Part shown: one piece after another, positions 1 through 36,552 of the stretch
Layout of the letters: every line of letters begins with the position of its first letter
Position numbering within the stretch: the first letter of the stretch is position 1
From: a virus
DNA: 36,552 nucleotides
Reading direction: 5' to 3' (one strand)
UHGV virus genome: UHGV-0029170
Notes under the pieces: generated by a model
The model's input: only the letters and a program-made list of their open reading frames with translations
Told to the model about the DNA's origin: nothing
Database searches by the model: none
Made by a program: the position numbers and the translations under genes

Positions 1-677
1 CGAAGCTCGCGCCCCGTCTTCTGAAGGCAACGGCGCATTAACTCAATGATTACGATGGTGTATTGAGTGCGCCCGCCACCAAATTCAACCGTTTCGAACT
101 TTTCGTTGTACGGGTAATCGGCATCGACGATCTCACCATTCACGCGATACGGCTTATCCTTCGCGCGGCTCATGTACTCGAAGGATTCATCGTTCGCGAT
201 CGCTTCGGCGAGGTCTTGCCAGTCAACCTGATGGCATTCGTCGATTGCCAGGACTGAAGGAATGTAATCGCCCAGCATCTTAAACAGGCCGTTAACCACC
301 GTCCCTTCGGAGCCAACGACGATCGGGAAGTAAGCCGCCTTTGTGCCTAACCCGGCGCAATAAACGGAGTTTGGCACGTCAAGATTGCTGATTTCTTCGG
401 AATCCTGCTTCACGATCTCAGCCTGCCGGGCGAGAACCATCATAGGCAAGTTCATTGTTTTGCACTGCGCTGCGAGCATGGCGATCATGATGGTTTTGCC
501 AGCGGATACGGACGCCTTAATGTAAAACGGATGCTCATAGTTCGCGATCCGCTTCGCCGTCTCGATGTACGCGACAGCCTGGTACGGGTACGGAACGATA
601 TTTCCGACCGTGAACCGCTTTTGAATGGAGGGGATCTTGTCTGCGTAGGCTTCAATTTGTTGTTCAATTGTCAGCAT
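1..677 (-). CDS. ATP-dependent helicase (SF2, DExH-type), N-terminal part; gene continues beyond left edge of window
   Basis: Minus-strand frame open from ATG at 677-675 to the window edge (absent from ORF track because no stop lies inside the window). Hand translation MLTIEQQIEAYADKIPSIQKRF... contains Walker A-like SVSAGKT and motif II LAIDECH. Confidence 0.65.
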   Translation of the reverse strand, partial: MLTIEQQIEAYADKIPSIQKRFTVGNIVPYPYQAVAYIETAKRIANYEHPFYIKASVSAGKTIMIAMLAAQCKTMNLPMMVLARQAEIVKQDSEEISNLDVPNSVYCAGLGTKAAYFPIVVGSEGTVVNGLFKMLGDYIPSVLAIDECHQVDWQDLAEAIANDESFEYMSRAKDKPYRVNGEIVDADYPYNEKFETVEFGGGRTQYTIVIIELMRRCLQKTGREL

Positions 678-690
678 GGTTAATCCTGAT

Positions 691-718
691 TTGTCATTCG
701 CATGGTTGCGTGTATAAT
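691..718 (+). promoter_or_regulatory. sigma70-like promoter candidate (TTGTCA-16 nt-TATAAT) for the plus-strand unit starting at 768
   Basis: TTGTCA at 691-696, 16-nt spacer, TATAAT at 713-718; lies in the divergent gap between the helicase start (677) and ORF 768. Confidence 0.4.
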
Positions 719-756
719 ACAGAGCAAATTTTATCGTGTTTAACAAAAAGTGCTGT
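700..756 (-). promoter_or_regulatory. Degenerate copy of the conserved cassette (Box A CAGCACTTTTTGTTAAAC) upstream of the helicase gene
   Basis: Reverse complement reads cAGCACTTTTTGTTAAACACGAT...TATTATAC, 20-30 nt upstream of helicase ATG at 677. Confidence 0.35.
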
Positions 757-767
757 GAGGTTAAATT

Positions 768-1169
768 ATGGAACAAATGGCAAAGGTAGACAAGCGAACT
801 TTGAACGGCAATAACGGGACGTCACGCGGGAAAGATAAGAAGCCCCGCAAGAAGCCGACAGGCTATTATGTCCTGAAGGATGAAGTAAGGGCGGGACTGA
901 CTACCAGAATGGAATTGGTGATCGAGGCATACGGCGGCATCGCCAAAACAGCAAAGGAGTTGGGCGTTAGCATCCAAGTTGTTCAGCAGTGGATTAAGCG
1001 CGGCATGATTTCAGCCGATGGTGCTTACTTGGTGCATAAGAGTTACCGCCGCAATGACTGCAAAGGCTTCAGGGCTTCATTTTGCCGCCCGGATCTCAGA
1101 TTCGACAGCAACGGCAAGCCGATTACGCGCCGATGCGACCGCCGCGAAATGCTCCGCGTAGTCCGATAG
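768..1169 (+). CDS. Putative HTH DNA-binding protein (Cro/YdaS-like motif), Arg-rich C-terminus
   Basis: ATG at 768 preceded by GAGG 8 nt upstream; segment IAKTAKELGVSIQVVQQWIKRG looks like a helix-turn-helix; function inferred. Confidence 0.4.
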   Translation: MEQMAKVDKRTLNGNNGTSRGKDKKPRKKPTGYYVLKDEVRAGLTTRMELVIEAYGGIAKTAKELGVSIQVVQQWIKRGMISADGAYLVHKSYRRNDCKGFRASFCRPDLRFDSNGKPITRRCDRREMLRVVR

Positions 1170-1189
1170 CACAATTTGACTAACTACCA

Positions 1190-1229
1190 AACGCCTACCG
1201 GGTTATGATTCTCGCGTGGGCGTTTTTTA
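1190..1229 (+). terminator. Possible weak intrinsic terminator after ORF 768-1169
   Basis: AACGCC (1190-1195) pairs with GGCGTT (1219-1224), followed by T-run 1224-1229; loop is long, so weak. Confidence 0.25.
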
Positions 1230-1244
1230 TTTGGAGGTTATGAC

Positions 1245-2207
1245 GTGGATTTTTACGACGAAAAAGAGGTTTTGCCATACATGCCGGGGATGTGGCGCGA
1301 GGCGCTACAAAATATTTGCGGCATCCACTCCCGATACTTCAACGGCAAACACCAAGACTGCCCGAACTGCGGCGGCAAGGATCGCTTCCGCTGGACGGAC
1401 AAATTAGAGAATCGCGGCGACGGCGGGGCGTATTGCAGCGGATGCGGTGCTGATAAGGGGATCGGATGGTTGATGAAGTTAAGCGGCGAGCCGTATAGCG
1501 AGTGCATCAACATTCTTGGGCGATACCTGGGCAAAGTTCCGCAAGAGTACGTAGTTAAGCGCAACAAGCAGGTTACTCGCGATAACGGGTACGACTACGG
1601 CAAGATGGCAGATCACGATCGCGTCGTGGCGATAATGAACAGAACAGAGGCCGTCGATAGCACGCCTGTAACGCTCTATGAGGGCATTGAAAATGAGTTC
1701 GTTGAATCATACCGGGTTGGCGTAAAAACCCACGAGAACGGCAGGCAAGAGCTATTTCATGCACTACCGATGCAACTGGTACATGAAGACGGGCCGGACG
1801 ATGAATACTGCAACATCTTATTCATTGATGAGGAGGGCCGCGAGAAGATGTTAGCTGGCGACCTGACTTTCGGATCGGTGATCGTAACCAATCAGAGCGA
1901 AGGCGGTAACGGGCCGATTTACCTTGCTCGCTCTTGGGTGGAGGCGATGCACTTCAATATCGCAAGCTCGTTTAAGTGTGACGTGTGGGCATGCATCATC
2001 CCGTCCAACGTTGAGATCGTGGCCTACCGATATAAAGGAAAGGGTGGCGGCGAAGGTAAGCGAGAATTACGAGTCGTATGCAGCAGGAAAGATCGTGATA
2101 TGCTGGCGGCGGCTGAAGAACGCGATATGAAAGTTATCGTTCCGAACAATGACAACTTCAAAGGCGGATTCGAACGAAAGCTCTACGTGGCATCATCCCT
2201 TCTCTGA
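1245..2207 (+). CDS. Putative DNA primase (N-terminal zinc-ribbon CPNCGG...CSGCG)
   Basis: GTG start at 1245 with GGAGG at 1233-1237; Cys4 zinc-ribbon motif HQDCPNCGGKDRFRW...YCSGCGADKG typical of phage primase zinc-binding domains; sits next to helicase and ori-like region. Confidence 0.55.
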   Translation: MDFYDEKEVLPYMPGMWREALQNICGIHSRYFNGKHQDCPNCGGKDRFRWTDKLENRGDGGAYCSGCGADKGIGWLMKLSGEPYSECINILGRYLGKVPQEYVVKRNKQVTRDNGYDYGKMADHDRVVAIMNRTEAVDSTPVTLYEGIENEFVESYRVGVKTHENGRQELFHALPMQLVHEDGPDDEYCNILFIDEEGREKMLAGDLTFGSVIVTNQSEGGNGPIYLARSWVEAMHFNIASSFKCDVWACIIPSNVEIVAYRYKGKGGGEGKRELRVVCSRKDRDMLAAAEERDMKVIVPNNDNFKGGFERKLYVASSLL

Positions 2208-2703
2208 TTAAAACGTGAACAAATTTTAGGTAAGATTGATGATTTCAGTCTTACCTTTTTTTATGCCAAAAATTCAGCAACTTACCAACTGGTCGAACCA
2301 CTTTAGGTAAGATTTAGTAAGATGAATCTTACGTAAATTTCGCGCAAAATTTAACCAATTACACGCCATATATAGATAGTAAGTATATGATAAATAATAA
2401 TATTATTATTATTTCTCTATCTCTCTATACTTATCTTGGTAAGATTTCTCCGGGGTACGTGTCTTTTTTCGCTGGATTTCGCGCCAGATTTTTCATGGAT
2501 ATTCACCTATAGGGATCTTACCATCTTACCGATTTGCGTTAACTTTATGAAATGTATGGAAAAAACCACGTAAGATGCATCTTACTAAATCTTACGTAAA
2601 TTTCGCTCATTTTTTGACCAACCGCAGATAGCACTTTTTGACTTGCGCCGGGAATCGTCATGCGTATACTTAACGAAACGAAACCACAAATGGAGCAATA
2701 TCA
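2208..2703. repeat. AT-rich non-coding region with GGTAAGAT iterons, palindromes and direct repeats; candidate origin of replication / regulatory hub
   Basis: No ORF; GGTAAGA-N13-TCTTACC (2229-2255); GTAAGAT-2nt-ATCTTAC at 2317-2332 and 2570-2585; 18-bp direct repeat ATCTTACGTAAATTTCGC at 2326-2343 and 2589-2606; tandem ATCTTACC x2 at 2515-2530; pure A/T core 2367-2435. Confidence 0.5.
2628..2685 (+). promoter_or_regulatory. Conserved cassette copy in plus orientation (ATAGCACTTTTTGACTTGC...TATACTTAACGAAACGAAAC) upstream of exonuclease gene
   Basis: Shares Box A, a TATACT hexamer and the CGAAACGAAAC tail with the minus-strand copies; followed by RBS GGAG and ATG 2704. Confidence 0.5.
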
Positions 2704-3750
2704 ATGGCTGAAGCAATTTTCAGGGCATACACAAGCAGTGAATTGACCAACGAGCAATATCACGATCCTAATTCCTGGTGCGCGGAGTACGTTAGCGGCT
2801 CAAGCCTCGGCGAGATTTACGCAACATCCCCGGCGCACTGGAAATACAAGGTGCGCGAGGAAACCGCCGCGCTGGCGTTCGGAACCTGTTCGCATACCTG
2901 TATGCTTGAGACGGCAAAATTTAATGGCGAGTACCTGCGGGCGACTTCTCCTGGCGAGGTTAAAGATCTGATTACGTCGAAGTCGGCATTGTCTGCGAAG
3001 CTGAAAGCGTGTGGCCTGATTGGGACGTCCAACAAGGATTACCCGGAACTTCTGGAAATGGCATATCGCGCCGGGATTGACGTAAATGTTTGGTGGGCGA
3101 TTGAACTTTGCGACGAAAGCGCCGCGATGAACTCCGGGCGCAAGCTGGTTAAGGATGTTGATTTCGATGCCGTTGTTCAAATGCGAAGCGTGATGCTGGC
3201 CAACCCGCGACACGCCGCGTGTATCGAATCGCCTACCGCACAGCGTGAATTGTCAATCTTCGGTGAGATCTTCGGCGTCAAGGTCAAGGTTCGACTCGAT
3301 CATGTTGACGTTGTTTCAGATCCAGAACTAATCAAGGAGTGTGGGTTCAACCCGGATGAGGTTTTCGAGGTCGTGGTGATTACCGACTACAAAACCACGC
3401 AATCTTCCAAGCCTGACGATTTCGGGCGACTCGCCTTCAACTTGGGCTACTATCTCAAGATGGCATTGCAGCGCGATCTGTTCGTGAAGACTTACAACGA
3501 AAAACGCCCGGTAGTTGTCAGACTGCTAACGCAGGAGAAAAAATCACCGTTTGCTCCGCTGGCGTTCACCCTGACCAGCCAGCAGATCGAGATCGGTCGC
3601 AAGCAGTATCAAAGCGTGATTCATCAGTATGCGGAATGCGTGAAGCATGATTCATGGCCATCATATGAGTCAAACGCGGCGGAAGTCGTTTTGCCTACTC
3701 CGCAGTTTGTGAAATACATGTTCCCGGACGTATACGGCACAAATAGCTAA
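2704..3750 (+). CDS. PD-(D/E)xK family nuclease (putative recombination exonuclease)
   Basis: 348-aa ORF with RBS; D-x(n)-D/E-x-K-like segment ...DHVDVV...VVVITDYKTT; immediately upstream of Erf and SSB. Confidence 0.55.
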   Translation: MAEAIFRAYTSSELTNEQYHDPNSWCAEYVSGSSLGEIYATSPAHWKYKVREETAALAFGTCSHTCMLETAKFNGEYLRATSPGEVKDLITSKSALSAKLKACGLIGTSNKDYPELLEMAYRAGIDVNVWWAIELCDESAAMNSGRKLVKDVDFDAVVQMRSVMLANPRHAACIESPTAQRELSIFGEIFGVKVKVRLDHVDVVSDPELIKECGFNPDEVFEVVVITDYKTTQSSKPDDFGRLAFNLGYYLKMALQRDLFVKTYNEKRPVVVRLLTQEKKSPFAPLAFTLTSQQIEIGRKQYQSVIHQYAECVKHDSWPSYESNAAEVVLPTPQFVKYMFPDVYGTNS

Positions 3751-3809
3751 ACACTGGTTCGCACTTGTGATATAGTGCGCATTACCAATCAGGAAAAGGA
3801 AACTTTATC

Positions 3810-4466
3810 ATGCGCACATCTGAAAAATTTACCACCATCGCAGCCGCATTAATCAAGGCAAAATCTGGCTTCGTGGCCGCAAAGAAAAGCGGGAAGAACA
3901 ACCATCTTGGGAACACCTATGCGAATCTTGGTGATATCCTCGACGCTATTTCCCCGGCGCTGGAGAAGAACAAAATTATGGTCATTCAATCCATGATGGA
4001 TACCAGCACCGAAAAGGTTATGCACCTCGAAACTATGTTTTTGCATGAAAGCGGCGAGTTCATGGCGTTTCAGTACAATATGCCGATCAGTAAAACAGTC
4101 GAGCAAGCATATGGTTCAACAACATCTTACGCCCGCCGCTATGCACTGGCCGCAGCACTTGGAATCAAGCAGGCGGATGATGATGCAGAAATTACGAAAA
4201 TGACACCGAAAGACTTCAAAAAACGCATTGACGCGTGCGAAGATCTCGAATCGCTTCGGGAGATCTATAAGATGGCGAAACAAACGTTAACGCCTGCGGA
4301 ATGGAAAATGACGGAAGACGATATCACCAAACGCCAGGCAGAACTGAAAGTCACCCCGGCGAACGGCTTCAACCCTGGTAAACCGCAAGAGGTTGCTAAA
4401 CGGGAGCCGGAAAAGGTAGAATCAAAGCCCGAACCAGAAGCGCAAGATATCTCATCTTTCAACTAA
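3810..4466 (+). CDS. erf: Erf-family single-strand annealing protein
   Basis: RBS AGGAAAAGGA before ATG 3810; GSTTSYARRYALAAALGIKQADDDAE matches the conserved Erf core (P22 Erf GATSSYARKY...GIDDAKDAD) from memory. Confidence 0.75.
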   Translation: MRTSEKFTTIAAALIKAKSGFVAAKKSGKNNHLGNTYANLGDILDAISPALEKNKIMVIQSMMDTSTEKVMHLETMFLHESGEFMAFQYNMPISKTVEQAYGSTTSYARRYALAAALGIKQADDDAEITKMTPKDFKKRIDACEDLESLREIYKMAKQTLTPAEWKMTEDDITKRQAELKVTPANGFNPGKPQEVAKREPEKVESKPEPEAQDISSFN

Positions 4467-4495
4467 TTTAACCGGCGGGAAACCGCCCCATAGGA

Positions 4496-4966
4496 ATGAC
4501 AATGCATGTTGTAACAGGTGTTATCCGAAAGGAACCGTATGTCAAGGAAGGCAGCAACAATAACGGGCTGTGGAAAATGTACGCCGTAGACCTGTCGGAG
4601 CGAATGAAGATCCGCAATCGTGATGGCCAGGACGAAACGGTTTACACGAACTACCGCGCCGTTTTCTTTGCCAAAGAAAACATGATTAAGTGGTACGACG
4701 AAGCGCTGCAAATTGATAAGGTGATCAGCGTCACCTGTCGGACGCTTCAGATCGTGAACCGCGAGCACAACGGCACAATTTACAGCCACAATGAAATGAT
4801 TATGCCGCAACTAGAATTCAGCCAGCGCGAACCTGCGCAAAGCGGCGGAGGCAATCAACAATCCGGATGGGGTCAGCCTCAGCAACCGAAGCCGCAGCAA
4901 GCGCCTAAACCGCAAAACAGCGGCGGGAATCCGGGGATGGATTTCGATGATGATATCCCGTTCTAA
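4496..4966 (+). CDS. ssb: SSB-like single-stranded DNA-binding protein with host-SSB-like C-terminal tail
   Basis: C-terminus ...SGWGQPQQPKPQQAPKPQNSGGNPGMDFDDDIPF ends in the E. coli SSB tip DFDDDIPF after a Gly/Gln/Pro-rich linker; N-terminal ~110 aa compatible with a divergent OB fold. Confidence 0.6.
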   Translation: MTMHVVTGVIRKEPYVKEGSNNNGLWKMYAVDLSERMKIRNRDGQDETVYTNYRAVFFAKENMIKWYDEALQIDKVISVTCRTLQIVNREHNGTIYSHNEMIMPQLEFSQREPAQSGGGNQQSGWGQPQQPKPQQAPKPQNSGGNPGMDFDDDIPF

Positions 4967-4977
4967 CTTGACAACTA

Positions 4978-5003
4978 AAGGAGCCGAAAGGCTCCTTTTT
5001 TTT
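4978..5003 (+). terminator. Rho-independent terminator after ssb
   Basis: GGAGCC-GAAA-GGCTCC hairpin (4980-4995) followed by T8 (4996-5003). Confidence 0.75.
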
Positions 5004-5059
5004 CCTGTTTATTGATGCTATTATCTTCGTTACTCAACCAACCAAAGAGGACTAAAAAC

Positions 5060-7246
5060 ATGGCACTATACAGAGAAGGCAAAGCGGCTATGGCCGCCGA
5101 CGGAACCGTTACCGGGACTGGCACAAAATGGCAATCATCGCTTTCGCTGATTCGCCCAGGCGCGACGATTGTGTTTTTATCGTCACCAATTCAAATGGCC
5201 GTCGTAAACAAGGTGGTCAGCGACACTGAAATTAAAGCAATTACCACAAGCAGCGCTGTCGTAGAGTCTACTGACTACGCGATCCTATTAAGTGACTCTC
5301 TGACCGTTGACGGACTGGCGCAAGATGTTGCGGAAACTTTGCGCTACTATCAGTCGCAAGAAACAGTAATTGCGGATGCGGTCGAGTTCTTTAAGGAGTT
5401 CGATTTCGAATCGCTACAAAATCTTGCCAACCAAATCAAGGCAGACTCCGAAGCTGCTGAATCAAGCGCCGAGGCTGCGGCGACGTCTGAAAGTAATGCT
5501 AAAACTTCAGAGACTAAAGCCAAAGAGTCTGAAAATGCGGCAAAAAGTTCAGAGGTAGCAGCGGAGACTGCAAGAGACCAAGTACAGCAGATCATCAATG
5601 ATGCTGGCGAGCAGTCAACGCTGGTTGCGCTTGCTTCACATACGTTGCCAGGAGCATCAAAAGTCGCTCTTGCTGACGGATTTCTGAACGACTACATAAA
5701 GGAAAAAACTTATGAGTCACTTGGTGCTAAATTCGATGGCATAAACGATGATACTGCTGCGATCCAGGCAGGAAATGAGCTTGTAAAGCAGGGTTATTTA
5801 GTAAAGGCAGTAACGCCAAACGGTAGGGCGAGGATTACTTCACAAGTAACATTTTATGCTGGTTCTGGAGCTGTTGACATGGGTACGGCTTATCTGAAGC
5901 CTGATAGGAATTTGATGACTACTGGCTATGCGGCAAGGGTTATTGGAGACAATACGAGAACATATAATCTTGGCAGCAGATTGATAATCAATATGATTGG
6001 CCCATATGGTGAAATAGGTGAAAAGCCACCTACTGACACCAGTAGTATTACTACGCAACTATGCGGCCTAAATATCGACCCAGGTACTAATACACAGGTA
6101 TCTAATTTGGATATTAGTTGGAAGATCTTTGGATTCATGAAAAACGTAAGAATTGGGAGCAAGTCTGTATATTTGATTCGCGCATGGGGGCCAATGCATA
6201 GCAAAGCATGGGTTTGCAATGTTGAGTTTGACTGTCAAAATGACGCTGGAGAAAATATTAACTTCTTCGGCGGCACTGGTTCAGATTGCAGGAACTCTGA
6301 AAAAACTGCGGCTGATATCTATTCAACATCTGCAGGTCATTTTTTAGGACTGAATCTTATTGGTTATAGTCAGGATTATAATGATGTTGATTTAGACATC
6401 AATGGTGGGTACGTTTATAAATTAGCTGGTCAATTTGAAAATAACTCATTACAGCCTTATGTAAAAATGTCATATACTGTCGGTAAGCGACACCCAACTG
6501 TAATACTACAAACAGTTAATATTGATGGTGGTAATGACCAGGCGCAGGAGGCGGGAAACACTGGACGTCCTGCATGGTTTAAGATTGGTAATGGATGTAT
6601 TTTTCATGCTGACGGTGGAACATGGGGTAAGTATGATAAAATGCACAACACAAAGTTATTTGATGTAAGCGCTAATGGGCCTATTGCACTTAGCGTAAAA
6701 AATATTTACTTCGATACTTATGACGGTGTTGATAGCATAGAATGGGGAGCGCACGGAAACCCGATTAGGAATTATGATTTTAGCGATCACTCATTATCTG
6801 GTTGGAAAACAGAATATACATACCCATCAGGTGGTACACCAGTACCTCCGACGATAACGTATGACGATTCTAAGCCAATAGGAAAAGCAGTTAAAATTTC
6901 ATCGTCAGTTAGCAACGGTGGAACAACGACGCTATTCGGTCAGAAGATACCAGTAACTCCTGGAGGCATACTTTACATGTCCACAAATCTTTATTGGGAA
7001 AATATAGTCACAACAAACGGAACAGCATATTTCGGATATACGTTCTATGATGCATTTGGTGATGAAATAACGCACAACAACATAGGTGTAAACTTGAATT
7101 TGCAGCCAGCAAACGCTACAGCACCAGTTTTGTGCTCTGGTAGGGTGCGCATTCCTTCTGGTGCGGCATTTGTGCATGTTGGAATTCGCCATTATCAGAT
7201 GAGCGGAGATGTATGGATGGGTAAGATGAATGCATTTGTTCAATGA
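5060..7246 (+). CDS. Lateral tail fibre / tailspike with pectate-lyase-like (depolymerase-type) central domain; mosaic
   Basis: ATG at 5060 with AGAGGA RBS (ORF track start 5012 lacks RBS); Ala/Ser/Glu-rich fibre-like stretch; motif [17 protein letters not shown] typical of beta-helix pectate-lyase-like tailspikes; sequence after ~5.65 kb is markedly AT-rich by eye. Confidence 0.7.
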
Positions 7247-7419
7247 TTAATAATCATCAATGGATTTTCAGATAAGAGGACGAATAAATGGCATACGCAA
7301 CAATTCATACCAACTACGGCCTGCAATGGTTGGCGCAGGCCGAAACAACAGGAGTTACCTAAGAAAACATCGACATTGTTGATACATGACATATAAAGCA
7401 TCTCCAGACAACATAAGAA

Positions 7420-7447
7420 AAAGGGCCGTTCGGCCCTTTTATTTTGT
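7420..7447 (+). terminator. Rho-independent terminator for plus-strand tail fibre unit
   Basis: GGGCC-GTTC-GGCCC hairpin (7423-7436) followed by TTTTATTTTG. Confidence 0.65.
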
Positions 7448-7455
7448 CCAAAATA

Positions 7456-7477
7456 AAGACCCCTTGCGGGGTCTGTG
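7456..7477 (-). terminator. Rho-independent terminator immediately after J-like gene (minus strand)
   Basis: On minus strand: AGACCCCGCAAGGGGTCT hairpin then TTTATTTTGG, starting 2 nt after the stop at 7478. Confidence 0.65.
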
Positions 7478-10400
7478 TTAGCTGAAAGAGTTACTGTTCG
7501 TGCGGAACGCAGTTGCCGTGATGTTATCAATTGTAACGGTGTAATCGGTGACGGCATCTCGACCAGTGGCCTTCACAAAGAAGCTAACATTGTTGTTATC
7601 AGCAACCAAGTCAGCAGCGAATCGAAGTTCTACCGCAGTAGTTCCGGTGGAGATGTTACCAGCATCAATATAAATGCGGCGAACAGCCTGCTGGCCGCCA
7701 ATGTTGAAAGTTACATCAACGGTATAGCCCAAGTTTGACGCGCCAGTTCCATATGTCTCACCAATCAGCGTGCAGGAGAGAACTACAGTCATCCCATAAC
7801 CACGATTCTGGTAAGATCCATCGCGCTGCACAGTCTGGTTGCGTCGTAGCGTCATGCTGTCATAGCGTTTTGCCACTGCTATATCTCCGATAAACGCTTC
7901 TGCCTGCACTGTACCCTTAAATATACCGTCAGTCGCATAGATCGTGCCGCGAACAGTGGTGTTCTGGAATTCAGACCCACCATTCTTATTGATCATCCAT
8001 CCTTGATCCCCGGCGATGTAGTTGTTGGACTGAATGACGTTACCGATCTTCGCGTTGGTAATCGAACCGTCCTGAATAAGCGCGTTATTCATGAAAACCT
8101 GGTCATTCTGCACAACAAACGGTAGCGTATAATCACCGGATGCCGCATTGCGGATAATGGCAAATCTATCAGCAATGAAAAGCACTTGCGAAACAACGCT
8201 TCCACCACTTGCTGTAAGCTGCATGGCCATCCCGGAATTATATTCCTGTCCGTTGTACTTTAGTCCAAGTTTCATTGTATACATGGATCCAACTCCATTA
8301 ACGTCAGCCCATGAGTCTAGTTTCTGATCTAGCGCTGCGGAGTTCTCTCCAATCCTTGCTGAAAGCGCCTCTTCAGATGTAACGCGAGCCTCAGTTTCAT
8401 TGGCTAGTGCCTCATTAACTTGAGTTAATCCAGCATTGAGGTTTTCGTTGAACTCTGCCGAGATCTGGTTAACCTGCTGCACCCTGGCTTCCGTCTCATT
8501 TGCGATGAGAACTTCTGCATGTTTAATTTCAGCTTTCCTCTTTCCATTCTCCTTTTTCATTATTCTAACGTCAGCATCATTCGCCAGCGCATTTTGGATG
8601 ATACTGTTAGCGTATTCATTGAGTTTTGCCGCGCTATCCTGCGCACTATCCTGAAGTTCTTTCATCGCATCGCTGTCGAGTATCTCATCAAGGATTGTAT
8701 CCGTGATGGCGTTAACGTCAGTAGAAGACATACCGCGAGCGTAATCAGTCCATGGTGAAACGTTACCGATCCTGTCGACACTTCGCGCCTTGTACCAGTT
8801 CACATAGCCAGCGGGCAAAATTGAGTGCCAGTATTCAGCCGCCGGGTAAGGAATCAGTGTAAGCAGGCTTGCATCCTGATCGGTTCCGCTTTGCGACTGG
8901 TAAAGCTCAATGTATGCCGTGTCTTCCGCACCTTCAGGCATGGCCCACTTAACGCGAATGCCAAAGATCTCATCGTCCGACGCAAAAAGGTTAATCGGGC
9001 CTTTTGGCGCTCCGACTTTCCCGGTCAGTGTGGCGGTTGCCAACGCAGACCACGGAGACGCTACATTCCCTCCGCTAATGCACCTTACGCGCGCCTGGTA
9101 TTCACCAGCATAAATCCCTTCAATGTCAACCTGCGTTGTCGCTGTGCGCGGCACGTTGTTCCAGTTGCCGCCATCCTTACGCCATTGCACCTCGTAAAGT
9201 TTAGCGTACTGCACGGCAGACCATCCGATTACCATCGTCTCGACGCTCATCCCCTGCACAATTCGCGAGAATGAACTAATCGACACGTTTTCCGGCGCTC
9301 CCATTGAATCCGGGTCAACAACCGAAGTTGGGCGGTCGTCAGTGATTACGCCGTTGTCGATCGCGTCGTACTTGTTCGGGTTGTATTGGGTGGCTGTGAT
9401 GGCGAAAGTAAATTCGTCGTCATCGCTCCCCTTCTCAATCCTGGTAACAACGTACTGTTCAGCCGCCAGTTGGTCACTTTCGATCAGGAATACGCTGTCC
9501 GGCGCAACATCGAAGTTATATCCCACGTTTAGCGTCAGGGTTTTGCCGTCTGCTGATACGTTGGCGATGGTTCGGCGCACTGGCTTGCCGTCGTCAGTGT
9601 TCAGAATCAGCGTATCGCCCGCCTTCGCGTCGCAGCGGAAAGCTAGGAAAACCTGCGTTCCCGTTACTTCCATAATGCGACCTGACAAAACCAGGTTAAA
9701 GGCAGATTGCCAATGCGGATCTGCAACGTAAATTACATCGCCGCATGACGGGATCATGCCCTCAAGACCAGTAGAAAACGAAACGGTGGTTGCGCTTAGG
9801 TTCGTTTGCAGAATCCAGCGCCCGCGGCGGTTCGCTTCTGTCCGTCTGGTGCAACCGATCGCCGTGATGCTTGTCGGGTTATGCCCGAACCGCATTGCAG
9901 CGTCAGGGTTAAATACTGGTTCAACGTCCTGCTCGTACTGGTTTTCTTCGTCGTCGAACATCACGTTGCACGATGTGTACATCGTTTTTTCGCTCGGAAA
10001 AGTTCGCACGAATACGCCGTCAACGACGTTATCAGCAGTGAACAGGTAAACCGGATCGCGTGGCTTGTCGACGATAATCGAAAGGCTTTCCCCGTTGTAG
10101 AACGTCATTCCACGGAAGGCGGAACAAACATCCCTTACCAACTGGAACGCCTCTACCTGCGACTGCACGATCATATCCATCAGGTAACGCGGTTCCATCC
10201 CGCCTCGATTGTCCGGCACAAGCTCATCACAATATTGCGCCACCTCATAGAGCGACCACTTGTCGACCGGGATCCCTAACTCGCGCTGGTCTAACCCATA
10301 ACGCTGATTCATGATCAGATCGTAAAGAACCCAAGCCGGGTTGTTGCTCCACGCCCATTTGAAAGTTCCGTCCCACGTCCCGGCGTATGTCCTGTTAACA

Positions 10401-11179
10401 GGGTCGTAGTTGCGCGGAACCTGGACAATCTTCCACTTCTTCTTGAGCGAGATTGTCGGAATCTGGTTCTGGAACAGATCGCTATCAAACTCGACGTAAA
10501 GCATTGCCGTCAACGGGTAGCGGAATTTTGCATCAATCACCTCAGCGTAGGACTGAACCTGGAAGGCATCGACTACCTTCACCCCGTCAGCGTCCGGCGT
10601 AATTCGGCTTACGCGGATAAGCACCTGCGACGTGAAGTCTTGCGGTAGGTTGACGCGGATGCTGCGATCGTAACCGCCAGTCGTATTCTTCCCGTCGATT
10701 TTGTCGGTCAGGTAGGTTTGATAGCTCGCACCGTCAACCGCCATTTCGATCTTGTACTCAACGACCGAACCGACCATATCGCCATTATCTTTTTGCGTCA
10801 GCACGCGGGGCCATAACAGGCGGAAGCGGATAGCAGAAAGATTCTTGTTCGATACCGTCAGCGTGTACGGCGTGTTAAAGGTAACGTCGCGTGCAACCTG
10901 GAATTCAGCGCTTGATTCACTGAAGCCCTGGATGTAACTCTGCGTTTGCGTGCCGGGGCGAAATTCTGCAATAACGCCCTCATAGTTATAACTCCCGTCT
11001 TCGTTCTGAACCGGAACGCCTCCGAAATGCAACTGCTTCAGGCTGAAGTCATCCACTACTTCACCGTCAGAAACGGCCAGCAATAACTTAATCTTGTCTT
11101 TCGAGATCAGGTTATCAGGCATTTCTGCCGGGGTTCGCGTCTTGCTGGAACCGCCCTTGCGGGCCTTGATATTAGTCAT
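7478..11179 (-). CDS. Central tail fibre / host specificity protein (lambda J-like)
   Basis: 1233-aa ORF, RBS GGAGG before ATG 11179; N-terminus MTNIKARKGGSSKTRTP... and ...VLFIADRFAIIRNA... resemble lambda J; sits after I/K/L/M homologues in lambda order. Confidence 0.85.
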   Translation of the reverse strand: MTNIKARKGGSSKTRTPAEMPDNLISKDKIKLLLAVSDGEVVDDFSLKQLHFGGVPVQNEDGSYNYEGVIAEFRPGTQTQSYIQGFSESSAEFQVARDVTFNTPYTLTVSNKNLSAIRFRLLWPRVLTQKDNGDMVGSVVEYKIEMAVDGASYQTYLTDKIDGKNTTGGYDRSIRVNLPQDFTSQVLIRVSRITPDADGVKVVDAFQVQSYAEVIDAKFRYPLTAMLYVEFDSDLFQNQIPTISLKKKWKIVQVPRNYDPVNRTYAGTWDGTFKWAWSNNPAWVLYDLIMNQRYGLDQRELGIPVDKWSLYEVAQYCDELVPDNRGGMEPRYLMDMIVQSQVEAFQLVRDVCSAFRGMTFYNGESLSIIVDKPRDPVYLFTADNVVDGVFVRTFPSEKTMYTSCNVMFDDEENQYEQDVEPVFNPDAAMRFGHNPTSITAIGCTRRTEANRRGRWILQTNLSATTVSFSTGLEGMIPSCGDVIYVADPHWQSAFNLVLSGRIMEVTGTQVFLAFRCDAKAGDTLILNTDDGKPVRRTIANVSADGKTLTLNVGYNFDVAPDSVFLIESDQLAAEQYVVTRIEKGSDDDEFTFAITATQYNPNKYDAIDNGVITDDRPTSVVDPDSMGAPENVSISSFSRIVQGMSVETMVIGWSAVQYAKLYEVQWRKDGGNWNNVPRTATTQVDIEGIYAGEYQARVRCISGGNVASPWSALATATLTGKVGAPKGPINLFASDDEIFGIRVKWAMPEGAEDTAYIELYQSQSGTDQDASLLTLIPYPAAEYWHSILPAGYVNWYKARSVDRIGNVSPWTDYARGMSSTDVNAITDTILDEILDSDAMKELQDSAQDSAAKLNEYANSIIQNALANDADVRIMKKENGKRKAEIKHAEVLIANETEARVQQVNQISAEFNENLNAGLTQVNEALANETEARVTSEEALSARIGENSAALDQKLDSWADVNGVGSMYTMKLGLKYNGQEYNSGMAMQLTASGGSVVSQVLFIADRFAIIRNAASGDYTLPFVVQNDQVFMNNALIQDGSITNAKIGNVIQSNNYIAGDQGWMINKNGGSEFQNTTVRGTIYATDGIFKGTVQAEAFIGDIAVAKRYDSMTLRRNQTVQRDGSYQNRGYGMTVVLSCTLIGETYGTGASNLGYTVDVTFNIGGQQAVRRIYIDAGNISTGTTAVELRFAADLVADNNNVSFFVKATGRDAVTDYTVTIDNITATAFRTNSNSFS

Positions 11180-11266
11180 CGTTTAGCCTCCTGTTAATAG
11201 TTTTGCAATTGTACACGACAAAAAGCCCGGAGGCTATGCCCCCAGGCCAAAAAGCGAATCGCTTAA

Positions 11267-11869
11267 TTAGTTGTTGTCTTCGGCGTAAGATCCTGAACCG
11301 AACAGCGCACCGCCAGCCAATCTGTAACCGTATGGCAACTGGATTGGATAACCCGCTGCCGTGGTGTTAATCGGCCCGCCGAAAGCATACGATGGTTTGT
11401 TTTCCGGCGACTCGCTCGCTCGCATGTTGCCGCCCATCTGCGGTGCAATCATCTGCATTACGCCACCCAAGACCATTGCGCCACCAGCCATAAACGCCGC
11501 CGATGAAAACGCCCCCATTGCCGCCAGTGATGCACCGCCAGTGAAGAAGGCTGCAACCATAATCGCAGCTCCGATAACGATCTGCAACAATCCGCCGTTC
11601 TTTCTGGCCTTCGGGATGGGGATGATTCGGACTTCCTTCGCTACGGCGAACGTTGCAAAGTCATTCGTGCTGATTGGTTTTCCGTCCGCGACGATACCAA
11701 AGCGCATGTTAGAACCAACCTTGCTCTGCATGAAGGCTTTAAACCCTTCCACCTGGTAGGATAGCGCCCGAATGCATTCGCCGACTGAATCGACTGCGAG
11801 GTTATGGAAGACACCGAACCGACGCCCAAGGGAGCCGGAAAGTTTAATCATCTTTGTATGTGATGCCAT
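11267..11869 (-). CDS. Tail assembly protein (lambda I-like)
   Basis: 200-aa ORF between K-like and J-like genes; Gly/Ala-rich hydrophobic C-terminal half as in gpI; start may be internal (overlaps K-like gene by 26 nt). Confidence 0.65.
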   Translation of the reverse strand: MASHTKMIKLSGSLGRRFGVFHNLAVDSVGECIRALSYQVEGFKAFMQSKVGSNMRFGIVADGKPISTNDFATFAVAKEVRIIPIPKARKNGGLLQIVIGAAIMVAAFFTGGASLAAMGAFSSAAFMAGGAMVLGGVMQMIAPQMGGNMRASESPENKPSYAFGGPINTTAAGYPIQLPYGYRLAGGALFGSGSYAEDNN

Positions 11870-12581
11870 GTTTAAGATCCTTATGTCTGCAAATTAAAAC
11901 CTTGTGCTGCTCATACCACCCGGAATAGATATCCCGACGCGATAGCTTTCCGAAGGCGTGGTGAAGTATATTATTGTTTCCAACGTAAATCCCAGCGTGG
12001 TTCCACTTTTCCGCCTGAAGCTGGAAGATAATCATATCGCCTACTTCTGGATCGCCAGTGTTTTCGATGAATCCATCTTCGCGCCAGTAGTCGCGGTAAA
12101 GATCCTCTTTGTATTCCGGCTTCCACCATTCGAACGGCAGACGGCGGTCAGTCAGCGTGACGCCGTGGCGCTTGTGAAAATCCATCACCAGGCCGTAGCA
12201 ATCATACGCGCCCAAAGCCCAGGGGCGACCAATCAGCGGCCTGCGCTTCGGTTCGATAATCCGCATATCACCTTCTGGAATCGACACGATAACCCACGAC
12301 AAGCCAGATTCATCACAGAAGCATAAATCTGTGGCGCTCGGAACGGTGGTTGCCCCGTCGCCAGTGTGGGAGTGAACGAAGGCGATCGGCTCGCCTTCCA
12401 GTGACGCCAGCGCGTACTGTGTTTCGTCCGGCATTGATTCGTTCTCAGGATCTGGCGAAACGTTATCGAGTCGGTGATATTTCTGCACGCGTGATTTCTG
12501 CGTTACCAGCCCTGCGCACTCATGCGGGTAAACTTCCTTCGCATGCTGCATGATCTGCATTTTGATTTTTGGAGTTAACAT
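11844..12581 (-). CDS. Tail assembly protein (lambda K-like; JAB/MPN + NlpC/P60 domains)
   Basis: HECAGLV...FVHSHTGDGATTVPSATD (MPN-like HxH) and C-terminal Cys/His (CYGLV...NHAGIY) consistent with gpK. Confidence 0.75.
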   Translation of the reverse strand: MLTPKIKMQIMQHAKEVYPHECAGLVTQKSRVQKYHRLDNVSPDPENESMPDETQYALASLEGEPIAFVHSHTGDGATTVPSATDLCFCDESGLSWVIVSIPEGDMRIIEPKRRPLIGRPWALGAYDCYGLVMDFHKRHGVTLTDRRLPFEWWKPEYKEDLYRDYWREDGFIENTGDPEVGDMIIFQLQAEKWNHAGIYVGNNNILHHAFGKLSRRDIYSGWYEQHKVLICRHKDLKHGITYKDD

Positions 12582-12582
12582 A

Positions 12583-13335
12583 TTACCGTCCGCTTTTCAA
12601 GGTTGCAGTAGCGCAACCGCCAAAATCCAAAGCCTCATTTCCGAATCGCAATCTGCACGACGAAACAAGGCCACCGCAAACATCCTGGCTGGGATCATCA
12701 ACCCTATTCCCGTATTTGTCAAAGTATCCGTTTTGCCCGTTGTAACTGCATCCCTTCCCTGTTTTGTACCAGCCGCGTTGCGCCCAATAACAAACGGTTT
12801 GAGTCTGGCGGGCAGGAATCATCAAGCCATCCATATCGAAGACGGATGTTAGCTCAAACGTGGCCTTCTGCGGGTCAACCTGTTTAGGTCTTTCGATATA
12901 GTAAACGAACCGCCGAAAATCGCCATCAGCGACGCTACCATCTTCTTTCAGCAAATCCTTGACCAAAACCCATACCGTAACTTTCGCTTGCATGAGGCCG
13001 TTGTAGGCGCGAATAAGAGCACTCGCTTGCGCATCAATATTGCTAACCGTCAGCGTTGGCTTTTCTACCGTGCCGTCACTTGACATTGCGATACCACCAA
13101 TCCCGAACGGGCGCGGGCCGTATTGCTCGCCGCGAAACGTGATCGCCTTCGGTGTCAGCGTTCCACCGTTAACCGCTGCCAAAAGTTCTTCGGTTGAGTA
13201 GGCGATATTCTCGTTGTGGAATCGGTAGACCTGCCCGCCGAACTTCGTGGAGTCAATATCAATCAGCGTTAAGATCTCGCCGGGGAACAGCTTTTGAAGG
13301 CAGTTCGCAAACTCTTTTGAAACATTAGTTGTCAT
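12583..13335 (-). CDS. Minor tail protein (lambda L-like)
   Basis: 250-aa ORF with RBS GAGGAGG; C-terminal Cys cluster (CYWAQRGW...CSYNG...CGGLVSSCRLRFG) as in gpL family. Confidence 0.75.
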   Translation of the reverse strand: MTTNVSKEFANCLQKLFPGEILTLIDIDSTKFGGQVYRFHNENIAYSTEELLAAVNGGTLTPKAITFRGEQYGPRPFGIGGIAMSSDGTVEKPTLTVSNIDAQASALIRAYNGLMQAKVTVWVLVKDLLKEDGSVADGDFRRFVYYIERPKQVDPQKATFELTSVFDMDGLMIPARQTQTVCYWAQRGWYKTGKGCSYNGQNGYFDKYGNRVDDPSQDVCGGLVSSCRLRFGNEALDFGGCATATLKSGR

Positions 13336-13372
13336 CGTAATTCCTCCTCTTGTCGACTCCAGATCATATGTT

Positions 13373-13400
13373 AAAAAAAAGCGCCCGTAAAGGGCGCTTT
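13373..13400 (-). terminator. Terminator-like hairpin + U8 between M-like and L-like genes (minus strand)
   Basis: Minus strand: AAAGCGCCC-TTTAC-GGGCGCTTT followed by T8; lies in the 71-nt gap inside the tail operon. Confidence 0.5.
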
Positions 13401-13406
13401 GTGCTA

Positions 13407-13748
13407 TCAGGCAGAAGTGAACCGTTCGGCAAACTCCGCCGTTACCTCATACACCCCGCCACCCATCGGCGCGAGATTCACAGAGTCTGCCGTTACGACG
13501 AATACGCCCATTCTTCCATCTGGCGCCCTCCAGATAAAGGGCTTCGTCACGTGATTCTGGCAAAAATCATAAACCGCCTCCCAATCCCTCCCACCATAAA
13601 CGATCGGAACCGTCCGTCGCTTTGTGTTGATGCCACTCGATGCAGTCTGGATGTATCCGTTACCGAAACTAACCGCTCGCACGTTGTTGGATACGGCGAC
13701 TTTCGCCGCCCCTCCTTGAATTTGAGTACACCAGGAAAAAGAATCCAC
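13407..13748 (-). CDS. Minor tail protein (lambda M-like)
   Basis: 113-aa ORF directly downstream of tape measure gene (4-nt overlap), size and position as gpM. Confidence 0.7.
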   Translation of the reverse strand: MDSFSWCTQIQGGAAKVAVSNNVRAVSFGNGYIQTASSGINTKRRTVPIVYGGRDWEAVYDFCQNHVTKPFIWRAPDGRMGVFVVTADSVNLAPMGGGVYEVTAEFAERFTSA

Positions 13749-13750
13749 TG

Positions 13751-16729
13751 TTAACCCCTCGTTTTCTCGTTTACGTATTTCGCAATGCGTCCGTTTTGGC
13801 TTAGTGCCTCCGTGAACATATCATTAACGATCTGCCTTACGCCCTGCTCTAAGCCCTTGCTATCCTGACCGGAACCCATCGTGATGTTCACGTCACCCAT
13901 GCTAAACACCATTGCTGCCGATGCCGCAACATTCCCGCCATTCGTCACACCAGATCCTGACGAACCGTTAGAGCCTACCAGACCGCCGGAAGCATATCCA
14001 CGCATCAGCCTGTATAAATTTTCCGGCCCTAATCGGCTGGTCGCCTCTTTGGTAAAGACGAATTCGCCGCCATGCACAACGCCTTTAGGTTCGTACTTGC
14101 CACCGTTGCCAGTATAGCCGCCGTTGGCGAACCCTTTGCTGAACATGCTGGCGAAGCTGAACGTACCGCCGCCGCCGAACGCAGCAGACATTGCATTGAA
14201 CAGCGCCATTTTGATTAGCATGCTGGTAATGTCACTAATCACGCTTCTGGCGAAGTCGCTGAAGCTGGCCTTACCCGTCATGACAAAATCAGTTAGCACG
14301 CTCGCCATCCCGTTAAATGCGTTTTTGGTGATGCTCCCGATATTGGAGTACACGTCATTAACTTCGTTTCCAATGTCAGCCCAGGCATGCGTGAATCCCG
14401 CTTTCCAGTCAAGCATCTGCGCATCCTGCTGCGCGTAAAACTGTTCGCTTGCTGCCTGCATCTGCTTAAATTGGGCGTCGTCAAGCGATCCTCCATTATT
14501 CTTCCAGTCCGCCGCCATCTGCGCGTTTGCCCTGTAGCGCTCCTGCTGCTTACTCCCCATCCCGGCGGTATCCTGAAGCGCTTTTGTTTTCTCAGCCATC
14601 TGGTTCTGATACTTCACCGACTTGTCAAGCAAGGCGTTCAGGCGCTGCTGCCTGACAATCTGATCGCCCACGATCGCTTTCTGTTCCGCCATAGCGATGA
14701 TACTTTGCTTATTGGCTAACATCTGCTTTTCGCTCTGCGTCAGCTTACGCTTGGCGCTCGCTTCTTCCAGCACCTGGAATTTTGCGACAGTGGTAAAGTA
14801 GTCTTTACGCTGCTGGCTGATTTTGTCGTCAAGCCCTTTGTGCTGCTGCAATACTTTCAACTGCGCCTGTAATGACAGCAATTCGGACTGATACTGTTCA
14901 TCGATCTTAACCCCGGCGTCTACCTGCTCCTTCCTGGCGTTTCGGTTCTTCAGGATATCCTTTTCTTCCTGATTTACCTTATCCTTTGTTGCACTGCTGT
15001 AGCCGCCGGACACGTTTTTGTTTTTGGCCGCGTCAATGTAACCCATTTCGCCTTTCGCGATCCTTGCCTGCTGCTCCGCAATGGTCTTCGCCAGTTCCGC
15101 TGATTTGGCTTTGGAATCCTTGATTAGCTGTTCTTGCTGTGCAAGAAAATCATTCCCAAAGTCACCCATGCCAGGCACTTTCTGCAACTGCCGACCAGCA
15201 TCAACGATGAATTGTGCGATCATGGCGTCGCCATCCGCAATCAGTTTCCTGATAACGTTGATGATAGATGAAACCGTATCAACAATAAGGTTTAGCGCGC
15301 CGACGGTGTGATCACCTACCCACTTCCAGGAGTCTGCGGCCCACTTTTTAATGTCAGTCCACATCGTTTCAAGCGGCGTTGCGCTGTCTGCGATATCCTT
15401 CAGGCGTTTATCCATCGTGTCAGCAAAGATTTTCGTTGCCGCTTCCGCTGCTGCCGTCTCACCTTTGGTTTTTCGCAAAGATTCGATGTAGGTTAACTGC
15501 CCTTCCTTTAGGAAATTAAACTGATCATTCAGTTCGGCAAGCCCCTTAACCGGATCCTTTGCTATAGAGTCAAAGTAACCAGTAATGGTCTTTTCGCTCT
15601 CACCGGTCTGCGCCGCCCATTCCGCCGTAGTCTTCGTGATCGCCTTAATCTGGTTGATGCTGTATTTTCCAGATTGAGCCAGTGACGTTGCGATCGCCTG
15701 AATGCTTACGACAGTAGCCGATGATGTTTTGTTGATTTCATCGGTTAGGGAGGTGATTTGCCCGGTAGTTGTTGCAGCATAGCCACCAGTCAGCACCAAT
15801 GCATTCGCTAGATCTCGCTGTGACTTCCAGGAGTCGTACCCAGCTTTGGCGATAGCCGCAAGAGCAACACCCAAAGCAACCGCGCCAACTGTTAGCGGAT
15901 TAATGTAGCTCAACAAAACTTTGAACGTGTTCCCGATACCGCCGAAGCTATCCTTGATTTGCCCGCCTTGCTGAATAGCCACTAACCATACTGGCATCCC
16001 GGAAGCAAGAGACGTTACTACGTCAGTGATCTGCGCCGGAAGTTGGCGCATCGCCATTTTATATTGACCTGCTGAAATTCCAGCAAGCCCCATAGCATTC
16101 TGCTGTTTCTTTAACGCCTGCTCTTGCTGCTTCATGGCGTTAATGAACGGTGCCGATTCAGTTGAAACGCCTAATTGTGCCGCCTTCATTTCCAGCAGTT
16201 CGGCGCGAGTCTTGCCGATCGAGTCTGCTTGCTGTTTCAGGCTGGCGACAAAATCACGCCCGGCGTTGGTCGCCTTCTGCTTCGCCTCAGCCTCAGCGAT
16301 TGCCGCGCGGCCTTCTTCGGTTAGTGCCAACTGCTGCTGTCTCAGCTTGTTGGTGGTCGACTCAATGACAGCACCCAGGCGGAAGAATTCCTTATCTGGC
16401 ACAAGGCCCAATTGCCAGGCCTTATCCAGTTCTTCCGAAGCCTTGCGCAAGTTAGCCATTTTTGCGATCGTGGGATCGATAGCGCCCGCGATGTTGTTGA
16501 AATTGGTCTTGGCCTTTTCCGTGGTTTTCTTTTGGTTCTGCAACGCGCGGTTCATTTCCTCAGTCTGCGCCGTCGCGCGCTTCTCAGCGTCCGCCAGCGA
16601 CTGAAGACCCGCCCCGGTTTGTTGGCTTTGGTTCTTTAGTTCGGCAAGTGATCGCACCGCTCTGTCAACCTGCGACACGTCAACGCCGAACGTCAAGCCA
16701 GCTACTTTATCAGCCATGTTAGCCCCCAT
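13751..16729 (-). CDS. Tail tape measure protein
   Basis: 992-aa ORF, largely coiled-coil (Ala/Gln/Lys-rich heptads) with Gly-rich C-terminal part, located between chaperone G/GT and M; start probably at internal MADKV (16717). Confidence 0.85.
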   Translation of the reverse strand: MGANMADKVAGLTFGVDVSQVDRAVRSLAELKNQSQQTGAGLQSLADAEKRATAQTEEMNRALQNQKKTTEKAKTNFNNIAGAIDPTIAKMANLRKASEELDKAWQLGLVPDKEFFRLGAVIESTTNKLRQQQLALTEEGRAAIAEAEAKQKATNAGRDFVASLKQQADSIGKTRAELLEMKAAQLGVSTESAPFINAMKQQEQALKKQQNAMGLAGISAGQYKMAMRQLPAQITDVVTSLASGMPVWLVAIQQGGQIKDSFGGIGNTFKVLLSYINPLTVGAVALGVALAAIAKAGYDSWKSQRDLANALVLTGGYAATTTGQITSLTDEINKTSSATVVSIQAIATSLAQSGKYSINQIKAITKTTAEWAAQTGESEKTITGYFDSIAKDPVKGLAELNDQFNFLKEGQLTYIESLRKTKGETAAAEAATKIFADTMDKRLKDIADSATPLETMWTDIKKWAADSWKWVGDHTVGALNLIVDTVSSIINVIRKLIADGDAMIAQFIVDAGRQLQKVPGMGDFGNDFLAQQEQLIKDSKAKSAELAKTIAEQQARIAKGEMGYIDAAKNKNVSGGYSSATKDKVNQEEKDILKNRNARKEQVDAGVKIDEQYQSELLSLQAQLKVLQQHKGLDDKISQQRKDYFTTVAKFQVLEEASAKRKLTQSEKQMLANKQSIIAMAEQKAIVGDQIVRQQRLNALLDKSVKYQNQMAEKTKALQDTAGMGSKQQERYRANAQMAADWKNNGGSLDDAQFKQMQAASEQFYAQQDAQMLDWKAGFTHAWADIGNEVNDVYSNIGSITKNAFNGMASVLTDFVMTGKASFSDFARSVISDITSMLIKMALFNAMSAAFGGGGTFSFASMFSKGFANGGYTGNGGKYEPKGVVHGGEFVFTKEATSRLGPENLYRLMRGYASGGLVGSNGSSGSGVTNGGNVAASAAMVFSMGDVNITMGSGQDSKGLEQGVRQIVNDMFTEALSQNGRIAKYVNEKTRG

Positions 16730-16731
16730 AT

Positions 16732-16755
16732 GAAAAAAGCGCCAGTAGGCGCTTA
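16732..16755 (-). terminator. Terminator-like hairpin + U-tract between GT and tape measure genes (minus strand)
   Basis: Minus strand: AGCGCC-TACT-GGCGCT overlapping the GT stop, followed by TTTTTTCATATG. Confidence 0.4.
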
Positions 16756-17393
16756 TTGTGATTTTTTGTAGATCTGTTTTAGGTATTCACCCTCCAGGAT
16801 CTGCAAGTCAAGCAATGCCGCTTCTCGATTGTCGATTTTATACAATTCAAAGAACATAGGCAATGTATTATAGTCCAGCCCCGTTGGGCCATTCATCCCA
16901 ATGCGCCATTGCGTTTGCATGGCCTGGAATAGTTGCCAACTTTGGGCGGTCTGCTCATCGAAGAAAATTTCCTCTAAATCAGCCTCGTAATCCGATCGCC
17001 GTAAACCATACTCAGCAAGCTGGCGATCGGTTAACTCAGGCTGAAGCGTTAGATAAACAGCCCGCCTTAGACTTTTGCACGATGCCCGGCAAGCGCGGCC
17101 ATGTACGTTTGAGGCAATGCCATGACAAAGGAAGGGTAATGCGAGCACAGCCAGGAAATGTTTTCATCCGTAAATTCTTCGTCAAGATCCCAGCCTTCGG
17201 CCATGAAGCGGATAAAATCCACGTTACCTTTCGGCGCTTTTTCTTCGCTTTCATAAAACTCCTTCATTTCATCGGTGGAGTGATGTTTTACCGTCATGTT
17301 GATGGTTGCATCTTTGCCATCGGGGCAAGTGAAAGTTACCGGAAGTTTGAAGGAAGGAAGCTCTCCGCCAATACGAATTTTAAACTTAGCCAT
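16753..17393 (-). CDS. Tail assembly chaperone GT-like fusion produced by programmed -1 frameshift (predicted)
   Basis: ORF 16753-17148 is in the -1 frame relative to G and overlaps its last ~80 nt, arrangement conserved in siphovirus G/GT pairs; candidate slip region GCA AAA G just before the G stop; exact site not verified. Confidence 0.45.
17067..17393 (-). CDS. Tail assembly chaperone (lambda G-like)
   Basis: ATG at 17393 with AGGAG RBS (MAKFKIRIGG...); directly upstream of tape measure; overlapped by -1 frame ORF 16753-17148. Confidence 0.65.
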   Translation of the reverse strand: MAKFKIRIGGELPSFKLPVTFTCPDGKDATINMTVKHHSTDEMKEFYESEEKAPKGNVDFIRFMAEGWDLDEEFTDENISWLCSHYPSFVMALPQTYMAALAGHRAKV

Positions 17394-17469
17394 TTTATAA
17401 TCTCCTGATTGGTATGTATTGAATGCTATTATGCATAAAAAAAGGCGAGGCACAAGCCCCGCCAGTTAA

Positions 17470-18126
17470 TTAAGCGTTGGTTACAGGTAAGAAAACGTGC
17501 GAACCTTTAAGCGCAACGTTAAGGGCCACGGTTTCCATTTCGTTGACAGCCGTCGACGGGATATCATCGAAGGAAGCCGTTCCAGACCAATAACGAACTT
17601 CCGCCGCTCGCGGTACATACATGTACATCGCTTTCGCCTCTTTGCTCGCATCGGCAGCACGCAGAACCGGGTAGATCGCGTTGTCGTACTCATGCGCAAA
17701 TTGGTAGTTTAGCGTTACCGCCGATTTGTAGGTCGGTTCGGACTGCTCGCGTTCGTCGCTCAGGCACTGATAGTTATAATACTGCTGCTCGTTACCATCC
17801 TTACCCAAATCCTGAATGCATGGCAATTCGATCCAGTCAGAGATTATGCTTACGCTGCCAGTTGCCGCAGTGGGGTACTTGTTGGCGTCAGAAGTGTCGA
17901 ATTCTTCCAGGGTCGCAACACCCGCCGCCACTTCTTTAACGCGAGCCACCTTGTTCACAAAGTCGCTCCAAGTGCAATCGGTGAAGATTACAACATCGCC
18001 AGCCTCAAGCGCGCCAGTAGCAACCGTGATTTTTGGGTTTTTCGCGTCGTTAGTCATTGCGGAAAACGGGATCGCCGCCCCGCGTGCCTTCTCAAAGAAG
18101 ACCTTAGCACCGTTTGGTAAATGCAT
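17470..18126 (-). CDS. Major tail (tube) protein
   Basis: ATG at 18126 with GGAG RBS (MHLPNGAKVFF...); 218 aa; position between tail completion genes and G/GT. Confidence 0.65.
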   Translation of the reverse strand: MHLPNGAKVFFEKARGAAIPFSAMTNDAKNPKITVATGALEAGDVVIFTDCTWSDFVNKVARVKEVAAGVATLEEFDTSDANKYPTAATGSVSIISDWIELPCIQDLGKDGNEQQYYNYQCLSDEREQSEPTYKSAVTLNYQFAHEYDNAIYPVLRAADASKEAKAMYMYVPRAAEVRYWSGTASFDDIPSTAVNEMETVALNVALKGSHVFLPVTNA

Positions 18127-18281
18127 ATTCAATACTCCTGTTTGATGTTTGGTTAACCTCACCATTATGCCCGCTACTTAGCTGGAAGGCAAGAAATTAT
18201 AAGCACCTCGAATCGCCATGCGTAGCGTCACCACCTCCATTTCATTCACTGCTGCTGGCCTCAATAAAAATCTTGCTCCCG

Positions 18282-18716
18282 TTAGGTAAGTGCATAACCG
18301 CTCGCCTCCATTTTTTCACATCTTACCGTAAAGCGAACGGGGAGGAACCACCCGGTTTGCGCCTTCTGCACGCCGTGAACCTCGGCCCACTCGCTTACAT
18401 AAAGATTAATTTCTTTTTCGCCCAAGATTTTACCTTCAGGGAAGTATTTTGCAACATTTTGCGCGATTAACCTTGCTGCGTCGGTGCCAGTTCCGGGTTT
18501 AAAGATCACATCGACCTGAACCAGCCCCAGGTAAACGCGACACTCCCTGGAGAGGCTAACAGATCGGGAATCCGCTTCGACGTATGAAAATTTAAGATAC
18601 GTGTCGCCGTTGGCTGGCGGCGTAAAGTCAACGTTATCGCTCGCGATCTTAATCCCGTTATCGGAGGCAAATTTAGCCGCCGCTGCCTTGCATTTTAACG
18701 CAATATCATAGTGCAT
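18282..18716 (-). CDS. Putative tail terminator / tail completion protein
   Basis: 144-aa ORF immediately upstream of major tail gene; assignment by position only. Confidence 0.35.
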   Translation of the reverse strand: MHYDIALKCKAAAAKFASDNGIKIASDNVDFTPPANGDTYLKFSYVEADSRSVSLSRECRVYLGLVQVDVIFKPGTGTDAARLIAQNVAKYFPEGKILGEKEINLYVSEWAEVHGVQKAQTGWFLPVRFTVRCEKMEASGYALT

Positions 18717-19182
18717 TTTTCGCCCTCGCTCGTTTGATTGCTTCAGTCACATATACGCCTAATCGGATCGCGACTACTCCCATAACGCCATTCGGCGCTT
18801 GTTTTGAGTGTCCGTATTCGAGCGCGTTAGCATAGATTAGCATGTTACTGAACCAGATCGAAGTAATCCCGGCTCCCTTTGTGAACAGCGCAATGTTCGC
18901 GTTACCGTTCTGGATAGTCTTCGTCCCGGTCTGGTCGTATGCGTTGATTGCGTAAAGAGGAGCGCGATTAAAAGTAATTTGCCAGTTACCACGGAAGCGG
19001 CCTGTATCGACCGGAGAGCGCATCACAAGATCCTTTAGGATATCCTCGCACGTCATGCGTACAACGTCCTCCAGTGCGTCACCAGCCGCCTTGCACCATG
19101 CATCAATAGCCCCCGTGAACTCCCGGATGGTGTAGTTAGCCATAAGTCGCCACCCTTCGCAAAACTGGGCGGTAGGCAACAA
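18706..19182 (-). CDS. Neck/tail completion protein (HK97 gp10-like)
   Basis: Motif SPVDTGRFRGNW resembles the conserved DTGxLRxSW of the HK97 gp10 family; start possibly at internal MANYTIREF (19143). Confidence 0.5.
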   Translation of the reverse strand: MLPTAQFCEGWRLMANYTIREFTGAIDAWCKAAGDALEDVVRMTCEDILKDLVMRSPVDTGRFRGNWQITFNRAPLYAINAYDQTGTKTIQNGNANIALFTKGAGITSIWFSNMLIYANALEYGHSKQAPNGVMGVVAIRLGVYVTEAIKRARAKNAL

Positions 19183-19513
19183 CGGTTCCGGTAGGTTTTA
19201 CCGGGCGGGCATTCACTACGCGGTATCGCTCTCCGTCAACGTCGATTTCGTCACCTTCCATGATTGGTACGTCGTGAGTGAAGAAGCCGCGCTTGTCGCC
19301 AGCGAGGATAGTTTCTCCGTTGATATCGCGATCTTTGATATCCCGCACCGCACCTTTGATTGTGGTCACAACCTCGCCAGGGATGATATCCTCCCCGGTT
19401 TCGGGGTCGATGCCGCCGCCAGCGCCTTTGGTGTACTTGTTGAATACGCCATCGGCATCGCTGAAAAACTTAATGCCCGCACTCGCGCGGGCCTGAATTG
19501 CTTTGTAGTTCAT
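19136..19513 (-). CDS. Head-tail joining (head closure) protein, putative
   Basis: ATG at 19513 with GGGAGG RBS; position between connector and gp10-like genes. Confidence 0.4.
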   Translation of the reverse strand: MNYKAIQARASAGIKFFSDADGVFNKYTKGAGGGIDPETGEDIIPGEVVTTIKGAVRDIKDRDINGETILAGDKRGFFTHDVPIMEGDEIDVDGERYRVVNARPVKPTGTVVAYRPVLRRVATYG

Positions 19514-19518
19514 GGCGC

Positions 19519-19935
19519 TTAACCTCCCATGCCGCAACGATGAAGACCGCCAGCGGTAATAAGGCCGAAGCCGCCGCCGCGCATTTTCAGCATGCGCCAG
19601 TACATTTTACCCCACGGAGTTGATAGCATTTCGTTATCACTAGCCGAAGACACGCGATCGAACGTTTGGGAAAACTCCCCGGTCAGGGTGAATGACGCTA
19701 CACGCTGCGAGTATGATTCAACGCTTTCGCCTTCCTGCTTCATTGCGCCGTCCAGAAACATCAGATGCATGGTCATCAGCGCCAGCGCTGTAATGATCGA
19801 ATCGCCGAACTTAGACGCGCATACGAATTCCTCAGCCAGCACAACCCACGCGGTTAACAGTTCTTCCGGCACTTCTTTAAGCGGCGGCGCGAGGCTGCGC
19901 ATTTTTTCGATCACATCTTGAATCGTATAATTCAT
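19519..19935 (-). CDS. Head-tail connector / adaptor protein, putative
   Basis: 138-aa ORF following the capsid gene block; positional inference. Confidence 0.35.
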
Positions 19936-19985
19936 GGTCTTTCTCCAGATATGAAAAAGGACGCCGTAGCGCCCTTGTTGTTTTT

Positions 19986-20294
19986 TTATTCGGCGCTCGT
20001 AGGCTGCACGATGTTTTTTGCTTTCGCTTTCACTGCTGCGATGTAGTCGCGAGTGCGGCGAATATCATCGTGGAATTCTACGCGGCCTTTGAAGATATCG
20101 TGGCGGAATCGGTTAACTTGAGACTCTTCGATCTCGAAGGTTTCGCCCGGCAGCACTTTCTTGCCGTCGAACTTAATCAGGCAAGCACCCACGTTTTCCA
20201 TTGTTACCATATCCGGCTTCGCGGTTTCCGGCTGTGAGGTTTCCGGCTTTTCGTTGATTTCCGGTTCGATGGTAGCAGTATCTTTTTTAGCCAT
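19986..20294 (-). CDS. Hypothetical structural-region protein
   Basis: 102-aa ORF between major capsid gene terminator and connector gene. Confidence 0.35.
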
Positions 20295-20354
20295 TTTGTA
20301 TCTCTCCTGTTTTGGTTAGGTTTGATTTAAACACAATGAAAGGTTTTTCGCAAC

Positions 20355-20380
20355 AATAAAAAATGGCCCGAAGGGCCATT
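20355..20380 (-). terminator. Rho-independent terminator after major capsid gene (minus strand)
   Basis: Minus strand: ATGGCCC-TTCG-GGCCAT followed by TTTTTTATT, 5 nt after the stop at 20385. Confidence 0.7.
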
Positions 20381-20384
20381 CTAA

Positions 20385-21326
20385 TTACACGCCAGAAAGA
20401 ATGGCGATGGTCAGCGGACGATACACGATGAGGCCAGTGCATTTGGAGGTGCAAGGCACTTTGAAATGCAGGTCTTTCGGCTGCATCGGCAGCATGTTGA
20501 AGCGCTCCGGAATCTCGATCGACATATTCATCGGATCTTTTTCGTATGCCAGCACGCCTTTAGTACCTGCGCCATCGATATCTTCCAGTTCCGCAATCGC
20601 GGTGATGGTGATATTCGGGTAGTTCTCTTTGAACCACGAGAGGTAACTTTCCGTAACGTCCGGCATTTTCTGCGTCAGCAGACGGCGCTTGGACGGCGGG
20701 ATCACGATGTTGGTAACATGGTGACGACCCAGCGTTACATCTTCGATCGTATCGATCAGATCCTGCAACTCGCTGAATGCGATTTCCGGCGTAGTCCAGC
20801 TTGCGGAGGTCAGGCGGTTAATGTTCGGCTGATCGAACACGCTAACGATGTTGTGCGGCGCGGAACCTTTGAACACCAGATCGTTAACAAGGGTTTCATG
20901 ACCTTCGCGAGCAAGGGACGCTTTGCGGTCGCTCAGGCTGGAACCAAGCGCCTGACCAGCTTTGATCTCGTCGATGGAGATAAACCACGCGTTACCCAGG
21001 CGGAAGACTTTACCAGTTTTCTCGGACGCCATCGCTTCAACGGTCGGCAGGTCGTCGGTATAATCCGCGATGATTTTCGCAGAGGTCACGCCGTCGAATT
21101 CCAGCCATTCGAAGTTTTTCGTTACCGGACTCAGTTCGGTAGTAACCGGGAAAAGCTCCAGCACACCAGTTTGCGGATAAGCCTGCTCGTACTGGCGATT
21201 TAAGAGTTGGGTAAGCTGATTAACAGTCCAGATGCCGTGCGCATCGAGTTTGTTAGCGTCGATGCCCATACCCTGCATCGCAACCTTGATTGCATTCTGC
21301 TCGAATGCATCTAATTTCATAGTCAT
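20385..21326 (-). CDS. Major capsid protein
   Basis: 313-aa ORF flanked by strong hairpin terminators, after decoration and scaffold genes; positional and size inference. Confidence 0.65.
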   Translation of the reverse strand: MTMKLDAFEQNAIKVAMQGMGIDANKLDAHGIWTVNQLTQLLNRQYEQAYPQTGVLELFPVTTELSPVTKNFEWLEFDGVTSAKIIADYTDDLPTVEAMASEKTGKVFRLGNAWFISIDEIKAGQALGSSLSDRKASLAREGHETLVNDLVFKGSAPHNIVSVFDQPNINRLTSASWTTPEIAFSELQDLIDTIEDVTLGRHHVTNIVIPPSKRRLLTQKMPDVTESYLSWFKENYPNITITAIAELEDIDGAGTKGVLAYEKDPMNMSIEIPERFNMLPMQPKDLHFKVPCTSKCTGLIVYRPLTIAILSGV

Positions 21327-21407
21327 GTGAAACTCCTGTTTGTGTGTTTTGACTTAACGAGATGAAGAATAGCACGAATTGCTAAACGGTCAAAGGTTTT
21401 TTTAACG

Positions 21408-21436
21408 CATGAAAAAGGGGCCGAAGCCCCTATTTT
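21408..21436 (-). terminator. Hairpin + U-tract after decoration-protein gene
   Basis: GGGGC-TTCG-GCCCC (21417-21430) with T-runs on both sides. Confidence 0.55.
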
Positions 21437-21949
21437 TTACTCGCCACCAGCGGCGGGAGCGACTGGCGCGGTTGCATCCTGCGTTAGCTGGATTTTCACC
21501 AGGATATCGCCATCTTTGTTTTTGAACCACTCGCCAGTGTGAGTGTACCCGGTTTTGATTAGGCCAGCATCGCCTTTTGCTACGGTGCCATCAGCGCCGA
21601 AAGTTACCAGCGACTTAAACGCGCAATCTGCTGCGGTTACGGTAGATGCAGCGCGACACCACACGCGGCCATGCGTCATAACGTTTACGGCGGAATACTG
21701 GTCGTATTTGAATTCCGGCGATTGGTAATGGGAATGAGTGGTTACGCCCACCAGAACAGCATCGGCAGTTTTAGCGGTATCGACCACTTTATGACCATCA
21801 ACAACGCCACCGGACAACGCGACCAGAACGCCAGTTAAAATGTCATTTGCAGCAGCACAGGTGCCGTCGATGTTGTACAGCGAAGTGTCGGCGATCTGGC
21901 CCGGAATGCAAATATCGCGCTTGCGGGTATAGGTTGCAGGAATTGCCAT
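21437..21949 (-). CDS. Head decoration / accessory capsid protein, putative
   Basis: 170-aa Gly/Ala/Thr-rich ORF between scaffold and major capsid gene; positional inference. Confidence 0.4.
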   Translation of the reverse strand: MAIPATYTRKRDICIPGQIADTSLYNIDGTCAAANDILTGVLVALSGGVVDGHKVVDTAKTADAVLVGVTTHSHYQSPEFKYDQYSAVNVMTHGRVWCRAASTVTAADCAFKSLVTFGADGTVAKGDAGLIKTGYTHTGEWFKNKDGDILVKIQLTQDATAPVAPAAGGE

Positions 21950-22000
21950 GATTAAATCTCCTTGATTTGGATTTTGTAGCGGCCCGAAGGCCGCACGGTA

Positions 22001-23131
22001 TTAGTTACGGAATTTGGCTTGCGGGTCGATGATGTTAGAACCATCGAGTTTAGGCGCGCCTTTTTTGTCTTCCTGCTCACCATCTTCTTTTTTGGCGAAG
22101 ACTTTAGAGCGATTGCTTGCCATCTTATCAGAATTGGCGATAAAGTCAAAAGAAGCGTCGATGTACGAATCTTCTTTGTCTGACAGGTCGCGTCCATCCG
22201 CTTCTTTGATGTAAGCAACTTTCATCGCTTTAACGTCCAGGCCGTCGCACTTGATGCCAGCGGCGGAGACGATCGCAACAACTTTCTGCTTCGCGTCTTC
22301 GTCAGCTTTGATTTTGGCAACGCGTGCGGCCACTTCGTCTTCAATGCCATCAACTTTGGTTTGAAGCGCGTCGCGCTCTGCGGTGATGCTCGTTACCTGA
22401 CTGGTTGCGGTTGCGATCTGTGCATCCAGTTTTGCGATATGTGCGCCTACGTTATCGGCTACTTCGACGTCTACGCCGTCAATTTTGATAATCATCGTTT
22501 TAGCTCCTTTGTGGTTTGAGTCGTCATCATAGGGAAATTCTTGCTCACTATCAAGATTTAATTTCGCAATTCCTGCGCGGCCACGAAAAACAAGCGCCAC
22601 ATGGTTAACGCGAATCTTCGTTTGCACCGCATCAAAGCGAACCCAATCAGAGACGGAATCATTTTTCAGTTCTTCGAAGTTTTCCGGTAGTTCTTCATCG
22701 AAGTAGTATTCGCCAGTCGCGTTGTTGCCCCAGCCTTTTTTGTCGATATCAATCGAGGTGTACCCAACGGACAATTCAGCCGCTACGCGCTGTTTCGCCT
22801 GCTCGATCGACTCCCCATCGTAAATCATCACCGGAACCAGAACCCCGATCCCGTCCTCTTTGCCAGCGCCGGAACAGGAGCCGACCACTAGCCCTTTTGC
22901 GTTTTTGGCATTGACCATCTTGTGACCCAAAGTGATTGGCTTGCCCTGGTATGACGCCAGCGATTCAGCGTCGAACACTTCGGATCGCGGGCGAAACTCA
23001 ACGCGCGGGCCGTTCGGAGTCTGGTAGGTCTGTGCGCCGATACGCGCAACGATCGGGGTATCGACCAGAAAGCCGTTCTCATCAAAGCGGGCCTTCACCT
23101 TTACCGTGTCGAATCTTTGAACTCTTTTCAT
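22001..23131 (-). CDS. Prohead protease / scaffolding protein, putative
   Basis: 376 aa; N-terminal globular part then charged Ala/Lys/Asp/Glu-rich coiled-coil region (...AKIKADEDAKQKVV...) typical of scaffolds. Confidence 0.5.
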   Translation of the reverse strand: MKRVQRFDTVKVKARFDENGFLVDTPIVARIGAQTYQTPNGPRVEFRPRSEVFDAESLASYQGKPITLGHKMVNAKNAKGLVVGSCSGAGKEDGIGVLVPVMIYDGESIEQAKQRVAAELSVGYTSIDIDKKGWGNNATGEYYFDEELPENFEELKNDSVSDWVRFDAVQTKIRVNHVALVFRGRAGIAKLNLDSEQEFPYDDDSNHKGAKTMIIKIDGVDVEVADNVGAHIAKLDAQIATATSQVTSITAERDALQTKVDGIEDEVAARVAKIKADEDAKQKVVAIVSAAGIKCDGLDVKAMKVAYIKEADGRDLSDKEDSYIDASFDFIANSDKMASNRSKVFAKKEDGEQEDKKGAPKLDGSNIIDPQAKFRN

Positions 23132-23904
23132 TGTAATTCCTCTACGTTATTAAAATCGGGAACCGCCCAGCAACGGCAACCGTACTCCTCGCCGGGAAAA
23201 ATGCCGTCACCGTTTACGCGGCGTCGCTTACCTTCTAGTTTGATGTGGCTTTCGCGTTCGCGGTCGTCCATCATGCCGAACCAAAAGTAATGCGATACTT
23301 TAGCATCTTTTAGGCGCTGCATCATCAACATACTGTTAAAACTTCCGACAATGCCGATCGCCCGGTTGCGCGACCAACTGCCATAAATAGCGTATCGGCC
23401 CTCGATGATTTCATCGATCTGCTCGCGAGTCTTGCCGATGTTGTTGGCGGTTCGAACTTTCGTTGTCCAGTCAGCGACGATATCGGCTGTTAACTTCTGG
23501 ATTGAAGCCTTTGCGGTATCCTGCCATTTCTTCAGCGCCTGCTGATACCATTGCTCATAACCACCAGCGCCGAACTCCTTCAGCATCATGACCGCTTCAT
23601 TATCGCGCCCGCCAGCCGCCAGCGCAATAACCAGCCATTGCTTAGAGTTGAAACGGTAGATTGTCAGACCAATGGAGGCAAGCGCCGCAATGACGGTGAC
23701 AAAGAACGCAATCGCCGCCTCGTTGATATCGTCTTCCGCCTCGTTAATCTCCTCAGCCGTGGCGTCAAACTTCAGGCGGTCTAACCGATCCCGCATTTCC
23801 ACGACCAGATCGGTTGTCGCGTCCTGCATCAAGCGGGATAAATCCCGCTCGCTTGCTTCAGGATAACGCCAGTTTGGAATTCTGCCGTTAACTTTCATCG
23901 CCAC
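23128..23904 (-). CDS. Minor head / head morphogenesis protein
   Basis: 258-aa ORF overlapping portal gene end, conventional position of head morphogenesis protein. Confidence 0.5.
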   Translation of the reverse strand: MAMKVNGRIPNWRYPEASERDLSRLMQDATTDLVVEMRDRLDRLKFDATAEEINEAEDDINEAAIAFFVTVIAALASIGLTIYRFNSKQWLVIALAAGGRDNEAVMMLKEFGAGGYEQWYQQALKKWQDTAKASIQKLTADIVADWTTKVRTANNIGKTREQIDEIIEGRYAIYGSWSRNRAIGIVGSFNSMLMMQRLKDAKVSHYFWFGMMDDRERESHIKLEGKRRRVNGDGIFPGEEYGCRCWAVPDFNNVEELQ

Positions 23905-25207
23905 CCTCCTCGGTGTTATTCAGGATCTGCGTGCTTTGCGTTTTGGTCTTGCCTGACCCTGGCGTGCGATCCGGTAGCTGCTTCTGTCCCGGCGCATTGC
24001 CCTTCAGTTTCAGTTCTGGAACCATTGCGGACAGGGTATCGCGCGCTTCGTTCGCGTCAATGACCTGATCTGTAACTAGTCCTTGCACTGCTTCGGCGTT
24101 TTTCTTAAAGATATCAGCCTTCTCTGAATCTGTCGGAAGTGACAGCGGTTCGAACTCTACGCTGAAGTCTTCCTCAGTGACGATGAATTGTAGCAGGAAT
24201 TCTAACAGCGGTTTGTAGTCGCCGTTGCGCTTCCGCTCCACCAGCTTATAAAACGTCTGCAACGCAGTGTTTTGACTGGCACTAACGCCGCCTGTGTTTT
24301 TGTTCTTCAGCACAATTTCGTGAATACCTGACAGCGCGACAATCCGATCCATTTTGGCGGAAAGGAATTCCGGAATGCCTGAAATATCGGAGTTGATAAC
24401 GGTGTAATCCTCATCGGTCGCGTCAATCCCGATCGTGTTGCCAACGCCGGAATTCGCGTCAACCTGGGCCATGCGCAATCGGGCCGCGTATTCGCCTTCC
24501 TTGTCGTCGCAGATTAGAGCAAGACCTTTGGCCTTCCATACGCCCTGCTGCTTACGCTTCAGCAACTGCGTTGCGAGGCACTCCGAATAATCGTAATCAA
24601 GAATCGCTTCAATCATCGACTTGTTCAGCACCGTGCCGCCAGCGCCCTTGTTGAGTTTTCGCACCTTGTTGGTTACACGCTCGCCGTCGATGTAGTGCAT
24701 GCGGGTATAATGCACGTTAAAGTCGCTTCCGCCGTTTAGAGGCTTGACGGTGTACATTTTAGGCTTGCCGAATCGTGGGCTTCGCGGGTTCTTCTCCTCC
24801 TCCGCTACGGACACCGAATCGTAGTCGTAAACGACAATTGATTCCAGCGGCTTACCGCGCTTCGCGGCTGAAGTCAGCATGCGGCCATCGTTAACCATCG
24901 CCAGGACGTAAGAGCCACCATACAGGCGCGCCCAGCAGAGGGCATCGGTGATTTGCGGCTCAAGTTTAAGGCCGTCCCACTCTGACTGGAATTTCGTATT
25001 ATCGGAGACGCCGTTAAGCTGGAAGCCGGGCGACACCATTTCTTCCGGGATCACGTCAACAATCTTTTTCGCCAGTCCGTTGCTGTGATAGAACTCCTCG
25101 ACTTGCGACATATTCCCGAACGTGCTTGCAATCATCGCCGTGGTTGACGCGTACCCCGCGCCACCATTGAAGATCTGATTGTAATCATCCATCTTGATAG
25201 CTTTCAT
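23888..25207 (-). CDS. Portal protein
   Basis: 439-aa ORF immediately downstream of large terminase gene. Confidence 0.75.
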   Translation of the reverse strand: MKAIKMDDYNQIFNGGAGYASTTAMIASTFGNMSQVEEFYHSNGLAKKIVDVIPEEMVSPGFQLNGVSDNTKFQSEWDGLKLEPQITDALCWARLYGGSYVLAMVNDGRMLTSAAKRGKPLESIVVYDYDSVSVAEEEKNPRSPRFGKPKMYTVKPLNGGSDFNVHYTRMHYIDGERVTNKVRKLNKGAGGTVLNKSMIEAILDYDYSECLATQLLKRKQQGVWKAKGLALICDDKEGEYAARLRMAQVDANSGVGNTIGIDATDEDYTVINSDISGIPEFLSAKMDRIVALSGIHEIVLKNKNTGGVSASQNTALQTFYKLVERKRNGDYKPLLEFLLQFIVTEEDFSVEFEPLSLPTDSEKADIFKKNAEAVQGLVTDQVIDANEARDTLSAMVPELKLKGNAPGQKQLPDRTPGSGKTKTQSTQILNNTEEGGDES

Positions 25208-25253
25208 ATTTTAACCTTGTGTGATTTGTGGGCCGTTAAGCCCACATTATGTA

Positions 25254-26858
25254 TTAGCGGCCCAGCTTTTTCAATCCTGCTAGGCGTTTCATTCGCTCTA
25301 CCGGGTCATCGCTCAGGTTCATTTCCATGTTCGCGGCGTCAAATACGTTGTCGCAAATGTCATCGTGTGGATGTGAATCGTCATAGGTAAATGCGCTCAT
25401 TTCCGCCACAAGCTCCGCAATGAACGGATGGTTGTCCGGCAGTACGACGCGGCCACCCTTGATAATTGGCTGCGCATCCATCGCGCGAGTAACCTTATCT
25501 TTGTCGCGCTGAACCGGGACGATCTCACCCATGCCATTAACTGCTTTGGTCAGATCCTGGATTAGACCCGTACCACTCGCCTTGTCTTCGATGTAAATCT
25601 TTCGCAGATTCCCGCATTCCTTGTTTCCGCGCCAGCACTGCTTAATGAATGCCTCGGCCTGCACACGCAAATCCGGCGCTTCCCACTTGCCACGAATTCC
25701 ATCAATGAAGTAGACGCGATCGCGGTACTTACCCCAATAGCACAACACGGAATAGTCGTTTAGCTCATTCGTCTTCTGCGCGGTATCCGCCGTAATGAAG
25801 GTGTACTCGAACTTGTCCGGGCGCGGTTCATGCGCCTTTTCGCTGTCGCCGTAATAGCGCCACCATTCCGACTTAAATACGTTGCCGCCCAATGCGATCG
25901 GCTCCTGCTGATACTGCGAAAGGAATGTATAAAGATCGGCCTCGCGCAAGGCAACCAGGTTCTCGATCGATTCGTTGTCCTCCCAAAATGACCAGTATTC
26001 GACACCATCAATGACAACCGACGGACCGGATAACACGTCGCGCTCGAACTCGGGACGCAACCAGTCAGGAAGCGATTCGCCGTATTCCCTCGTTACCATC
26101 GCCGGAATAACAATGCGATCGAATTCGATAGCCATCCCGCCGCTCATCATGAACCAGGTGGAATCCTGTGCATGCAGCCGCTGCTGTACGGATAGGATCG
26201 GCGTTTCGTCGCCTTGTTTCTTCTTCGCTCGACGTGATCGAATGGTGTTCTTCAGCAAGGTGTGGCTCTTTTCGCGCTTCACCTTTGAGAACATATCATC
26301 AGGCTTGTCGATATCATCCAGCGCGATTAGGCCACTGAAACCAGGCGTCATGTACCCACCACGCTTACCGACGATCTGACCACCAGACGAACGGGACACC
26401 ATTTCCAGCCTTACGCGTTCATTGTCATCCAGAACCTGGAATTCGTCGATCTGCTTCCGCCCGAATTTAGAGGGCCATAGCTCCTGCCATTCGCCCGATG
26501 AAAAGATCTTGATTACGCGGTCGGAGTTGCCTTTTGAAAGCGCATCACCCTGCGAGATCTGAAGGTTGCGAACCTTCCGGCACTTGAGATACGCATACGG
26601 CGCGAGGTGGATAGAAAACGCTTCGGTTTTCGTCGAACCCGGCGCAACGTTTACGATCGTGCTTTTGCGCTTTCCGGCGATAATTTCATCTACCGTGTGG
26701 CAAAAGTAGGAGTGGTGCCAGTTCCACATCAGCTTTTCGCCCTGGATAATCTGAAACCAGATCTTCAGGAACAGCGAAAAGTTGCGCGTGCTCAATGCCT
26801 TGATTGCCAGCTTATCGGCTGGCTTCAGGTCTTCCCAAATAATCATTTCGTCATTCAT
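25254..26858 (-). CDS. Terminase large subunit
   Basis: 534-aa ORF; N-terminal ATPase-like region (VAPGSTKTEAF) and C-terminal acidic nuclease-like motifs (HPHDDICDNVFDA); follows small terminase gene. Confidence 0.75.
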   Translation of the reverse strand: MNDEMIIWEDLKPADKLAIKALSTRNFSLFLKIWFQIIQGEKLMWNWHHSYFCHTVDEIIAGKRKSTIVNVAPGSTKTEAFSIHLAPYAYLKCRKVRNLQISQGDALSKGNSDRVIKIFSSGEWQELWPSKFGRKQIDEFQVLDDNERVRLEMVSRSSGGQIVGKRGGYMTPGFSGLIALDDIDKPDDMFSKVKREKSHTLLKNTIRSRRAKKKQGDETPILSVQQRLHAQDSTWFMMSGGMAIEFDRIVIPAMVTREYGESLPDWLRPEFERDVLSGPSVVIDGVEYWSFWEDNESIENLVALREADLYTFLSQYQQEPIALGGNVFKSEWWRYYGDSEKAHEPRPDKFEYTFITADTAQKTNELNDYSVLCYWGKYRDRVYFIDGIRGKWEAPDLRVQAEAFIKQCWRGNKECGNLRKIYIEDKASGTGLIQDLTKAVNGMGEIVPVQRDKDKVTRAMDAQPIIKGGRVVLPDNHPFIAELVAEMSAFTYDDSHPHDDICDNVFDAANMEMNLSDDPVERMKRLAGLKKLGR

Positions 26859-26867
26859 GATCGGCCC

Positions 26868-27395
26868 TTAAATCTTGTCCAGAATGTTGCTAACAGCCTT
26901 CTCCAATACTTCATCGGTGATCTCGTTCTTGTTGCCAGCAACGGCGTCAATGTTGAGAACAGCAGGCTTATCGATGCCCATTTCCTTGCCGACGAACGAG
27001 GCGTTAATCATGCCGACGGCAGCAAGCTGGAATTTCTGCTCATAGATTACAGAGTCGATAAACTCCATGACCGGGGCATAGTTCGGGTCGTGGCGATAGC
27101 GTGTAAGCGTCGACTGGTTCACGCCACAAAACAGGCTTAACCCTGTGATCGTGAAAATGCGCGGCTTGTTCACTCCCCACTCGTTAACATCGCCCTGAAA
27201 AGTGGCGGTTTCCGCAGCCTTGATGGCGTTTTCTTCGGCCCACTGGAAATAGCCCTTCGCGATCTCGAAGAATTGTTGTGGCGTCATTTCGGCGGTTCGC
27301 CCCAGCACTACGCCAAAATCTTTTTCGTACAGCGCCTTGAAATTGCCTTCGAAGTGCGATTTCGTTACGCGTTTTTTGCGTTCTTCAGACATTGT
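26868..27395 (-). CDS. Terminase small subunit, putative
   Basis: ATG at 27395 with GGAGG RBS (MSEERKKRV...); first gene after the terminator/promoter junction at ~27.42-27.47 kb. Confidence 0.5.
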   Translation of the reverse strand, partial: TMSEERKKRVTKSHFEGNFKALYEKDFGVVLGRTAEMTPQQFFEIAKGYFQWAEENAIKAAETATFQGDVNEWGVNKPRIFTITGLSLFCGVNQSTLTRYRHDPNYAPVMEFIDSVIYEQKFQLAAVGMINASFVGKEMGIDKPAVLNIDAVAGNKNEITDEVLEKAVSNILDKI

Positions 27396-27422
27396 TAATC
27401 CTCCTTCTGTGTTGAGTTGCGA

Positions 27423-27469
27423 GTATACCAGATTGCAGGCACAAAAAAACCCGCCGAAGCGGGTTATGT
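27423..27469 (-). promoter_or_regulatory. Terminator hairpin (27448-27465) followed by extended -10-like TGgTATACT: early/late junction
   Basis: Minus strand: AACCCGC-TTCG-GCGGGTT + T7 directly after stop at 27470, then CTGGTATACTCGCAA and RBS/ATG of terminase small subunit. Confidence 0.5.
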
Positions 27470-27733
27470 TCATATCAGTTTGTTACGCCGCTTCAGTGTT
27501 TTCTGAAGTGATGCAAAAGGCTCACAGTCAACATACGGGAGCGGCGAAAAAGCAATTCGTTTTGCGATACCTTCCGGATCGCCAATTTTTTCCCAACGCG
27601 CAGTTTTCTTATTGTACATCATGGCAGCAAAAGTGCCTTCATGTACCCGCTTTGAAAGGCGCTCAACAAGGCGAGCCGCGCCAACGTGATAGCCTATGAC
27701 AAGCATTAAAAAAGCAACAATCAGAGTTACCAT
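27470..27733 (-). CDS. Small membrane protein (N-terminal TM helix)
   Basis: 87 aa; MVTLIVAFLMLVIGYHVGAA hydrophobic start; stop/start overlap with upstream 62-aa ORF. Confidence 0.4.
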   Translation of the reverse strand: MVTLIVAFLMLVIGYHVGAARLVERLSKRVHEGTFAAMMYNKKTARWEKIGDPEGIAKRIAFSPLPYVDCEPFASLQKTLKRRNKLI

Positions 27734-27921
27734 TACTTAACTTCCCTTATGTAGTTTATGTTGATTTTGTGAGTATCTAGATTAACGCCGGATCTCTTTT
27801 TTGCTTTCTCTACCGCGTCGGCGGTATCGTTCGCCTCAAGTGTCATGCTGAACTCTTGAATGCAGGATTTGCAAAAGCCACCCATTTTCCTTGCCGTGAG
27901 CATGATTTTGTACTGCATCAT
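27733..27921 (-). CDS. Hypothetical small protein
   Basis: 62 aa; RBS GAGGGG; preceded by hairpin+U-tract at 27934-27950. Confidence 0.4.
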   Translation of the reverse strand: MMQYKIMLTARKMGGFCKSCIQEFSMTLEANDTADAVEKAKKRSGVNLDTHKININYIREVK

Positions 27922-28058
27922 AACCCCTCAATAAAAGCCCCTAAGCGGGGCGCGACTTGCGGACTATCGCCGCCTCTTGTGTCTACGTGACCACGATACC
28001 CGGTCAGCGACAGTGCGTCAATAGGCGGTTGATTCGTTCGCTTGCTTTTTGACCTTTA

Positions 28059-28235
28059 TTACCATCCCCACTTCTCATAGTAGAAGTCATCTACTCGCTT
28101 TCCTGCACAGTAAGCCTCCTCGATTTCACCTTCTGTGATATCGAATGATTTACCGTTTAGCTCTACGATTAGCTCCAGTTGCTCACCCCAATCCTCAAGG
28201 CTAGAGTTCATTCTAGTTGATGATAAATCCGCCAT
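28059..28235 (-). CDS. Hypothetical small acidic protein (not in ORF track)
   Basis: Hand translation MADLSSTRMNSSLEDWGEQLELIVELNGKSFDITEGEIEEAYCAGKRVDDFYYEKWGW; ATG overlaps stop of upstream ORF (TAATG); fills an otherwise empty gap. Confidence 0.35.
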   Translation of the reverse strand: MADLSSTRMNSSLEDWGEQLELIVELNGKSFDITEGEIEEAYCAGKRVDDFYYEKWGW

Positions 28236-28483
28236 TATTCGTATTCTCCATCTTTACGCCCAAAACGCCCTTCCAGGTATCCAGCTATCCAGATAAACTG
28301 GCCGCGAGTAACCAGCGTGTTGATTTGCGCCCAATGTTTATCGATCATCTTCGCGGCGACCTGATCGTAGGTCTTCTTGTCCTTCTTGATGGCGTCTTTT
28401 GTTTCTGCTGCCATCTGCTTTGCTATGCGCTTCACGGCGTTGTACTGCGCTTCATTCAGTCCGAACATTTGGCCTTCTCCCAT
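28235..28483 (-). CDS. Hypothetical protein
   Basis: 82-aa ORF; likely start at internal ATG 28468 (RBS GGGAGAAGG). Confidence 0.4.
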   Translation of the reverse strand: MGEGQMFGLNEAQYNAVKRIAKQMAAETKDAIKKDKKTYDQVAAKMIDKHWAQINTLVTRGQFIWIAGYLEGRFGRKDGEYE

Positions 28484-28692
28484 TCTACCCAGGTTCCGCG
28501 AGCAATGAACACTTCAACACGCAGCGGACTATTGAAATTTTTGTAGATGAAGATGAACCCTTTTCTGCTGTCCGTCTCCACCTGCGCAACCGGGAACGCC
28601 AGCGGCTTGATGGCGTCGTCCGACTCACTCATGCGGATACCAGTAATCGTTGCGCCAATCGGCATATCTTCGACTTTTGAGTATTCAGGCAT
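28456..28692 (-). CDS. Hypothetical protein
   Basis: 78 aa; RBS AAGGAG 10 nt upstream of ATG 28692. Confidence 0.45.
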   Translation of the reverse strand: MPEYSKVEDMPIGATITGIRMSESDDAIKPLAFPVAQVETDSRKGFIFIYKNFNSPLRVEVFIARGTWVEWEKAKCSD

Positions 28693-28761
28693 ACAATCGC
28701 ACTCCTTAAATTTGCGCCCGCCAGAATGGCTTACAGGCGCTTTAAACTGTATTCGATTTCG

Positions 28762-29337
28762 TTAATTTTTTACGTGGTGGCAAGGTTCGCCATCTTTGAC
28801 CTCGCCCCACGCCCGGCGCTTGTTCCGCTCCAACTTTTCCGCCACCGCTTCAGCCAACTGCTCATCACTGAATCCGGCGCGGCGGGTTGCGTCCCATACC
28901 AACATGAGGATATCGGCGAACTCGCTAATGTCATCCGGCGCTTCGGCGGCCTCGATCGCCTCTTTCGCCAGGTGCTTGAGCGGCCCGACTGGCCCAACGT
29001 TGCCGAACTGGCGATCCGACCACTCCGCGTGCTGCTCCCGAATATTGGTGAACGGGTCGGCCTTCACTTCCGGCTCCGCTCGCAGGCATTGAAAATCGCT
29101 CCACGTCTTCGGGTTGTGCTGCATCTCACGCAGGCTCGCTAACGCGCCGTTGATATCCATGCCTTCCGGCCAGTTAACCTTGAACGCTTCAGGCTTGCGG
29201 AAATGCTCGACAAGATCGCCACCAAGAACGGTTTGCTGCATAATCGCCTGCTCTTTGGTGTCGCAGATGAGGCGGAGCGATTTGCGCCCCTCGTTGGTTC
29301 CGATAGTGTAGGTCAGTACCCAAATTTTGTTGCTCAT
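28762..29337 (-). CDS. Putative nucleotide pyrophosphohydrolase (MazG-like C-terminal domain)
   Basis: ATG 29337 overlaps stop of upstream ORF (ATGA); C-terminal EWSDRQFG...LKHLAKEAIEAAEAPDDISEFADILMLVWDATRRAGF...AEKLERNKRR resembles MazG/dNTP-pyrophosphohydrolase helices. Confidence 0.45.
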   Translation of the reverse strand: MSNKIWVLTYTIGTNEGRKSLRLICDTKEQAIMQQTVLGGDLVEHFRKPEAFKVNWPEGMDINGALASLREMQHNPKTWSDFQCLRAEPEVKADPFTNIREQHAEWSDRQFGNVGPVGPLKHLAKEAIEAAEAPDDISEFADILMLVWDATRRAGFSDEQLAEAVAEKLERNKRRAWGEVKDGEPCHHVKN

Positions 29338-29546
29338 TCTTCCACAACCTCGCATTCGTCTTCGCTCACGCTGATATTGTCACCAGCCTGGATAAATTCG
29401 CTATTGCGCGGGGCAATTACGCAGTATGAGCCGTCATTGAAGTGGCCATCGACCTCAAGAATGTCGCCGATTTTGAGGCCGCATTCTTCCAGGGTAATTG
29501 AGCCGTCGCCGTTGAGTGTGTCGATTTTGGTGATTTTGATTTTCAT
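29334..29546 (-). CDS. Hypothetical small acidic protein
   Basis: 70 aa, net charge about -11; first ORF downstream of cassette copy 29559-29621. Confidence 0.45.
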   Translation of the reverse strand: MKIKITKIDTLNGDGSITLEECGLKIGDILEVDGHFNDGSYCVIAPRNSEFIQAGDNISVSEDECEVVEE

Positions 29547-29558
29547 TGCTGTAACTCC

Positions 29559-29621
29559 GTTTCGTTTCGATGGGGTAACTATACCAGCTTACCCCCGATC
29601 GGTTTTAGCAATTCGTGCTAT
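29559..29621 (-). promoter_or_regulatory. Conserved promoter/operator cassette copy
   Basis: Minus strand: ATAGCACGAATTGCTAAAACCGATCGGGGGTAAGCTGGTATAGTTACCCCATCGAAACG. Confidence 0.5.
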
Positions 29622-29817
29622 TTGGCAGGCCATCCATGACTTTCAGTTTAACCCACTCGATGCGCCCCTGCGCCTCGGCAATGCCTAACTCATAACTCGC
29701 GCCTTTCTGGTGAGGGCGAACCCGCCAGCGTTTGCCGCCCTCATCGCACCAGTAATAGAACTTCCCGCGAAAGCGCACGTTGTAGGTAAAGCCGTTGAAC
29801 CACATTTTGATGTTCAT
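29605..29817 (-). CDS. Hypothetical protein (basic, Trp/Tyr-rich)
   Basis: 70 aa; stop TAA lies inside Box A of the downstream cassette. Confidence 0.4.
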   Translation of the reverse strand: MNIKMWFNGFTYNVRFRGKFYYWCDEGGKRWRVRPHQKGASYELGIAEAQGRIEWVKLKVMDGLPNSTNC

Positions 29818-29825
29818 GTATCACC

Positions 29826-30050
29826 TCACCACTTAAAATTGCGGGAAATGATCACGCTGCCAACGGCGGAAAGTGCAATCCAGGGCCAGCACAACACAGG
29901 ATAAAGATCGTCTTTGTCGGTAGAGTCCGCAGATTTCAGGAAGGCCCGCGTGAGGAAACAGCCGCACGCATACAGGGCCAGAATAAGAACCACCAGGGCA
30001 ATAATTGCGTAAATCATGATGTTTTTCCTTGTCTTTGGTGGGGTAGCCAT
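29826..30050 (-). CDS. Small membrane protein (two predicted TM segments)
   Basis: IMIYAIIALVVLILALYACGCF and WPWIALSAVGSVIIS hydrophobic stretches; RBS GGAG 7 nt before ATG 30050. Confidence 0.4.
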   Translation of the reverse strand: MATPPKTRKNIMIYAIIALVVLILALYACGCFLTRAFLKSADSTDKDDLYPVLCWPWIALSAVGSVIISRNFKW

Positions 30051-30082
30051 GCAGCAACTCCGGTTAGTGTTTGTGGTTCGTG

Positions 30083-30403
30083 CTATTGCTGGAGTTTTGC
30101 GAAGGCGTCGGCCATCATGCGCAAAACTCGCGCGTGATCTTCAACGTCATAGCCAGGTTCGGTGCGCATGATTTCCCGAATCTTCTCGATCGTGGCGATA
30201 GCCTCCTGAAGTTCACCAGTCAGGAAAGCAACCTGCTGTTCAAGCTCCGCTATTCGTGAGAACGGTTCACGCATGAATGATTCGCACGAGGCATCACTAA
30301 GAGCCCAATCGATCCCGGCGCGAATAACGGCTTTTAACAGCGGGTCGTCGTCTTTGGCGAAGTTGTCGGACGGGATCAGGTGTATGATTTGTGTGGTGTT
30401 CAT
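30083..30403 (-). CDS. Hypothetical protein
   Basis: Start set to ATG 30403 (MNTTQII...) because ORF-track start lies inside the upstream cassette. Confidence 0.4.
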   Translation of the reverse strand: MNTTQIIHLIPSDNFAKDDDPLLKAVIRAGIDWALSDASCESFMREPFSRIAELEQQVAFLTGELQEAIATIEKIREIMRTEPGYDVEDHARVLRMMADAFAKLQQ

Positions 30404-30430
30404 GGTTAGGATCCATCTCTTGTTAGTGTT

Positions 30431-30479
30431 GGGATAGTATGCACCATCCCCGGACGTTCGTTTTAGCAATTAGTGCTAT
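30431..30479 (-). promoter_or_regulatory. Conserved promoter/operator cassette copy
   Basis: Minus strand: ATAGCACTAATTGCTAAAACGAACGTCCGGGGATGGTGCATACTATCCC. Confidence 0.45.
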
Positions 30480-30967
30480 CAAAGGGCGTCTAATTCCGCC
30501 TCAATGAATTCGTACCACTCGTGGCCGTTTGCGGGATCGTGTTCGGTTCCATGCAGCCAGTCCGTATGGGTGGAACAGAATTCGCCGGATTTGTTGAAGT
30601 AAAAGTCGGCCCATGACCGCGCCCAATCGCCGACGCCAGCGAACGTGCCGAACTTGCGGATGTATGCGTCGGTGTATCCGCGCTGCTTCGCTATGCGCTT
30701 CAGTGCGCGAACCAGCAACTTACGCGGAGACGCCTTTGACACTTTCCGCAGGTGGAAAAGCGCGTTTTCCGGCTCGCTACCAACACGGATGGTCAAATCT
30801 TCGTCAGCATCCAGCGGATTGACGATAAATTCGTTAAGGTATCCGCCCTGGATTACGTGCGCTGTGCCTAGTGGCTCGCGCACCTCGACGGCATCGAATA
30901 CGCAGCCGATAAGGTGGCGCTCACGTTCGCGGGCCGCATTGACAACCATAAGTTTGACGGTTTTCAT
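30479..30967 (-). CDS. Hypothetical protein
   Basis: 162-aa ORF; start ATG overlaps stop of upstream gene (TAATG). Confidence 0.45.
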   Translation of the reverse strand: MKTVKLMVVNAARERERHLIGCVFDAVEVREPLGTAHVIQGGYLNEFIVNPLDADEDLTIRVGSEPENALFHLRKVSKASPRKLLVRALKRIAKQRGYTDAYIRKFGTFAGVGDWARSWADFYFNKSGEFCSTHTDWLHGTEHDPANGHEWYEFIEAELDAL

Positions 30968-31185
30968 TATCGGATCTCCTTCACCTGGTGAACTTCGAGA
31001 AGGTTGGTTACTTCACGGATGCCGCAGTCCTCGAATTCCTCTTCGGCCCCTGCTGCCACCCTTAATCTGGTAAACCCGGCGTCATCGTCGATTGCGACTT
31101 CAATAACCTGCTCGCTCGAAAGCTCGATGTATGCGCAGCCGTAGGAATTCAGCTCTTCCAGCAGTGCGATTAAATTGTCGTTCAT
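30967..31185 (-). CDS. Hypothetical small acidic protein
   Basis: 72 aa, net charge about -12 (DDD, EEEFED runs); ATG 31185 with AGGAG RBS. Confidence 0.45.
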   Translation of the reverse strand: MNDNLIALLEELNSYGCAYIELSSEQVIEVAIDDDAGFTRLRVAAGAEEEFEDCGIREVTNLLEVHQVKEIR

Positions 31186-31212
31186 TGCGTTGCTCCTGAT
31201 TGGATTGTTCAC

Positions 31213-31268
31213 TTCAGTAACGCCACTTTATCAAATGACGTTACGGCAGTTTTAACAAAAAGTGCTAT
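31213..31268 (-). promoter_or_regulatory. Conserved cassette copy (variant with GTAACG...CGTTAC inverted repeat)
   Basis: Minus strand: ATAGCACTTTTTGTTAAAACTGCCGTAACGTCATTTGATAAAGTGGCGTTACTG. Confidence 0.45.
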
Positions 31269-31450
31269 TCTTTTTCGCCGCTGAACGCTGCCCGATACCC
31301 ACGGCGGAACCCGTTAATCTCCGACAGGCGGCATACGCCAATAATCATGCACAGCATTCCGATCGTCTGCCAGCCTACGTGGTCATGCAGTGCCAGGCCG
31401 CCCAGGAAGAAAGCCCAATACAGCGCGAGTTTCTTTTTGCTTACTTTCAT
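31265..31450 (-). CDS. Small membrane protein
   Basis: 61 aa; hydrophobic LALYWAFFLGGLAL and IGMLCMIIGV segments. Confidence 0.4.
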   Translation of the reverse strand: MKVSKKKLALYWAFFLGGLALHDHVGWQTIGMLCMIIGVCRLSEINGFRRGYRAAFSGEKE

Positions 31451-31692
31451 ACTTTCACCTCAAATAGAACGTTGTTTTCGTATGGCCTATTGGCATACAT
31501 GGCGATCTTTTCGTCCGGCATACGGCAGGCGGGCCAGAATTCTTCGTCCTCAGTAGTTACCTGGTCGTCCTGCAAAATCCATACTTCATCAAGGCCAGGG
31601 CCGAACCTGGCTTCATACTCGCGGCCAGGTGTGAAATAGGTGGATAGCGGCGAATAGCCAGCGTGCGTGCAAATTACTTTTACCGTTTCCAT
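31447..31692 (-). CDS. Hypothetical protein
   Basis: 81 aa; start overlaps upstream stop (TAATG). Confidence 0.4.
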   Translation of the reverse strand: METVKVICTHAGYSPLSTYFTPGREYEARFGPGLDEVWILQDDQVTTEDEEFWPACRMPDEKIAMYANRPYENNVLFEVKV

Positions 31693-31994
31693 TAGTAGAT
31701 CCCGTTAGTCCAAACGTAGCCGTGTTCGATTATCTCGCGCAGCTTAACCTTCTTCGGCGCTGGATTTACTCCGTCTCCGCCAGTGTAGAACCCTGTTCCA
31801 TACGCAAAATGAACCTGCTTCGCGAACAGTCCGCCGCGCGCCTGGATGTAAAGTCGGTTGCGCATGGCCAGACCTCTAAGCGTGTTGACCTGCTCGATGG
31901 GGTCGCCTTTTACATTCGAGATCTTGCACATTACTGGCTTTTCGCCAAATTGCCCGGTTAAGCAGTGGCGGTCGAAGTCTGATAAACGTATCAT
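31692..31994 (-). CDS. Hypothetical protein
   Basis: 100-aa ORF in the co-directional array. Confidence 0.4.
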   Translation of the reverse strand: MIRLSDFDRHCLTGQFGEKPVMCKISNVKGDPIEQVNTLRGLAMRNRLYIQARGGLFAKQVHFAYGTGFYTGGDGVNPAPKKVKLREIIEHGYVWTNGIY

Positions 31995-32003
31995 CCAGAC
32001 ACC

Positions 32004-32375
32004 TCAAAGCTGATTTGCAAAGATGTGCCAGACGTGATCTTCTGGCGTGCGTTTCATTAGTTTGTGCGCCTTGCGTGCCATGCGCTTATAGTCGCGGGCG
32101 GTAAGTTTCGTGGGGTCGGCAACGAACGATTCAACAATTAACCCATCGCAATGATATTCCGGCAGCCATTCCCGATGGGTTCGCCATTCGTTGAAAGTGG
32201 TTAGCTGGATAACGGAATGCAAGTCACTGTGAAGGTGCTCCCCGCGCTCGCCGTAATGGAAAGCTCCGCGAATTTTGCCATCATTGCCTACGTGCAAAAG
32301 GTGAATGCGGCTTTTCTTGCCTTCGAAGTTGGTTCCGACGATGGCGACAACTGCGTTTTTGACGATCTGCTTCAT
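32004..32375 (-). CDS. Hypothetical protein (His-rich)
   Basis: 123 aa; first ORF downstream of cassette copy 32400-32448. Confidence 0.45.
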   Translation of the reverse strand: MKQIVKNAVVAIVGTNFEGKKSRIHLLHVGNDGKIRGAFHYGERGEHLHSDLHSVIQLTTFNEWRTHREWLPEYHCDGLIVESFVADPTKLTARDYKRMARKAHKLMKRTPEDHVWHIFANQL

Positions 32376-32399
32376 GGTGAATCTCCGTTGTTTGGTGTA

Positions 32400-32448
32400 T
32401 GGCCATTATGCCCGATCTGCTGACCGGGCGTTTAGCAAAAAGTGCTAT
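32400..32448 (-). promoter_or_regulatory. Conserved promoter/operator cassette copy
   Basis: Minus strand: ATAGCACTTTTTGCTAAACGCCCGGTCAGCAGATCGGGCATAATGGCC. Confidence 0.5.
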
Positions 32449-32646
32449 TCAGAAACAGAGCGCCTCACGCTCCAGGCTGGCCAGTGACGGAAAGCTGAAT
32501 TTTGTAACGTGGTACGAGCCGCCAACATAGCCGGAAATGCTGATATTGTTGAACTCAACCTCAACACTGATAATCTTCATGTTCTTGCTGAAGGCGTACA
32601 TTGCAAGCGCACGGTGCGCCCGCGCCAGGAATTCGAATTGGTTCAT
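32449..32646 (-). CDS. Hypothetical protein
   Basis: 65 aa; ATG overlaps upstream stop (ATGA). Confidence 0.35.
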   Translation of the reverse strand: MNQFEFLARAHRALAMYAFSKNMKIISVEVEFNNISISGYVGGSYHVTKFSFPSLASLEREALCF

Positions 32647-32900
32647 TTAAAGATCGCCCCTTTGATTTTGTTCCAGAAAGCGAATGGCTGACGCTGCGGC
32701 TTCAGTTCCACGATATCGTGATCATAGAATCCGCGATGCTTGCCGCAAAGGAGCGGCTGCACGCCATCCGTTACCATATCGCCAATGAAGAACCGCTTGC
32801 CGCTATCCATGAAGTAAAGGCCGTGGCATACGCCTGGCGCGGCATGAGTTGCGGTATCTGGCAGGCTGTATACCCTGCCGCGAGATTTGAATTGCTGCAT
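32643..32900 (-). CDS. Hypothetical protein
   Basis: Start set to ATG 32900 (MQQFK...) with AGGAGA RBS. Confidence 0.4.
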   Translation of the reverse strand: MQQFKSRGRVYSLPDTATHAAPGVCHGLYFMDSGKRFFIGDMVTDGVQPLLCGKHRGFYDHDIVELKPQRQPFAFWNKIKGAIFK

Positions 32901-32941
32901 TATCCTGTCTCCTTGCATAATTTGGTCGTTAATCGACTTCG

Positions 32942-32990
32942 TGATAATTATGCCCGATCCTCTGACCGGGCGTTTAGCAATGCGTGCTAT
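32942..32990 (-). promoter_or_regulatory. Conserved promoter/operator cassette copy
   Basis: Minus strand: ATAGCACGCATTGCTAAACGCCCGGTCAGAGGATCGGGCATAATTATCAC. Confidence 0.5.
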
Positions 32991-33307
32991 TTCAGGCCGC
33001 GAAGGTCAATCTTCGATCTTGCCCAATCAGGGAAGCGAGCCATTTCGCCAACCTGAACCATTTTGTTTCCGCCCGGCCCCTTATCCACCCATGAATCAGG
33101 CGAGTAGCTCAGTAGGCGAACATTTTCAACGGTCGACTCATAGGCCCAAATCGCCCCGTCTTCATCAATGGCAACCGTGTTAGTCCAAACTGGCACGTCA
33201 AGCGACTGCATATCGAACGTGCCAGGGATGTTAATCTGGAAGGCTACAACGTGGCGCTGCGTGATGGTGGCCACTACTTGCTCGCCGGATTTAACTTCGT
33301 TAATCAT
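32987..33307 (-). CDS. Hypothetical protein
   Basis: Start set to ATG 33307 (MINEVKSGEQ...) with AAGGAG RBS. Confidence 0.4.
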   Translation of the reverse strand: MINEVKSGEQVVATITQRHVVAFQINIPGTFDMQSLDVPVWTNTVAIDEDGAIWAYESTVENVRLLSYSPDSWVDKGPGGNKMVQVGEMARFPDWARSKIDLRGLK

Positions 33308-33317
33308 TGCGTTCTCC

Positions 33318-33530
33318 TTACAGGAACATTCCAGCCAGGCGCAGGCGGGTAATGATGCTATCCCGTTTAGCGCGCAGGCCATCATAGTAATCTTCCAGTT
33401 GCGCATCCCATGACGGCAGGTCAAGCATAAGATTCATTTCGTTGCACACCACCTTCAGCGCGTGGAAGTGTTGCTCTACCGCGCGACGGTGAAATGCTGC
33501 ATTGAGTGGGTTGTTTTGGTTGCCGATCAT
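33318..33530 (-). CDS. Hypothetical protein
   Basis: 70 aa; first ORF downstream of cassette copy 33545-33602. Confidence 0.4.
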   Translation of the reverse strand: MIGNQNNPLNAAFHRRAVEQHFHALKVVCNEMNLMLDLPSWDAQLEDYYDGLRAKRDSIITRLRLAGMFL

Positions 33531-33544
33531 GTTTACGCTCCTCT

Positions 33545-33602
33545 GTTTCGATGGGGTAATGATAGCGCATCACCCCGATTGCGTTTTAACAAAAAGTGCT
33601 AT
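33545..33602 (-). promoter_or_regulatory. Conserved promoter/operator cassette copy
   Basis: Minus strand: ATAGCACTTTTTGTTAAAACGCAATCGGGGTGATGCGCTATCATTACCCCATCGAAAC. Confidence 0.5.
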
Positions 33603-34093
33603 TACTGTGGGATCTGGAAGCAGAGTTCCCGCCAGTTGCGATGCTCGCGGCCAGTGTTGCCCAGGAAGCAGACTGTTCGCGCAATGTGGCCGTACTGCTC
33701 CGAACCGCGAATCCATTCGCCCAGGTAATCATTCGCGTCGTCGTCATCCGGCAGGCAGTGGCGCGGGCGCATCTTGAATGCGAAGACGTCGCCGTTACCG
33801 TCGATGGCAATGTGGGTGGCCCCGCCCTGGATGGCCGTCTGTGCGGTTGCAGTCGTGGTGCTTTTGTCGATGCCAGCCAGGAAGTTAGAGAATTCGTTCA
33901 TGGCCATGCTCTTTTGCTCCGGCTCCGCCTCGACAAGCAGAAGTGTATCGTTGCCGACCATCGCAAAGAAGATCGCCGCTGTCATATTCGACTTCTTCAC
34001 AATCTTGCCTTCGCGCTTGCGCATCATCACTGCGTCATCTTCCAGCCAGTAAATCAGGCCATTAAGGGTGTTGAGGTATTCGCGAGATTTCAT
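33602..34093 (-). CDS. Hypothetical protein
   Basis: 163 aa; RBS GGAGCA before ATG 34093; first ORF downstream of cassette copy 34110-34169. Confidence 0.45.
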   Translation of the reverse strand: MKSREYLNTLNGLIYWLEDDAVMMRKREGKIVKKSNMTAAIFFAMVGNDTLLLVEAEPEQKSMAMNEFSNFLAGIDKSTTTATAQTAIQGGATHIAIDGNGDVFAFKMRPRHCLPDDDDANDYLGEWIRGSEQYGHIARTVCFLGNTGREHRNWRELCFQIPQ

Positions 34094-34109
34094 TGTGGTG
34101 CTCCGTTGT

Positions 34110-34169
34110 TCGTTTCGATGGGGTTACTATAGCAAGCCGCCCCGATCGTGTTTTAACAAAAAGTGCTAT
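34110..34169 (-). promoter_or_regulatory. Conserved promoter/operator cassette copy (extended -10-like TGCTATAGT)
   Basis: Minus strand: ATAGCACTTTTTGTTAAAACACGATCGGGGCGGCTTGCTATAGTAACCCCATCGAAACGAAC. Confidence 0.5.
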
Positions 34170-34381
34170 TTGAAGTTGTGAACCTGGTTCCCGCCGCTGT
34201 GGTCGTCAATGTCAACGCCGTCGCAGGTGACGTAAAAGCCGCGAATTACGGTGAAGCGCCACTTGCCTAACCAGTGGAAGTATACGCCGTGCTCGCTGCC
34301 ATGGACGGCTTTGGTTGATGAGTATGGGATCGGCATCCCGGCGAAGGTGCGAAGTTTGGTTGTTGCTGAAAATCGTGGCAT
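34166..34381 (-). CDS. Hypothetical protein
   Basis: ORF 34166-34387; start probably ATG 34381 (AGGAGG RBS 7 nt upstream). Confidence 0.4.
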   Translation of the reverse strand: MPRFSATTKLRTFAGMPIPYSSTKAVHGSEHGVYFHWLGKWRFTVIRGFYVTCDGVDIDDHSGGNQVHNFK

Positions 34382-34450
34382 GGCCATTCCTCCTGGCGTT
34401 TGCCGTGCTGGTGGTGGGAATATAGCGCCACCGAAGCGGCGCTATTGTGA

Positions 34451-34558
34451 TTATTTACCCTGGCGCGCAAGGTAGCGCTCTTTGAGTTTCTGCCAGTGCC
34501 AGCGCATAACGTGTTCGTTATGGTAGTTGCTGGTTGAATATGGATTCTTCTTGCTCAT
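34451..34558 (-). CDS. Very small basic protein, about 35 aa (not in ORF track)
   Basis: Hand translation MSKKNPYSTSNYHNEHVMRWHWQKLKERYLARQGK; GGAG 8 nt upstream of ATG 34558; fills gap between neighbouring genes. Confidence 0.25.
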   Translation of the reverse strand: MSKKNPYSTSNYHNEHVMRWHWQKLKERYLARQGK

Positions 34559-34575
34559 CTTCATCTCCAGGTTGC

Positions 34576-34761
34576 TTACTTGATTCGAACTTCAACTTCA
34601 ATGTCGGACTGCGGCGCGAAGAGTTGGGCCTTTCCATTAACGCGAATGGTAAGAATGTTCCCCTTGCGATCTGCTGCGAGAACCAGGCGAAACTTGCCAG
34701 CAAACTTAACCATCATTCCCGGCTTAACTTCGCTCATCTTGATAACCTTATCCATCTTCAT
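34576..34761 (-). CDS. Hypothetical small protein
   Basis: Start set to ATG 34761 (MKMDKVIKM...) with GAGGTGA RBS; first ORF downstream of cassette copy 34770-34830. Confidence 0.4.
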   Translation of the reverse strand: MKMDKVIKMSEVKPGMMVKFAGKFRLVLAADRKGNILTIRVNGKAQLFAPQSDIEVEVRIK

Positions 34762-34769
34762 CACCTCAG

Positions 34770-34830
34770 TTCGTTGTCGATGGGTAAATAATACCGGATC
34801 TCGCCATCGGCGTTTTAGCAAAAAGTGCTA
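34770..34830 (-). promoter_or_regulatory. Conserved promoter/operator cassette copy
   Basis: Minus strand: ATAGCACTTTTTGCTAAAACGCCGATGGCGAGATCCGGTATTATTTACCCATCGACAACGAAC. Confidence 0.5.
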
Positions 34831-35037
34831 TCTTTCCACCTCGTGCATATCGCCAACCGAAAGATAATAAGCGATATCAAGGCGGCTCATTGTGGGATGA
34901 GGCCAGCCGCATTCATGCCAGATAACATCGCCCTCGCCTTTAGTCCACATGGTTTCGCCATCCCAGCGCCAAAGGCGGTTATTGAGGCGCGATCCGTAGA
35001 CCGCGCCAGGTTTTACATCGCTCGCCTTAAAATTCAT
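34828..35037 (-). CDS. Hypothetical protein
   Basis: ORF 34828-35088; likely start at internal ATG 35037 (MNFKASDVKPG...). Confidence 0.35.
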   Translation of the reverse strand: MNFKASDVKPGAVYGSRLNNRLWRWDGETMWTKGEGDVIWHECGWPHPTMSRLDIAYYLSVGDMHEVER

Positions 35038-35179
35038 AATCGACAACCCCGAACTCGTTAACGATCTGCGCCTTGTAAAAGCCACCATTTGCCGCCAGAT
35101 TGTAGCACGCCGCCACGGTCTCGAACTCGCGCACTTCCGGCTTGCTGTTTTCGTGTTCCCAGGTAATCAGAGTAATCAT
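35027..35179 (-). CDS. Hypothetical small protein, about 50 aa
   Basis: Start set to ATG 35179 (MITLITWEH...) with GAGGAAACC RBS, because ORF-track start lies inside the upstream cassette. Confidence 0.35.
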   Translation of the reverse strand: MITLITWEHENSKPEVREFETVAACYNLAANGGFYKAQIVNEFGVVDYEF

Positions 35180-35191
35180 TTCGGTTTCCTC

Positions 35192-35255
35192 GGTTCGTTG
35201 TCGATGAAGAGATAATACCCGATCGCTCTGACCGGGTTTTAACAAAAAGTGCTAT
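35192..35255 (-). promoter_or_regulatory. Conserved promoter/operator cassette copy
   Basis: Minus strand: ATAGCACTTTTTGTTAAAACCCGGTCAGAGCGATCGGGGTATTATCTCTTCATCGACAACGAAC. Confidence 0.5.
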
Positions 35256-35557
35256 TGCGGGCAGTCGAGGCTAATGATGTTGTCGGCCTCATCGGCCATC
35301 ATCGCCAGGACGTTCGACGCGCCGATGAATTCCGGCTTCGTCACTGCCTGGCCCGTCTCGGTGATGTGCTGAATGTAAGATTCAGATTCCGGGAGAAATG
35401 ACATTAACAGCAAGTCGGCTGTAACGCATTCCAGGGCGGTTGGATTTTCGTCGTCCGATGCAGTGGCAATGGCTGCGATAACCTCCTGCTCGCTGATTGG
35501 CGTGTCGCCCAGGCGCATCGGTGCCGCCGGGTCGTTTTGGTCTGGATATAGTTTCAT
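35252..35557 (-). CDS. Hypothetical acidic protein
   Basis: 101 aa, net charge about -14; second gene of the minus-strand array. Confidence 0.45.
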   Translation of the reverse strand: MKLYPDQNDPAAPMRLGDTPISEQEVIAAIATASDDENPTALECVTADLLLMSFLPESESYIQHITETGQAVTKPEFIGASNVLAMMADEADNIISLDCPQ

Positions 35558-35559
35558 GG

Positions 35560-36093
35560 TTATTCTCCTGTGATTTTGGCTTTCAGTGCCATTGTGTAAC
35601 CGTTGTAAAGCAGGCCTTTTGGCATCACTTCGTCAATGATGGCAAGGCATCTTTCCCGCTCAGAGGTAGCGCCCTGCTTTCTGTACGCTTCCGCCTCCAT
35701 GTGCGAGCCAGTCATTGCGTCGAACTCGGTAAAGACGGAGATTAACCCCACCCCCAGGCTCACGCGCAACACCTCGCCCGGCTCCAGGAGTTTCAGCAAC
35801 GGCCTGCGGAAATGGTTGTCGACAGGATGAACGCCGAACTTCTCCGCGAACTCCTCCGCCGTCATCTGGATACGCCGCCCGCCATCCAGGAACATGCGCC
35901 GGATCTCGGAAGAGCGGTTGCCAGTGAATGTGCCTTCCGGCTTCGCGGCTTCCTGGCTCCGCCCGGCTGGCCTGGTGGCGTCACCAAACGTGATGGATTG
36001 CAGCCATTCATGGTACGCGGCCTGTTTTTCTGCGTCGTACTGCATCCACTCGGACACGTCGACTTCCTCGAACTCATAACCTTTATATTGCAT
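35560..36093 (-). CDS. Hypothetical protein, first gene of the minus-strand small-gene array
   Basis: ORF 35560-36108; likely start ATG 36093 (MQYKGYEFEE...) with GGGGGAA RBS; no recognisable motif. Confidence 0.45.
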   Translation of the reverse strand: MQYKGYEFEEVDVSEWMQYDAEKQAAYHEWLQSITFGDATRPAGRSQEAAKPEGTFTGNRSSEIRRMFLDGGRRIQMTAEEFAEKFGVHPVDNHFRRPLLKLLEPGEVLRVSLGVGLISVFTEFDAMTGSHMEAEAYRKQGATSERERCLAIIDEVMPKGLLYNGYTMALKAKITGE

Positions 36094-36287
36094 GTGTTTC
36101 CCCCACATTTACGGCGTTTGTGTGTGTTTGGTAAGGCTATCTTACTGGCTCAAGGCCTTGTCGTCAAAGGGTTTGTGCGTGTGTGGTAAGATTCGGAAGC
36201 ATCCCCTATATACCCCTTTACATATATCGCGCGGCGGAACATCTAAAATTTACGGCTCTCGCAAGATGATTCCGGTAGCCATGCCGG

Positions 36288-36420
36288 GAGAAATCTTACC
36301 AAACATATATAGATAGAGAGAGTAATAATAATAATATTGTTATTTATCATATACTTATATATTTATTATAGTCTTATATTGGTCACTTTTTGTGCAATTT
36401 TCAGGTAAGATTTTTCCTCC
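36288..36420. repeat. AT-rich core flanked by inverted GGAGAAATCTTACC / GGTAAGATTTTTCC arms; partial inverted copy of 2367-2452
   Basis: 36288-36357 matches the reverse complement of 2367-2452 over ~70-85 bp (shared GGAGAAATCTTACCAA...AATAATAATAATATTRTTATTTATCATATACTTA); second arm at 36404-36417. Confidence 0.5.
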
Positions 36421-36552
36421 CCCACATTCCCACACGACGCAAGTGTTGGTGAAACACACCTGACGTTTTGCTGGCTTCGAGCGGCAAATTATGTGCATGG
36501 TGCATACATCTATGCAATTCGTTGCACATCATGAAGCACTCCATCATCACAT

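What the first reader, a model, noticed from the sequence alone, without database searches (positions are those of the whole stretch)
28059..36108. At least 11 copies of a conserved ~60-bp promoter/operator cassette punctuate the small-gene array
Copies on the minus strand at 29559-29621, 30431-30479, 31213-31268, 32400-32448, 32942-32990, 33545-33602, 34110-34169, 34770-34830, 35192-35255 and 700-756, plus one in plus orientation at 2628-2685. Consensus in the transcription direction: ATAGCAC-N4-TTG(C/T)TAAAAC, then a GC-rich inverted repeat, then TATAGT / CATAAT / TATTAT / TATACT, then (A/T)ACCCCATCGAAAC(G)AAC, RBS and ATG. Box A contains the dyad TAGCA-N5-TGCTA. Its centre lies ~30 bp upstream of the -10-like hexamer, i.e. 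near -41.5 if transcription starts ~7 nt past the hexamer, which is the geometry of class II activator sites. The TTG(C/T)TA to hexamer spacing is ~22 bp, too long for an ordinary sigma70 -35/-10 pair. The stop codon of the preceding gene often sits inside Box A, so the array reads as repeated 'stop-operator-promoter-RBS-gene' units. This points to a dedicated transcription-factor regulon (phage-encoded or hijacked host factor) over the early-type genes. I do not recognise this element from described phage promoters.
Basis: seen in the sequence. Interest (0 to 1): 0.85.

Follow-up and report, generated by a model that had tools for sequence, protein, structure and literature searches.

The report
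Repeated phage promoters using host activator
The ~75-bp unit repeated before the small early genes of this T1-like Klebsiella phage looks like a promoter whose upstream box is a near-consensus binding site for the bacterial MarA/SoxS/Rob/RamA antibiotic-stress activators, placed to the base pair as in the E. coli micF promoter. This suggests, without experimental proof, that the phage ties its early genes to the host stress response.

Summary
All 11 listed copies exist, and I found two more forward copies (1166-1245, 3734-3810) and one reverse copy (21369-21388). The window is a Webervirus (Drexlerviridae, T1-like).

The element is family-wide: 22 sites in T1 and 16 in Rtp. Its 21-nt "Box A" was already published as an unexplained direct repeat in phage TLS (PMC11447400).

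New here:
- **Box A is a marbox.** It matches GCAHWWWWTGYYAAA with 0-2 mismatches, 0-1 in eight of the nine array copies. It scores in the top 0-14% of 70 Salmonella ChIP-seq sites.
- **The geometry is class II.** It lies forward, with GCAC 35 nt upstream of the -10 hexamer, exactly as at E. coli micF, where Rob displaces sigma-70 region 4. This explains the 22-bp "spacer" and the missing -35.
- **The dyad is incidental.**
- **The GC-rich inverted repeat is a covarying hairpin.** It sits in the spacer or across the -10, as in the T4-type PeSL promoter-terminator cassettes.

No AraC-type protein is encoded among 37 T1 and 28 window small ORFs, or found by tblastn in other Drexlerviridae, so a host activator is the likeliest reader. 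The related myophage AAM37 carries the same cassettes plus its own SoxS-like gene. Binding, activation and transcription starts are all untested.

The parts
35179..35255 (-). Cassette 1. Marbox 35255-35236 (ATAGCACTTTTTGTTAAAAC), spacer hairpin CCCGGTC/GATCGGG, -10 TATTAT 35217-35212, predicted +1 A at 35205, ATG 35179.
   Evidence: 15-mer consensus 0 mismatches. PWM 16.0 bits. Upstream stop TAG lies inside the box.
34755..34831 (-). Cassette 2. Marbox 34831-34812 (ATAGCACTTTTTGCTAAAAC), -10 TATTAT 34793-34788, predicted +1 at 34781, ATG 34755.
   Evidence: (17.5 bits).
34093..34169 (-). Cassette 3. Marbox 34169-34150, hairpin CGAT(C)GGGG...CCCCATCG across the -10, TGc-TATAGT 34131-34126 (extended -10), predicted +1 at 34119, ATG 34093.
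33530..33602 (-). Cassette 4. Marbox 33602-33583, hairpin GGGGTGATG/CATTACCCC across the -10, TATCAT 33564-33559, predicted +1 at 33552, ATG 33530.
32900..32990 (-). Cassette 5. Marbox 32990-32971 (ATAGCACGCATTGCTAAACG), spacer hairpin GCCCGGTC/GATCGGGC, CATAAT 32952-32947, predicted +1 near 32940, ATG 32900.
   Evidence: (16.1 bits).
32375..32448 (-). Cassette 6. Marbox 32448-32429, spacer hairpin, CATAAT 32410-32405, predicted +1 at 32398, ATG 32375.
   Evidence: (17.5 bits).
31185..31268 (-). Cassette 7. Marbox 31268-31249, 12-bp hairpin GTAACGTCATTT/AAAGTGGCGTTAC across the -10, TGa-TAAAGT 31230-31225, predicted +1 at 31218, ATG 31185.
   Evidence: The arms covary with the T1 copy (AAGGTCA/TGGCCTT).
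30403..30479 (-). Cassette 8. Marbox 30479-30460 (ATAGCACTAATTGCTAAAAC), hairpin GGGGATGG/CTATCCC, CATACT 30441-30436, predicted +1 at 30429, ATG 30403.
   Evidence: (18.1 bits, above all 70 real host sites).
29546..29621 (-). Cassette 9. Marbox 29621-29602 (ATAGCACGAATTGCTAAAAC), hairpin across the -10, TGg-TATAGT 29583-29578, predicted +1 at 29571, ATG 29546. The upstream ORF stops at the TAA inside the box.
   Evidence: (17.3 bits).
677..756 (-). Cassette 10, helicase gene. Marbox 756-737 (ACAGCACTTTTTGTTAAACA), 17 bp to TATTAT 719-714, ATG 677. It lies divergent from, and overlaps, the near-consensus sigma-70 promoter of the HTH gene (TTGTCA-N16-TATAAT, 691-718).
   Evidence: The same layout is found in Rtp (35297).
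1166..1245 (+). Cassette 11, primase-like gene. Box 1166-1185 (ATAGCACAATTTGACTAACT, 2 mismatches), TATGAT 1204-1209, GTG 1245. The -10 lies inside terminator-like hairpin 1189-1225 (-20.1 kcal/mol).
   Evidence: (10.0 bits, about the median real site).
2628..2704 (+). Cassette 12, recE-like gene. ATAGCAC is kept but the 3' half is degenerate (TTGACTTG). TATACT 2665-2670, ATG 2704.
   Evidence: (PWM -2.8: not a good marbox).
3734..3810 (+). Cassette 13, erf-like gene. Marbox 3734-3753 (ACGGCACAAATAGCTAAACA; 20-mer consensus 0 mismatches), hairpin GCGCAC/GTGCGC across the -10, TGa-TATAGT 3771-3776, ATG 3810.
   Evidence: (16.6 bits).
21366..21393 (-). Putative canonical promoter of the major capsid gene (TTGACC 21393-21388, 16-bp spacer, TATTCT 21371-21366). 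Its spacer is filled by a reverse-oriented consensus marbox (plus strand 21369-21388, ATAGCACGAATTGCTAAACG).
   Evidence: 17.3 bits. T1 has the same layout upstream of its major head gene (TTGACG-CTTTAACAAAAAGTGC-TATTAT); Rtp does not.

Best explanation
Each cassette is a compact unit boundary made of three stacked functions.

1. **Promoter.** A class II, MarA/SoxS/Rob/RamA-type activator-dependent sigma-70 promoter.
 - Box A is a 20-bp asymmetric marbox at -50..-31, with GCAC at -47..-44 and TAAA at -36..-33.
 - It faces forward over the place where a -35 would be.
 - 18 bp downstream lies a genuine -10 hexamer (TAnnnT), with G at -14 and often TG.
 - The predicted start is the A of the conserved C-A step 7 nt further on.
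 - A monomeric dual-HTH activator bound there would contact the alpha-CTD and sigma-70 region 4 and replace -35 recognition, as shown structurally for Rob, SoxS and RamA at micF.
- Drexlerviridae encode no recognisable AraC-type protein.
2. **Hairpin.** A GC-rich stem-loop is encoded inside the promoter, either wholly in the spacer or bridging the -10. It can only form in RNA read through from upstream. It most likely attenuates or terminates that transcript, or stabilises its 3' end. The stem-loops of T4-type PeSL cassettes were shown to terminate transcription.
3. **Leader.** A conserved A/C-rich leader (ATCGAAACGAA) and Shine-Dalgarno sequence.

The box also supplies stop codons in two frames, so any ORF placed between two cassettes is closed and expressed.

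**Shown here:** sequence, geometry, family-wide conservation, arm covariation, absence of a -35.
**Inferred:** binding, activation, identity of the activator, transcription start, hairpin function.
For: **Identity of the box**
- The published consensus GCAHWWWWTGYYAAA (PMC6900184) gives 11 hits at up to 1 mismatch against 0.84 expected, with 0 of 100 shuffles reaching 11.
- The positions that vary among phage copies are the degenerate positions of the consensus: -44 C/T=H, -42/-41 W, -37 C/T=Y. The unconstrained positions -50 A, -49 T and -33 A fit positions 1 (A), 2 (Y) and 18 (A) of the 20-mer as I recall it.
- A PWM built from 70 Salmonella MarA/SoxS/Rob/RamA ChIP-seq sites scores the phage boxes 16.0-18.1 bits. 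The median real site scores 10.2, the maximum 17.6 and micF 13.6. The window has 17 hits at 13.4 bits or more, against 0.57 in shuffles.

**Geometry**
- At E. coli micF the sequence reads ACAGCACTGAATGTCAAAAC-N18-TAGAAT.
- The G of GCAC lies 35 nt before the -10 in micF and in all nine array copies (34 nt in three others).
- Rob contacts -47G and -45A at micF and occludes sigma region 4 (PMC9178005).
- Forward sites cluster at -41, and class II promoters lack a -35 (PMC10268841).
- RamA binds at about -41 on micF in K. pneumoniae (PMC8811837).
- Canonical -35/-10 matches in the gene array are no more frequent than chance: 7 against 7.4.

**Fixed coupling of box and -10**
- 236 of 311 unique copies have spacing exactly 22, although their spacers are unrelated in sequence.
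- The hexamer shows the TAnnnT pattern, G at -14 in 112/137, and C-1/A+1 in 102/137 and 113/137.

**Breadth**
- T1 has 22 sites, 19 of them with a -10. Rtp has 16, 15 with a -10.

**No phage AraC-type protein**
- Pfam finds none among 37 T1 and 28 window small ORFs.
- Local tblastn with MarA, SoxS and AAM37 gp49 finds none in the window, T1, Rtp or about 120 related loci.
- tblastn with gp49 finds none in Drexlerviridae among 50,697 phage records.
- Myophage AAM37 has the same cassettes and its own HTH_18/HTH_AraC protein, gp49.

**Hairpin**
- Mean z-score is -2.3, and 60% of copies lie below -2.
- For the 86 of 137 copies whose stem bridges the -10, native folds average -11.25 kcal/mol against -6.57 for chimeras built from two different copies.
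- The PeSL precedent has stem-loops 'between the -35 and -10 or overlapping the -10' and a measured terminator effect (PMC2839356).
Against: - There is no experimental transcription start, footprint or genetic datum for any T1-like phage in the searchable literature.
- From my own knowledge: MarA and SoxS are scarce and unstable in unstressed cells, and most Rob is sequestered. Total dependence would be a risky design for a virulent phage.
- About 45% of copies have a TG extended -10 (61/137 in the non-redundant set) and could fire without any activator.
- The GAA-type boxes put G at a W position.
- Box position 15 is T, whereas the SoxS optimum as I recall it is C.
- The first recognition helix of AAM37 gp49 (YRCSWGEEF) differs from that of MarA/SoxS (SKWxLQRMF). 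Its specificity for GCAC is therefore not assured.
- The 2628 copy lacks a usable 3' half-site.
- About a quarter of copies have no significant hairpin, and only one window hairpin passes a terminator scan.
Confidence: 0.65

Rival explanations
1. Box A is the operator of a phage-encoded regulator, the conserved Cro/YdaS-like HTH protein (768-1169; T1 gp23, Rtp52). It would bind the TAGCA-N5-TGCTA dyad as a dimer at about -42 and activate the promoters as a dedicated phage regulon. The resemblance to the marbox would then be coincidental or convergent.
For: - This is the only annotated regulator conserved across the family: 831 phage records.
- Its gene has the best canonical sigma-70 promoter in the window (TTGTCA-N16-TATAAT, 11/12), so it could be made first.
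- A box copy lies in its 5'UTR, shared with the divergent helicase promoter, which is a classic autoregulatory layout. The layout is conserved in Rtp.
- The half-site centres are 10 bp apart with an A/T-rich centre.
- A short homologue is also present in AAM37.
Against: - The putative recognition helix varies (QVVQQW / QAVEEW / KTVWGW / QTVQGW / SGVRSW) while the box is invariant in the same phages.
- The box is asymmetric and strictly oriented. Position -37, the mate of the invariant G-47, is C/T.
- AAM37 copies break the dyad yet keep the marbox.
- The Pfam hits are weak and below the cut-offs.
- A chance match to a 15-bp consensus, in the right orientation and at the exact micF distance, is very improbable.
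- A second repeat family (GGTAAGAT, 15 hits against 1.6 expected) is an equally good candidate target for this protein.
Confidence: 0.12
2. The promoters are essentially constitutive -10 / extended -10 promoters for unmodified host RNA polymerase. Box A is conserved mainly as a portable boundary: stop codons in two frames plus about 70 bp of homology for recombinational shuffling of ORFs, as with PeSLs. No specific activator would be needed, or at most a UP-like effect.
For: - TG at -15/-14 in about 45% of the 137 non-redundant copies and G-14 in 82%.
- Stop codons lie inside the box in 8 of 11 copies.
- Homology breakpoints against relatives fall in cassette zones in 19 of 45 cases, against 10.4% of the sequence.
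- The same cassette flanks unrelated ORFs in T4-like Klebsiella phage KP15.
- The PeSL precedent.
Against: - A recombination or stop function does not explain the exact 22-nt coupling to the -10 across unrelated spacers.
- It also does not explain the base-by-base fit to the marbox degeneracy and the micF position.
- The conserved G/C positions (AGCAC, TTG) are not UP-element-like.
- The two ideas are not exclusive: the shuffling role can coexist with activation.
Confidence: 0.1
3. Box A sites act negatively or as decoys. Either they are 'stoperator'-like sites for a repressor, or they form an array of high-affinity marboxes that titrates MarA/SoxS/Rob/RamA away from the host stress regulon as phage DNA replicates.
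For: - The TLS authors raised the stoperator analogy.
- 16-22 consensus-strength sites per genome, multiplied by replication, could exceed the number of good host sites.
- A reverse marbox sits inside the core capsid promoter in this phage and in T1, a position where binding could repress.
Against: - Decoys or stoperators need no fixed distance or orientation relative to a -10, yet 76% of copies have spacing exactly 22 and nearly all face with transcription.
- Position -41 with forward orientation is the activating configuration.
- T1-like phages are virulent, and no repressor is known.
Confidence: 0.05
4. The element works at the RNA level. Box A plus the following hairpin would form a nut-like (boxA/boxB) antitermination site or an RNA-processing site in a long early transcript.
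For: - A linear conserved box is followed by a covarying hairpin, often with GAAA or UUCG loops.
- There are no canonical promoters inside the array.
Against: - The hairpin's position relative to the box varies (two classes), while the box-to-hexamer distance is fixed.
- The hexamer shows the TAnnnT signature of a DNA -10, with G-14 and a C-A start.
- There is no Rfam match.
- The stems are too short for RNase III.
Confidence: 0.04

Closest known systems
Class II marbox (mar/sox/rob/ram) promoters of Enterobacteriaceae, for example micF
   Same: - The 20-bp asymmetric site has GCAC and YAAA elements 7 bp apart.
- It is in forward orientation, centred at about -41, overlapping and replacing the -35.
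- It has a sigma-70 -10.
- GCAC lies 35 nt before the -10, identical to micF, and the 20-mer is 12-15/20 identical to the micF box in the array copies.
   Different: - It is found in a virulent phage, 13-22 times per genome, and drives nearly all non-structural units.
- The sites are stronger and far more uniform than host sites.
- It is fused to a hairpin, a conserved leader and the upstream gene's stop codon.
- Activator binding is untested.
PeSL (promoter-early stem-loop) cassettes of T4-type phages (Arbiol 2010; Comeau 2014)
   Same: [quoted passage not shown]
- Promoter and stem-loop are combined, with the stem-loop between the upstream element and the -10 or overlapping the -10.
- The stems carry polyG/polyC tracts.
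- The units flank small ORFans, and indel boundaries fall at the cassettes.
   Different: - PeSLs carry a consensus -35/-10 early promoter with an AT-rich upstream region. Here the -35 is replaced by a marbox 5 bp further upstream.
- No sequence homology was tested.
- Terminator activity and mini-circle formation have not been shown for the T1-type cassette.
TLS direct repeats (German et al. 2024, PMC11447400)
   Same: This is the same element: aaATAGCACnnnTTGnTAAAA, 21 copies, oriented with transcription, about 76 nt before start codons, with A/T/G subtypes. It is noted also in T1, Rtp and Rogue1.
   Different: That paper describes only the 21-nt repeat and offers stoperator, enhancer-site or UP-element analogies. 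It does not report the coupled -10, the fixed spacing, the hairpin or the marbox identity.
Phage promoters in which an activator box replaces the -35 (T4 MotA-dependent middle promoters; Mu Mor/C-dependent promoters; from my own knowledge)
   Same: A good -10, no -35, and a specific upstream box at a fixed distance that recruits sigma-70 RNA polymerase through an activator.
   Different: Those use phage-encoded activators and other boxes: the MotA box centred at -30, and the Mor/C dyads near -43.5. Here the box is the host's marbox, and no phage activator is evident in Drexlerviridae.

Membership tests
Class II MarA/SoxS/Rob/RamA (marbox) promoter | Asymmetric marbox matching GCAHWWWWTGYYAAA (the 20-mer AYnGCACnnWnnRYYAAAYn as I recall it) | tested here: met
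   0-2 mismatches in 11 of 13 forward copies. 11 hits at up to 1 mismatch against 0.84 expected. A PWM from ChIP-seq sites gives 16.0-18.1 bits, in the top 0-14% of real sites.
Class II MarA/SoxS/Rob/RamA (marbox) promoter | Forward orientation, overlapping the -35 position, centred near -41 | tested here: met
   All 13 cassettes face their gene. GCAC lies 35 nt (34 in three copies) before the -10, as at micF. Literature.
Class II MarA/SoxS/Rob/RamA (marbox) promoter | Sigma-70 -10 element present; no recognisable -35 at 16-18 bp | tested here: met
   TAnnnT pattern, G-14 and a C-A start. Canonical promoter matches in the array are at chance level: 7 against 7.4.
Class II MarA/SoxS/Rob/RamA (marbox) promoter | [quoted passage not shown] | not testable with these tools
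   No binding, in vitro transcription or 5'-end data exist for T1-like phages in the library.
PeSL-type composite promoter-terminator cassette | Repeated intergenic unit from the upstream stop to the downstream ATG, containing promoter plus stem-loop, with the stem-loop between the upstream element and the -10 or overlapping the -10 | tested here: met
   compared with the description.
PeSL-type composite promoter-terminator cassette | Consensus sigma-70 -35/-10 early promoter | tested here: not met
   TTGYTA lies 22 nt, not 17, from the -10, and there is no -35 at the proper distance.
PeSL-type composite promoter-terminator cassette | Sites of recombination that shuffle the flanked ORFans | tested here: inconclusive
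   19 of 45 homology breakpoints lie in cassette zones that make up 10.4% of the region. However, the genomes are related and intergenic regions are natural boundaries. The cassette is also found next to unrelated ORFs in KP15.
PeSL-type composite promoter-terminator cassette | The stem-loop terminates or attenuates upstream transcription | not testable with these tools
   Only one window hairpin passes the terminator-pattern scan. Some relatives have a hairpin plus a T-run.
Sigma-54 (-24/-12) promoter | GG-N10-GC spacing (TGGCAC-N5-TTGCW; from my own knowledge) | tested here: not met
   The box reads TAGCAC-N3-TTGC: AG instead of GG, and 8 rather than 10 nt between the dinucleotides. A conserved sigma-70 -10 lies downstream.
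Mycobacteriophage L5-type stoperators | Repressor sites scattered within transcription units, independent of promoter elements, in a temperate phage with a cognate repressor | tested here: not met
   The sites are locked at a fixed distance to a -10. No repressor is annotated in T1 or Rtp.
MerR-type long-spacer promoters | 19-20 bp spacer between real -35 and -10 elements, with a sequence-conserved dyad operator in the spacer | tested here: not met
   The spacer is 22 nt. The inverted repeats covary rather than being conserved, and they sit in two different positions.
N4 virion-RNA-polymerase hairpin promoters | A phage-encoded RNA polymerase that recognises a DNA hairpin centred near -12 | tested here: not met
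   No RNA polymerase or sigma gene is annotated in T1 or Rtp, or reported for TLS. The hexamer follows sigma-70 rules.

The most novel reading that the evidence does not exclude
An entire family of virulent phages (T1 and its relatives, including the Klebsiella Weberviruses used in therapy) drives almost all early, replication and accessory transcription from consensus class II marboxes read by the host's MarA/SoxS/Rob/RamA multidrug-resistance activators. Phage development would then be coupled to the host's stress and antibiotic-resistance state. It would be faster in bile-, salicylate- or oxidant-exposed cells and in marR/ramR/soxR resistance mutants. The replicating phage DNA (16-22 top-strength sites per copy) could in turn drain these regulators from the host regulon. 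The reverse marbox inside the capsid promoter could serve as a titration-based timing switch.
Probability: 0.4. Interest if true: 0.88.

Novelty: new variant of a known kind. Interest (0 to 1): 0.76.

Why it matters
- **An old gap in T1 biology.** Phage T1 is a classic, yet its promoters have never been defined. The 2024 TLS re-annotation found only three sigma-70-like promoters and left the 21-nt repeat unexplained. Reading the repeat as a class II marbox gives a complete, testable promoter model for about 20 units per genome across at least 800 sequenced relatives.
- **Link to antibiotic resistance.** If host Rob/MarA/SoxS/RamA are the readers, the regulators that cause clinical multidrug resistance would be required cofactors of a phage family already used against Klebsiella and E. 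coli. That leads to predictions on phage-antibiotic synergy, on which resistant mutants are more or less permissive, and on a resistance route through loss of these regulators that would re-sensitise cells to drugs.
- **Generality of composite cassettes.** The cassette extends the PeSL idea (mobile promoter-terminator cassettes flanking ORFans) to a second, unrelated phage lineage. Copies occur in a T4-like Klebsiella phage.
- **A ready-made part.** It supplies a compact, naturally optimised activator-dependent promoter module.

Tried and rejected
- **Ordinary sigma-70 promoter using TTGYTA as the -35.** Rejected: the spacing is 22 nt in 76% of copies, nothing -10-like lies at 17 nt, and canonical matches are at chance level.
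- **Box A as its own extended -10 (TGnTAAAAC).** Rejected: C at -7, and TAAAA is not kept in AAM37.
- **Sigma-54 resemblance (TGGCAC-N5-TTGC).** Rejected on spacing and on GG.
- **Sigma-32 resemblance of CCCCATCGA.** Rejected: it is present only in one hairpin subclass and at the wrong distance.
- **UP element, Fis, IHF, CRP, FNR, DnaA, ArcA and NAC consensus comparisons from memory.** None fits.
- **MerR-type spacer operator and cruciform or N4-like DNA hairpin.** The arms covary, sit in two positions and have RNA-type GAAA/UUCG loops. No phage RNA polymerase exists.
- **A fixed-register pairing model centred at -12.5.** It captured only 17 of 137 copies (against 3.1 in controls), so hairpins are not in a single register. 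I replaced it with MFE z-scores and chimera controls.
- **Search for a phage MarA/SoxS homologue.** Negative by tblastn, by Pfam on 65 small ORFs, and by tblastn of AAM37 gp49 against 50,697 phage records.
- **Rfam.** No family matched.
- **Literature.** No transcription-start map for any T1-like phage was found, and no paper links the marbox, MarA or SoxS to these phages. The Rtp genome paper could not be opened.
- **KP15 ORFs next to T1-type cassettes.** No homologues in the Drexlerviridae loci held.
- **Structure prediction of the HTH protein.** Not run. It would not decide who reads the box.

Full report
**What the window is.** The 8.5-kb region matches Klebsiella Weberviruses (Drexlerviridae, the T1-like phages) at 92-93% identity: B1, TAH8, KpKT21phi1, RAD2. 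The window runs from a helicase gene (partial) through an HTH gene, primase, recE/erf/ssb-like genes and the structural genes on the minus strand. It ends in a minus-strand array of about 25 small ORFs (28059-36108), most of which have no Pfam family.

- TAGCAC-N3-TTGYTAAA with up to 2 mismatches occurs 12 times against 0.38 expected.
- The repeat finder recovers the copies as direct-repeat families.
- In the nine array copies TTGYTA is followed after exactly 22 nt by a TAnnnT or CAnnnT hexamer.
- The upstream gene's stop codon lies in the box in 8 of the 11 cassettes that follow a gene: TAG in six and TAA in two. The box therefore closes two of the three reading frames.
- I found two further forward copies, (+)1166-1245 before the primase-like gene and (+)3734-3810 before the erf-like gene. 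I also found a reverse copy at 21369-21388.

**The element is family-wide and partly published.**
- T1 and Rtp carry the same unit in their 70-80-bp intergenic gaps.
- A scan of viral contigs returned 120 loci, mostly from 41-52-kb genomes with up to about 20 copies each.
- The 2024 re-annotation of phage TLS describes a 21-nt direct repeat, aaATAGCACnnnTTGnTAAAA. It occurs 21 times, is oriented with transcription, lies about 76 nt before start codons, and is "also found in T1, Rtp and Rogue1". The authors found only three sigma-70-like promoters and could only suggest stoperators, enhancer sites or UP elements (PMC11447400).
- Box A is therefore not new as a repeat. Its function is open.

**Anatomy from 393 unique copies (137 non-redundant).**
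- The hexamer lies exactly 22 nt after TTGNTA in 236 of the 311 copies that have any TAnnnT nearby, and 21-23 nt after it in 272. The spacers are otherwise unrelated in sequence.
- The hexamer varies as TAnnnT: TATAGT, TATTAT, TATATT, TATGAT and others.
- G at -14 is present in 112/137 and T at -15 in 61/137.
- The step 7 nt downstream is C(-1)A(+1) in 102/137 and 113/137.
- These are the signatures of a real sigma-70 -10, often extended. No -35 lies at 17 bp, and canonical -35/-10 matches in the array are at chance level: 7 against 7.4.

**Box A is a marbox in class II position.**
- With the hexamer at -12..-7, the box spans -50..-31: A T A G C A C n n n T T G Y T A A A A C.
- The published marbox is 5'-GCAHWWWWTGYYAAA-3'. 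It is bound asymmetrically by monomeric MarA. Class II promoters carry it forward, overlapping the -35 (PMC6900184 and PMC12052159).
- The window has 11 matches at up to 1 mismatch against 0.84 expected.
- The positions that vary among phage copies are the degenerate positions of the consensus.
- A weight matrix built from 70 Salmonella ChIP-seq sites for MarA/SoxS/Rob/RamA (PMC10268841) scores the phage boxes 16.0-18.1 bits. The median real site scores 10.2 and the best 17.6. The window has 17 hits above the 75th percentile of real sites, against 0.57 in shuffles.
- I retrieved the E. coli micF promoter: ACAGCACTGAATGTCAAAAC-N18-TAGAAT. The G of GCAC is 35 nt upstream of the hexamer, and TGTCA is followed by 22 nt. 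This is exactly the phage arrangement.
- In the Rob-RNA polymerase-micF cryo-EM structure, Rob contacts -47G and -45A, touches the alpha-CTD and sigma region 4, and occludes region 4 from the -35 (PMC9178005). The phage G and A fall on the same numbers.
- K. pneumoniae RamA binds micF at about -41 (PMC8811837).
- Genome-wide, forward sites cluster at -41, and class II promoters lack a -35 (PMC10268841).
It also makes the dyad incidental.

**Who reads it.**
- Pfam finds no HTH_18/HTH_AraC domain in 37 small T1 proteins or 28 small window ORFs.
- tblastn with MarA, SoxS and AAM37 gp49 finds nothing in the window, T1, Rtp or about 120 related loci.
- The gp49 search of 50,697 phage records finds no Drexlerviridae.
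- The Pantoea myophage AAM37 (Dibbivirus) shares the helicase/HTH/primase module and has the same cassettes: ATAGCACTTTTTGC(A/C/T)..., 22 nt, then TAATAT or TATTAT. One is a perfect 20/20 marbox that breaks the dyad.
- AAM37 does encode a 136-aa SoxS-like dual-HTH protein, with HTH_18 at 1.8e-14. Its first recognition helix is divergent.
- The family-conserved Cro/YdaS-like HTH protein (768-1169) is a weaker candidate. Its putative recognition helix varies between genera while the box does not.
- I therefore favour host Rob/SoxS/MarA, plus RamA in Klebsiella. This step is inference.

**The hairpin.**
- The "GC-rich inverted repeat" is a covarying stem-loop.
- Folding -32..+12 gives a mean z-score of -2.3 against shuffles, and 60% of copies lie below -2.
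- In 86 of 137 copies the stem bridges the -10, for example GGGGTT...AACCCC, AAGGCCA...TGGCCTT and GTAACGTCA...TGGCGTTAC. Swapping halves between copies weakens the fold from -11.25 to -6.57 kcal/mol.
- In the remaining copies a complete hairpin, often with a GAAA loop and sometimes followed by TTTTG(T/C)TAT, sits in the spacer.
- A transcript starting at +1 lacks the 5' arm, so the structure can only act on read-through RNA.
[quoted passage not shown] One of their stem-loops reduced downstream reporter expression as much as rrnB T1 (PMC2839356; PMC4122927).
- I infer the same attenuator or 3'-stabiliser role here. About a quarter of copies lack a significant hairpin, so it is facultative.

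**Mobility.**
- Homology breakpoints between the window and related loci fall in cassette zones in 19 of 45 cases, although those zones make up 10.4% of the region. This is suggestive, and the cases are not independent.
- Two T1-type cassettes, one intact and one with a 1-nt deletion in the box, flank small ORFs in the T4-like Klebsiella phage KP15, where they are annotated "putative middle promoter; discovered using MEME".
- Those ORFs have no homologue in the Drexlerviridae loci held.

**Distribution in the genome.**
- Forward cassettes precede the early array genes, helicase, primase and the recE/erf-like genes here. In T1 they precede dam, the HNH genes and both early arms.
- The first array gene is instead preceded by canonical or extended -10 candidates.
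- The major capsid gene has a TTGACC-N16-TATTCT promoter whose spacer is a reverse marbox. This layout is shared with T1 but not with Rtp. Its effect is unknown.

**Limits.**
- Nothing here shows binding, activation or a transcription start.
- Extended -10 copies may work unaided.
- From my own knowledge, activator supply in unstressed cells is a real concern: MarA and SoxS are scarce, and Rob is largely sequestered.
- The conserved leader ATCGAAACGAA remains unexplained.
- Literature coverage is limited to the open-access library. Within it, no paper links the marbox, MarA or SoxS to T1-like phages.

Noticed in passing
window 21366-21393 (minus-strand promoter); marbox on plus strand 21369-21388: A consensus marbox in reverse orientation fills the 16-bp spacer of a canonical-looking promoter (TTGACC...TATTCT) for the major capsid gene, just after a bidirectional terminator. 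T1 has the same arrangement upstream of its major head gene. Rtp does not.
   Followed up: partly
window 18104-18123 (+); L002 (T1) 18847 (-): A weak marbox-like site lies antisense to the tail genes, between the major tail gene and the next gene. T1 has a perfect marbox at the equivalent place, antisense, with TAAGAT 35 nt downstream. This could be an antisense promoter or a class I-type site.
   Followed up: partly
window 2380-2429 and 36308-36357: A 50-nt AT-rich inverted repeat (92% complementary). Each arm is followed by TTGGTAAGAT (extended -10-like), reading outward towards the recE-like gene and towards the early array. These are candidate immediate-early promoters with UP-like upstream DNA.
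   Followed up: partly
window 2227-2588 and 36183-36302: An iteron-like GGTAAGAT / ATCTTACC motif occurs 15 times at up to 1 mismatch, against 1.6 expected. Ten of the hits cluster in the two regulatory regions, in both orientations. This could be an origin or the operator set of the conserved HTH protein.
   Followed up: partly
window 691-767: The HTH gene (768-1169) has the best canonical sigma-70 promoter in the window (TTGTCA-N16-TATAAT). Its -10 overlaps, back to back, the -10 of the divergent helicase cassette, and the helicase marbox lies in the HTH 5'UTR. The layout is conserved in Rtp.
   Followed up: partly
window 1189-1225: A strong terminator-like hairpin with a T-run (-20.1 kcal/mol) after the HTH gene encloses the -10 hexamer of the primase cassette in its loop.
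   Followed up: partly
cassette leaders, e.g. window 34119-34094 and 29571-29547: The first 12 or so transcribed bases (ATCGAAACGAA) are conserved across genera whatever the hairpin class, and are followed by GAGGA. No function has been assigned. They may serve translation, promoter escape or RNA stability.
   Followed up: no
cassette spacers (-31..-13) in 137 non-redundant copies; six of the nine array copies in the window: GATC (the Dam site) is enriched in the promoter spacers: 28 of 137 against 7.7 in shuffles. It occurs mostly as part of the CGATCGGGG or GATCGGG hairpin arms. These phages encode a Dam-type methylase.
   Followed up: partly
L124 (Pantoea phage AAM37, NC_048766) 32334-46433; gp49 at 36758-37168: A myovirus outside Drexlerviridae shares the helicase/HTH/primase module and at least 8 marbox cassettes. 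It encodes its own SoxS-like AraC-family protein, which itself lies downstream of a marbox cassette.
   Followed up: partly
L126/L127 (Klebsiella phage KP15, GU295964) 10042-10082 and 10386-10430: This T4-like Slopekvirus carries two adjacent T1-type cassettes (one with a 1-nt deletion in the box), annotated as MEME-derived 'putative middle promoters'. Other KP15 'middle promoters' are hairpin plus TTTTGTTATATT units resembling the spacer-hairpin class. About 117 related records share the locus.
   Followed up: partly
L002 (T1) 8340-8362, L003 (Rtp) 5780-5800; window 27422-27440 (-): A second conserved motif, a terminator followed by GCCTGYAATATGGTAWAAT (an extended -10 type), precedes the packaging and late genes in T1 and Rtp. 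The window has one 2-mismatch copy near the small-terminase gene.
   Followed up: no
window 35575-35589 (-): A moderate marbox-like site (GCACTGAAAGCCAAA, 13.7 bits) lies inside the 3' end of the first array gene, only about 18 nt before the next start codon. No -10 lies at the class II distance, so it is probably not a promoter.
   Followed up: no

What the first reader, a model, noticed from the sequence alone, without database searches (positions are those of the whole stretch)
29334..35557. Several small, strongly acidic proteins in the early-type array: candidate DNA mimics / anti-defence factors
ORFs 35252-35557 (101 aa, net about -14), 30967-31185 (72 aa, about -12), 29334-29546 (70 aa, about -11) and the unlisted 28059-28235 ORF are rich in Asp/Glu and poor in Lys/Arg. 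Small acidic proteins expressed early are a recurring form of anti-restriction and anti-defence DNA mimics in virulent phages. None matches a family I can name, so this is speculative.
Basis: inference. Interest (0 to 1): 0.45.

Follow-up and report, generated by a model that had tools for sequence, protein, structure and literature searches.

The report
Four unrelated small acidic phage proteins
The four small, strongly acidic genes are real and conserved in this T1-like Klebsiella phage (a Webervirus), but nothing yet shows that they imitate DNA or block bacterial defences, so that idea remains untested.

Summary
The window is a Webervirus (T1-like Klebsiella phage, Drexlerviridae). In detail: ORFs A 35252-35557 (101 aa, net -15), B 30967-31185 (72 aa, -12), C 29334-29546 (70 aa, -11) and D 28059-28235 (58 aa, -9) are the four most acidic genes in a 27-gene minus-strand array upstream of the terminase. 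A, B and C show purifying selection (dN/dS 0.075-0.20) and conserved acidity; D was not measured. The four families are unrelated to each other and match no Pfam or NCBIfam family and no solved structure. They differ in distribution. A is a genus-only accessory ORFan. B occupies its slot in every Webervirus locus with that slot readable, as three divergent alleles. C is widespread across Drexlerviridae. D is rare and also occurs in unrelated phages. The AlphaFold model of A failed (pLDDT 46). B gave a moderate model (pLDDT 77) of a compact alpha+beta fold, closest to YkuJ (function unknown) and to no known DNA mimic among the listed matches. C looks like a small beta-rich domain with a conserved acidic tail. 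In T7, only Ocr and gp5.9 reach this charge density, so the idea is reasonable. It is neither shown nor refuted. Separately, B and C each sit behind a repeated promoter cassette that contains the 21-nt T1-family repeat.

The parts
35252..35557 (-). ORF A: 101 aa, net -15, pI 4.05. A Webervirus-only accessory ORFan (phrog_14609) and the second gene of the first transcription unit of the array.
   Evidence: Homologues are at least 66% identical and found almost only in Webervirus-like Klebsiella phages. HMMER against 1.84 billion representatives finds only its own cluster, fragments and one repetitive 1042-aa protein. Present in 19 of 33 related loci and truly absent from the other 14. dN/dS 0.20. 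AF2 pLDDT 45.8, so no usable model.
30967..31185 (-). ORF B: 72 aa, net -12 (phrog_14852). A compact alpha+beta protein. Three divergent alleles fill this slot in Webervirus genomes.
29334..29546 (-). ORF C: 70 aa, net -11 (phrog_5684). A beta-rich protein with two GD motifs and a nearly invariant C-terminal E.EVVEE tail. Widespread in Drexlerviridae. Its stop overlaps the start of the downstream gene by 4 nt.
   Evidence: 451 phage records from Klebsiella, Escherichia, Salmonella and other hosts. Alignment A1. Weak sub-threshold hits to small beta-barrel families DUF5666, FeoA, CDC48_N and designed double-psi barrels. dN/dS 0.075.
28059..28235 (-). ORF D: 58 aa, net -9 (matches the C-terminal part of phrog_519). 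A rare gene shared between unrelated phage groups, followed by a terminator-like hairpin.
   Evidence: Only 34 phage records, including P22-like Salmonella phage UPF_BP1 gp61, Citrobacter phage Tr1 and the LF82 phages. The TAH8 annotation lists no CDS at this position. Terminator-like hairpin at 27937-27951.
31198..31269 (-). Promoter cassette directly upstream of B: 21-nt repeat (palindrome TAGCAC-N4-TGTTA), an inverted repeat, and an extended -10 (TGaTAAAGT).
   Evidence: Nearly the same cassette and 5' UTR precede the acidic T1 gene ST6.
29551..29622 (-). Promoter cassette directly upstream of C: 21-nt repeat, inverted repeat GGGGTAA..TTACCCC around the -10, and an extended -10 (TGgTATAGT).
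36139..36167 (-). Canonical sigma-70-like promoter (TTGACG, 17 nt, TAAGAT) at the head of the array, upstream of the 182-aa gene and A.
   Evidence: Consensus scan, 9 of 12 matches; sequence shown. Function is inferred.
27448..27465 (-). Intrinsic terminator (AACCCGC-TTCG-GCGGGTT followed by a T run) closing the small-gene array just before terS. An extended -10-like TGGTATACT and the terS start at 27392 follow it.
   Evidence: T1 has an annotated terminator in the same place.

Best explanation
Shown: A, B, C and D are four genuine, mutually unrelated, small, cytoplasmic acidic proteins. They lie in the mosaic small-gene array that runs from the divergent control region to the terminator in front of terS in a Webervirus.

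Inferred: B and C are each the first gene behind a repeated host-RNA-polymerase promoter cassette. A is the second gene behind a canonical sigma-70 promoter at the head of the array. This layout would have them made before or apart from the structural genes.

Inferred, not shown (mechanism): they act without catalysis, as stoichiometric binders. Their negatively charged surface or tail would occupy the nucleic-acid-binding or other basic surface of a partner protein.

For the conserved proteins (C across Drexlerviridae, B across Webervirus), the likeliest partner is a conserved host DNA or RNA enzyme or a nucleoid protein. RecBCD-type nucleases are the leading candidate, because T1-like phages have linear DNA ends and, to my knowledge, no known RecBCD inhibitor.

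For the patchy proteins (A, D), the likeliest partner is a strain-specific defence system.

They are not members of any known DNA-mimic family.
For: - Real genes with conserved acidity and purifying selection.
- Four unrelated families (hhalign probability 3% or less).
- No transmembrane segment. By the charge-hydropathy rule A, B and C fall on the folded side and D on the disordered side.
- T7 calibration: of 30 small T7 proteins, only Ocr (-0.239) and gp5.9 (-0.154) reach net charge per residue of -0.145 or lower, and both inhibit host nucleases.
- A is dispensable: 19 of 33 loci carry it.
- D occurs in unrelated phage groups. In a P22-like phage it lies between abc2 and the integrase gene, beside an ead/Ea22-like gene. 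A preprint calls the recombination-related locus of lambdoid phages an anti-defence hotspot (10.64898/2026.07.10.737580).
- The three B alleles keep both termini and the net charge but diverge in the middle.
- T1 lacks homologues of all four, yet it has two strongly acidic 69-aa ORFs. ST61 is in the same slot as C, and ST6 sits behind the same promoter and UTR as B.
- In T1 the same promoter cassette precedes the helicase, dam and HNH genes. In front of structural genes it occurs only as two reversed copies and one copy lacking the -10 before terS. A terminator separates the array from terS.
Against: - No sequence, profile or fold link to any known inhibitor or DNA mimic.
- The model of B is a compact globular domain, not an elongated DNA-like shape, and its acidic residues cluster in one hairpin region (mapping by inspection).
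- A could not be modelled.
- D+E content of 18-24% is below that of Ocr at 29%.
- Expression timing has not been measured. No Webervirus transcriptome was found.
- Acidic charge alone is weak evidence.
Confidence: 0.35

Rival explanations
1. The acidic proteins work inside the phage's own programme. They would be partners, chaperones or neutralisers of basic phage proteins encoded nearby, as in an antitoxin-toxin or inhibitor-enzyme pair, or small regulators. On this reading they do not target host defences.
For: The array alternates acidic and basic small ORFs. C is translationally coupled to the next gene in every Drexlerviridae genome examined, although that gene differs between genomes. 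C is widespread and strongly constrained (dN/dS 0.075), which fits a housekeeping role. C gives weak MazE/AbrB-like and beta-barrel hits.
Against: The gene downstream of C is not conserved, so there is no fixed partner gene. A is absent from 14 of 33 related phages with no replacement. D moves between unrelated phages on its own.
Confidence: 0.3
2. One or more of the four are classical Ocr/ArdA-type DNA mimics that block type I restriction-modification and BREX.
For: Small size, pI about 4.1, and charge density equal to that of T7 gp5.9. A is the second gene of the first transcription unit of the array, which recalls the position of T7 gene 0.3.
Against: No Ocr or ArdA Pfam match even at E up to 1, and no PDB sequence or profile match. 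The fold of B does not match any recognised DNA mimic in the listed hits. Charge density is well below that of Ocr. Most Drexlerviridae are restricted by type I, II and III systems (PMC8594841).
Confidence: 0.1
3. C is a degenerate AbrB/MazE (SpoVT) swapped-hairpin or related cradle-loop barrel that acts as a transcription factor or an antitoxin decoy.
For: The motifs LxxCGxxVGDxxEVxG and IGDNISV resemble GD-box barrels (alignment A1). Sub-threshold hits to MazE_antitoxin (E 0.1), DUF5666 (9 of 11 members, best E 0.0011), CDC48_N and designed double-psi barrels. One GenBank record names a homologue 'AbrB family transcriptional regulator-like'.
Against: Every hit is below the curated threshold, and the hits spread over several unrelated small-barrel families. 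A pI of 4.1 is unusual for a DNA-binding AbrB domain. No structure model was available.
Confidence: 0.1
4. The ORFs are chance reading frames or decaying genes without function.
For: They are short and have no known domains.
Against: dN/dS of 0.075-0.20 over many homologues for A, B and C. Ribosome-binding sites are present. Lengths are conserved across hundreds of genomes. PHROG families exist for all four.
Confidence: 0.02

Closest known systems
T7 gp5.9 (RecBCD inhibitor) and T7 Ocr (gp0.3, DNA mimic against type I restriction and BREX)
   Same: They are small acidic phage proteins. gp5.9 has the same charge density as the four ORFs (-0.154 against -0.149 to -0.167). They are encoded among non-structural genes and are non-essential. 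A is likewise absent from 14 of 33 related phage loci.
   Different: There is no sequence, profile or fold similarity. Ocr is much more acidic (29% D+E, -0.239). Targets and timing are known for the T7 proteins and unknown here.
YkuJ of Bacillus subtilis (PDB 2ffg, function unknown)
   Different: Only 5% sequence identity. No Pfam match links B to any family. YkuJ itself has no assigned function, so the match says nothing about mechanism.
Small beta-barrel / GD-box domains (DUF5666, FeoA, CDC48_N double-psi barrel, AbrB/MazE)
   Same: C shares GD-containing beta-hairpin motifs with them and gives repeated weak profile hits.
   Different: All hits are below curated thresholds and no single family stands out. 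C carries a conserved acidic C-terminal tail. No model was made.
Accessory small ORFs of the P22/lambdoid ea (recombination-side) region, such as Salmonella phage UPF_BP1 gp61 next to an ead/Ea22-like gene, and the anti-OLD protein Oad2 (HK446 gp27)
   Same: UPF_BP1 gp61 is about 70% identical to D and lies in the region between abc2 and the integrase gene. A preprint describes the recombination-related locus of lambdoid phages as a source of anti-defence genes (10.64898/2026.07.10.737580).
   Different: D is not related to Oad2: no BLASTP alignment and different PHROGs. It also gives no sequence hit to any solved structure. Its own function is untested.
T1 ST61 and ST6
   Same: They are 69-aa, strongly acidic ORFs (net -14 and -17). 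ST61 sits behind a repeat cassette and overlaps the next gene, as C does. ST6 sits behind nearly the same promoter and UTR as B.
   Different: No detectable homology to A-D. They are also uncharacterised.

Membership tests
Ocr (T7 gp0.3) / ArdA DNA-mimic anti-restriction families | Sequence membership in the Pfam Ocr or ArdA families | tested here: not met
   No such Pfam hit for A, B, C or D even at E up to 1. No phmmer or profile hit to any solved structure.
Ocr (T7 gp0.3) / ArdA DNA-mimic anti-restriction families | Elongated fold whose surface carboxylates follow the phosphate pattern of B-DNA | tested here: inconclusive
DNA-mimic proteins as a functional class | Small size, very low pI, high D+E content | tested here: met
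   58-101 aa, pI 4.05-4.14, D+E 18-24%. This is comparable to T7 gp5.9 and lower than Ocr.
DNA-mimic proteins as a functional class | Binds the DNA-binding site of a target protein and competes with DNA | not testable with these tools
   Needs binding or genetic assays.
AbrB/MazE (SpoVT) swapped-hairpin domain (considered for C) | Pfam PF04014 match above the gathering score | tested here: not met
   13 bits against a 24.7-bit cutoff, in 1 of 11 family members.
DUF5666 / small beta-barrel (considered for C) | Pfam PF18914 match above the gathering score | tested here: not met
   Best E 0.0011. The window protein scores 17.4 bits against a 27-bit cutoff. 9 of 11 members give weak hits. This suggests beta-hairpin motif similarity only.
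YkuJ-like fold (considered for B) | Structural superposition with significant score plus sequence family membership | tested here: inconclusive
Oad2 / EaE anti-OLD proteins (considered for D) | Sequence similarity to HK446 gp27 | tested here: not met
   No BLASTP alignment at E up to 100. Oad2 falls in phrog_614 and D in phrog_519.
Early genes of T1-like phages | Transcribed early by host RNA polymerase | tested here: inconclusive
   Promoter-like cassettes with an invariant A and T in the -10 precede B and C. The same cassette precedes replication genes in T1. A terminator separates the array from terS. No expression data were found.

The most novel reading that the evidence does not exclude
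B, C (with its T1 slot-mate ST61) and possibly A are new folds of electrostatic decoy inhibitors aimed at conserved host DNA enzymes such as RecBCD, or at nucleoid proteins. That would give the first molecular handle on how T1-like phages protect their linear DNA and take over the host, a question the TLS genome paper lists as open (PMC11447400). The divergent middle region of the B alleles would then mark the interface of an arms race.
Probability: 0.15. Interest if true: 0.6.

Novelty: new member of a known kind. Interest (0 to 1): 0.3.

Why it matters
Weberviruses are among the most commonly isolated Klebsiella phages and are candidates for therapy, yet almost their whole left-arm gene array has no assigned function. 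If any of these acidic proteins disables a host nuclease or a defence system, it would help explain host range. It would also add new inhibitor families. As it stands, the finding is a short, prioritised list for wet-lab screening, not a discovery. B (diversifying alleles) and C (family-wide, with a conserved acidic tail) are the best candidates for a conserved host target. A and D are the best candidates for strain-specific counter-defence.

Tried and rejected
- Pfam, NCBIfam and PHROG scans of the four ORFs and ten neighbours gave nothing informative, apart from dATP/dGTP pyrophosphohydrolase in the gene after C and a 'transcriptional regulator' PHROG.
- phmmer and profile searches against all PDB sequences found no real hits. 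The BurrH hit for C comes from many weak repeat matches.
- Homologue searches found close relatives only. A full HMMER scan of 1.84 billion representatives with the A profile found only its own cluster, fragments and one repetitive 1042-aa protein.
- The AF2 model of A was unusable.
- I recalled that AcrIIA4 has an alpha-beta-beta-beta-alpha-alpha fold and might resemble B. It does not appear in the listed matches, so I dropped the lead.
- The idea that D is an Oad2/EaE relative was rejected.
- Homology between A-D and T1 ST61 or ST6 was rejected.
- A sigma-54 reading of the repeat (TAGCAC..TTGC) was rejected by inspection: the spacing is 2 nt too short and GG is replaced by AG.
- Rfam found nothing above threshold.
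- Literature searches for Webervirus or Drexlerviridae anti-defence genes, DNA mimics and transcriptomes gave nothing specific.
Full report
**Identity of the window.** Megablast of 27400-36552 finds about 500 phage records, mostly Klebsiella phages of the genus Webervirus (Drexlerviridae, T1-like). The best are about 92% identical over about 90% of the query. Related genomes annotate the region as some 25 hypothetical proteins upstream of the small and large terminase subunits. In the window, the large terminase gene is 25254-26858 and the small one ends at 26868, both on the minus strand. About 27 small genes follow on the same strand up to 36108.

**The observation.** The four ORFs exist as described.
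- A, 35252-35557: 101 aa, net charge -15, pI 4.05.
- B, 30967-31185: 72 aa, net -12, pI 4.08.
- C, 29334-29546: 70 aa, net -11, pI 4.14.
- D, 28059-28235: 58 aa, net -9, pI 4.07.

They are the four most acidic genes of the array, at -0.149 to -0.167 charge per residue; the next are -0.10 and -0.099. They are also the most acidic of all small ORFs in the window. Each has a GGAG-type ribosome-binding site and its own PHROG family, all of unknown function.

Nei-Gojobori comparison with homologues from fetched loci gives dN/dS of 0.20 for A, 0.14 for B and 0.075 for C. Neighbouring genes give 0.13-0.16. Net charge stays negative in all homologues. dN/dS could not be computed for D. All four are treated as real genes; D also aligns well across four phage groups.

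The count of acidic ORFs is not itself unusual: 4 of 27 against 4 of 64 small proteins in T1 plus T7 (Fisher p = 0.23).

**Four different stories.** Profile-profile comparison shows that the four families are unrelated to each other (hhalign probability 3% or less).

*A.* It is confined almost entirely to Webervirus-like Klebsiella phages: 216 phage records, and 60 protein clusters that are 74-96% identical over the full length. A full HMMER scan of 1.84 billion representative proteins with its profile finds only its own cluster, fragments and one repetitive 1042-aa protein. In 33 related loci anchored on the upstream 182-aa gene, A is present in 19. It is absent from 14, where there is no room for a replacement ORF. 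It is a dispensable accessory gene.

*B.* It also looks genus-restricted by BLAST: 263 records. However, the six loci that seemed to lack it carry a 69-70 aa ORF in the same slot. That ORF has the same N-terminal MND.II.LL helix, the same C-terminal EEIR and the same charge (-11 to -13), but a different middle region. A third allele is 47% identical. B is therefore present in 31 of the 32 loci anchored on the neighbouring 162-aa gene, as divergent alleles. In the remaining locus the slot lies outside the fetched DNA.

*C.* It is found in 451 phage records across Drexlerviridae from Klebsiella, Escherichia, Salmonella, Citrobacter and other hosts, down to 37% identity. It is not universal: 19 of 32 Webervirus loci show it, although some flanks are short, and T1 lacks it. 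An alignment of divergent members shows two GD motifs, one invariant Cys and a nearly invariant C-terminal E.EVVEE. In the annotated genomes examined, its stop overlaps the start of the next gene by 4 nt, although that gene differs between genomes.

*D.* It occurs in only 34 records. These include a minority of weberviruses, the P22-like Salmonella phage UPF_BP1, the 154-kb Citrobacter phage Tr1 and the LF82 phages. It is always a stand-alone ORF of 57-60 aa among small hypothetical genes.

**Comparison with known families.** None of the four reaches any Pfam or NCBIfam threshold. Sequence searches (phmmer) against all PDB chains find nothing for A, B and D, and only chance-level hits for C. 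Profile searches give the same result. The strong-looking BurrH hit for C is the sum of many weak repeat matches. Public sources call the proteins 'hypothetical' or 'unknown function', apart from a few evidently automatic labels such as 'methyltransferase type 11' and 'putative transcriptional regulator'.

Members of the C family give repeated sub-threshold hits to small beta-barrel families: DUF5666 in 9 of 11 members, FeoA, CDC48_N and designed double-psi barrels. There is one weak MazE/AbrB hit. This suggests a small beta-rich domain, no more.

**Structure.** The AlphaFold2 model of A, built on 30 homologues, is unusable (mean pLDDT 45.8, pTM 0.21).

**What speaks for a decoy or inhibitor role.**
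- I computed the same charge measure for all 30 small T7 proteins. Only Ocr (-0.239) and gp5.9 (-0.154) fall at or below -0.145, and both inhibit host nucleases. That gp5.9 is a DNA mimic rests on my own knowledge.
- A is accessory, D is mobile, and the B alleles differ mainly in their middle region.
- T1 has no homologues of A-D, but it has exactly two comparably acidic small ORFs. ST61 (69 aa, -14) follows a repeat cassette and overlaps the next gene, as C does. ST6 (69 aa, -17) has a promoter and 5' UTR nearly identical to those in front of B.
- In the P22-like phage, the D homologue lies between abc2 and the integrase gene, next to an ead/Ea22-like gene. A 2026 preprint describes the recombination-related locus of lambdoid phages as a reservoir of RecBCD inhibitors and anti-immunity proteins (10.64898/2026.07.10.737580). 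D itself is not related to that paper's Oad2.

**What speaks against it.**
- There is no homology or fold link to any known inhibitor.
- B is a compact globular domain.
- D+E content is 18-24%, against 29% in Ocr.
[quoted passage not shown] The C family occurs in such coliphages, for example Bas03. A broad Ocr-like role for C is therefore unlikely.

**Expression context.** The intergenic regions of the array contain a repeated element. On the coding strand it starts at the stop codon of the upstream gene with ATAGCAC-N4-TTG(C/T)TAAA. This is the 21-nt repeat already reported for TLS, T1 and Rtp, whose function is listed as an open question (PMC11447400).

The palindrome TAGCA-N5-TG(C/T)TA occurs 10 times in the window (0.02 expected). 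It occurs about 19 times in T1 (0.29 expected).

Aligning 9 window copies and 11 T1 copies without gaps shows three further features. About 21 nt downstream of the repeat lies a -10 hexamer whose second base (A) and last base (T) are invariant. A nearly invariant G sits two bases upstream of the hexamer, which is the pattern of an extended -10. A nearly invariant A sits 7 nt downstream, which is a plausible transcription start. This places the centre of the palindrome near -42, the position of a class II activator site.

An inverted repeat enclosing the -10 is kept by compensatory changes. It has 75% of cells paired, against 46-50% when the partner columns are slid. It has 26 double-sided changes, against 10.2 +/- 3.0 in shuffles (0 of 500 shuffles reach the observed value).

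B and C are each the first gene behind such a cassette. A follows the 182-aa gene behind a canonical TTGACG-17-TAAGAT promoter at 36139-36167.

In T1 the same cassette precedes the helicase, dam methylase and HNH genes. In the late module it occurs only as two reversed copies, plus one copy lacking the -10 just upstream of terS. A strong intrinsic terminator at 27448-27465 separates the array from terS. All this fits early or middle expression by host RNA polymerase. No transcript data exist to confirm it.

**Conclusion.** The interpretation can be neither confirmed nor refuted with these tools. My preferred reading, at about 0.35, is that these are non-enzymatic acidic binders. B and C would be aimed at a conserved host nucleic-acid enzyme, with RecBCD the leading candidate. 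A and D would be aimed at variable defences. The main rival, at about 0.3, is a role inside the phage's own programme as partners of basic phage proteins. A classical Ocr-like anti-restriction role is unlikely (about 0.1). The proteins are new, uncharacterised members of the familiar class of small acidic phage proteins.

Noticed in passing
window 29551-29622, 30409-30480, 31198-31269, 32378-32449, 32920-32991, 33532-33603, 34099-34170, 34761-34832, 35185-35256 (minus strand); L112 (T1), about 19 sites: The 21-nt T1-family repeat (aaATAGCACnnnTTGnTAAAA) is already reported for TLS, with its function listed as open (PMC11447400). Here it is the upstream half of a fixed cassette. The cassette has a palindrome TAGCA-N5-TGYTA centred near -42, an extended -10 about 21 nt downstream with an invariant A and T, a likely +1 A, and an inverted repeat around the -10 kept by compensatory changes. 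This suggests activator- or repressor-controlled extended -10 promoters.
   Followed up: partly
L088:1292-1501, L102:1289-1501, L105/L106/L109/L110:1292-1501, L104:1283-1501: The B slot holds three divergent alleles of 69-72 aa. All are acidic (-9 to -13). They share conserved N- and C-termini and differ in the middle region. tblastn missed the most divergent allele.
   Followed up: partly
L112 (T1) 6607-6816 (ST61) and 47118-47327 (ST6): T1 lacks homologues of A-D but has two 69-aa ORFs of net -14 and -17. ST61 occupies the same slot as C. ST6 sits behind a promoter and 5' UTR nearly identical to those upstream of B.
   Followed up: partly
window 27380-27480: A strong intrinsic terminator (27448-27465) lies between the last small gene and terS. 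An extended -10-like TGGTATACT and an AAGGAGG ribosome-binding site follow it. The real terS start is therefore most likely 27392, not the 27473 ATG of the ORF list.
   Followed up: partly
window 28762-29337: The gene translationally coupled to C encodes a dATP/dGTP pyrophosphohydrolase domain (PF04447, E 1.4e-34) in its C-terminal half. Its first 40 residues or so resemble the 47-aa T1 protein ST4.
   Followed up: no
window 21370-21384 (+ strand); L112 15071-15085 and 18835-18849: Isolated copies of the palindrome lie inside the structural-gene module, oriented against the direction of the surrounding genes. The window copy is followed by a terminator-like hairpin.
   Followed up: no
window 36109-36552: An AT-rich region lies at the head of the array, with runs of TATA and ATT repeats. 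In the related phage VAC10, genes beyond the corresponding point are on the opposite strand, so this may be a divergent control region. It could hold further promoters or an origin.
   Followed up: no
window 29605-29817 and 27400-36108 generally: The array is a mosaic. For example, the basic 70-aa ORF upstream of C is detected in only about 9 of 32 related loci. The genes 35027-35179 and 34828-35037 come and go together.
   Followed up: no

What the first reader, a model, noticed from the sequence alone, without database searches (positions are those of the whole stretch)
29559..35255. GC-rich inverted repeat embedded in each cassette between Box A and the -10-like hexamer
Every copy carries a short GC-rich dyad in the same place but in two sequence flavours: CGATCGGGG...CCCCATCG (29559, 33545, 34110 copies) and GCCCGGTCAG-N-GATCGGGC (32400, 32942, 35192 copies); the 31213 copy uses GTAACG...CGTTAC. 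Conservation of pairing with changing sequence suggests selection for structure (RNA stem-loop in read-through transcripts, or a processing/attenuation site) rather than only for a protein-binding sequence. None is followed by a U-tract, so they are not classic intrinsic terminators.
Basis: seen in the sequence. Interest (0 to 1): 0.5.

Follow-up and report, generated by a model that had tools for sequence, protein, structure and literature searches.

The report
Stem-loops packed inside phage promoter cassettes
In this T1-like Klebsiella phage nearly every small early gene is preceded by a repeated promoter cassette with a GC-rich RNA hairpin squeezed into or around its -10 box; the pairing is kept while the sequence changes across the phage family, which most likely marks the 3' end of the upstream gene's transcript, much like the promoter/stem-loop cassettes known from T4-like phages.

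Summary
The dyads are real. Eight of the nine exact-Box-A cassettes at 29.5-35.3 kb (genes on the minus strand) fold well below shuffled controls (z -2.0 to -4.5). The placement given is only partly right. The GCCCGGTC...GATCGGGC type lies between Box A and the -10. The GGGG...CCCC and GTAACG...CGTTAC types straddle the -10 and end at position -1.

The window is a Webervirus (Drexlerviridae). The same cassette occurs in phage T1 and in many IMG/VR contigs. In 248 non-redundant cassettes, folding energy is -10.8 versus -5.5 kcal/mol for shuffles. Stem mismatches are G·T 63 versus A·C 9. GNRA/UNCG loops occur only in the sense orientation. A loop-selected subfamily shows compensatory covariation. 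So selection acts on a sense-strand structure, most simply RNA, not on a protein-binding palindrome.

The hairpins lie upstream of the predicted start site and are weaker where no co-directional gene lies upstream. I read them as attenuator or 3'-end stem-loops for read-through transcripts. They are analogous to T4-type PeSL cassettes but sit in a different promoter. Box A itself is already published as a 21-nt repeat of unknown function in phage TLS. The function is inferred, not shown.

The parts
35212..35255 (-). Cassette 1. Box A at 35238-35255 (ATAGCACTTTTTGTTAAA). Class A hairpin at 35217-35237 (ACCCGGTC-agagc-GATCGGGT). -10 TATTAT at 35212-35217.
   Evidence: -12.5 kcal/mol, z -2.6; the only listed copy that passes the terminator-like scan
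34778..34831 (-). Cassette 2. Box A at 34814-34831. Weak long-loop dyad CGATGG (34804-34809) / CCATCG (34778-34783) around -10 TATTAT (34788-34793).
   Evidence: (z -1.1, not significant alone)
34419..34445 (-). Hairpin without Box A: ATAGCGCCGC-TTCG-GTGGCGCTAT at 34422-34445, overlapping a TATATT hexamer at 34419-34424. It looks like a partly deleted cassette.
   Evidence: (-20.3 kcal/mol, z -3.2)
34116..34169 (-). Cassette 3. Box A at 34152-34169. Class B hairpin at 34116-34148 (CGAT-C-GGGG...CCCCATCG) with -10 TATAGT (34126-34131) in the loop.
   Evidence: (-13.1, z -2.7)
33553..33602 (-). Cassette 4. Box A at 33585-33602. Class B hairpin at 33553-33576 (GGGGTGATG-cgctat-CATTACCCC, one G·U). 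-10 TATCAT at 33559-33564 overlaps the 3' arm.
   Evidence: (-14.2, z -3.2)
32947..32990 (-). Cassette 5. Box A at 32973-32990. Class A hairpin at 32952-32971 (GCCCGGTC-agag-GATCGGGC, one G·U). -10 CATAAT at 32947-32952; its C closes the stem.
   Evidence: (-15.0, z -3.3)
32405..32448 (-). Cassette 6. Box A at 32431-32448. Class A hairpin at 32410-32429 (GCCCGGTC-agca-GATCGGGC). -10 CATAAT at 32405-32410.
   Evidence: (-15.9, z -3.8)
31211..31268 (-). Cassette 7. Box A at 31251-31268. Class B hairpin at 31217-31244 (GTAACGTCA-tttgataaag-TGGCGTTAC) plus an outer helix reaching 31211-31250. -10 TAAAGT at 31225-31230 is preceded by TGn. This copy belongs to the subfamily with formal covariation.
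   Evidence: (-16.0, z -4.5)
30431..30479 (-). Box A at 30462-30479. Class B hairpin at 30431-30450 (GGGATGGTG-ca-TACTATCCC). -10 CATACT or TACTAT lies inside the hairpin.
   Evidence: (-11.8, z -2.5)
29568..29621 (-). Cassette 9. Box A at 29604-29621. Class B hairpin at 29568-29601 (CGAT-C-GGGGGTAA...TTACCCCATCG). -10 TATAGT at 29578-29583 is preceded by TGG, an extended -10.
   Evidence: (-14.0, z -1.96)
30020..30087 (-). Decayed cassette. It keeps AATAGCACGAA but has lost TTGYTAAA, the -10 and any hairpin.
   Evidence: (z +0.36)
714..756 (-). Box A promoter of the helicase operon (ACAGCACTTTTTGTTAAA, -10 TATTAT). The gene upstream is divergent, and there is no hairpin.
   Evidence: (z -0.05); Skenny annotation
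1166..1233 (+). Plus-strand cassette after the Cro-like regulator gene. Box-A-like at 1166-1183. Hairpin at 1189-1225 with TATGAT in the loop, followed by a U-tract: a bona fide terminator form of the same design.
   Evidence: (-20.1, z -4.1); the T1 homologue is annotated as a terminator
3734..3787 (+). Plus-strand cassette. Degenerate Box A at 3734-3751. Hairpin at 3755-3787 (CGCACT/AGTGCG inner helix with TGGT/ACCA outer helix) bracketing TATAGT at 3771-3776.
   Evidence: (-11.2, z -2.5)
36139..36167 (-). Canonical sigma-70-type promoter (TTGACG-17-TAAGAT) ahead of the first gene of the arm. It has no Box A and no hairpin. Included as context and contrast.
   Evidence: Skenny has TTGACA-17-TATTAT at the same place
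27937..27951 (-). Classic intrinsic terminator (GCCCC-gctta-GGGGC followed by TTTTATT) at the end of the early arm. It shows what a full terminator looks like in this genome.

Best explanation
Each cassette is a compact composite intergenic unit, read on the gene strand in this order:
- the stop codon of the upstream gene;
- Box A (ATAGCAC-N3-TTGYTAAA, at about -50 to -33);
- a 20-nt spacer;
- a -10 hexamer (TAnnnT);
- a 6-nt discriminator ending in C-1/A+1;
- a C/A-rich leader, then the Shine-Dalgarno sequence and ATG about 31 nt after the hexamer.

The GC-rich dyad is an RNA stem-loop encoded on the sense strand. It is packed into the only positions that are free to vary, namely the spacer (class A) or the spacer plus discriminator (class B, with the -10 in the loop or 3' arm). 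It ends at or before position -1, so transcripts started at the cassette's own promoter lack it. Only RNA reading through from upstream promoters carries it, about 20 nt after the upstream stop codon.

There it most likely acts as a leaky terminator or attenuator, and/or as a 3'-exonuclease barrier, that defines and stabilises the 3' end of the upstream cistron and insulates the downstream promoter.

Shown here: the structure is under selection, it is sense-strand specific, and its position relative to the promoter signals is fixed. Inferred: the transcription start site, the read-through, and the effect on RNA.
For: - Hairpins far exceed chance, both in the window and in 248 non-redundant cassettes from T1, Skenny and IMG/VR contigs.
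- There is sense-strand asymmetry: G·T 63 versus A·C 9, and GNRA/UNCG loops only in the sense orientation.
- Compensatory covariation is seen in a subfamily selected on loop sequence only.
- The geometry is fixed. The -10 starts 20 nt after Box A in 502 of 653 cassettes. G-14 is at 82%, C-1 at 81% and A+1 at 84%. Stem 3' ends cluster at the first bases of the hexamer or at -1.
- Hairpins depend on an upstream co-directional ORF. With an ORF of 60 codons or more, mean energy is -12.4 kcal/mol and 73% are at or below -10. With no such ORF the values are -8.2 and 39% (p 0.0045).
- In the window, the helicase promoter, whose upstream gene is divergent, has no hairpin. The Box A promoters that head the right arm in T1 and Skenny also have none.
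- The same slot sometimes holds a full terminator with a U-tract (window 1189-1233; other examples). The T1 GenBank record annotates three class A hairpins and that homologue as rho-independent terminators.
- In the analogous PeSL cassettes of T4-type phages, a stem-loop placed between -35 and -10 or over the -10 cut lacZ read-through as strongly as rrnB T1 (PMC2839356).
Against: - No transcript data exist for any of these phages in the sources I could search, so start sites, read-through and 3' ends are all inferred.
- Most hairpins lack a U-tract. Class B tails have 1.0 T in 8 and class A tails 3.4 in 8, with only 22% reaching 5 or more. Efficient intrinsic termination by E. coli-type RNA polymerase is therefore doubtful.
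- The decayed cassette at 30020-30087 follows a co-directional gene yet has lost the hairpin together with the promoter. This hints that the hairpin may be tied to the promoter rather than to the upstream mRNA.
- 39% of cassettes with no long upstream ORF still fold at or below -10 kcal/mol.
- G·T pairs and GNA-type loops also stabilise single-stranded DNA hairpins, so the asymmetry does not strictly prove RNA.
Confidence: 0.55

Rival explanations
1. The dyad is a DNA structure intrinsic to the promoter. It would extrude from the 22-bp gap between TTGYTA and the -10, as a non-template-strand hairpin or a cruciform, and present the -10 hexamer single-stranded or at a fork junction. That would help sigma-70 polymerase open a promoter that lacks a properly spaced -35.
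For: - The dyads are locked to the -10. Stems end at the first bases of the hexamer or at -1, and in class B the hexamer sits in the loop.
- The TTGYTA to -10 distance is 22 bp, too long for a normal -35 contact.
- The canonical promoter at 36139-36167 has no hairpin.
- The decayed cassette lost the promoter and the hairpin together.
Against: - A cruciform needs both strands to pair, but mismatches are G·T 63 versus A·C 9, and the antisense strand folds worse.
- Box A promoters that head a transcription unit lack the hairpin, so it is not needed for promoter function.
- The two positional modes are also what filling of the unconstrained positions would give.
- Neither the TLS genome (PMC11447400) nor the Skenny annotation shows a phage RNA polymerase of the N4 type that reads hairpins.
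Confidence: 0.12
2. The hairpin is an RNA processing or 5'-protection element. RNase E would cut read-through RNA in the A/U-rich Box A segment, and the hairpin would then sit at the new 5' end and stabilise the downstream cistron. Alternatively it marks another endonuclease site.
For: - The hairpin is a sense-strand RNA structure.
- Box A is A/U-rich and lies immediately 5' of the hairpin.
- The lack of U-tracts fits processing better than termination.
Against: - The stems are 6-9 bp, too short for RNase III.
- There is no evidence of cleavage.
- The occasional replacement of the hairpin by full terminators points to 3'-end formation rather than 5' protection.
Confidence: 0.12
3. The stem-loop mainly serves genome plasticity. 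Together with Box A it would provide a conserved linker, or a template-switch or recombination hotspot, that shuffles small early genes, as proposed for PeSLs. Any effect on RNA would be secondary.
For: - Homology breakpoints between this window and related loci fall in the cassettes in 38% of HSP ends and 26% of unique bins, while the cassettes cover 9.4% of the region (p 2e-4).
- L007 carries the same cassette as 32431 in front of a different gene.
- PeSL crossovers were mapped in or next to the loop (PMC2839356).
Against: - Breakpoints also pile up at gene boundaries without cassettes, so the proper null is gene boundaries.
- Recombination needs shared sequence, yet the hairpin is the least conserved part of the cassette.
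- Compensatory changes and the G·U bias indicate selection on pairing itself.
Confidence: 0.08
4. The dyads are palindromic operators bound by a phage or host dimeric DNA-binding protein.
For: - They have dyad symmetry next to promoter elements.
- Two sequence flavours recur within this window.
- GATC is over-represented in the spacers.
Against: - Arm sequences differ almost completely among cassettes while pairing is kept.
- The strong G·T over A·C asymmetry and the sense-only tetraloops argue against it.
- The registers of the stems vary.
Confidence: 0.03

Closest known systems
PeSL (promoter-early stem-loop) cassettes of T4-type phages RB49, phi1, PST and nt-1 (Arbiol et al. 2010, PMC2839356; Comeau et al. 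2014, PMC4122927)
   Same: - Both are repeated intergenic cassettes of about 80-100 bp between small ORFan early genes.
- Both have the order: upstream stop codon in an A/T-rich stretch, upstream promoter box, -10, Shine-Dalgarno sequence, ATG.
- In both, a G/C-rich stem-loop with G·T pairs most often lies between the upstream box and the -10 or overlaps the -10.
- In both, mosaic junctions coincide with the cassettes.
   Different: - The phage family is unrelated (T1-like siphoviruses) and there is no sequence similarity.
- The upstream box is the 18-21-nt Box A, 22 bp from the -10, instead of a consensus -35 at 17 bp.
- Terminator and promoter activity and mini-circle formation were shown experimentally for PeSLs and not here.
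The 21-nt direct repeat aaATAGCACnnnTTGnTAAAA of phage TLS, also noted in T1, Rtp and Rogue1 (PMC11447400)
   Same: This is Box A itself. The consensus is the same, the orientation follows transcription, and it lies about 76 nt before start codons.
   Different: That paper treats the repeat alone. It suggests a stoperator, an enhancer site or an UP-like element, and lists terminators separately. In the section and table I read, it does not report the fixed -10 at 20 nt or the embedded hairpins.
Rho-independent (intrinsic) terminators
   Same: The cassette hairpins have a G/C-rich 6-9 bp stem, a short loop that is often GNRA or UUCG, and a position about 20 nt after a stop codon. Some cassettes carry a full U-tract, and the T1 record annotates several as terminators.
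   Different: Eight of the nine window copies and all class B hairpins lack the U-tract.
Intercistronic 3' stabiliser hairpins (for example REP-type stem-loops, or the hairpins left at T7 early mRNA 3' ends); from general knowledge
   Same: Both are stable stem-loops without a U-tract lying just downstream of a cistron in polycistronic RNA.
   Different: The cassette hairpins are much shorter than RNase III substrates, are embedded in a promoter, and have no evidence of processing.
Hairpin-containing early promoters of phage N4; from general knowledge
   Same: Both have a small hairpin placed within a promoter.
   Different: N4 hairpins are read by a virion RNA polymerase on single-stranded template DNA. 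No phage RNA polymerase is annotated in these genomes, and the cassette has clear sigma-70-type -10, G-14 and C-1/A+1 signals.

Membership tests
PeSL-type composite promoter/stem-loop cassette | [quoted passage not shown] | tested here: met
   There are nine exact copies between small minus-strand ORFs. Eight of ten neighbouring proteins have no Pfam hit at E<=0.01. The start codon lies a median of 31 nt after the hexamer.
PeSL-type composite promoter/stem-loop cassette | Contains a sigma-70 consensus early promoter (-35 and -10 about 17 bp apart) | tested here: not met
   The -10, G-14 and C-1/A+1 signals are present. The only -35-like hexamer (TTGYTA) is 22 bp away. A canonical promoter scan finds nothing above shuffles.
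PeSL-type composite promoter/stem-loop cassette | A stable G/C-rich stem-loop between the upstream box and the -10, or overlapping the -10 | tested here: met
PeSL-type composite promoter/stem-loop cassette | The stem-loop terminates or attenuates read-through, and the cassette drives transcription (reporter assays) | not testable with these tools
   This needs reporter fusions or transcript mapping.
PeSL-type composite promoter/stem-loop cassette | The cassettes are the junctions of gene insertion, deletion and replacement | tested here: inconclusive
   Breakpoints are 3-4 times enriched in the cassettes, but they are also frequent at cassette-free gene boundaries.
Intrinsic (rho-independent) terminator | A G/C-rich stem of 5 bp or more with a 3-8 nt loop, shortly after a stop codon | tested here: met
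   Class A hairpins meet this. Class B loops average 9 nt.
Intrinsic (rho-independent) terminator | A U-rich tract (5 or more U in 8 nt) directly after the stem | tested here: not met
   Only 35217-35237 among the nine early-arm copies passes. Family-wide, 22% of class A and 0% of class B tails pass. The feature is met at 1189-1233.
Palindromic operator (protein-binding dyad) | Conserved half-site sequence, symmetric on both strands | tested here: not met
   Arm sequences vary freely with compensatory changes, and G·T outnumbers A·C 63 to 9.
N4-type hairpin promoter | A phage-encoded RNA polymerase that recognises the hairpin | tested here: not met
   The annotated genomes of the relatives Skenny and T1 have no RNA polymerase gene, and the TLS paper reports none.
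Rfam RNA families | A match to a curated covariance model | tested here: not met
   No hit in the cassettes at E<=1.

The most novel reading that the evidence does not exclude
The Box A cassette would be a distinct promoter class of T1-like phages. The dyad-symmetric Box A (TAGCA-N5-TGYTA), centred near -42, would replace the -35 as the site of a class-II-type activator; candidates are host Lrp, whose consensus it matches at 13 of 15 positions, or an immediate-early phage protein. The RNA hairpin packed into the promoter would make the upstream polymerase stop exactly on top of the next promoter, coupling termination to re-initiation (polymerase recycling) along the chain of small early genes.
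Probability: 0.1. Interest if true: 0.75.

Novelty: new variant of a known kind. Interest (0 to 1): 0.5.

Why it matters
T1 is one of the classical T phages, yet how T1-like phages (Drexlerviridae, which include many Klebsiella and E. coli therapy candidates) programme transcription is still unknown. A 2024 re-annotation of phage TLS found only three sigma-70-like promoters and an unexplained 21-nt repeat.

This analysis shows that the repeat is the upstream half of a rigid promoter-like unit (a -10 exactly 20 nt away, then G-14 and C-1/A+1). It also shows that a covarying RNA hairpin is built into that unit across the family. This gives a concrete, testable map of transcription units and of 3'-end signals for some 15-20 sites per genome.

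It is also a second, independent example of the promoter-plus-stem-loop cassette design known from T4-like phages. That suggests convergent evolution of self-contained, insulated expression modules for shuffling accessory genes. Such modules could be useful parts for phage engineering.

Tried and rejected
- Canonical promoter and terminator scan of 27.5-36.5 kb. Neither class exceeds shuffles, and the cassettes are invisible to a TTGACA-N16-18-TATAAT model.
- Fixed-column covariation over all 248 cassettes. No column pair reaches z>4 because the stems sit in many registers. I replaced this with per-sequence shuffles and a loop-selected subfamily.
- Rfam at a permissive threshold. Nothing lies in the cassettes.
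- Pfam on ten neighbouring proteins, looking for a Box A binder. Only a Cro/YdaS-like HTH at 768-1169 and a dATP/dGTP pyrophosphohydrolase turned up; the small early proteins have no hits.
- Sigma-54 and sigma-32 readings of Box A and of CCCCAT. I rejected both by hand because the spacing does not fit.
- Literature. Four keyword searches gave nothing on Drexlerviridae promoters or transcriptomes. A search for the motif as literal strings gave no relevant paper. The T1 genome paper is not held. The TLS paper was found only on the eighth search.
- GATC/Dam idea. GATC is enriched in spacers (39 versus 14.7 expected), but so are overlapping words such as ATCG, TCGG and CGGG, so it may only reflect a common arm sequence.
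- First IMG/VR scan with Box A alone. It returned many single chance matches. Those loci were kept only where a -10 and a Shine-Dalgarno/ATG followed.

Full report
**Identity and orientation.** The region is 92-94% identical to Klebsiella Webervirus genomes (Drexlerviridae, T1-like), such as XF_ER21, Skenny, B1 and TAH8. In Skenny it corresponds to the left arm of about 24 small genes ahead of the terminase genes. In the window these genes lie on the minus strand, so the cassettes must be read on that strand. Each one runs as follows: upstream stop codon, ATAGCAC-N3-TTGYTAAA ('Box A'), about 20 nt, a TAnnnT hexamer, a C/A-rich leader, GGAG, ATG.

**The observation.** Nine exact Box A copies lie between 29604 and 35255. 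Folding the 40 nt after each one gives stable hairpins for eight of them (-11.8 to -16.0 kcal/mol, z -1.96 to -4.5). The 34814 copy gives only a weak long-loop dyad (z -1.1).
- The GCCCGGTC-N4/5-GATCGGGC type (32410-32429, 32952-32971, 35217-35237) fills the spacer and ends on the first base of the hexamer.
- The GGGG...CCCC type (29568-29601, 33553-33576, 34116-34148), the GTAACG type (31217-31244) and the missed copy at 30431-30450 put the hexamer in the loop or the 3' arm, and their 3' arm occupies the discriminator.
- A hairpin without Box A followed by TATATT sits at 34422-34445 (z -3.2).
- A decayed cassette at 30020-30087 has neither a -10 nor a hairpin.
- Box-A-like cassettes with sense-strand hairpins also occur on the plus strand, at 1166-1233 (hairpin -20.1 kcal/mol, z -4.1, followed by a U-tract) and at 3734-3787 (z -2.5).

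**A family-wide data set.** Scans of IMG/VR for Box A, alone and with a downstream -10 and leader, returned many Drexlerviridae-like contigs with several cassettes each. Phage T1 itself has about 20 copies. Among 738 Box A matches, 653 have a good TAnnnT within 15-24 nt, and in 502 of these it starts exactly 20 nt after the 18-mer. With the hexamer set at -12 to -7, three positions that were not used for selection are conserved: G-14 (82%), C-1 (81%) and A+1 (84%). The start codon lies a median of 31 nt after the hexamer. This supports reading the cassette as a promoter that starts at that A. The only -35-like hexamer, however, is 22 bp from the -10, and a canonical scan does not see these sites.

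**Is the dyad more than chance, and on which strand?** After clustering to 248 cassettes that differ at more than 6 of 40 positions, the results are as follows.
- The 40 nt around the hexamer fold at -10.8 kcal/mol, against -5.5 for dinucleotide shuffles (p 4e-35), and 60% have z below -2.
- The sense strand folds better than the antisense strand in 168 cassettes against 75 (p 3e-12).
- In a strand-symmetric dyad search, 170 cassettes have six or more Watson-Crick pairs. Their internal mismatches are G·T 63, A·C 9 and other 23 (p 4e-11).
- Of 40 tetraloops, 12 are GNRA and 4 are UNCG, against 0 and 1 for the reverse complements.
- Arm sequences are almost unrelated between cassettes.

A covariation scan over fixed columns of the whole set fails, because the registers differ. 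A subfamily chosen only by its loop (ATTTG or ATTAG before the hexamer; 41 sequences, including the window's 31251 copy) does show it:
- 88.7% of cells are paired, against 69.9% in shuffles;
- there are 78 double-sided changes against 24.7;
- 0 of 500 shuffles reach the observed values;
- slid registers give 34-45% paired;
- six of the seven inner pairs carry compensatory changes.

The pairing is therefore under selection, and on one strand. That rules out an ordinary palindromic operator and argues against a cruciform.

**Position and context.** Stem 3' ends are bimodal.
- Class A ends at hexamer position -1 to +2 (63 cassettes). The loops are 4-5 nt, and the tail is the hexamer itself, with 3.4 T in 8.
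- Class B ends at +11 or +12 in hexamer coordinates, which is position -1 of the promoter (78 cassettes). The tail has 1.0 T in 8, and 41 of 78 have TGn.

Both modes are what filling of the unconstrained positions between Box A, the hexamer and the conserved start and leader would give. Because the whole hairpin lies upstream of A+1, only RNA started further upstream can contain it.

Consistent with that, hairpin strength depends on what lies upstream. Cassettes that follow a co-directional ORF of 60 codons or more average -12.4 kcal/mol, and 73% are at or below -10. Those with no such ORF average -8.2, and 39% are at or below -10 (p 0.0045; the unfiltered version is). In the window, the helicase promoter at 714-756, which follows a divergent gene, has no hairpin. 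The Box A promoters heading the right arm of T1 and Skenny also have none. The first promoter of the left arm is a canonical TTGACG-17-TAAGAT with neither Box A nor a hairpin.

**Relation to termination.** Yet the same slot holds full terminators in some cassettes. One is window 1189-1233. Others are the CCCGC-TTCG-GCGGG-TTTTG forms and the seven hairpins with a U-tract listed. The T1 GenBank record annotates three class A hairpins and the homologue of 1189-1225 as rho-independent terminators. A classic terminator closes the arm at 27937-27951. I therefore read the cassette hairpins as a graded series of 3'-end elements for read-through RNA. Whether they terminate, pause or merely block exonucleases cannot be decided here. 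One counter-example is noted: the decayed cassette lost its hairpin although a gene lies upstream.

**Comparison with what is known.**
- Box A itself is published. Phage TLS has 21 copies of aaATAGCACnnnTTGnTAAAA, about 76 nt before start codons. The repeat is also seen in T1, Rtp and Rogue1, and its function is unknown; a stoperator, an enhancer site or an UP-like element were suggested (PMC11447400). That text mentions neither the fixed -10 nor the hairpins.
- The closest functional analogue is the PeSL of T4-type phages. [quoted passage not shown] It contains G-T pairs, was shown to reduce lacZ read-through like rrnB T1, and is implicated in modular gene shuffling (PMC2839356; PMC4122927).
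- Here, homology breakpoints against related loci are 3-4 times enriched in the cassettes, and L007 has the 32431-type cassette in front of a different gene. Breakpoints are also common at other gene boundaries, so this point stays open.
- The cassette is not a PeSL homologue. The phage family and the sequence differ, and the consensus -35 feature is not met.
- No Rfam family matches.

**Verdict.** The structural interpretation is supported by covariation and by strand asymmetry. The most likely role is an attenuator or 3'-end hairpin for read-through transcripts, embedded in the next promoter (confidence about 0.55). This makes it a new variant of a known design. It is of moderate interest, mainly because it turns the unexplained repeat of T1-like phages into a testable transcription-unit model.

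Noticed in passing
window 29604-35255 (-), 739-756 (-), 21369-21386 (+); L122 (T1); L001 (Skenny): Box A is itself dyad-symmetric (TAGCA-N5-TGYTA). With the hexamer at -12 to -7 it is centred near -42, the position of a class II activator site. TAGCACTTTTTGCTA matches the E. coli Lrp consensus yAGhAwATTwTdCTr at 13 of 15 positions (the consensus was checked in PMC5554404). This is a lead only; no binding test was possible.
   Followed up: partly
window 21369-21386 (+); T1 L122 around 15086 and 18850 (-): Exact Box A copies lie antisense to the structural genes in intergenic gaps of the late module. In the window the copy sits next to a terminator hairpin (GGGGCCGAAGCCCC flanked by A- and T-runs on both sides, so possibly bidirectional). 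The following sequence (gcgtcaaag/cggtcaaag...ttttt) is conserved between the T1 15086 site and L050 356. The copy could be an antisense promoter or a protein site.
   Followed up: no
T1 L122 8362-8379 (+); L050 around 2498 (-): A Box A variant (ATAGCACTAAATGTTAAA) sits only 16 nt before the terminase small-subunit start codon. It has no -10 and no hairpin, so Box A may have a role that is independent of the promoter.
   Followed up: no
window 36139-36167 (-) and 36300-36400: The first gene of the early arm has a canonical sigma-70-type promoter (TTGACA-17-TATTAT in Skenny) instead of a Box A cassette. A very A/T-rich stretch lies just upstream. This suggests an immediate-early promoter followed by Box A promoters, which may need an early product.
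   Followed up: partly
cassette spacers family-wide; window 29597-29600, 32414-32417, 32956-32959, 34141-34144, 35221-35224: GATC is over-represented in the 20-nt spacers (39 of 248 against 14.7 expected). It has preferred positions at -7 and at -17 to -11 relative to the hexamer. These phages encode a Dam-like methyltransferase. Overlapping words are equally enriched, so this may only reflect a common arm sequence.
   Followed up: partly
window 30020-30087 (-): This is a decayed cassette. AATAGCACGAA is retained, but the second half of Box A, the -10 and the hairpin are all gone, although a co-directional gene ends just upstream.
   Followed up: partly
Box A middle triplet and Y position (213 cassettes): The N3 triplet and the Y base co-vary. 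GAA goes with C (72 against 5 with T), while TTT goes with T or C (61 and 38). TGTTA would still pair with TAGCA through a G·U pair, so a weak RNA hairpin within Box A cannot be excluded. Shared ancestry of paralogous cassettes is the simpler reading.
   Followed up: no
window 27444-27509 (-): There is a sub-threshold Rfam match to isrK, an Hfq-binding sRNA (29.5 bits against a gathering score of 50, E 0.0028), at the junction of ORFs 26868-27473 and 27470-27733. It is probably chance.
   Followed up: no
L007 870-960 versus window 32360-32448: A nearly identical cassette (the 32431 type) is followed by a different gene in an IMG/VR relative. This is an example of gene replacement exactly at a cassette.
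   Followed up: partly

What the first reader, a model, noticed from the sequence alone, without database searches (positions are those of the whole stretch)
36110..36552. Second GGTAAGAT-iteron region is a partial inverted copy of the first, about 34 kb away
36288-36357 matches the reverse complement of 2367-2452 (GGAGAAATCTTACCAA, then AGAGAGA-type AT repeats, then AATAATAATAATATT(G/A)TTATTTATCATATACTTA). Here the AT core is flanked by inverted 14-bp arms GGAGAAATCTTACC (36288-36301) and GGTAAGATTTTTCC (36404-36417); further GGTAAG sites at 36131-36146 and 36183-36190. Each region sits upstream of a transcription unit in the same relative orientation (region A before the plus-strand exo-erf-ssb unit, region B before the minus-strand small-gene array), so they may be paired control regions or two origins. 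A sigma70-like TTGACG-17-TAAGAT promoter candidate reads into gene 36093 from about 36147-36176 on the minus strand.
Basis: seen in the sequence. Interest (0 to 1): 0.6.

Follow-up and report, generated by a model that had tools for sequence, protein, structure and literature searches.

The report
Twin iteron-flanked AT-rich modules, T1-like phage
This T1-like Klebsiella phage carries two copies of a conserved ~130-base AT-rich module flanked by GTAAGAT repeats; the design looks most like replication-origin protein-assembly sites, which nobody has yet located in this phage family, but its function is untested.

Summary
The window is about 36.5 kb of a roughly 50-kb Webervirus (T1-like, Drexlerviridae) genome. 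A 131-nt module at 2325-2455 (+) recurs inverted at 36284-36412. It includes GC-containing arms, not just AT repeats. GTAAGAT occurs 20 times in the window, 14 of them in these two regions (P about 2e-18).

Both copies are present in every Webervirus copy examined (35 region-A and 30 region-B copies). Copies within one phage are no more alike than copies between phages, so this is an old duplication under constraint.

The same layout occurs at the same two places in other Drexlerviridae genera:
- upstream of exo-erf-ssb;
- in the divergent intergenic region where the T1 and TLS records begin.

The repeat differs by genus: GTAAGAT, GTAACA, RGAACA, GAAACA. Many cores outside Webervirus contain an exact IHF consensus.

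The modules lie upstream of, not at, the recognisable sigma-70 promoters.

Best reading (about 0.45): two origin-type protein-assembly sites, like SPP1 oriL/oriR or P4 ori/crr. Candidate binders are a Cro-fold protein or the winged helix of an MCM-like helicase.

Rivals are looped operator regions and a packaging accessory site. No experiment supports any function. I rate it a new member of a known kind, of moderate interest.

The parts
2208..2703 (+). Region A: 496-nt non-coding gap between the primase and exo/RecE genes. It holds 10 perfect and 2 one-mismatch GTAAGAT sites.
2228..2263 (+). Intrinsic terminator after the primase gene. Its stem is an inverted iteron pair (GGTAAGAT 2229-2236 and TCTTACC 2250-2256), followed by a T-run.
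   Evidence: annotated as a terminator in KpV522
2306..2332 (.). Iteron cluster 1: GGTAAGAT (+), GTAAGAT (+) and ATCTTAC (-). It contains the 16-bp palindrome GTAAGATgaATCTTAC at 2317-2332.
2333..2358 (+). X-box 1, GTAAATTTCGCGCAAAATTTAACCAA. It is repeated at 2596-2621 and in region B. Similar TAAATTTaGCgCAAAA boxes occur in other genera.
   Evidence: (family D4)
2325..2455 (+). Module A: the 131-nt unit shared with region B.
2367..2436 (.). AT-rich core A, the second most AT-rich 100-nt stretch in the window (0.79). It contains a 20-bp (AAT)n(ATT)n palindrome and an IHF-like site, TATCATATACTTA, at 2380-2392 (-).
2437..2455 (+). Invariant block TTGGTAAGATTTCTCCGGGG at the gene-proximal edge of the module. 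It reads as an extended -10 (TGgTAAGAT).
2515..2530 (-). Two tandem iterons, ATCTTACCATCTTACC.
2570..2595 (.). Iteron cluster 2: GTAAGAT (+), ATCTTAC (-) and ATCTTAC (-), with the palindrome GTAAGATgcATCTTAC at 2570-2585. It mirrors cluster 1 (arms 2302-2366 and 2536-2600, 74% complementary).
   Evidence: (I1)
2596..2621 (+). X-box 2, GTAAATTTCGCTCATTTTTTGACCAA.
   Evidence: D4
36109..36552 (.). Region B, the part inside the window. It is a divergent intergenic region between the leftward early gene array and rightward genes that start about 660 nt further on, beyond the window end.
36139..36167 (-). Leftward sigma-70-type promoter candidate, TTGACG-17-TAAGAT, reading into the 182-aa gene (probable start codon at 36093). 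The -10 is an iteron only in this subclade.
36185..36192 (+). Isolated GGTAAGAT site, conserved across Webervirus.
36284..36412 (-). Module B, the inverted copy of module A. It is bounded by GGAGAAATCTTACC (36287-36300) and GGTAAGAT (36404-36411).
36301..36371 (.). AT-rich core B, the most AT-rich stretch in the window (0.82-0.87). It carries the IHF-like site TATCATATACTTA at 36345-36357 (+).
36379..36403 (-). X-box of region B. On the minus strand it reads CTGAAAATTGCACAAAAAGTGACCAA.
36440..36552 (.). TGCA/GATG-rich segment. It corresponds in position and motif content to where the T1 and TLS genome records start (the packaging-start area). It adjoins the shared module but is not part of it.
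768..1169 (+). Candidate iteron-binding protein: a 133-aa Cro-fold helix-turn-helix protein, encoded first in the operon with the primase gene.

Best explanation
The two regions are homologous origin-type protein-assembly sites that are conserved across T1-like phages. Each has an easily melted AT-rich core, which in many genera carries an IHF bending site. The core is flanked by direct, inverted and palindromic copies of a genus-specific 6-8-bp repeat spaced about one helical turn apart.

Proposed mechanism (inferred, not shown):
1. A phage DNA-binding protein coats the repeats. Candidates are the Cro-fold protein encoded upstream of the primase gene, or the winged-helix end of the phage's MCM-like helicase.
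2. The core is bent and melted.
3. The phage helicase and primase are loaded, and host DNA polymerase III then copies the genome.

Region A, with 12 sites, would be the main site. Region B, with 5 sites, would be a second origin or a cis-acting partner, as with SPP1 oriL/oriR or P4 ori/crr.

Shown here: the repeats, the duplication, the conservation across the family, the position relative to promoters, and the folds of the candidate proteins. Inferred: binding, melting and initiation.
For: 1. Repeat enrichment. GTAAGAT is more than 100-fold enriched in the two regions. In the complete Shelby genome, 13 of 18 copies lie there.

2. AT content. The cores are the two most AT-rich 100-nt windows, at 0.82 and 0.79 against a mean of 0.49 and sd of 0.06. 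T1 has exactly two 70-nt stretches with AT of at least 0.87, at the same two places.

3. Conservation across the family.
- The layout is X-box, repeat, core, tandem repeats, then GGGGTA.
- The core sits a constant 337-376 nt before the exo start in most genera.
- The repeat differs by genus: GTAAGAT, GTAACA, RGAACA, GAAACA. This is as expected if it co-evolves with a phage protein.

4. IHF site. The strict consensus WATCAANNNNTTR lies inside the core in 10 of 18 distinct exo-side cores and 10 of 27 left-end cores outside Webervirus. Nearly all are in one orientation. Background is 0.063 per kb.

5. Age of the duplication. Copies within one phage are 0.766 identical and copies between phages 0.749. 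Region-A copies are 0.83 alike and region-B copies 0.89. This indicates long-term purifying selection on both.

6. Position. The modules lie upstream of or between the recognisable sigma-70 promoters. In other genera a consensus TTGACx-17-TAtAAT sits about 40 nt before exo, downstream of the repeat field.

8. Known analogue. In P4, 8-bp TGTTCACC repeats at 9-11-bp spacing, in both orientations, flank AT-rich DNA in two distant regions.

9. Gap in the literature. The origin is reported as not found in SU57, and the TLS paper reports no lambda-type iterons in the helicase gene or elsewhere in the genome.
Against: - There are no experimental data of any kind for replication starting here.
- No DnaA boxes are present, and GATC is depleted (one site in region A, none in B, against 198 in the window). 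This is unlike oriC or the P1 origin.
- The module's orientation is fixed relative to the downstream operon and its distance to exo is constant. That fits a transcription-linked role at least as well.
- Perfect 16-bp palindromes are classic operators for a dimeric Cro-type repressor.
- The recognition helix of the Cro-fold protein does not track repeat type cleanly.
- No homologue of the P4 alpha origin-binding domain was found by sequence.
- The Webervirus IHF-like site has a mismatch at a conserved position and lies in the opposite orientation to that in other genera. T1 cores have no IHF consensus.
- Region B coincides with the area where T1 and TLS packaging starts.
Confidence: 0.45

Rival explanations
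1. These are transcriptional control regions. The repeats are operators for the Cro-fold protein, which binds palindromes and half-sites on both sides of a bent AT-rich or IHF core. It loops the DNA to switch the exo-erf-ssb operon and the leftward early operon on or off during the infection programme.
For: - Perfect 16-bp palindromes, GTAAGAT-N2-ATCTTAC, occur at 2317-2332 and 2570-2585. The two clusters are mirror images about 250 nt apart.
- The phage protein at 768-1169 has a Cro fold. Its best matches are Xfaso1 Cro and N15 Cro, and its Pfam hits are P22_Cro and YdaS.
- The module's orientation and its distance to exo are conserved across genera.
- In this subclade one site overlaps the -10 of the leftward promoter.
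- In TLS, AGAACA lies in the spacer of the TTGACG-17-TAATAT promoter.
Against: - Twelve sites spread over about 400 nt, far upstream of the promoter, is unusual for a sigma-70 operator region.
- Most sites are isolated half-sites or direct repeats with no palindromic partner.
- The overlap of an iteron with the promoter -10 is absent from most weberviruses.
- The regulator's own promoter region has no GTAAGAT.
- The rightward early promoter and the helicase promoter also lack the sites.
- The recognition helix does not co-vary simply with the repeat.
Confidence: 0.3
2. This is a packaging recognition element. The repeats and the bent core are binding sites for the small terminase, as with the P1 pac hexamers around an IHF site or the lambda cosB R sites around I1. 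Region B would then be part of pac.
For: - The T1 record starts, with its 2.8-kb terminal repeat, inside the region-B equivalent, about 200 nt from the AT core.
- TLS position 1, set by restriction mapping of the pac fragment, falls at the same place.
- The SU57 paper places pac in this untranslated region for T1-like phages.
- Repeat clusters around an IHF site are the known design of P1 pac and lambda cosB (my own knowledge).
Against: - The same module, with even more sites, sits upstream of exo, 15-34 kb away. A second pac there would produce a second packaging series. I know of none for T1 (my own knowledge).
- The T1 and TLS genome ends lie in a different, unique segment rich in TGATTG and GATG, next to the module rather than in it.
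Confidence: 0.1
3. Each module is itself a strong host-polymerase promoter. The AT-rich core acts as an UP element, and the invariant TTGGTAAGAT acts as an extended -10 that fires toward exo and toward the leftward early genes.
For: - TGgTAAGAT fits the TGnTAnnnT pattern.
- The 20-nt block TTGGTAAGATTTCTCCGGGG is nearly invariant in both copies, beyond what a 7-bp protein site would need.
- The AT tract lies where an UP element would lie (read directly).
Against: - No acceptable -35 is present, and the consensus scan did not call it.
- The equivalent repeats in T1, TLS and other genera (GTAACA, GAACA) cannot serve as -10 hexamers. Those phages have a separate consensus promoter nearer the gene.
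- This reading leaves the other 10 or more sites unexplained.
Confidence: 0.1
4. The similarity is a neutral duplicate or low-complexity AT sequence with no function.
For: AT-rich repeats align easily, and parts of the core are palindromic. That also produces a weak direct match (D8).
Against: - The GC-containing arms are conserved.
- Both copies are kept in all Webervirus loci examined and at the same two syntenic sites in other genera.
- Region-A and region-B copies each cluster together, which indicates purifying selection.
- Repeat enrichment has P about 2e-18.
Confidence: 0.03

Closest known systems
Bacillus phage SPP1 oriL and oriR, bound by the G38P replisome organiser (recalled from memory: Pedre 1994, Missich 1997)
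   Same: Two distant regions of one virulent pac-type siphovirus genome carry the same short repeated boxes next to an AT-rich stretch.
   Different: No G38P homologue was looked for or seen here. The SPP1 boxes are about 18 bp, and oriL lies inside the initiator gene. Binding and origin function are proven for SPP1 and untested here.
Satellite phage P4 ori and crr, bound by the alpha primase-helicase
   Same: Eight-bp repeats at 9-11-bp spacing, in both orientations, flank AT-rich DNA in two regions several kb apart. The Webervirus primase shares the alpha zinc-ribbon N-terminus (35% identity, E 1e-10). TLS repeats include GTGAACA, the core of the P4 repeat TGTTCACC.
   Different: The Webervirus repeat is GTAAGAT. 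No homologue of the alpha C-terminal origin-binding domain was found. The helicase here is MCM-like (DUF3987), whereas the P4 alpha helicase is of the D5/SF3 type (my own knowledge), and it is encoded separately from the primase.
Iteron plasmid origins with an IHF site (pSC101, R6K gamma) and the lambda origin
   Same: Tandem repeats at helical spacing lie next to an AT-rich unwinding region. A host bending-protein site is present in many genera.
   Different: There are no DnaA boxes or GATC clusters. The repeats are 7-8 bp rather than 18-22 bp. They occur on both sides of the core and as palindromes. No Rep or O-type initiator was identified.
SaPI origins, bound by the island's Rep helicase (recalled from memory)
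   Different: The helicase family is different. A SaPI has a single origin.
P1 pac and lambda cosB
   Same: Clusters of short terminase-binding repeats lie on both sides of an IHF site. Region B lies in the packaging-start area.
   Different: The module is duplicated far from any genome end. The T1 and TLS ends map to a neighbouring unique segment.

Membership tests
Iteron-type replication origin | Multiple copies of a short specific repeat clustered in a non-coding region | tested here: met
   14 of the 20 GTAAGAT copies lie in 940 nt, P 1.9e-18. T1 has 6 + 6 KTAACAS sites in its two regions out of 34 genome-wide.
Iteron-type replication origin | An adjacent AT-rich DNA-unwinding element | tested here: met
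   The cores are the two most AT-rich stretches of the window and of T1. Actual unwinding was not measured.
Iteron-type replication origin | A replicon-encoded initiator binds the repeats | not testable with these tools
   There are two candidates only: the Cro-fold protein and the winged helix of the MCM-like helicase. Co-variation with the repeat type was not clear.
Iteron-type replication origin | Replication initiates at the site, or the site supports replication in cis | not testable with these tools
   No replication data exist for any Drexlerviridae in the papers searched.
Iteron-type replication origin | Host-factor sites (IHF, DnaA, Dam) | tested here: inconclusive
   A strict IHF consensus is present in 20 of 45 distinct cores outside Webervirus. 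Webervirus has a one-mismatch site. There are no DnaA boxes and GATC is depleted.
P4 ori/crr system | Type I repeat TGTTCACC | tested here: not met
   The Webervirus repeat is GTAAGAT. Only TLS-like phages have GTGAACA.
P4 ori/crr system | Alpha protein with a C-terminal origin-binding domain | tested here: not met
   Only the zinc-ribbon N-terminus matches the primase. No match to alpha residues 561-777 was found in any fetched locus.
P4 ori/crr system | Two separate cis regions carrying the same repeats | tested here: met
   Regions A and B.
pac site of a headful phage | Lies at the unique start of the packaging series | tested here: inconclusive
   Region B is syntenic with the start of the T1 and TLS records. 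Region A is not near any known end. No read data were available.
Sigma-70 promoter | -35 and -10 hexamers with a 16-18-nt spacer | tested here: not met
   For the shared module, the scan finds only weak AT-rich matches at or below shuffle expectation. A separate TTGACG-17-TAAGAT lies outside the module.
Cro/CI-type operator | Palindromic 14-18-bp site matched to a dimeric helix-turn-helix protein encoded by the phage | tested here: inconclusive
   Two perfect 16-bp palindromes and a Cro-fold protein are present. Most sites, however, are non-palindromic, and binding is untested.
Known RNA families (Rfam) | A covariance-model match | tested here: not met
   No match in region A. In region B there is one chance-level hit, E 0.32 and below the gathering score.

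The most novel reading that the evidence does not exclude
The two modules are the loading sites of a phage-encoded MCM-like (SF6, DUF3987) helicase. Its variable winged-helix end reads the genus-specific repeats on either side of an IHF-bent, easily melted core. This would be the first defined origin for a bacterial-virus MCM-type helicase, and a two-site (origin plus partner) system shared by all T1-like phages.
Probability: 0.25. Interest if true: 0.7.

Novelty: new member of a known kind. Interest (0 to 1): 0.5.

Why it matters
T1-like phages are classic laboratory viruses, frequent fermentation contaminants, and (as Webervirus) common candidates for Klebsiella phage therapy. Yet the papers searched give no replication origin for them: the SU57 paper found none, and the TLS paper found no lambda-type iterons.

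A conserved, duplicated site with genus-specific repeats gives concrete targets for three kinds of work:
- mapping origins;
- engineering these phages or building phage-dependent vectors;
- working out how an MCM-like phage helicase is loaded.

If the modules turn out to be operators instead, they would define the missing temporal switch of this family.

Tried and rejected
- **Concerted evolution or ongoing recombination between the copies.** Rejected. Same-phage A-B identity is 0.766 and different-phage identity is 0.749.
- **Co-variation of the Cro-fold recognition helix with the repeat type.** Noisy and not clean. AGAACA-type repeats go with two quite different helices.
- **Sequence search for the P4 alpha origin-binding domain.** Nothing found.
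- **nhmmer profile of the AT core against whole genomes.** The composition-bias correction removed the signal (E 2.9-5.8), so it was not usable.
- **Scan of 596 Gb of bacterial genomes with GTAAGATGMATCTTAC, looking for satellites that copy the site.** Only scattered chance hits, none in Klebsiella. The pattern was too short for that database and the scan was wasted.
- **Plasmid database.** The only hit is a Webervirus genome mislabelled as a plasmid.
- **Distant blastn in the phage collection.** Only weberviruses were found.
- **Rfam.** No family matched.
- **Single-strand folding of the modules.** Only the terminal repeats pair. The z-scores are -2.9 for A and -0.8 for B, so there is no convincing hairpin structure.
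- **GC skew.** It follows transcription direction and is uninformative about an origin.
- **DnaA boxes, strict IHF consensus and Dam clusters in the window.** All absent.

Full report
**What the window is.** Megablast of both regions finds roughly 300-350 Klebsiella phage records at 80-96% identity, all Webervirus, a T1-like genus of the family Drexlerviridae. The window is about 36.5 kb of a roughly 50-kb genome, reverse-complemented relative to phage Shelby.

- Region A (2208-2703) is a 496-nt non-coding gap. The primase gene (1245-2207) ends before it and the exo-erf-ssb operon (from 2704) starts after it.
- Region B (36109 to the window end, continuing about 660 nt in relatives) is a divergent intergenic region. 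On one side is the leftward array of small early genes, which leads to the terminase genes. On the other are rightward small genes, a methyltransferase and a helicase.
- On the circular map the regions are about 34 kb apart one way and about 15 kb the other. They are not adjacent.

**The observation.**

- The repeat finder reports 2380-2429 against 36308-36357, 50 nt at 92% complementarity. BLAST extends this to a 131-nt module, 2325-2455 (+) against 36284-36412 (-). A and B copies are 78-86% identical in every Webervirus locus compared.
- An alignment of 35 region-A and 30 region-B copies shows nearly invariant shared blocks that include GC-containing sequence. The blocks are AATCTTAC, GCGCAAAA, ACCAAT, TAAGTATATGATAAATAATAATATTATTATTATTACTCT and TTGGTAAGATTTCTCCGGGG. 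The similarity is therefore not just AT repeats.
- GGTAAGAT occurs 11 times against 0.56 expected. The 7-mer core GTAAGAT occurs 20 times, 10 in region A and 4 in region B. The binomial P is 1.9e-18.
- In the complete Shelby genome, 13 of 18 copies lie in the two regions.

**Anatomy of region A.**

1. An inverted repeat pair at 2229-2256 forms the stem of the primase terminator (annotated as such in KpV522).
2. Cluster 1 (2306-2332) has three sites, including the perfect palindrome GTAAGATgaATCTTAC.
3. A 26-nt X-box follows (2333-2358).
4. Next is the AT-rich core (2367-2436). It has a 20-bp (AAT)n(ATT)n palindrome and an IHF-like TATCATATACTTA.
5. Then comes the invariant TTGGTAAGATTTCTCCGGGG.
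6. Two tandem sites lie at 2515-2530.
7. Cluster 2 (2570-2595) mirrors cluster 1 and contains the palindrome GTAAGATgcATCTTAC.
8. X-box 2 follows, then a degenerate copy of the family's 21-nt repeat just before exo.

**Anatomy of region B.** It has the module bounded by inverted sites, one further conserved site at 36185, and a site in the -10 of a TTGACG-17-TAAGAT leftward promoter. That last site is specific to this subclade. Most weberviruses have TATTAT there.

**Age of the duplication.** In 28 phages with both copies, same-phage A-B identity (0.766) is about the same as different-phage A-B identity (0.749). Region-A copies are 0.83 alike and region-B copies 0.89 alike. The duplication is old, both copies are under constraint, and there is no sign of ongoing gene conversion.

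**Conservation across the family.**

- *T1.* It has exactly two 70-nt stretches with AT of at least 0.87. One is upstream of exo and one is at the left end of the record. Each is flanked by GTGTAACA-type repeats: 6 and 6 of the 34 KTAACAS sites genome-wide.
- *Strand of the exo block.* In every non-Webervirus locus the exo block is on the opposite strand to the regulator-primase operon. The AT core and repeats still sit upstream of exo, at a nearly constant 337-376 nt from its start codon.
- *Repeat sequence.* It changes with genus: GTAAGAT in Webervirus, GTAACA in T1 and Rtp-like phages, RGAACA in TLS-like phages, and GAAACA or GTAAACA in others.
- *Shared order of elements.* A multiple alignment of exo-side and left-end cores from eight or more lineages shows the same order: X-box (TAAATTTaGCgCAAAA), a repeat, CCCTATA, AAATCAATAGTTTAG, TTATATATAT, three tandem repeats about 10 nt apart, then GGGGTAT.
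- *One element family.* Exo-side cores of one genus resemble left-end cores of another as much as they resemble other exo-side cores. This is one element family present twice per genome.
- *IHF consensus.* AATCAATAGTTTA fits the strict consensus WATCAANNNNTTR. That consensus is present in 10 of 18 distinct exo-side cores and 10 of 27 left-end cores outside Webervirus, nearly always in one orientation. Background is 0.063 per kb.
- *Exceptions.* Webervirus has a one-mismatch version in both copies in the opposite orientation, and T1 has none. The IHF element is therefore common but not universal.

**Position relative to promoters.** In other genera a near-consensus TTGACx-17-TAtAAT promoter lies about 40 nt before exo, downstream of the whole repeat field. 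In region B the module lies between two outward-facing elements. The leftward promoter is at 36167 to 36139. The rightward one is beyond the window end: the scan calls TCGACA-17-AATAAT in L001, and most weberviruses have a 21-nt-repeat element there. The consensus scan finds no convincing promoter inside the module. The modules thus occupy untranscribed or weakly transcribed space next to promoters.

**Candidate binding proteins.**

- *Cro-fold protein (768-1169).* It gives weak P22_Cro and YdaS Pfam hits and has homologues in 831 phage records. Its predicted structure (pLDDT 86) best matches Xfaso1 Cro and N15 Cro. It fits the 16-bp palindromes, but its recognition helix does not track repeat type cleanly. 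Its own promoter region has no GTAAGAT.
- *Primase.* It shares the zinc-ribbon N-terminus of P4 alpha.

**Comparison with known systems.** The P4 record annotates TGTTCACC repeats at 9-11-bp spacing, in both orientations, around AT-rich DNA in two regions (ori and crr) about 5 kb apart. This is the same design, but with a different repeat and no detectable alpha origin-binding domain here. From memory, SPP1 oriL and oriR, bound by G38P, are another two-site precedent in a virulent pac phage. P1 pac and lambda cosB share the pattern of repeats around an IHF site.

**Packaging.** Region B coincides with the packaging-start area. The T1 record begins there with its 2.8-kb terminal repeat. TLS position 1, set by restriction mapping, is at the same place, and the SU57 paper says the same. 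In both phages the end falls in a neighbouring segment rich in TGATTG, GATG and TGCA, which corresponds to 36440-36552 and beyond. It does not fall in the shared module, and region A is far from any end.

**Verdict.**

- I rate the origin-type assembly site reading highest, at about 0.45. It best explains the number and arrangement of sites and the melted-core design. It also fits the position beside promoters, the duplication, and the phage's own helicase-primase set.
- A looped operator region for the Cro-fold protein is a serious rival, at about 0.3. It is favoured by the palindromes and by the fixed orientation and distance to exo.
- A packaging role (about 0.1) and an extended -10/UP promoter (about 0.1) are less likely.
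- These roles are not mutually exclusive.
- No function has been tested.
- The TLS paper reports no lambda-type iterons in its helicase gene or elsewhere in the genome, and the SU57 paper could not find an origin. The element therefore appears undescribed, though its architecture is of a familiar kind.

Noticed in passing
window 738-756 (-), 29603-35255 (nine copies, -), 21369-21387 (+), 18104-18122 (+): The 21-nt repeat ATAGCACnnnTTGnTAAAA occurs 12 times at up to 2 mismatches, against 0.06 expected. Most copies lie upstream of small early genes, and one precedes the RadD-like helicase gene. The TLS paper (PMC11447400) lists it as an unexplained feature of T1-like phages. By eye, a -10-like hexamer lies 21-22 nt after the TTGnTA in several copies, which is too far for a normal sigma-70 promoter. 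The copy at 21369 points against the direction of the genes.
   Followed up: partly
window 2704-4966, compared with loci L111-L154 and T1 (L074 30378-32633): The exo-erf-ssb block is co-directional with the primase gene only in Webervirus. In all other Drexlerviridae loci it is on the opposite strand. The AT-core and repeat module moved with it.
   Followed up: partly
window 36440-36552, continuing in L001 6900-7140: This TGCA/GATG/TGATTG-rich segment corresponds to the place where the T1 and TLS genome records start, which is the packaging-start area. Further on is a cluster of two TATTCC and two GGAATA copies shared by T1 (48750-48806) and Webervirus.
   Followed up: partly
window 36139-36145: The -10 of the leftward early promoter is the repeat-type TAAGAT only in this subclade. 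Most weberviruses have TATTAT at the same position.
   Followed up: yes
window 2228-2263: The primase terminator hairpin is built from an inverted pair of the repeat, so one sequence may serve as both terminator stem and protein site.
   Followed up: partly
[not shown]
   Followed up: yes
window 2208-2703 and 36109-36552: GATC is frequent in the window (198 sites, about one per 185 nt, in a phage that encodes methyltransferases). It is nearly absent from the two regions, with one site in A and none in B.
   Followed up: no
IMG/VR contigs 3300045988_000814 (L002, L041) and 3300045988_003647 (L030, L053): Two metagenomic contigs of 33-35 kb end at or within both modules. The likeliest cause is an assembly or coverage break at the AT-rich inverted copies. 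An inversion of the segment between the copies was not examined.
   Followed up: no
PLSDB record CP124687.1 (49,647 bp): This record, labelled a Paraclostridium bifermentans plasmid, matches region A over its full length at 91% identity and has a Webervirus-sized length. It is probably a mislabelled phage genome.
   Followed up: no
window 35560-36108 (-): The first leftward early gene most likely starts at the ATG at 36093, which has a GGGGGA ribosome-binding site, and not at 36108. Homologues align from residue 5-6 onward.
   Followed up: partly
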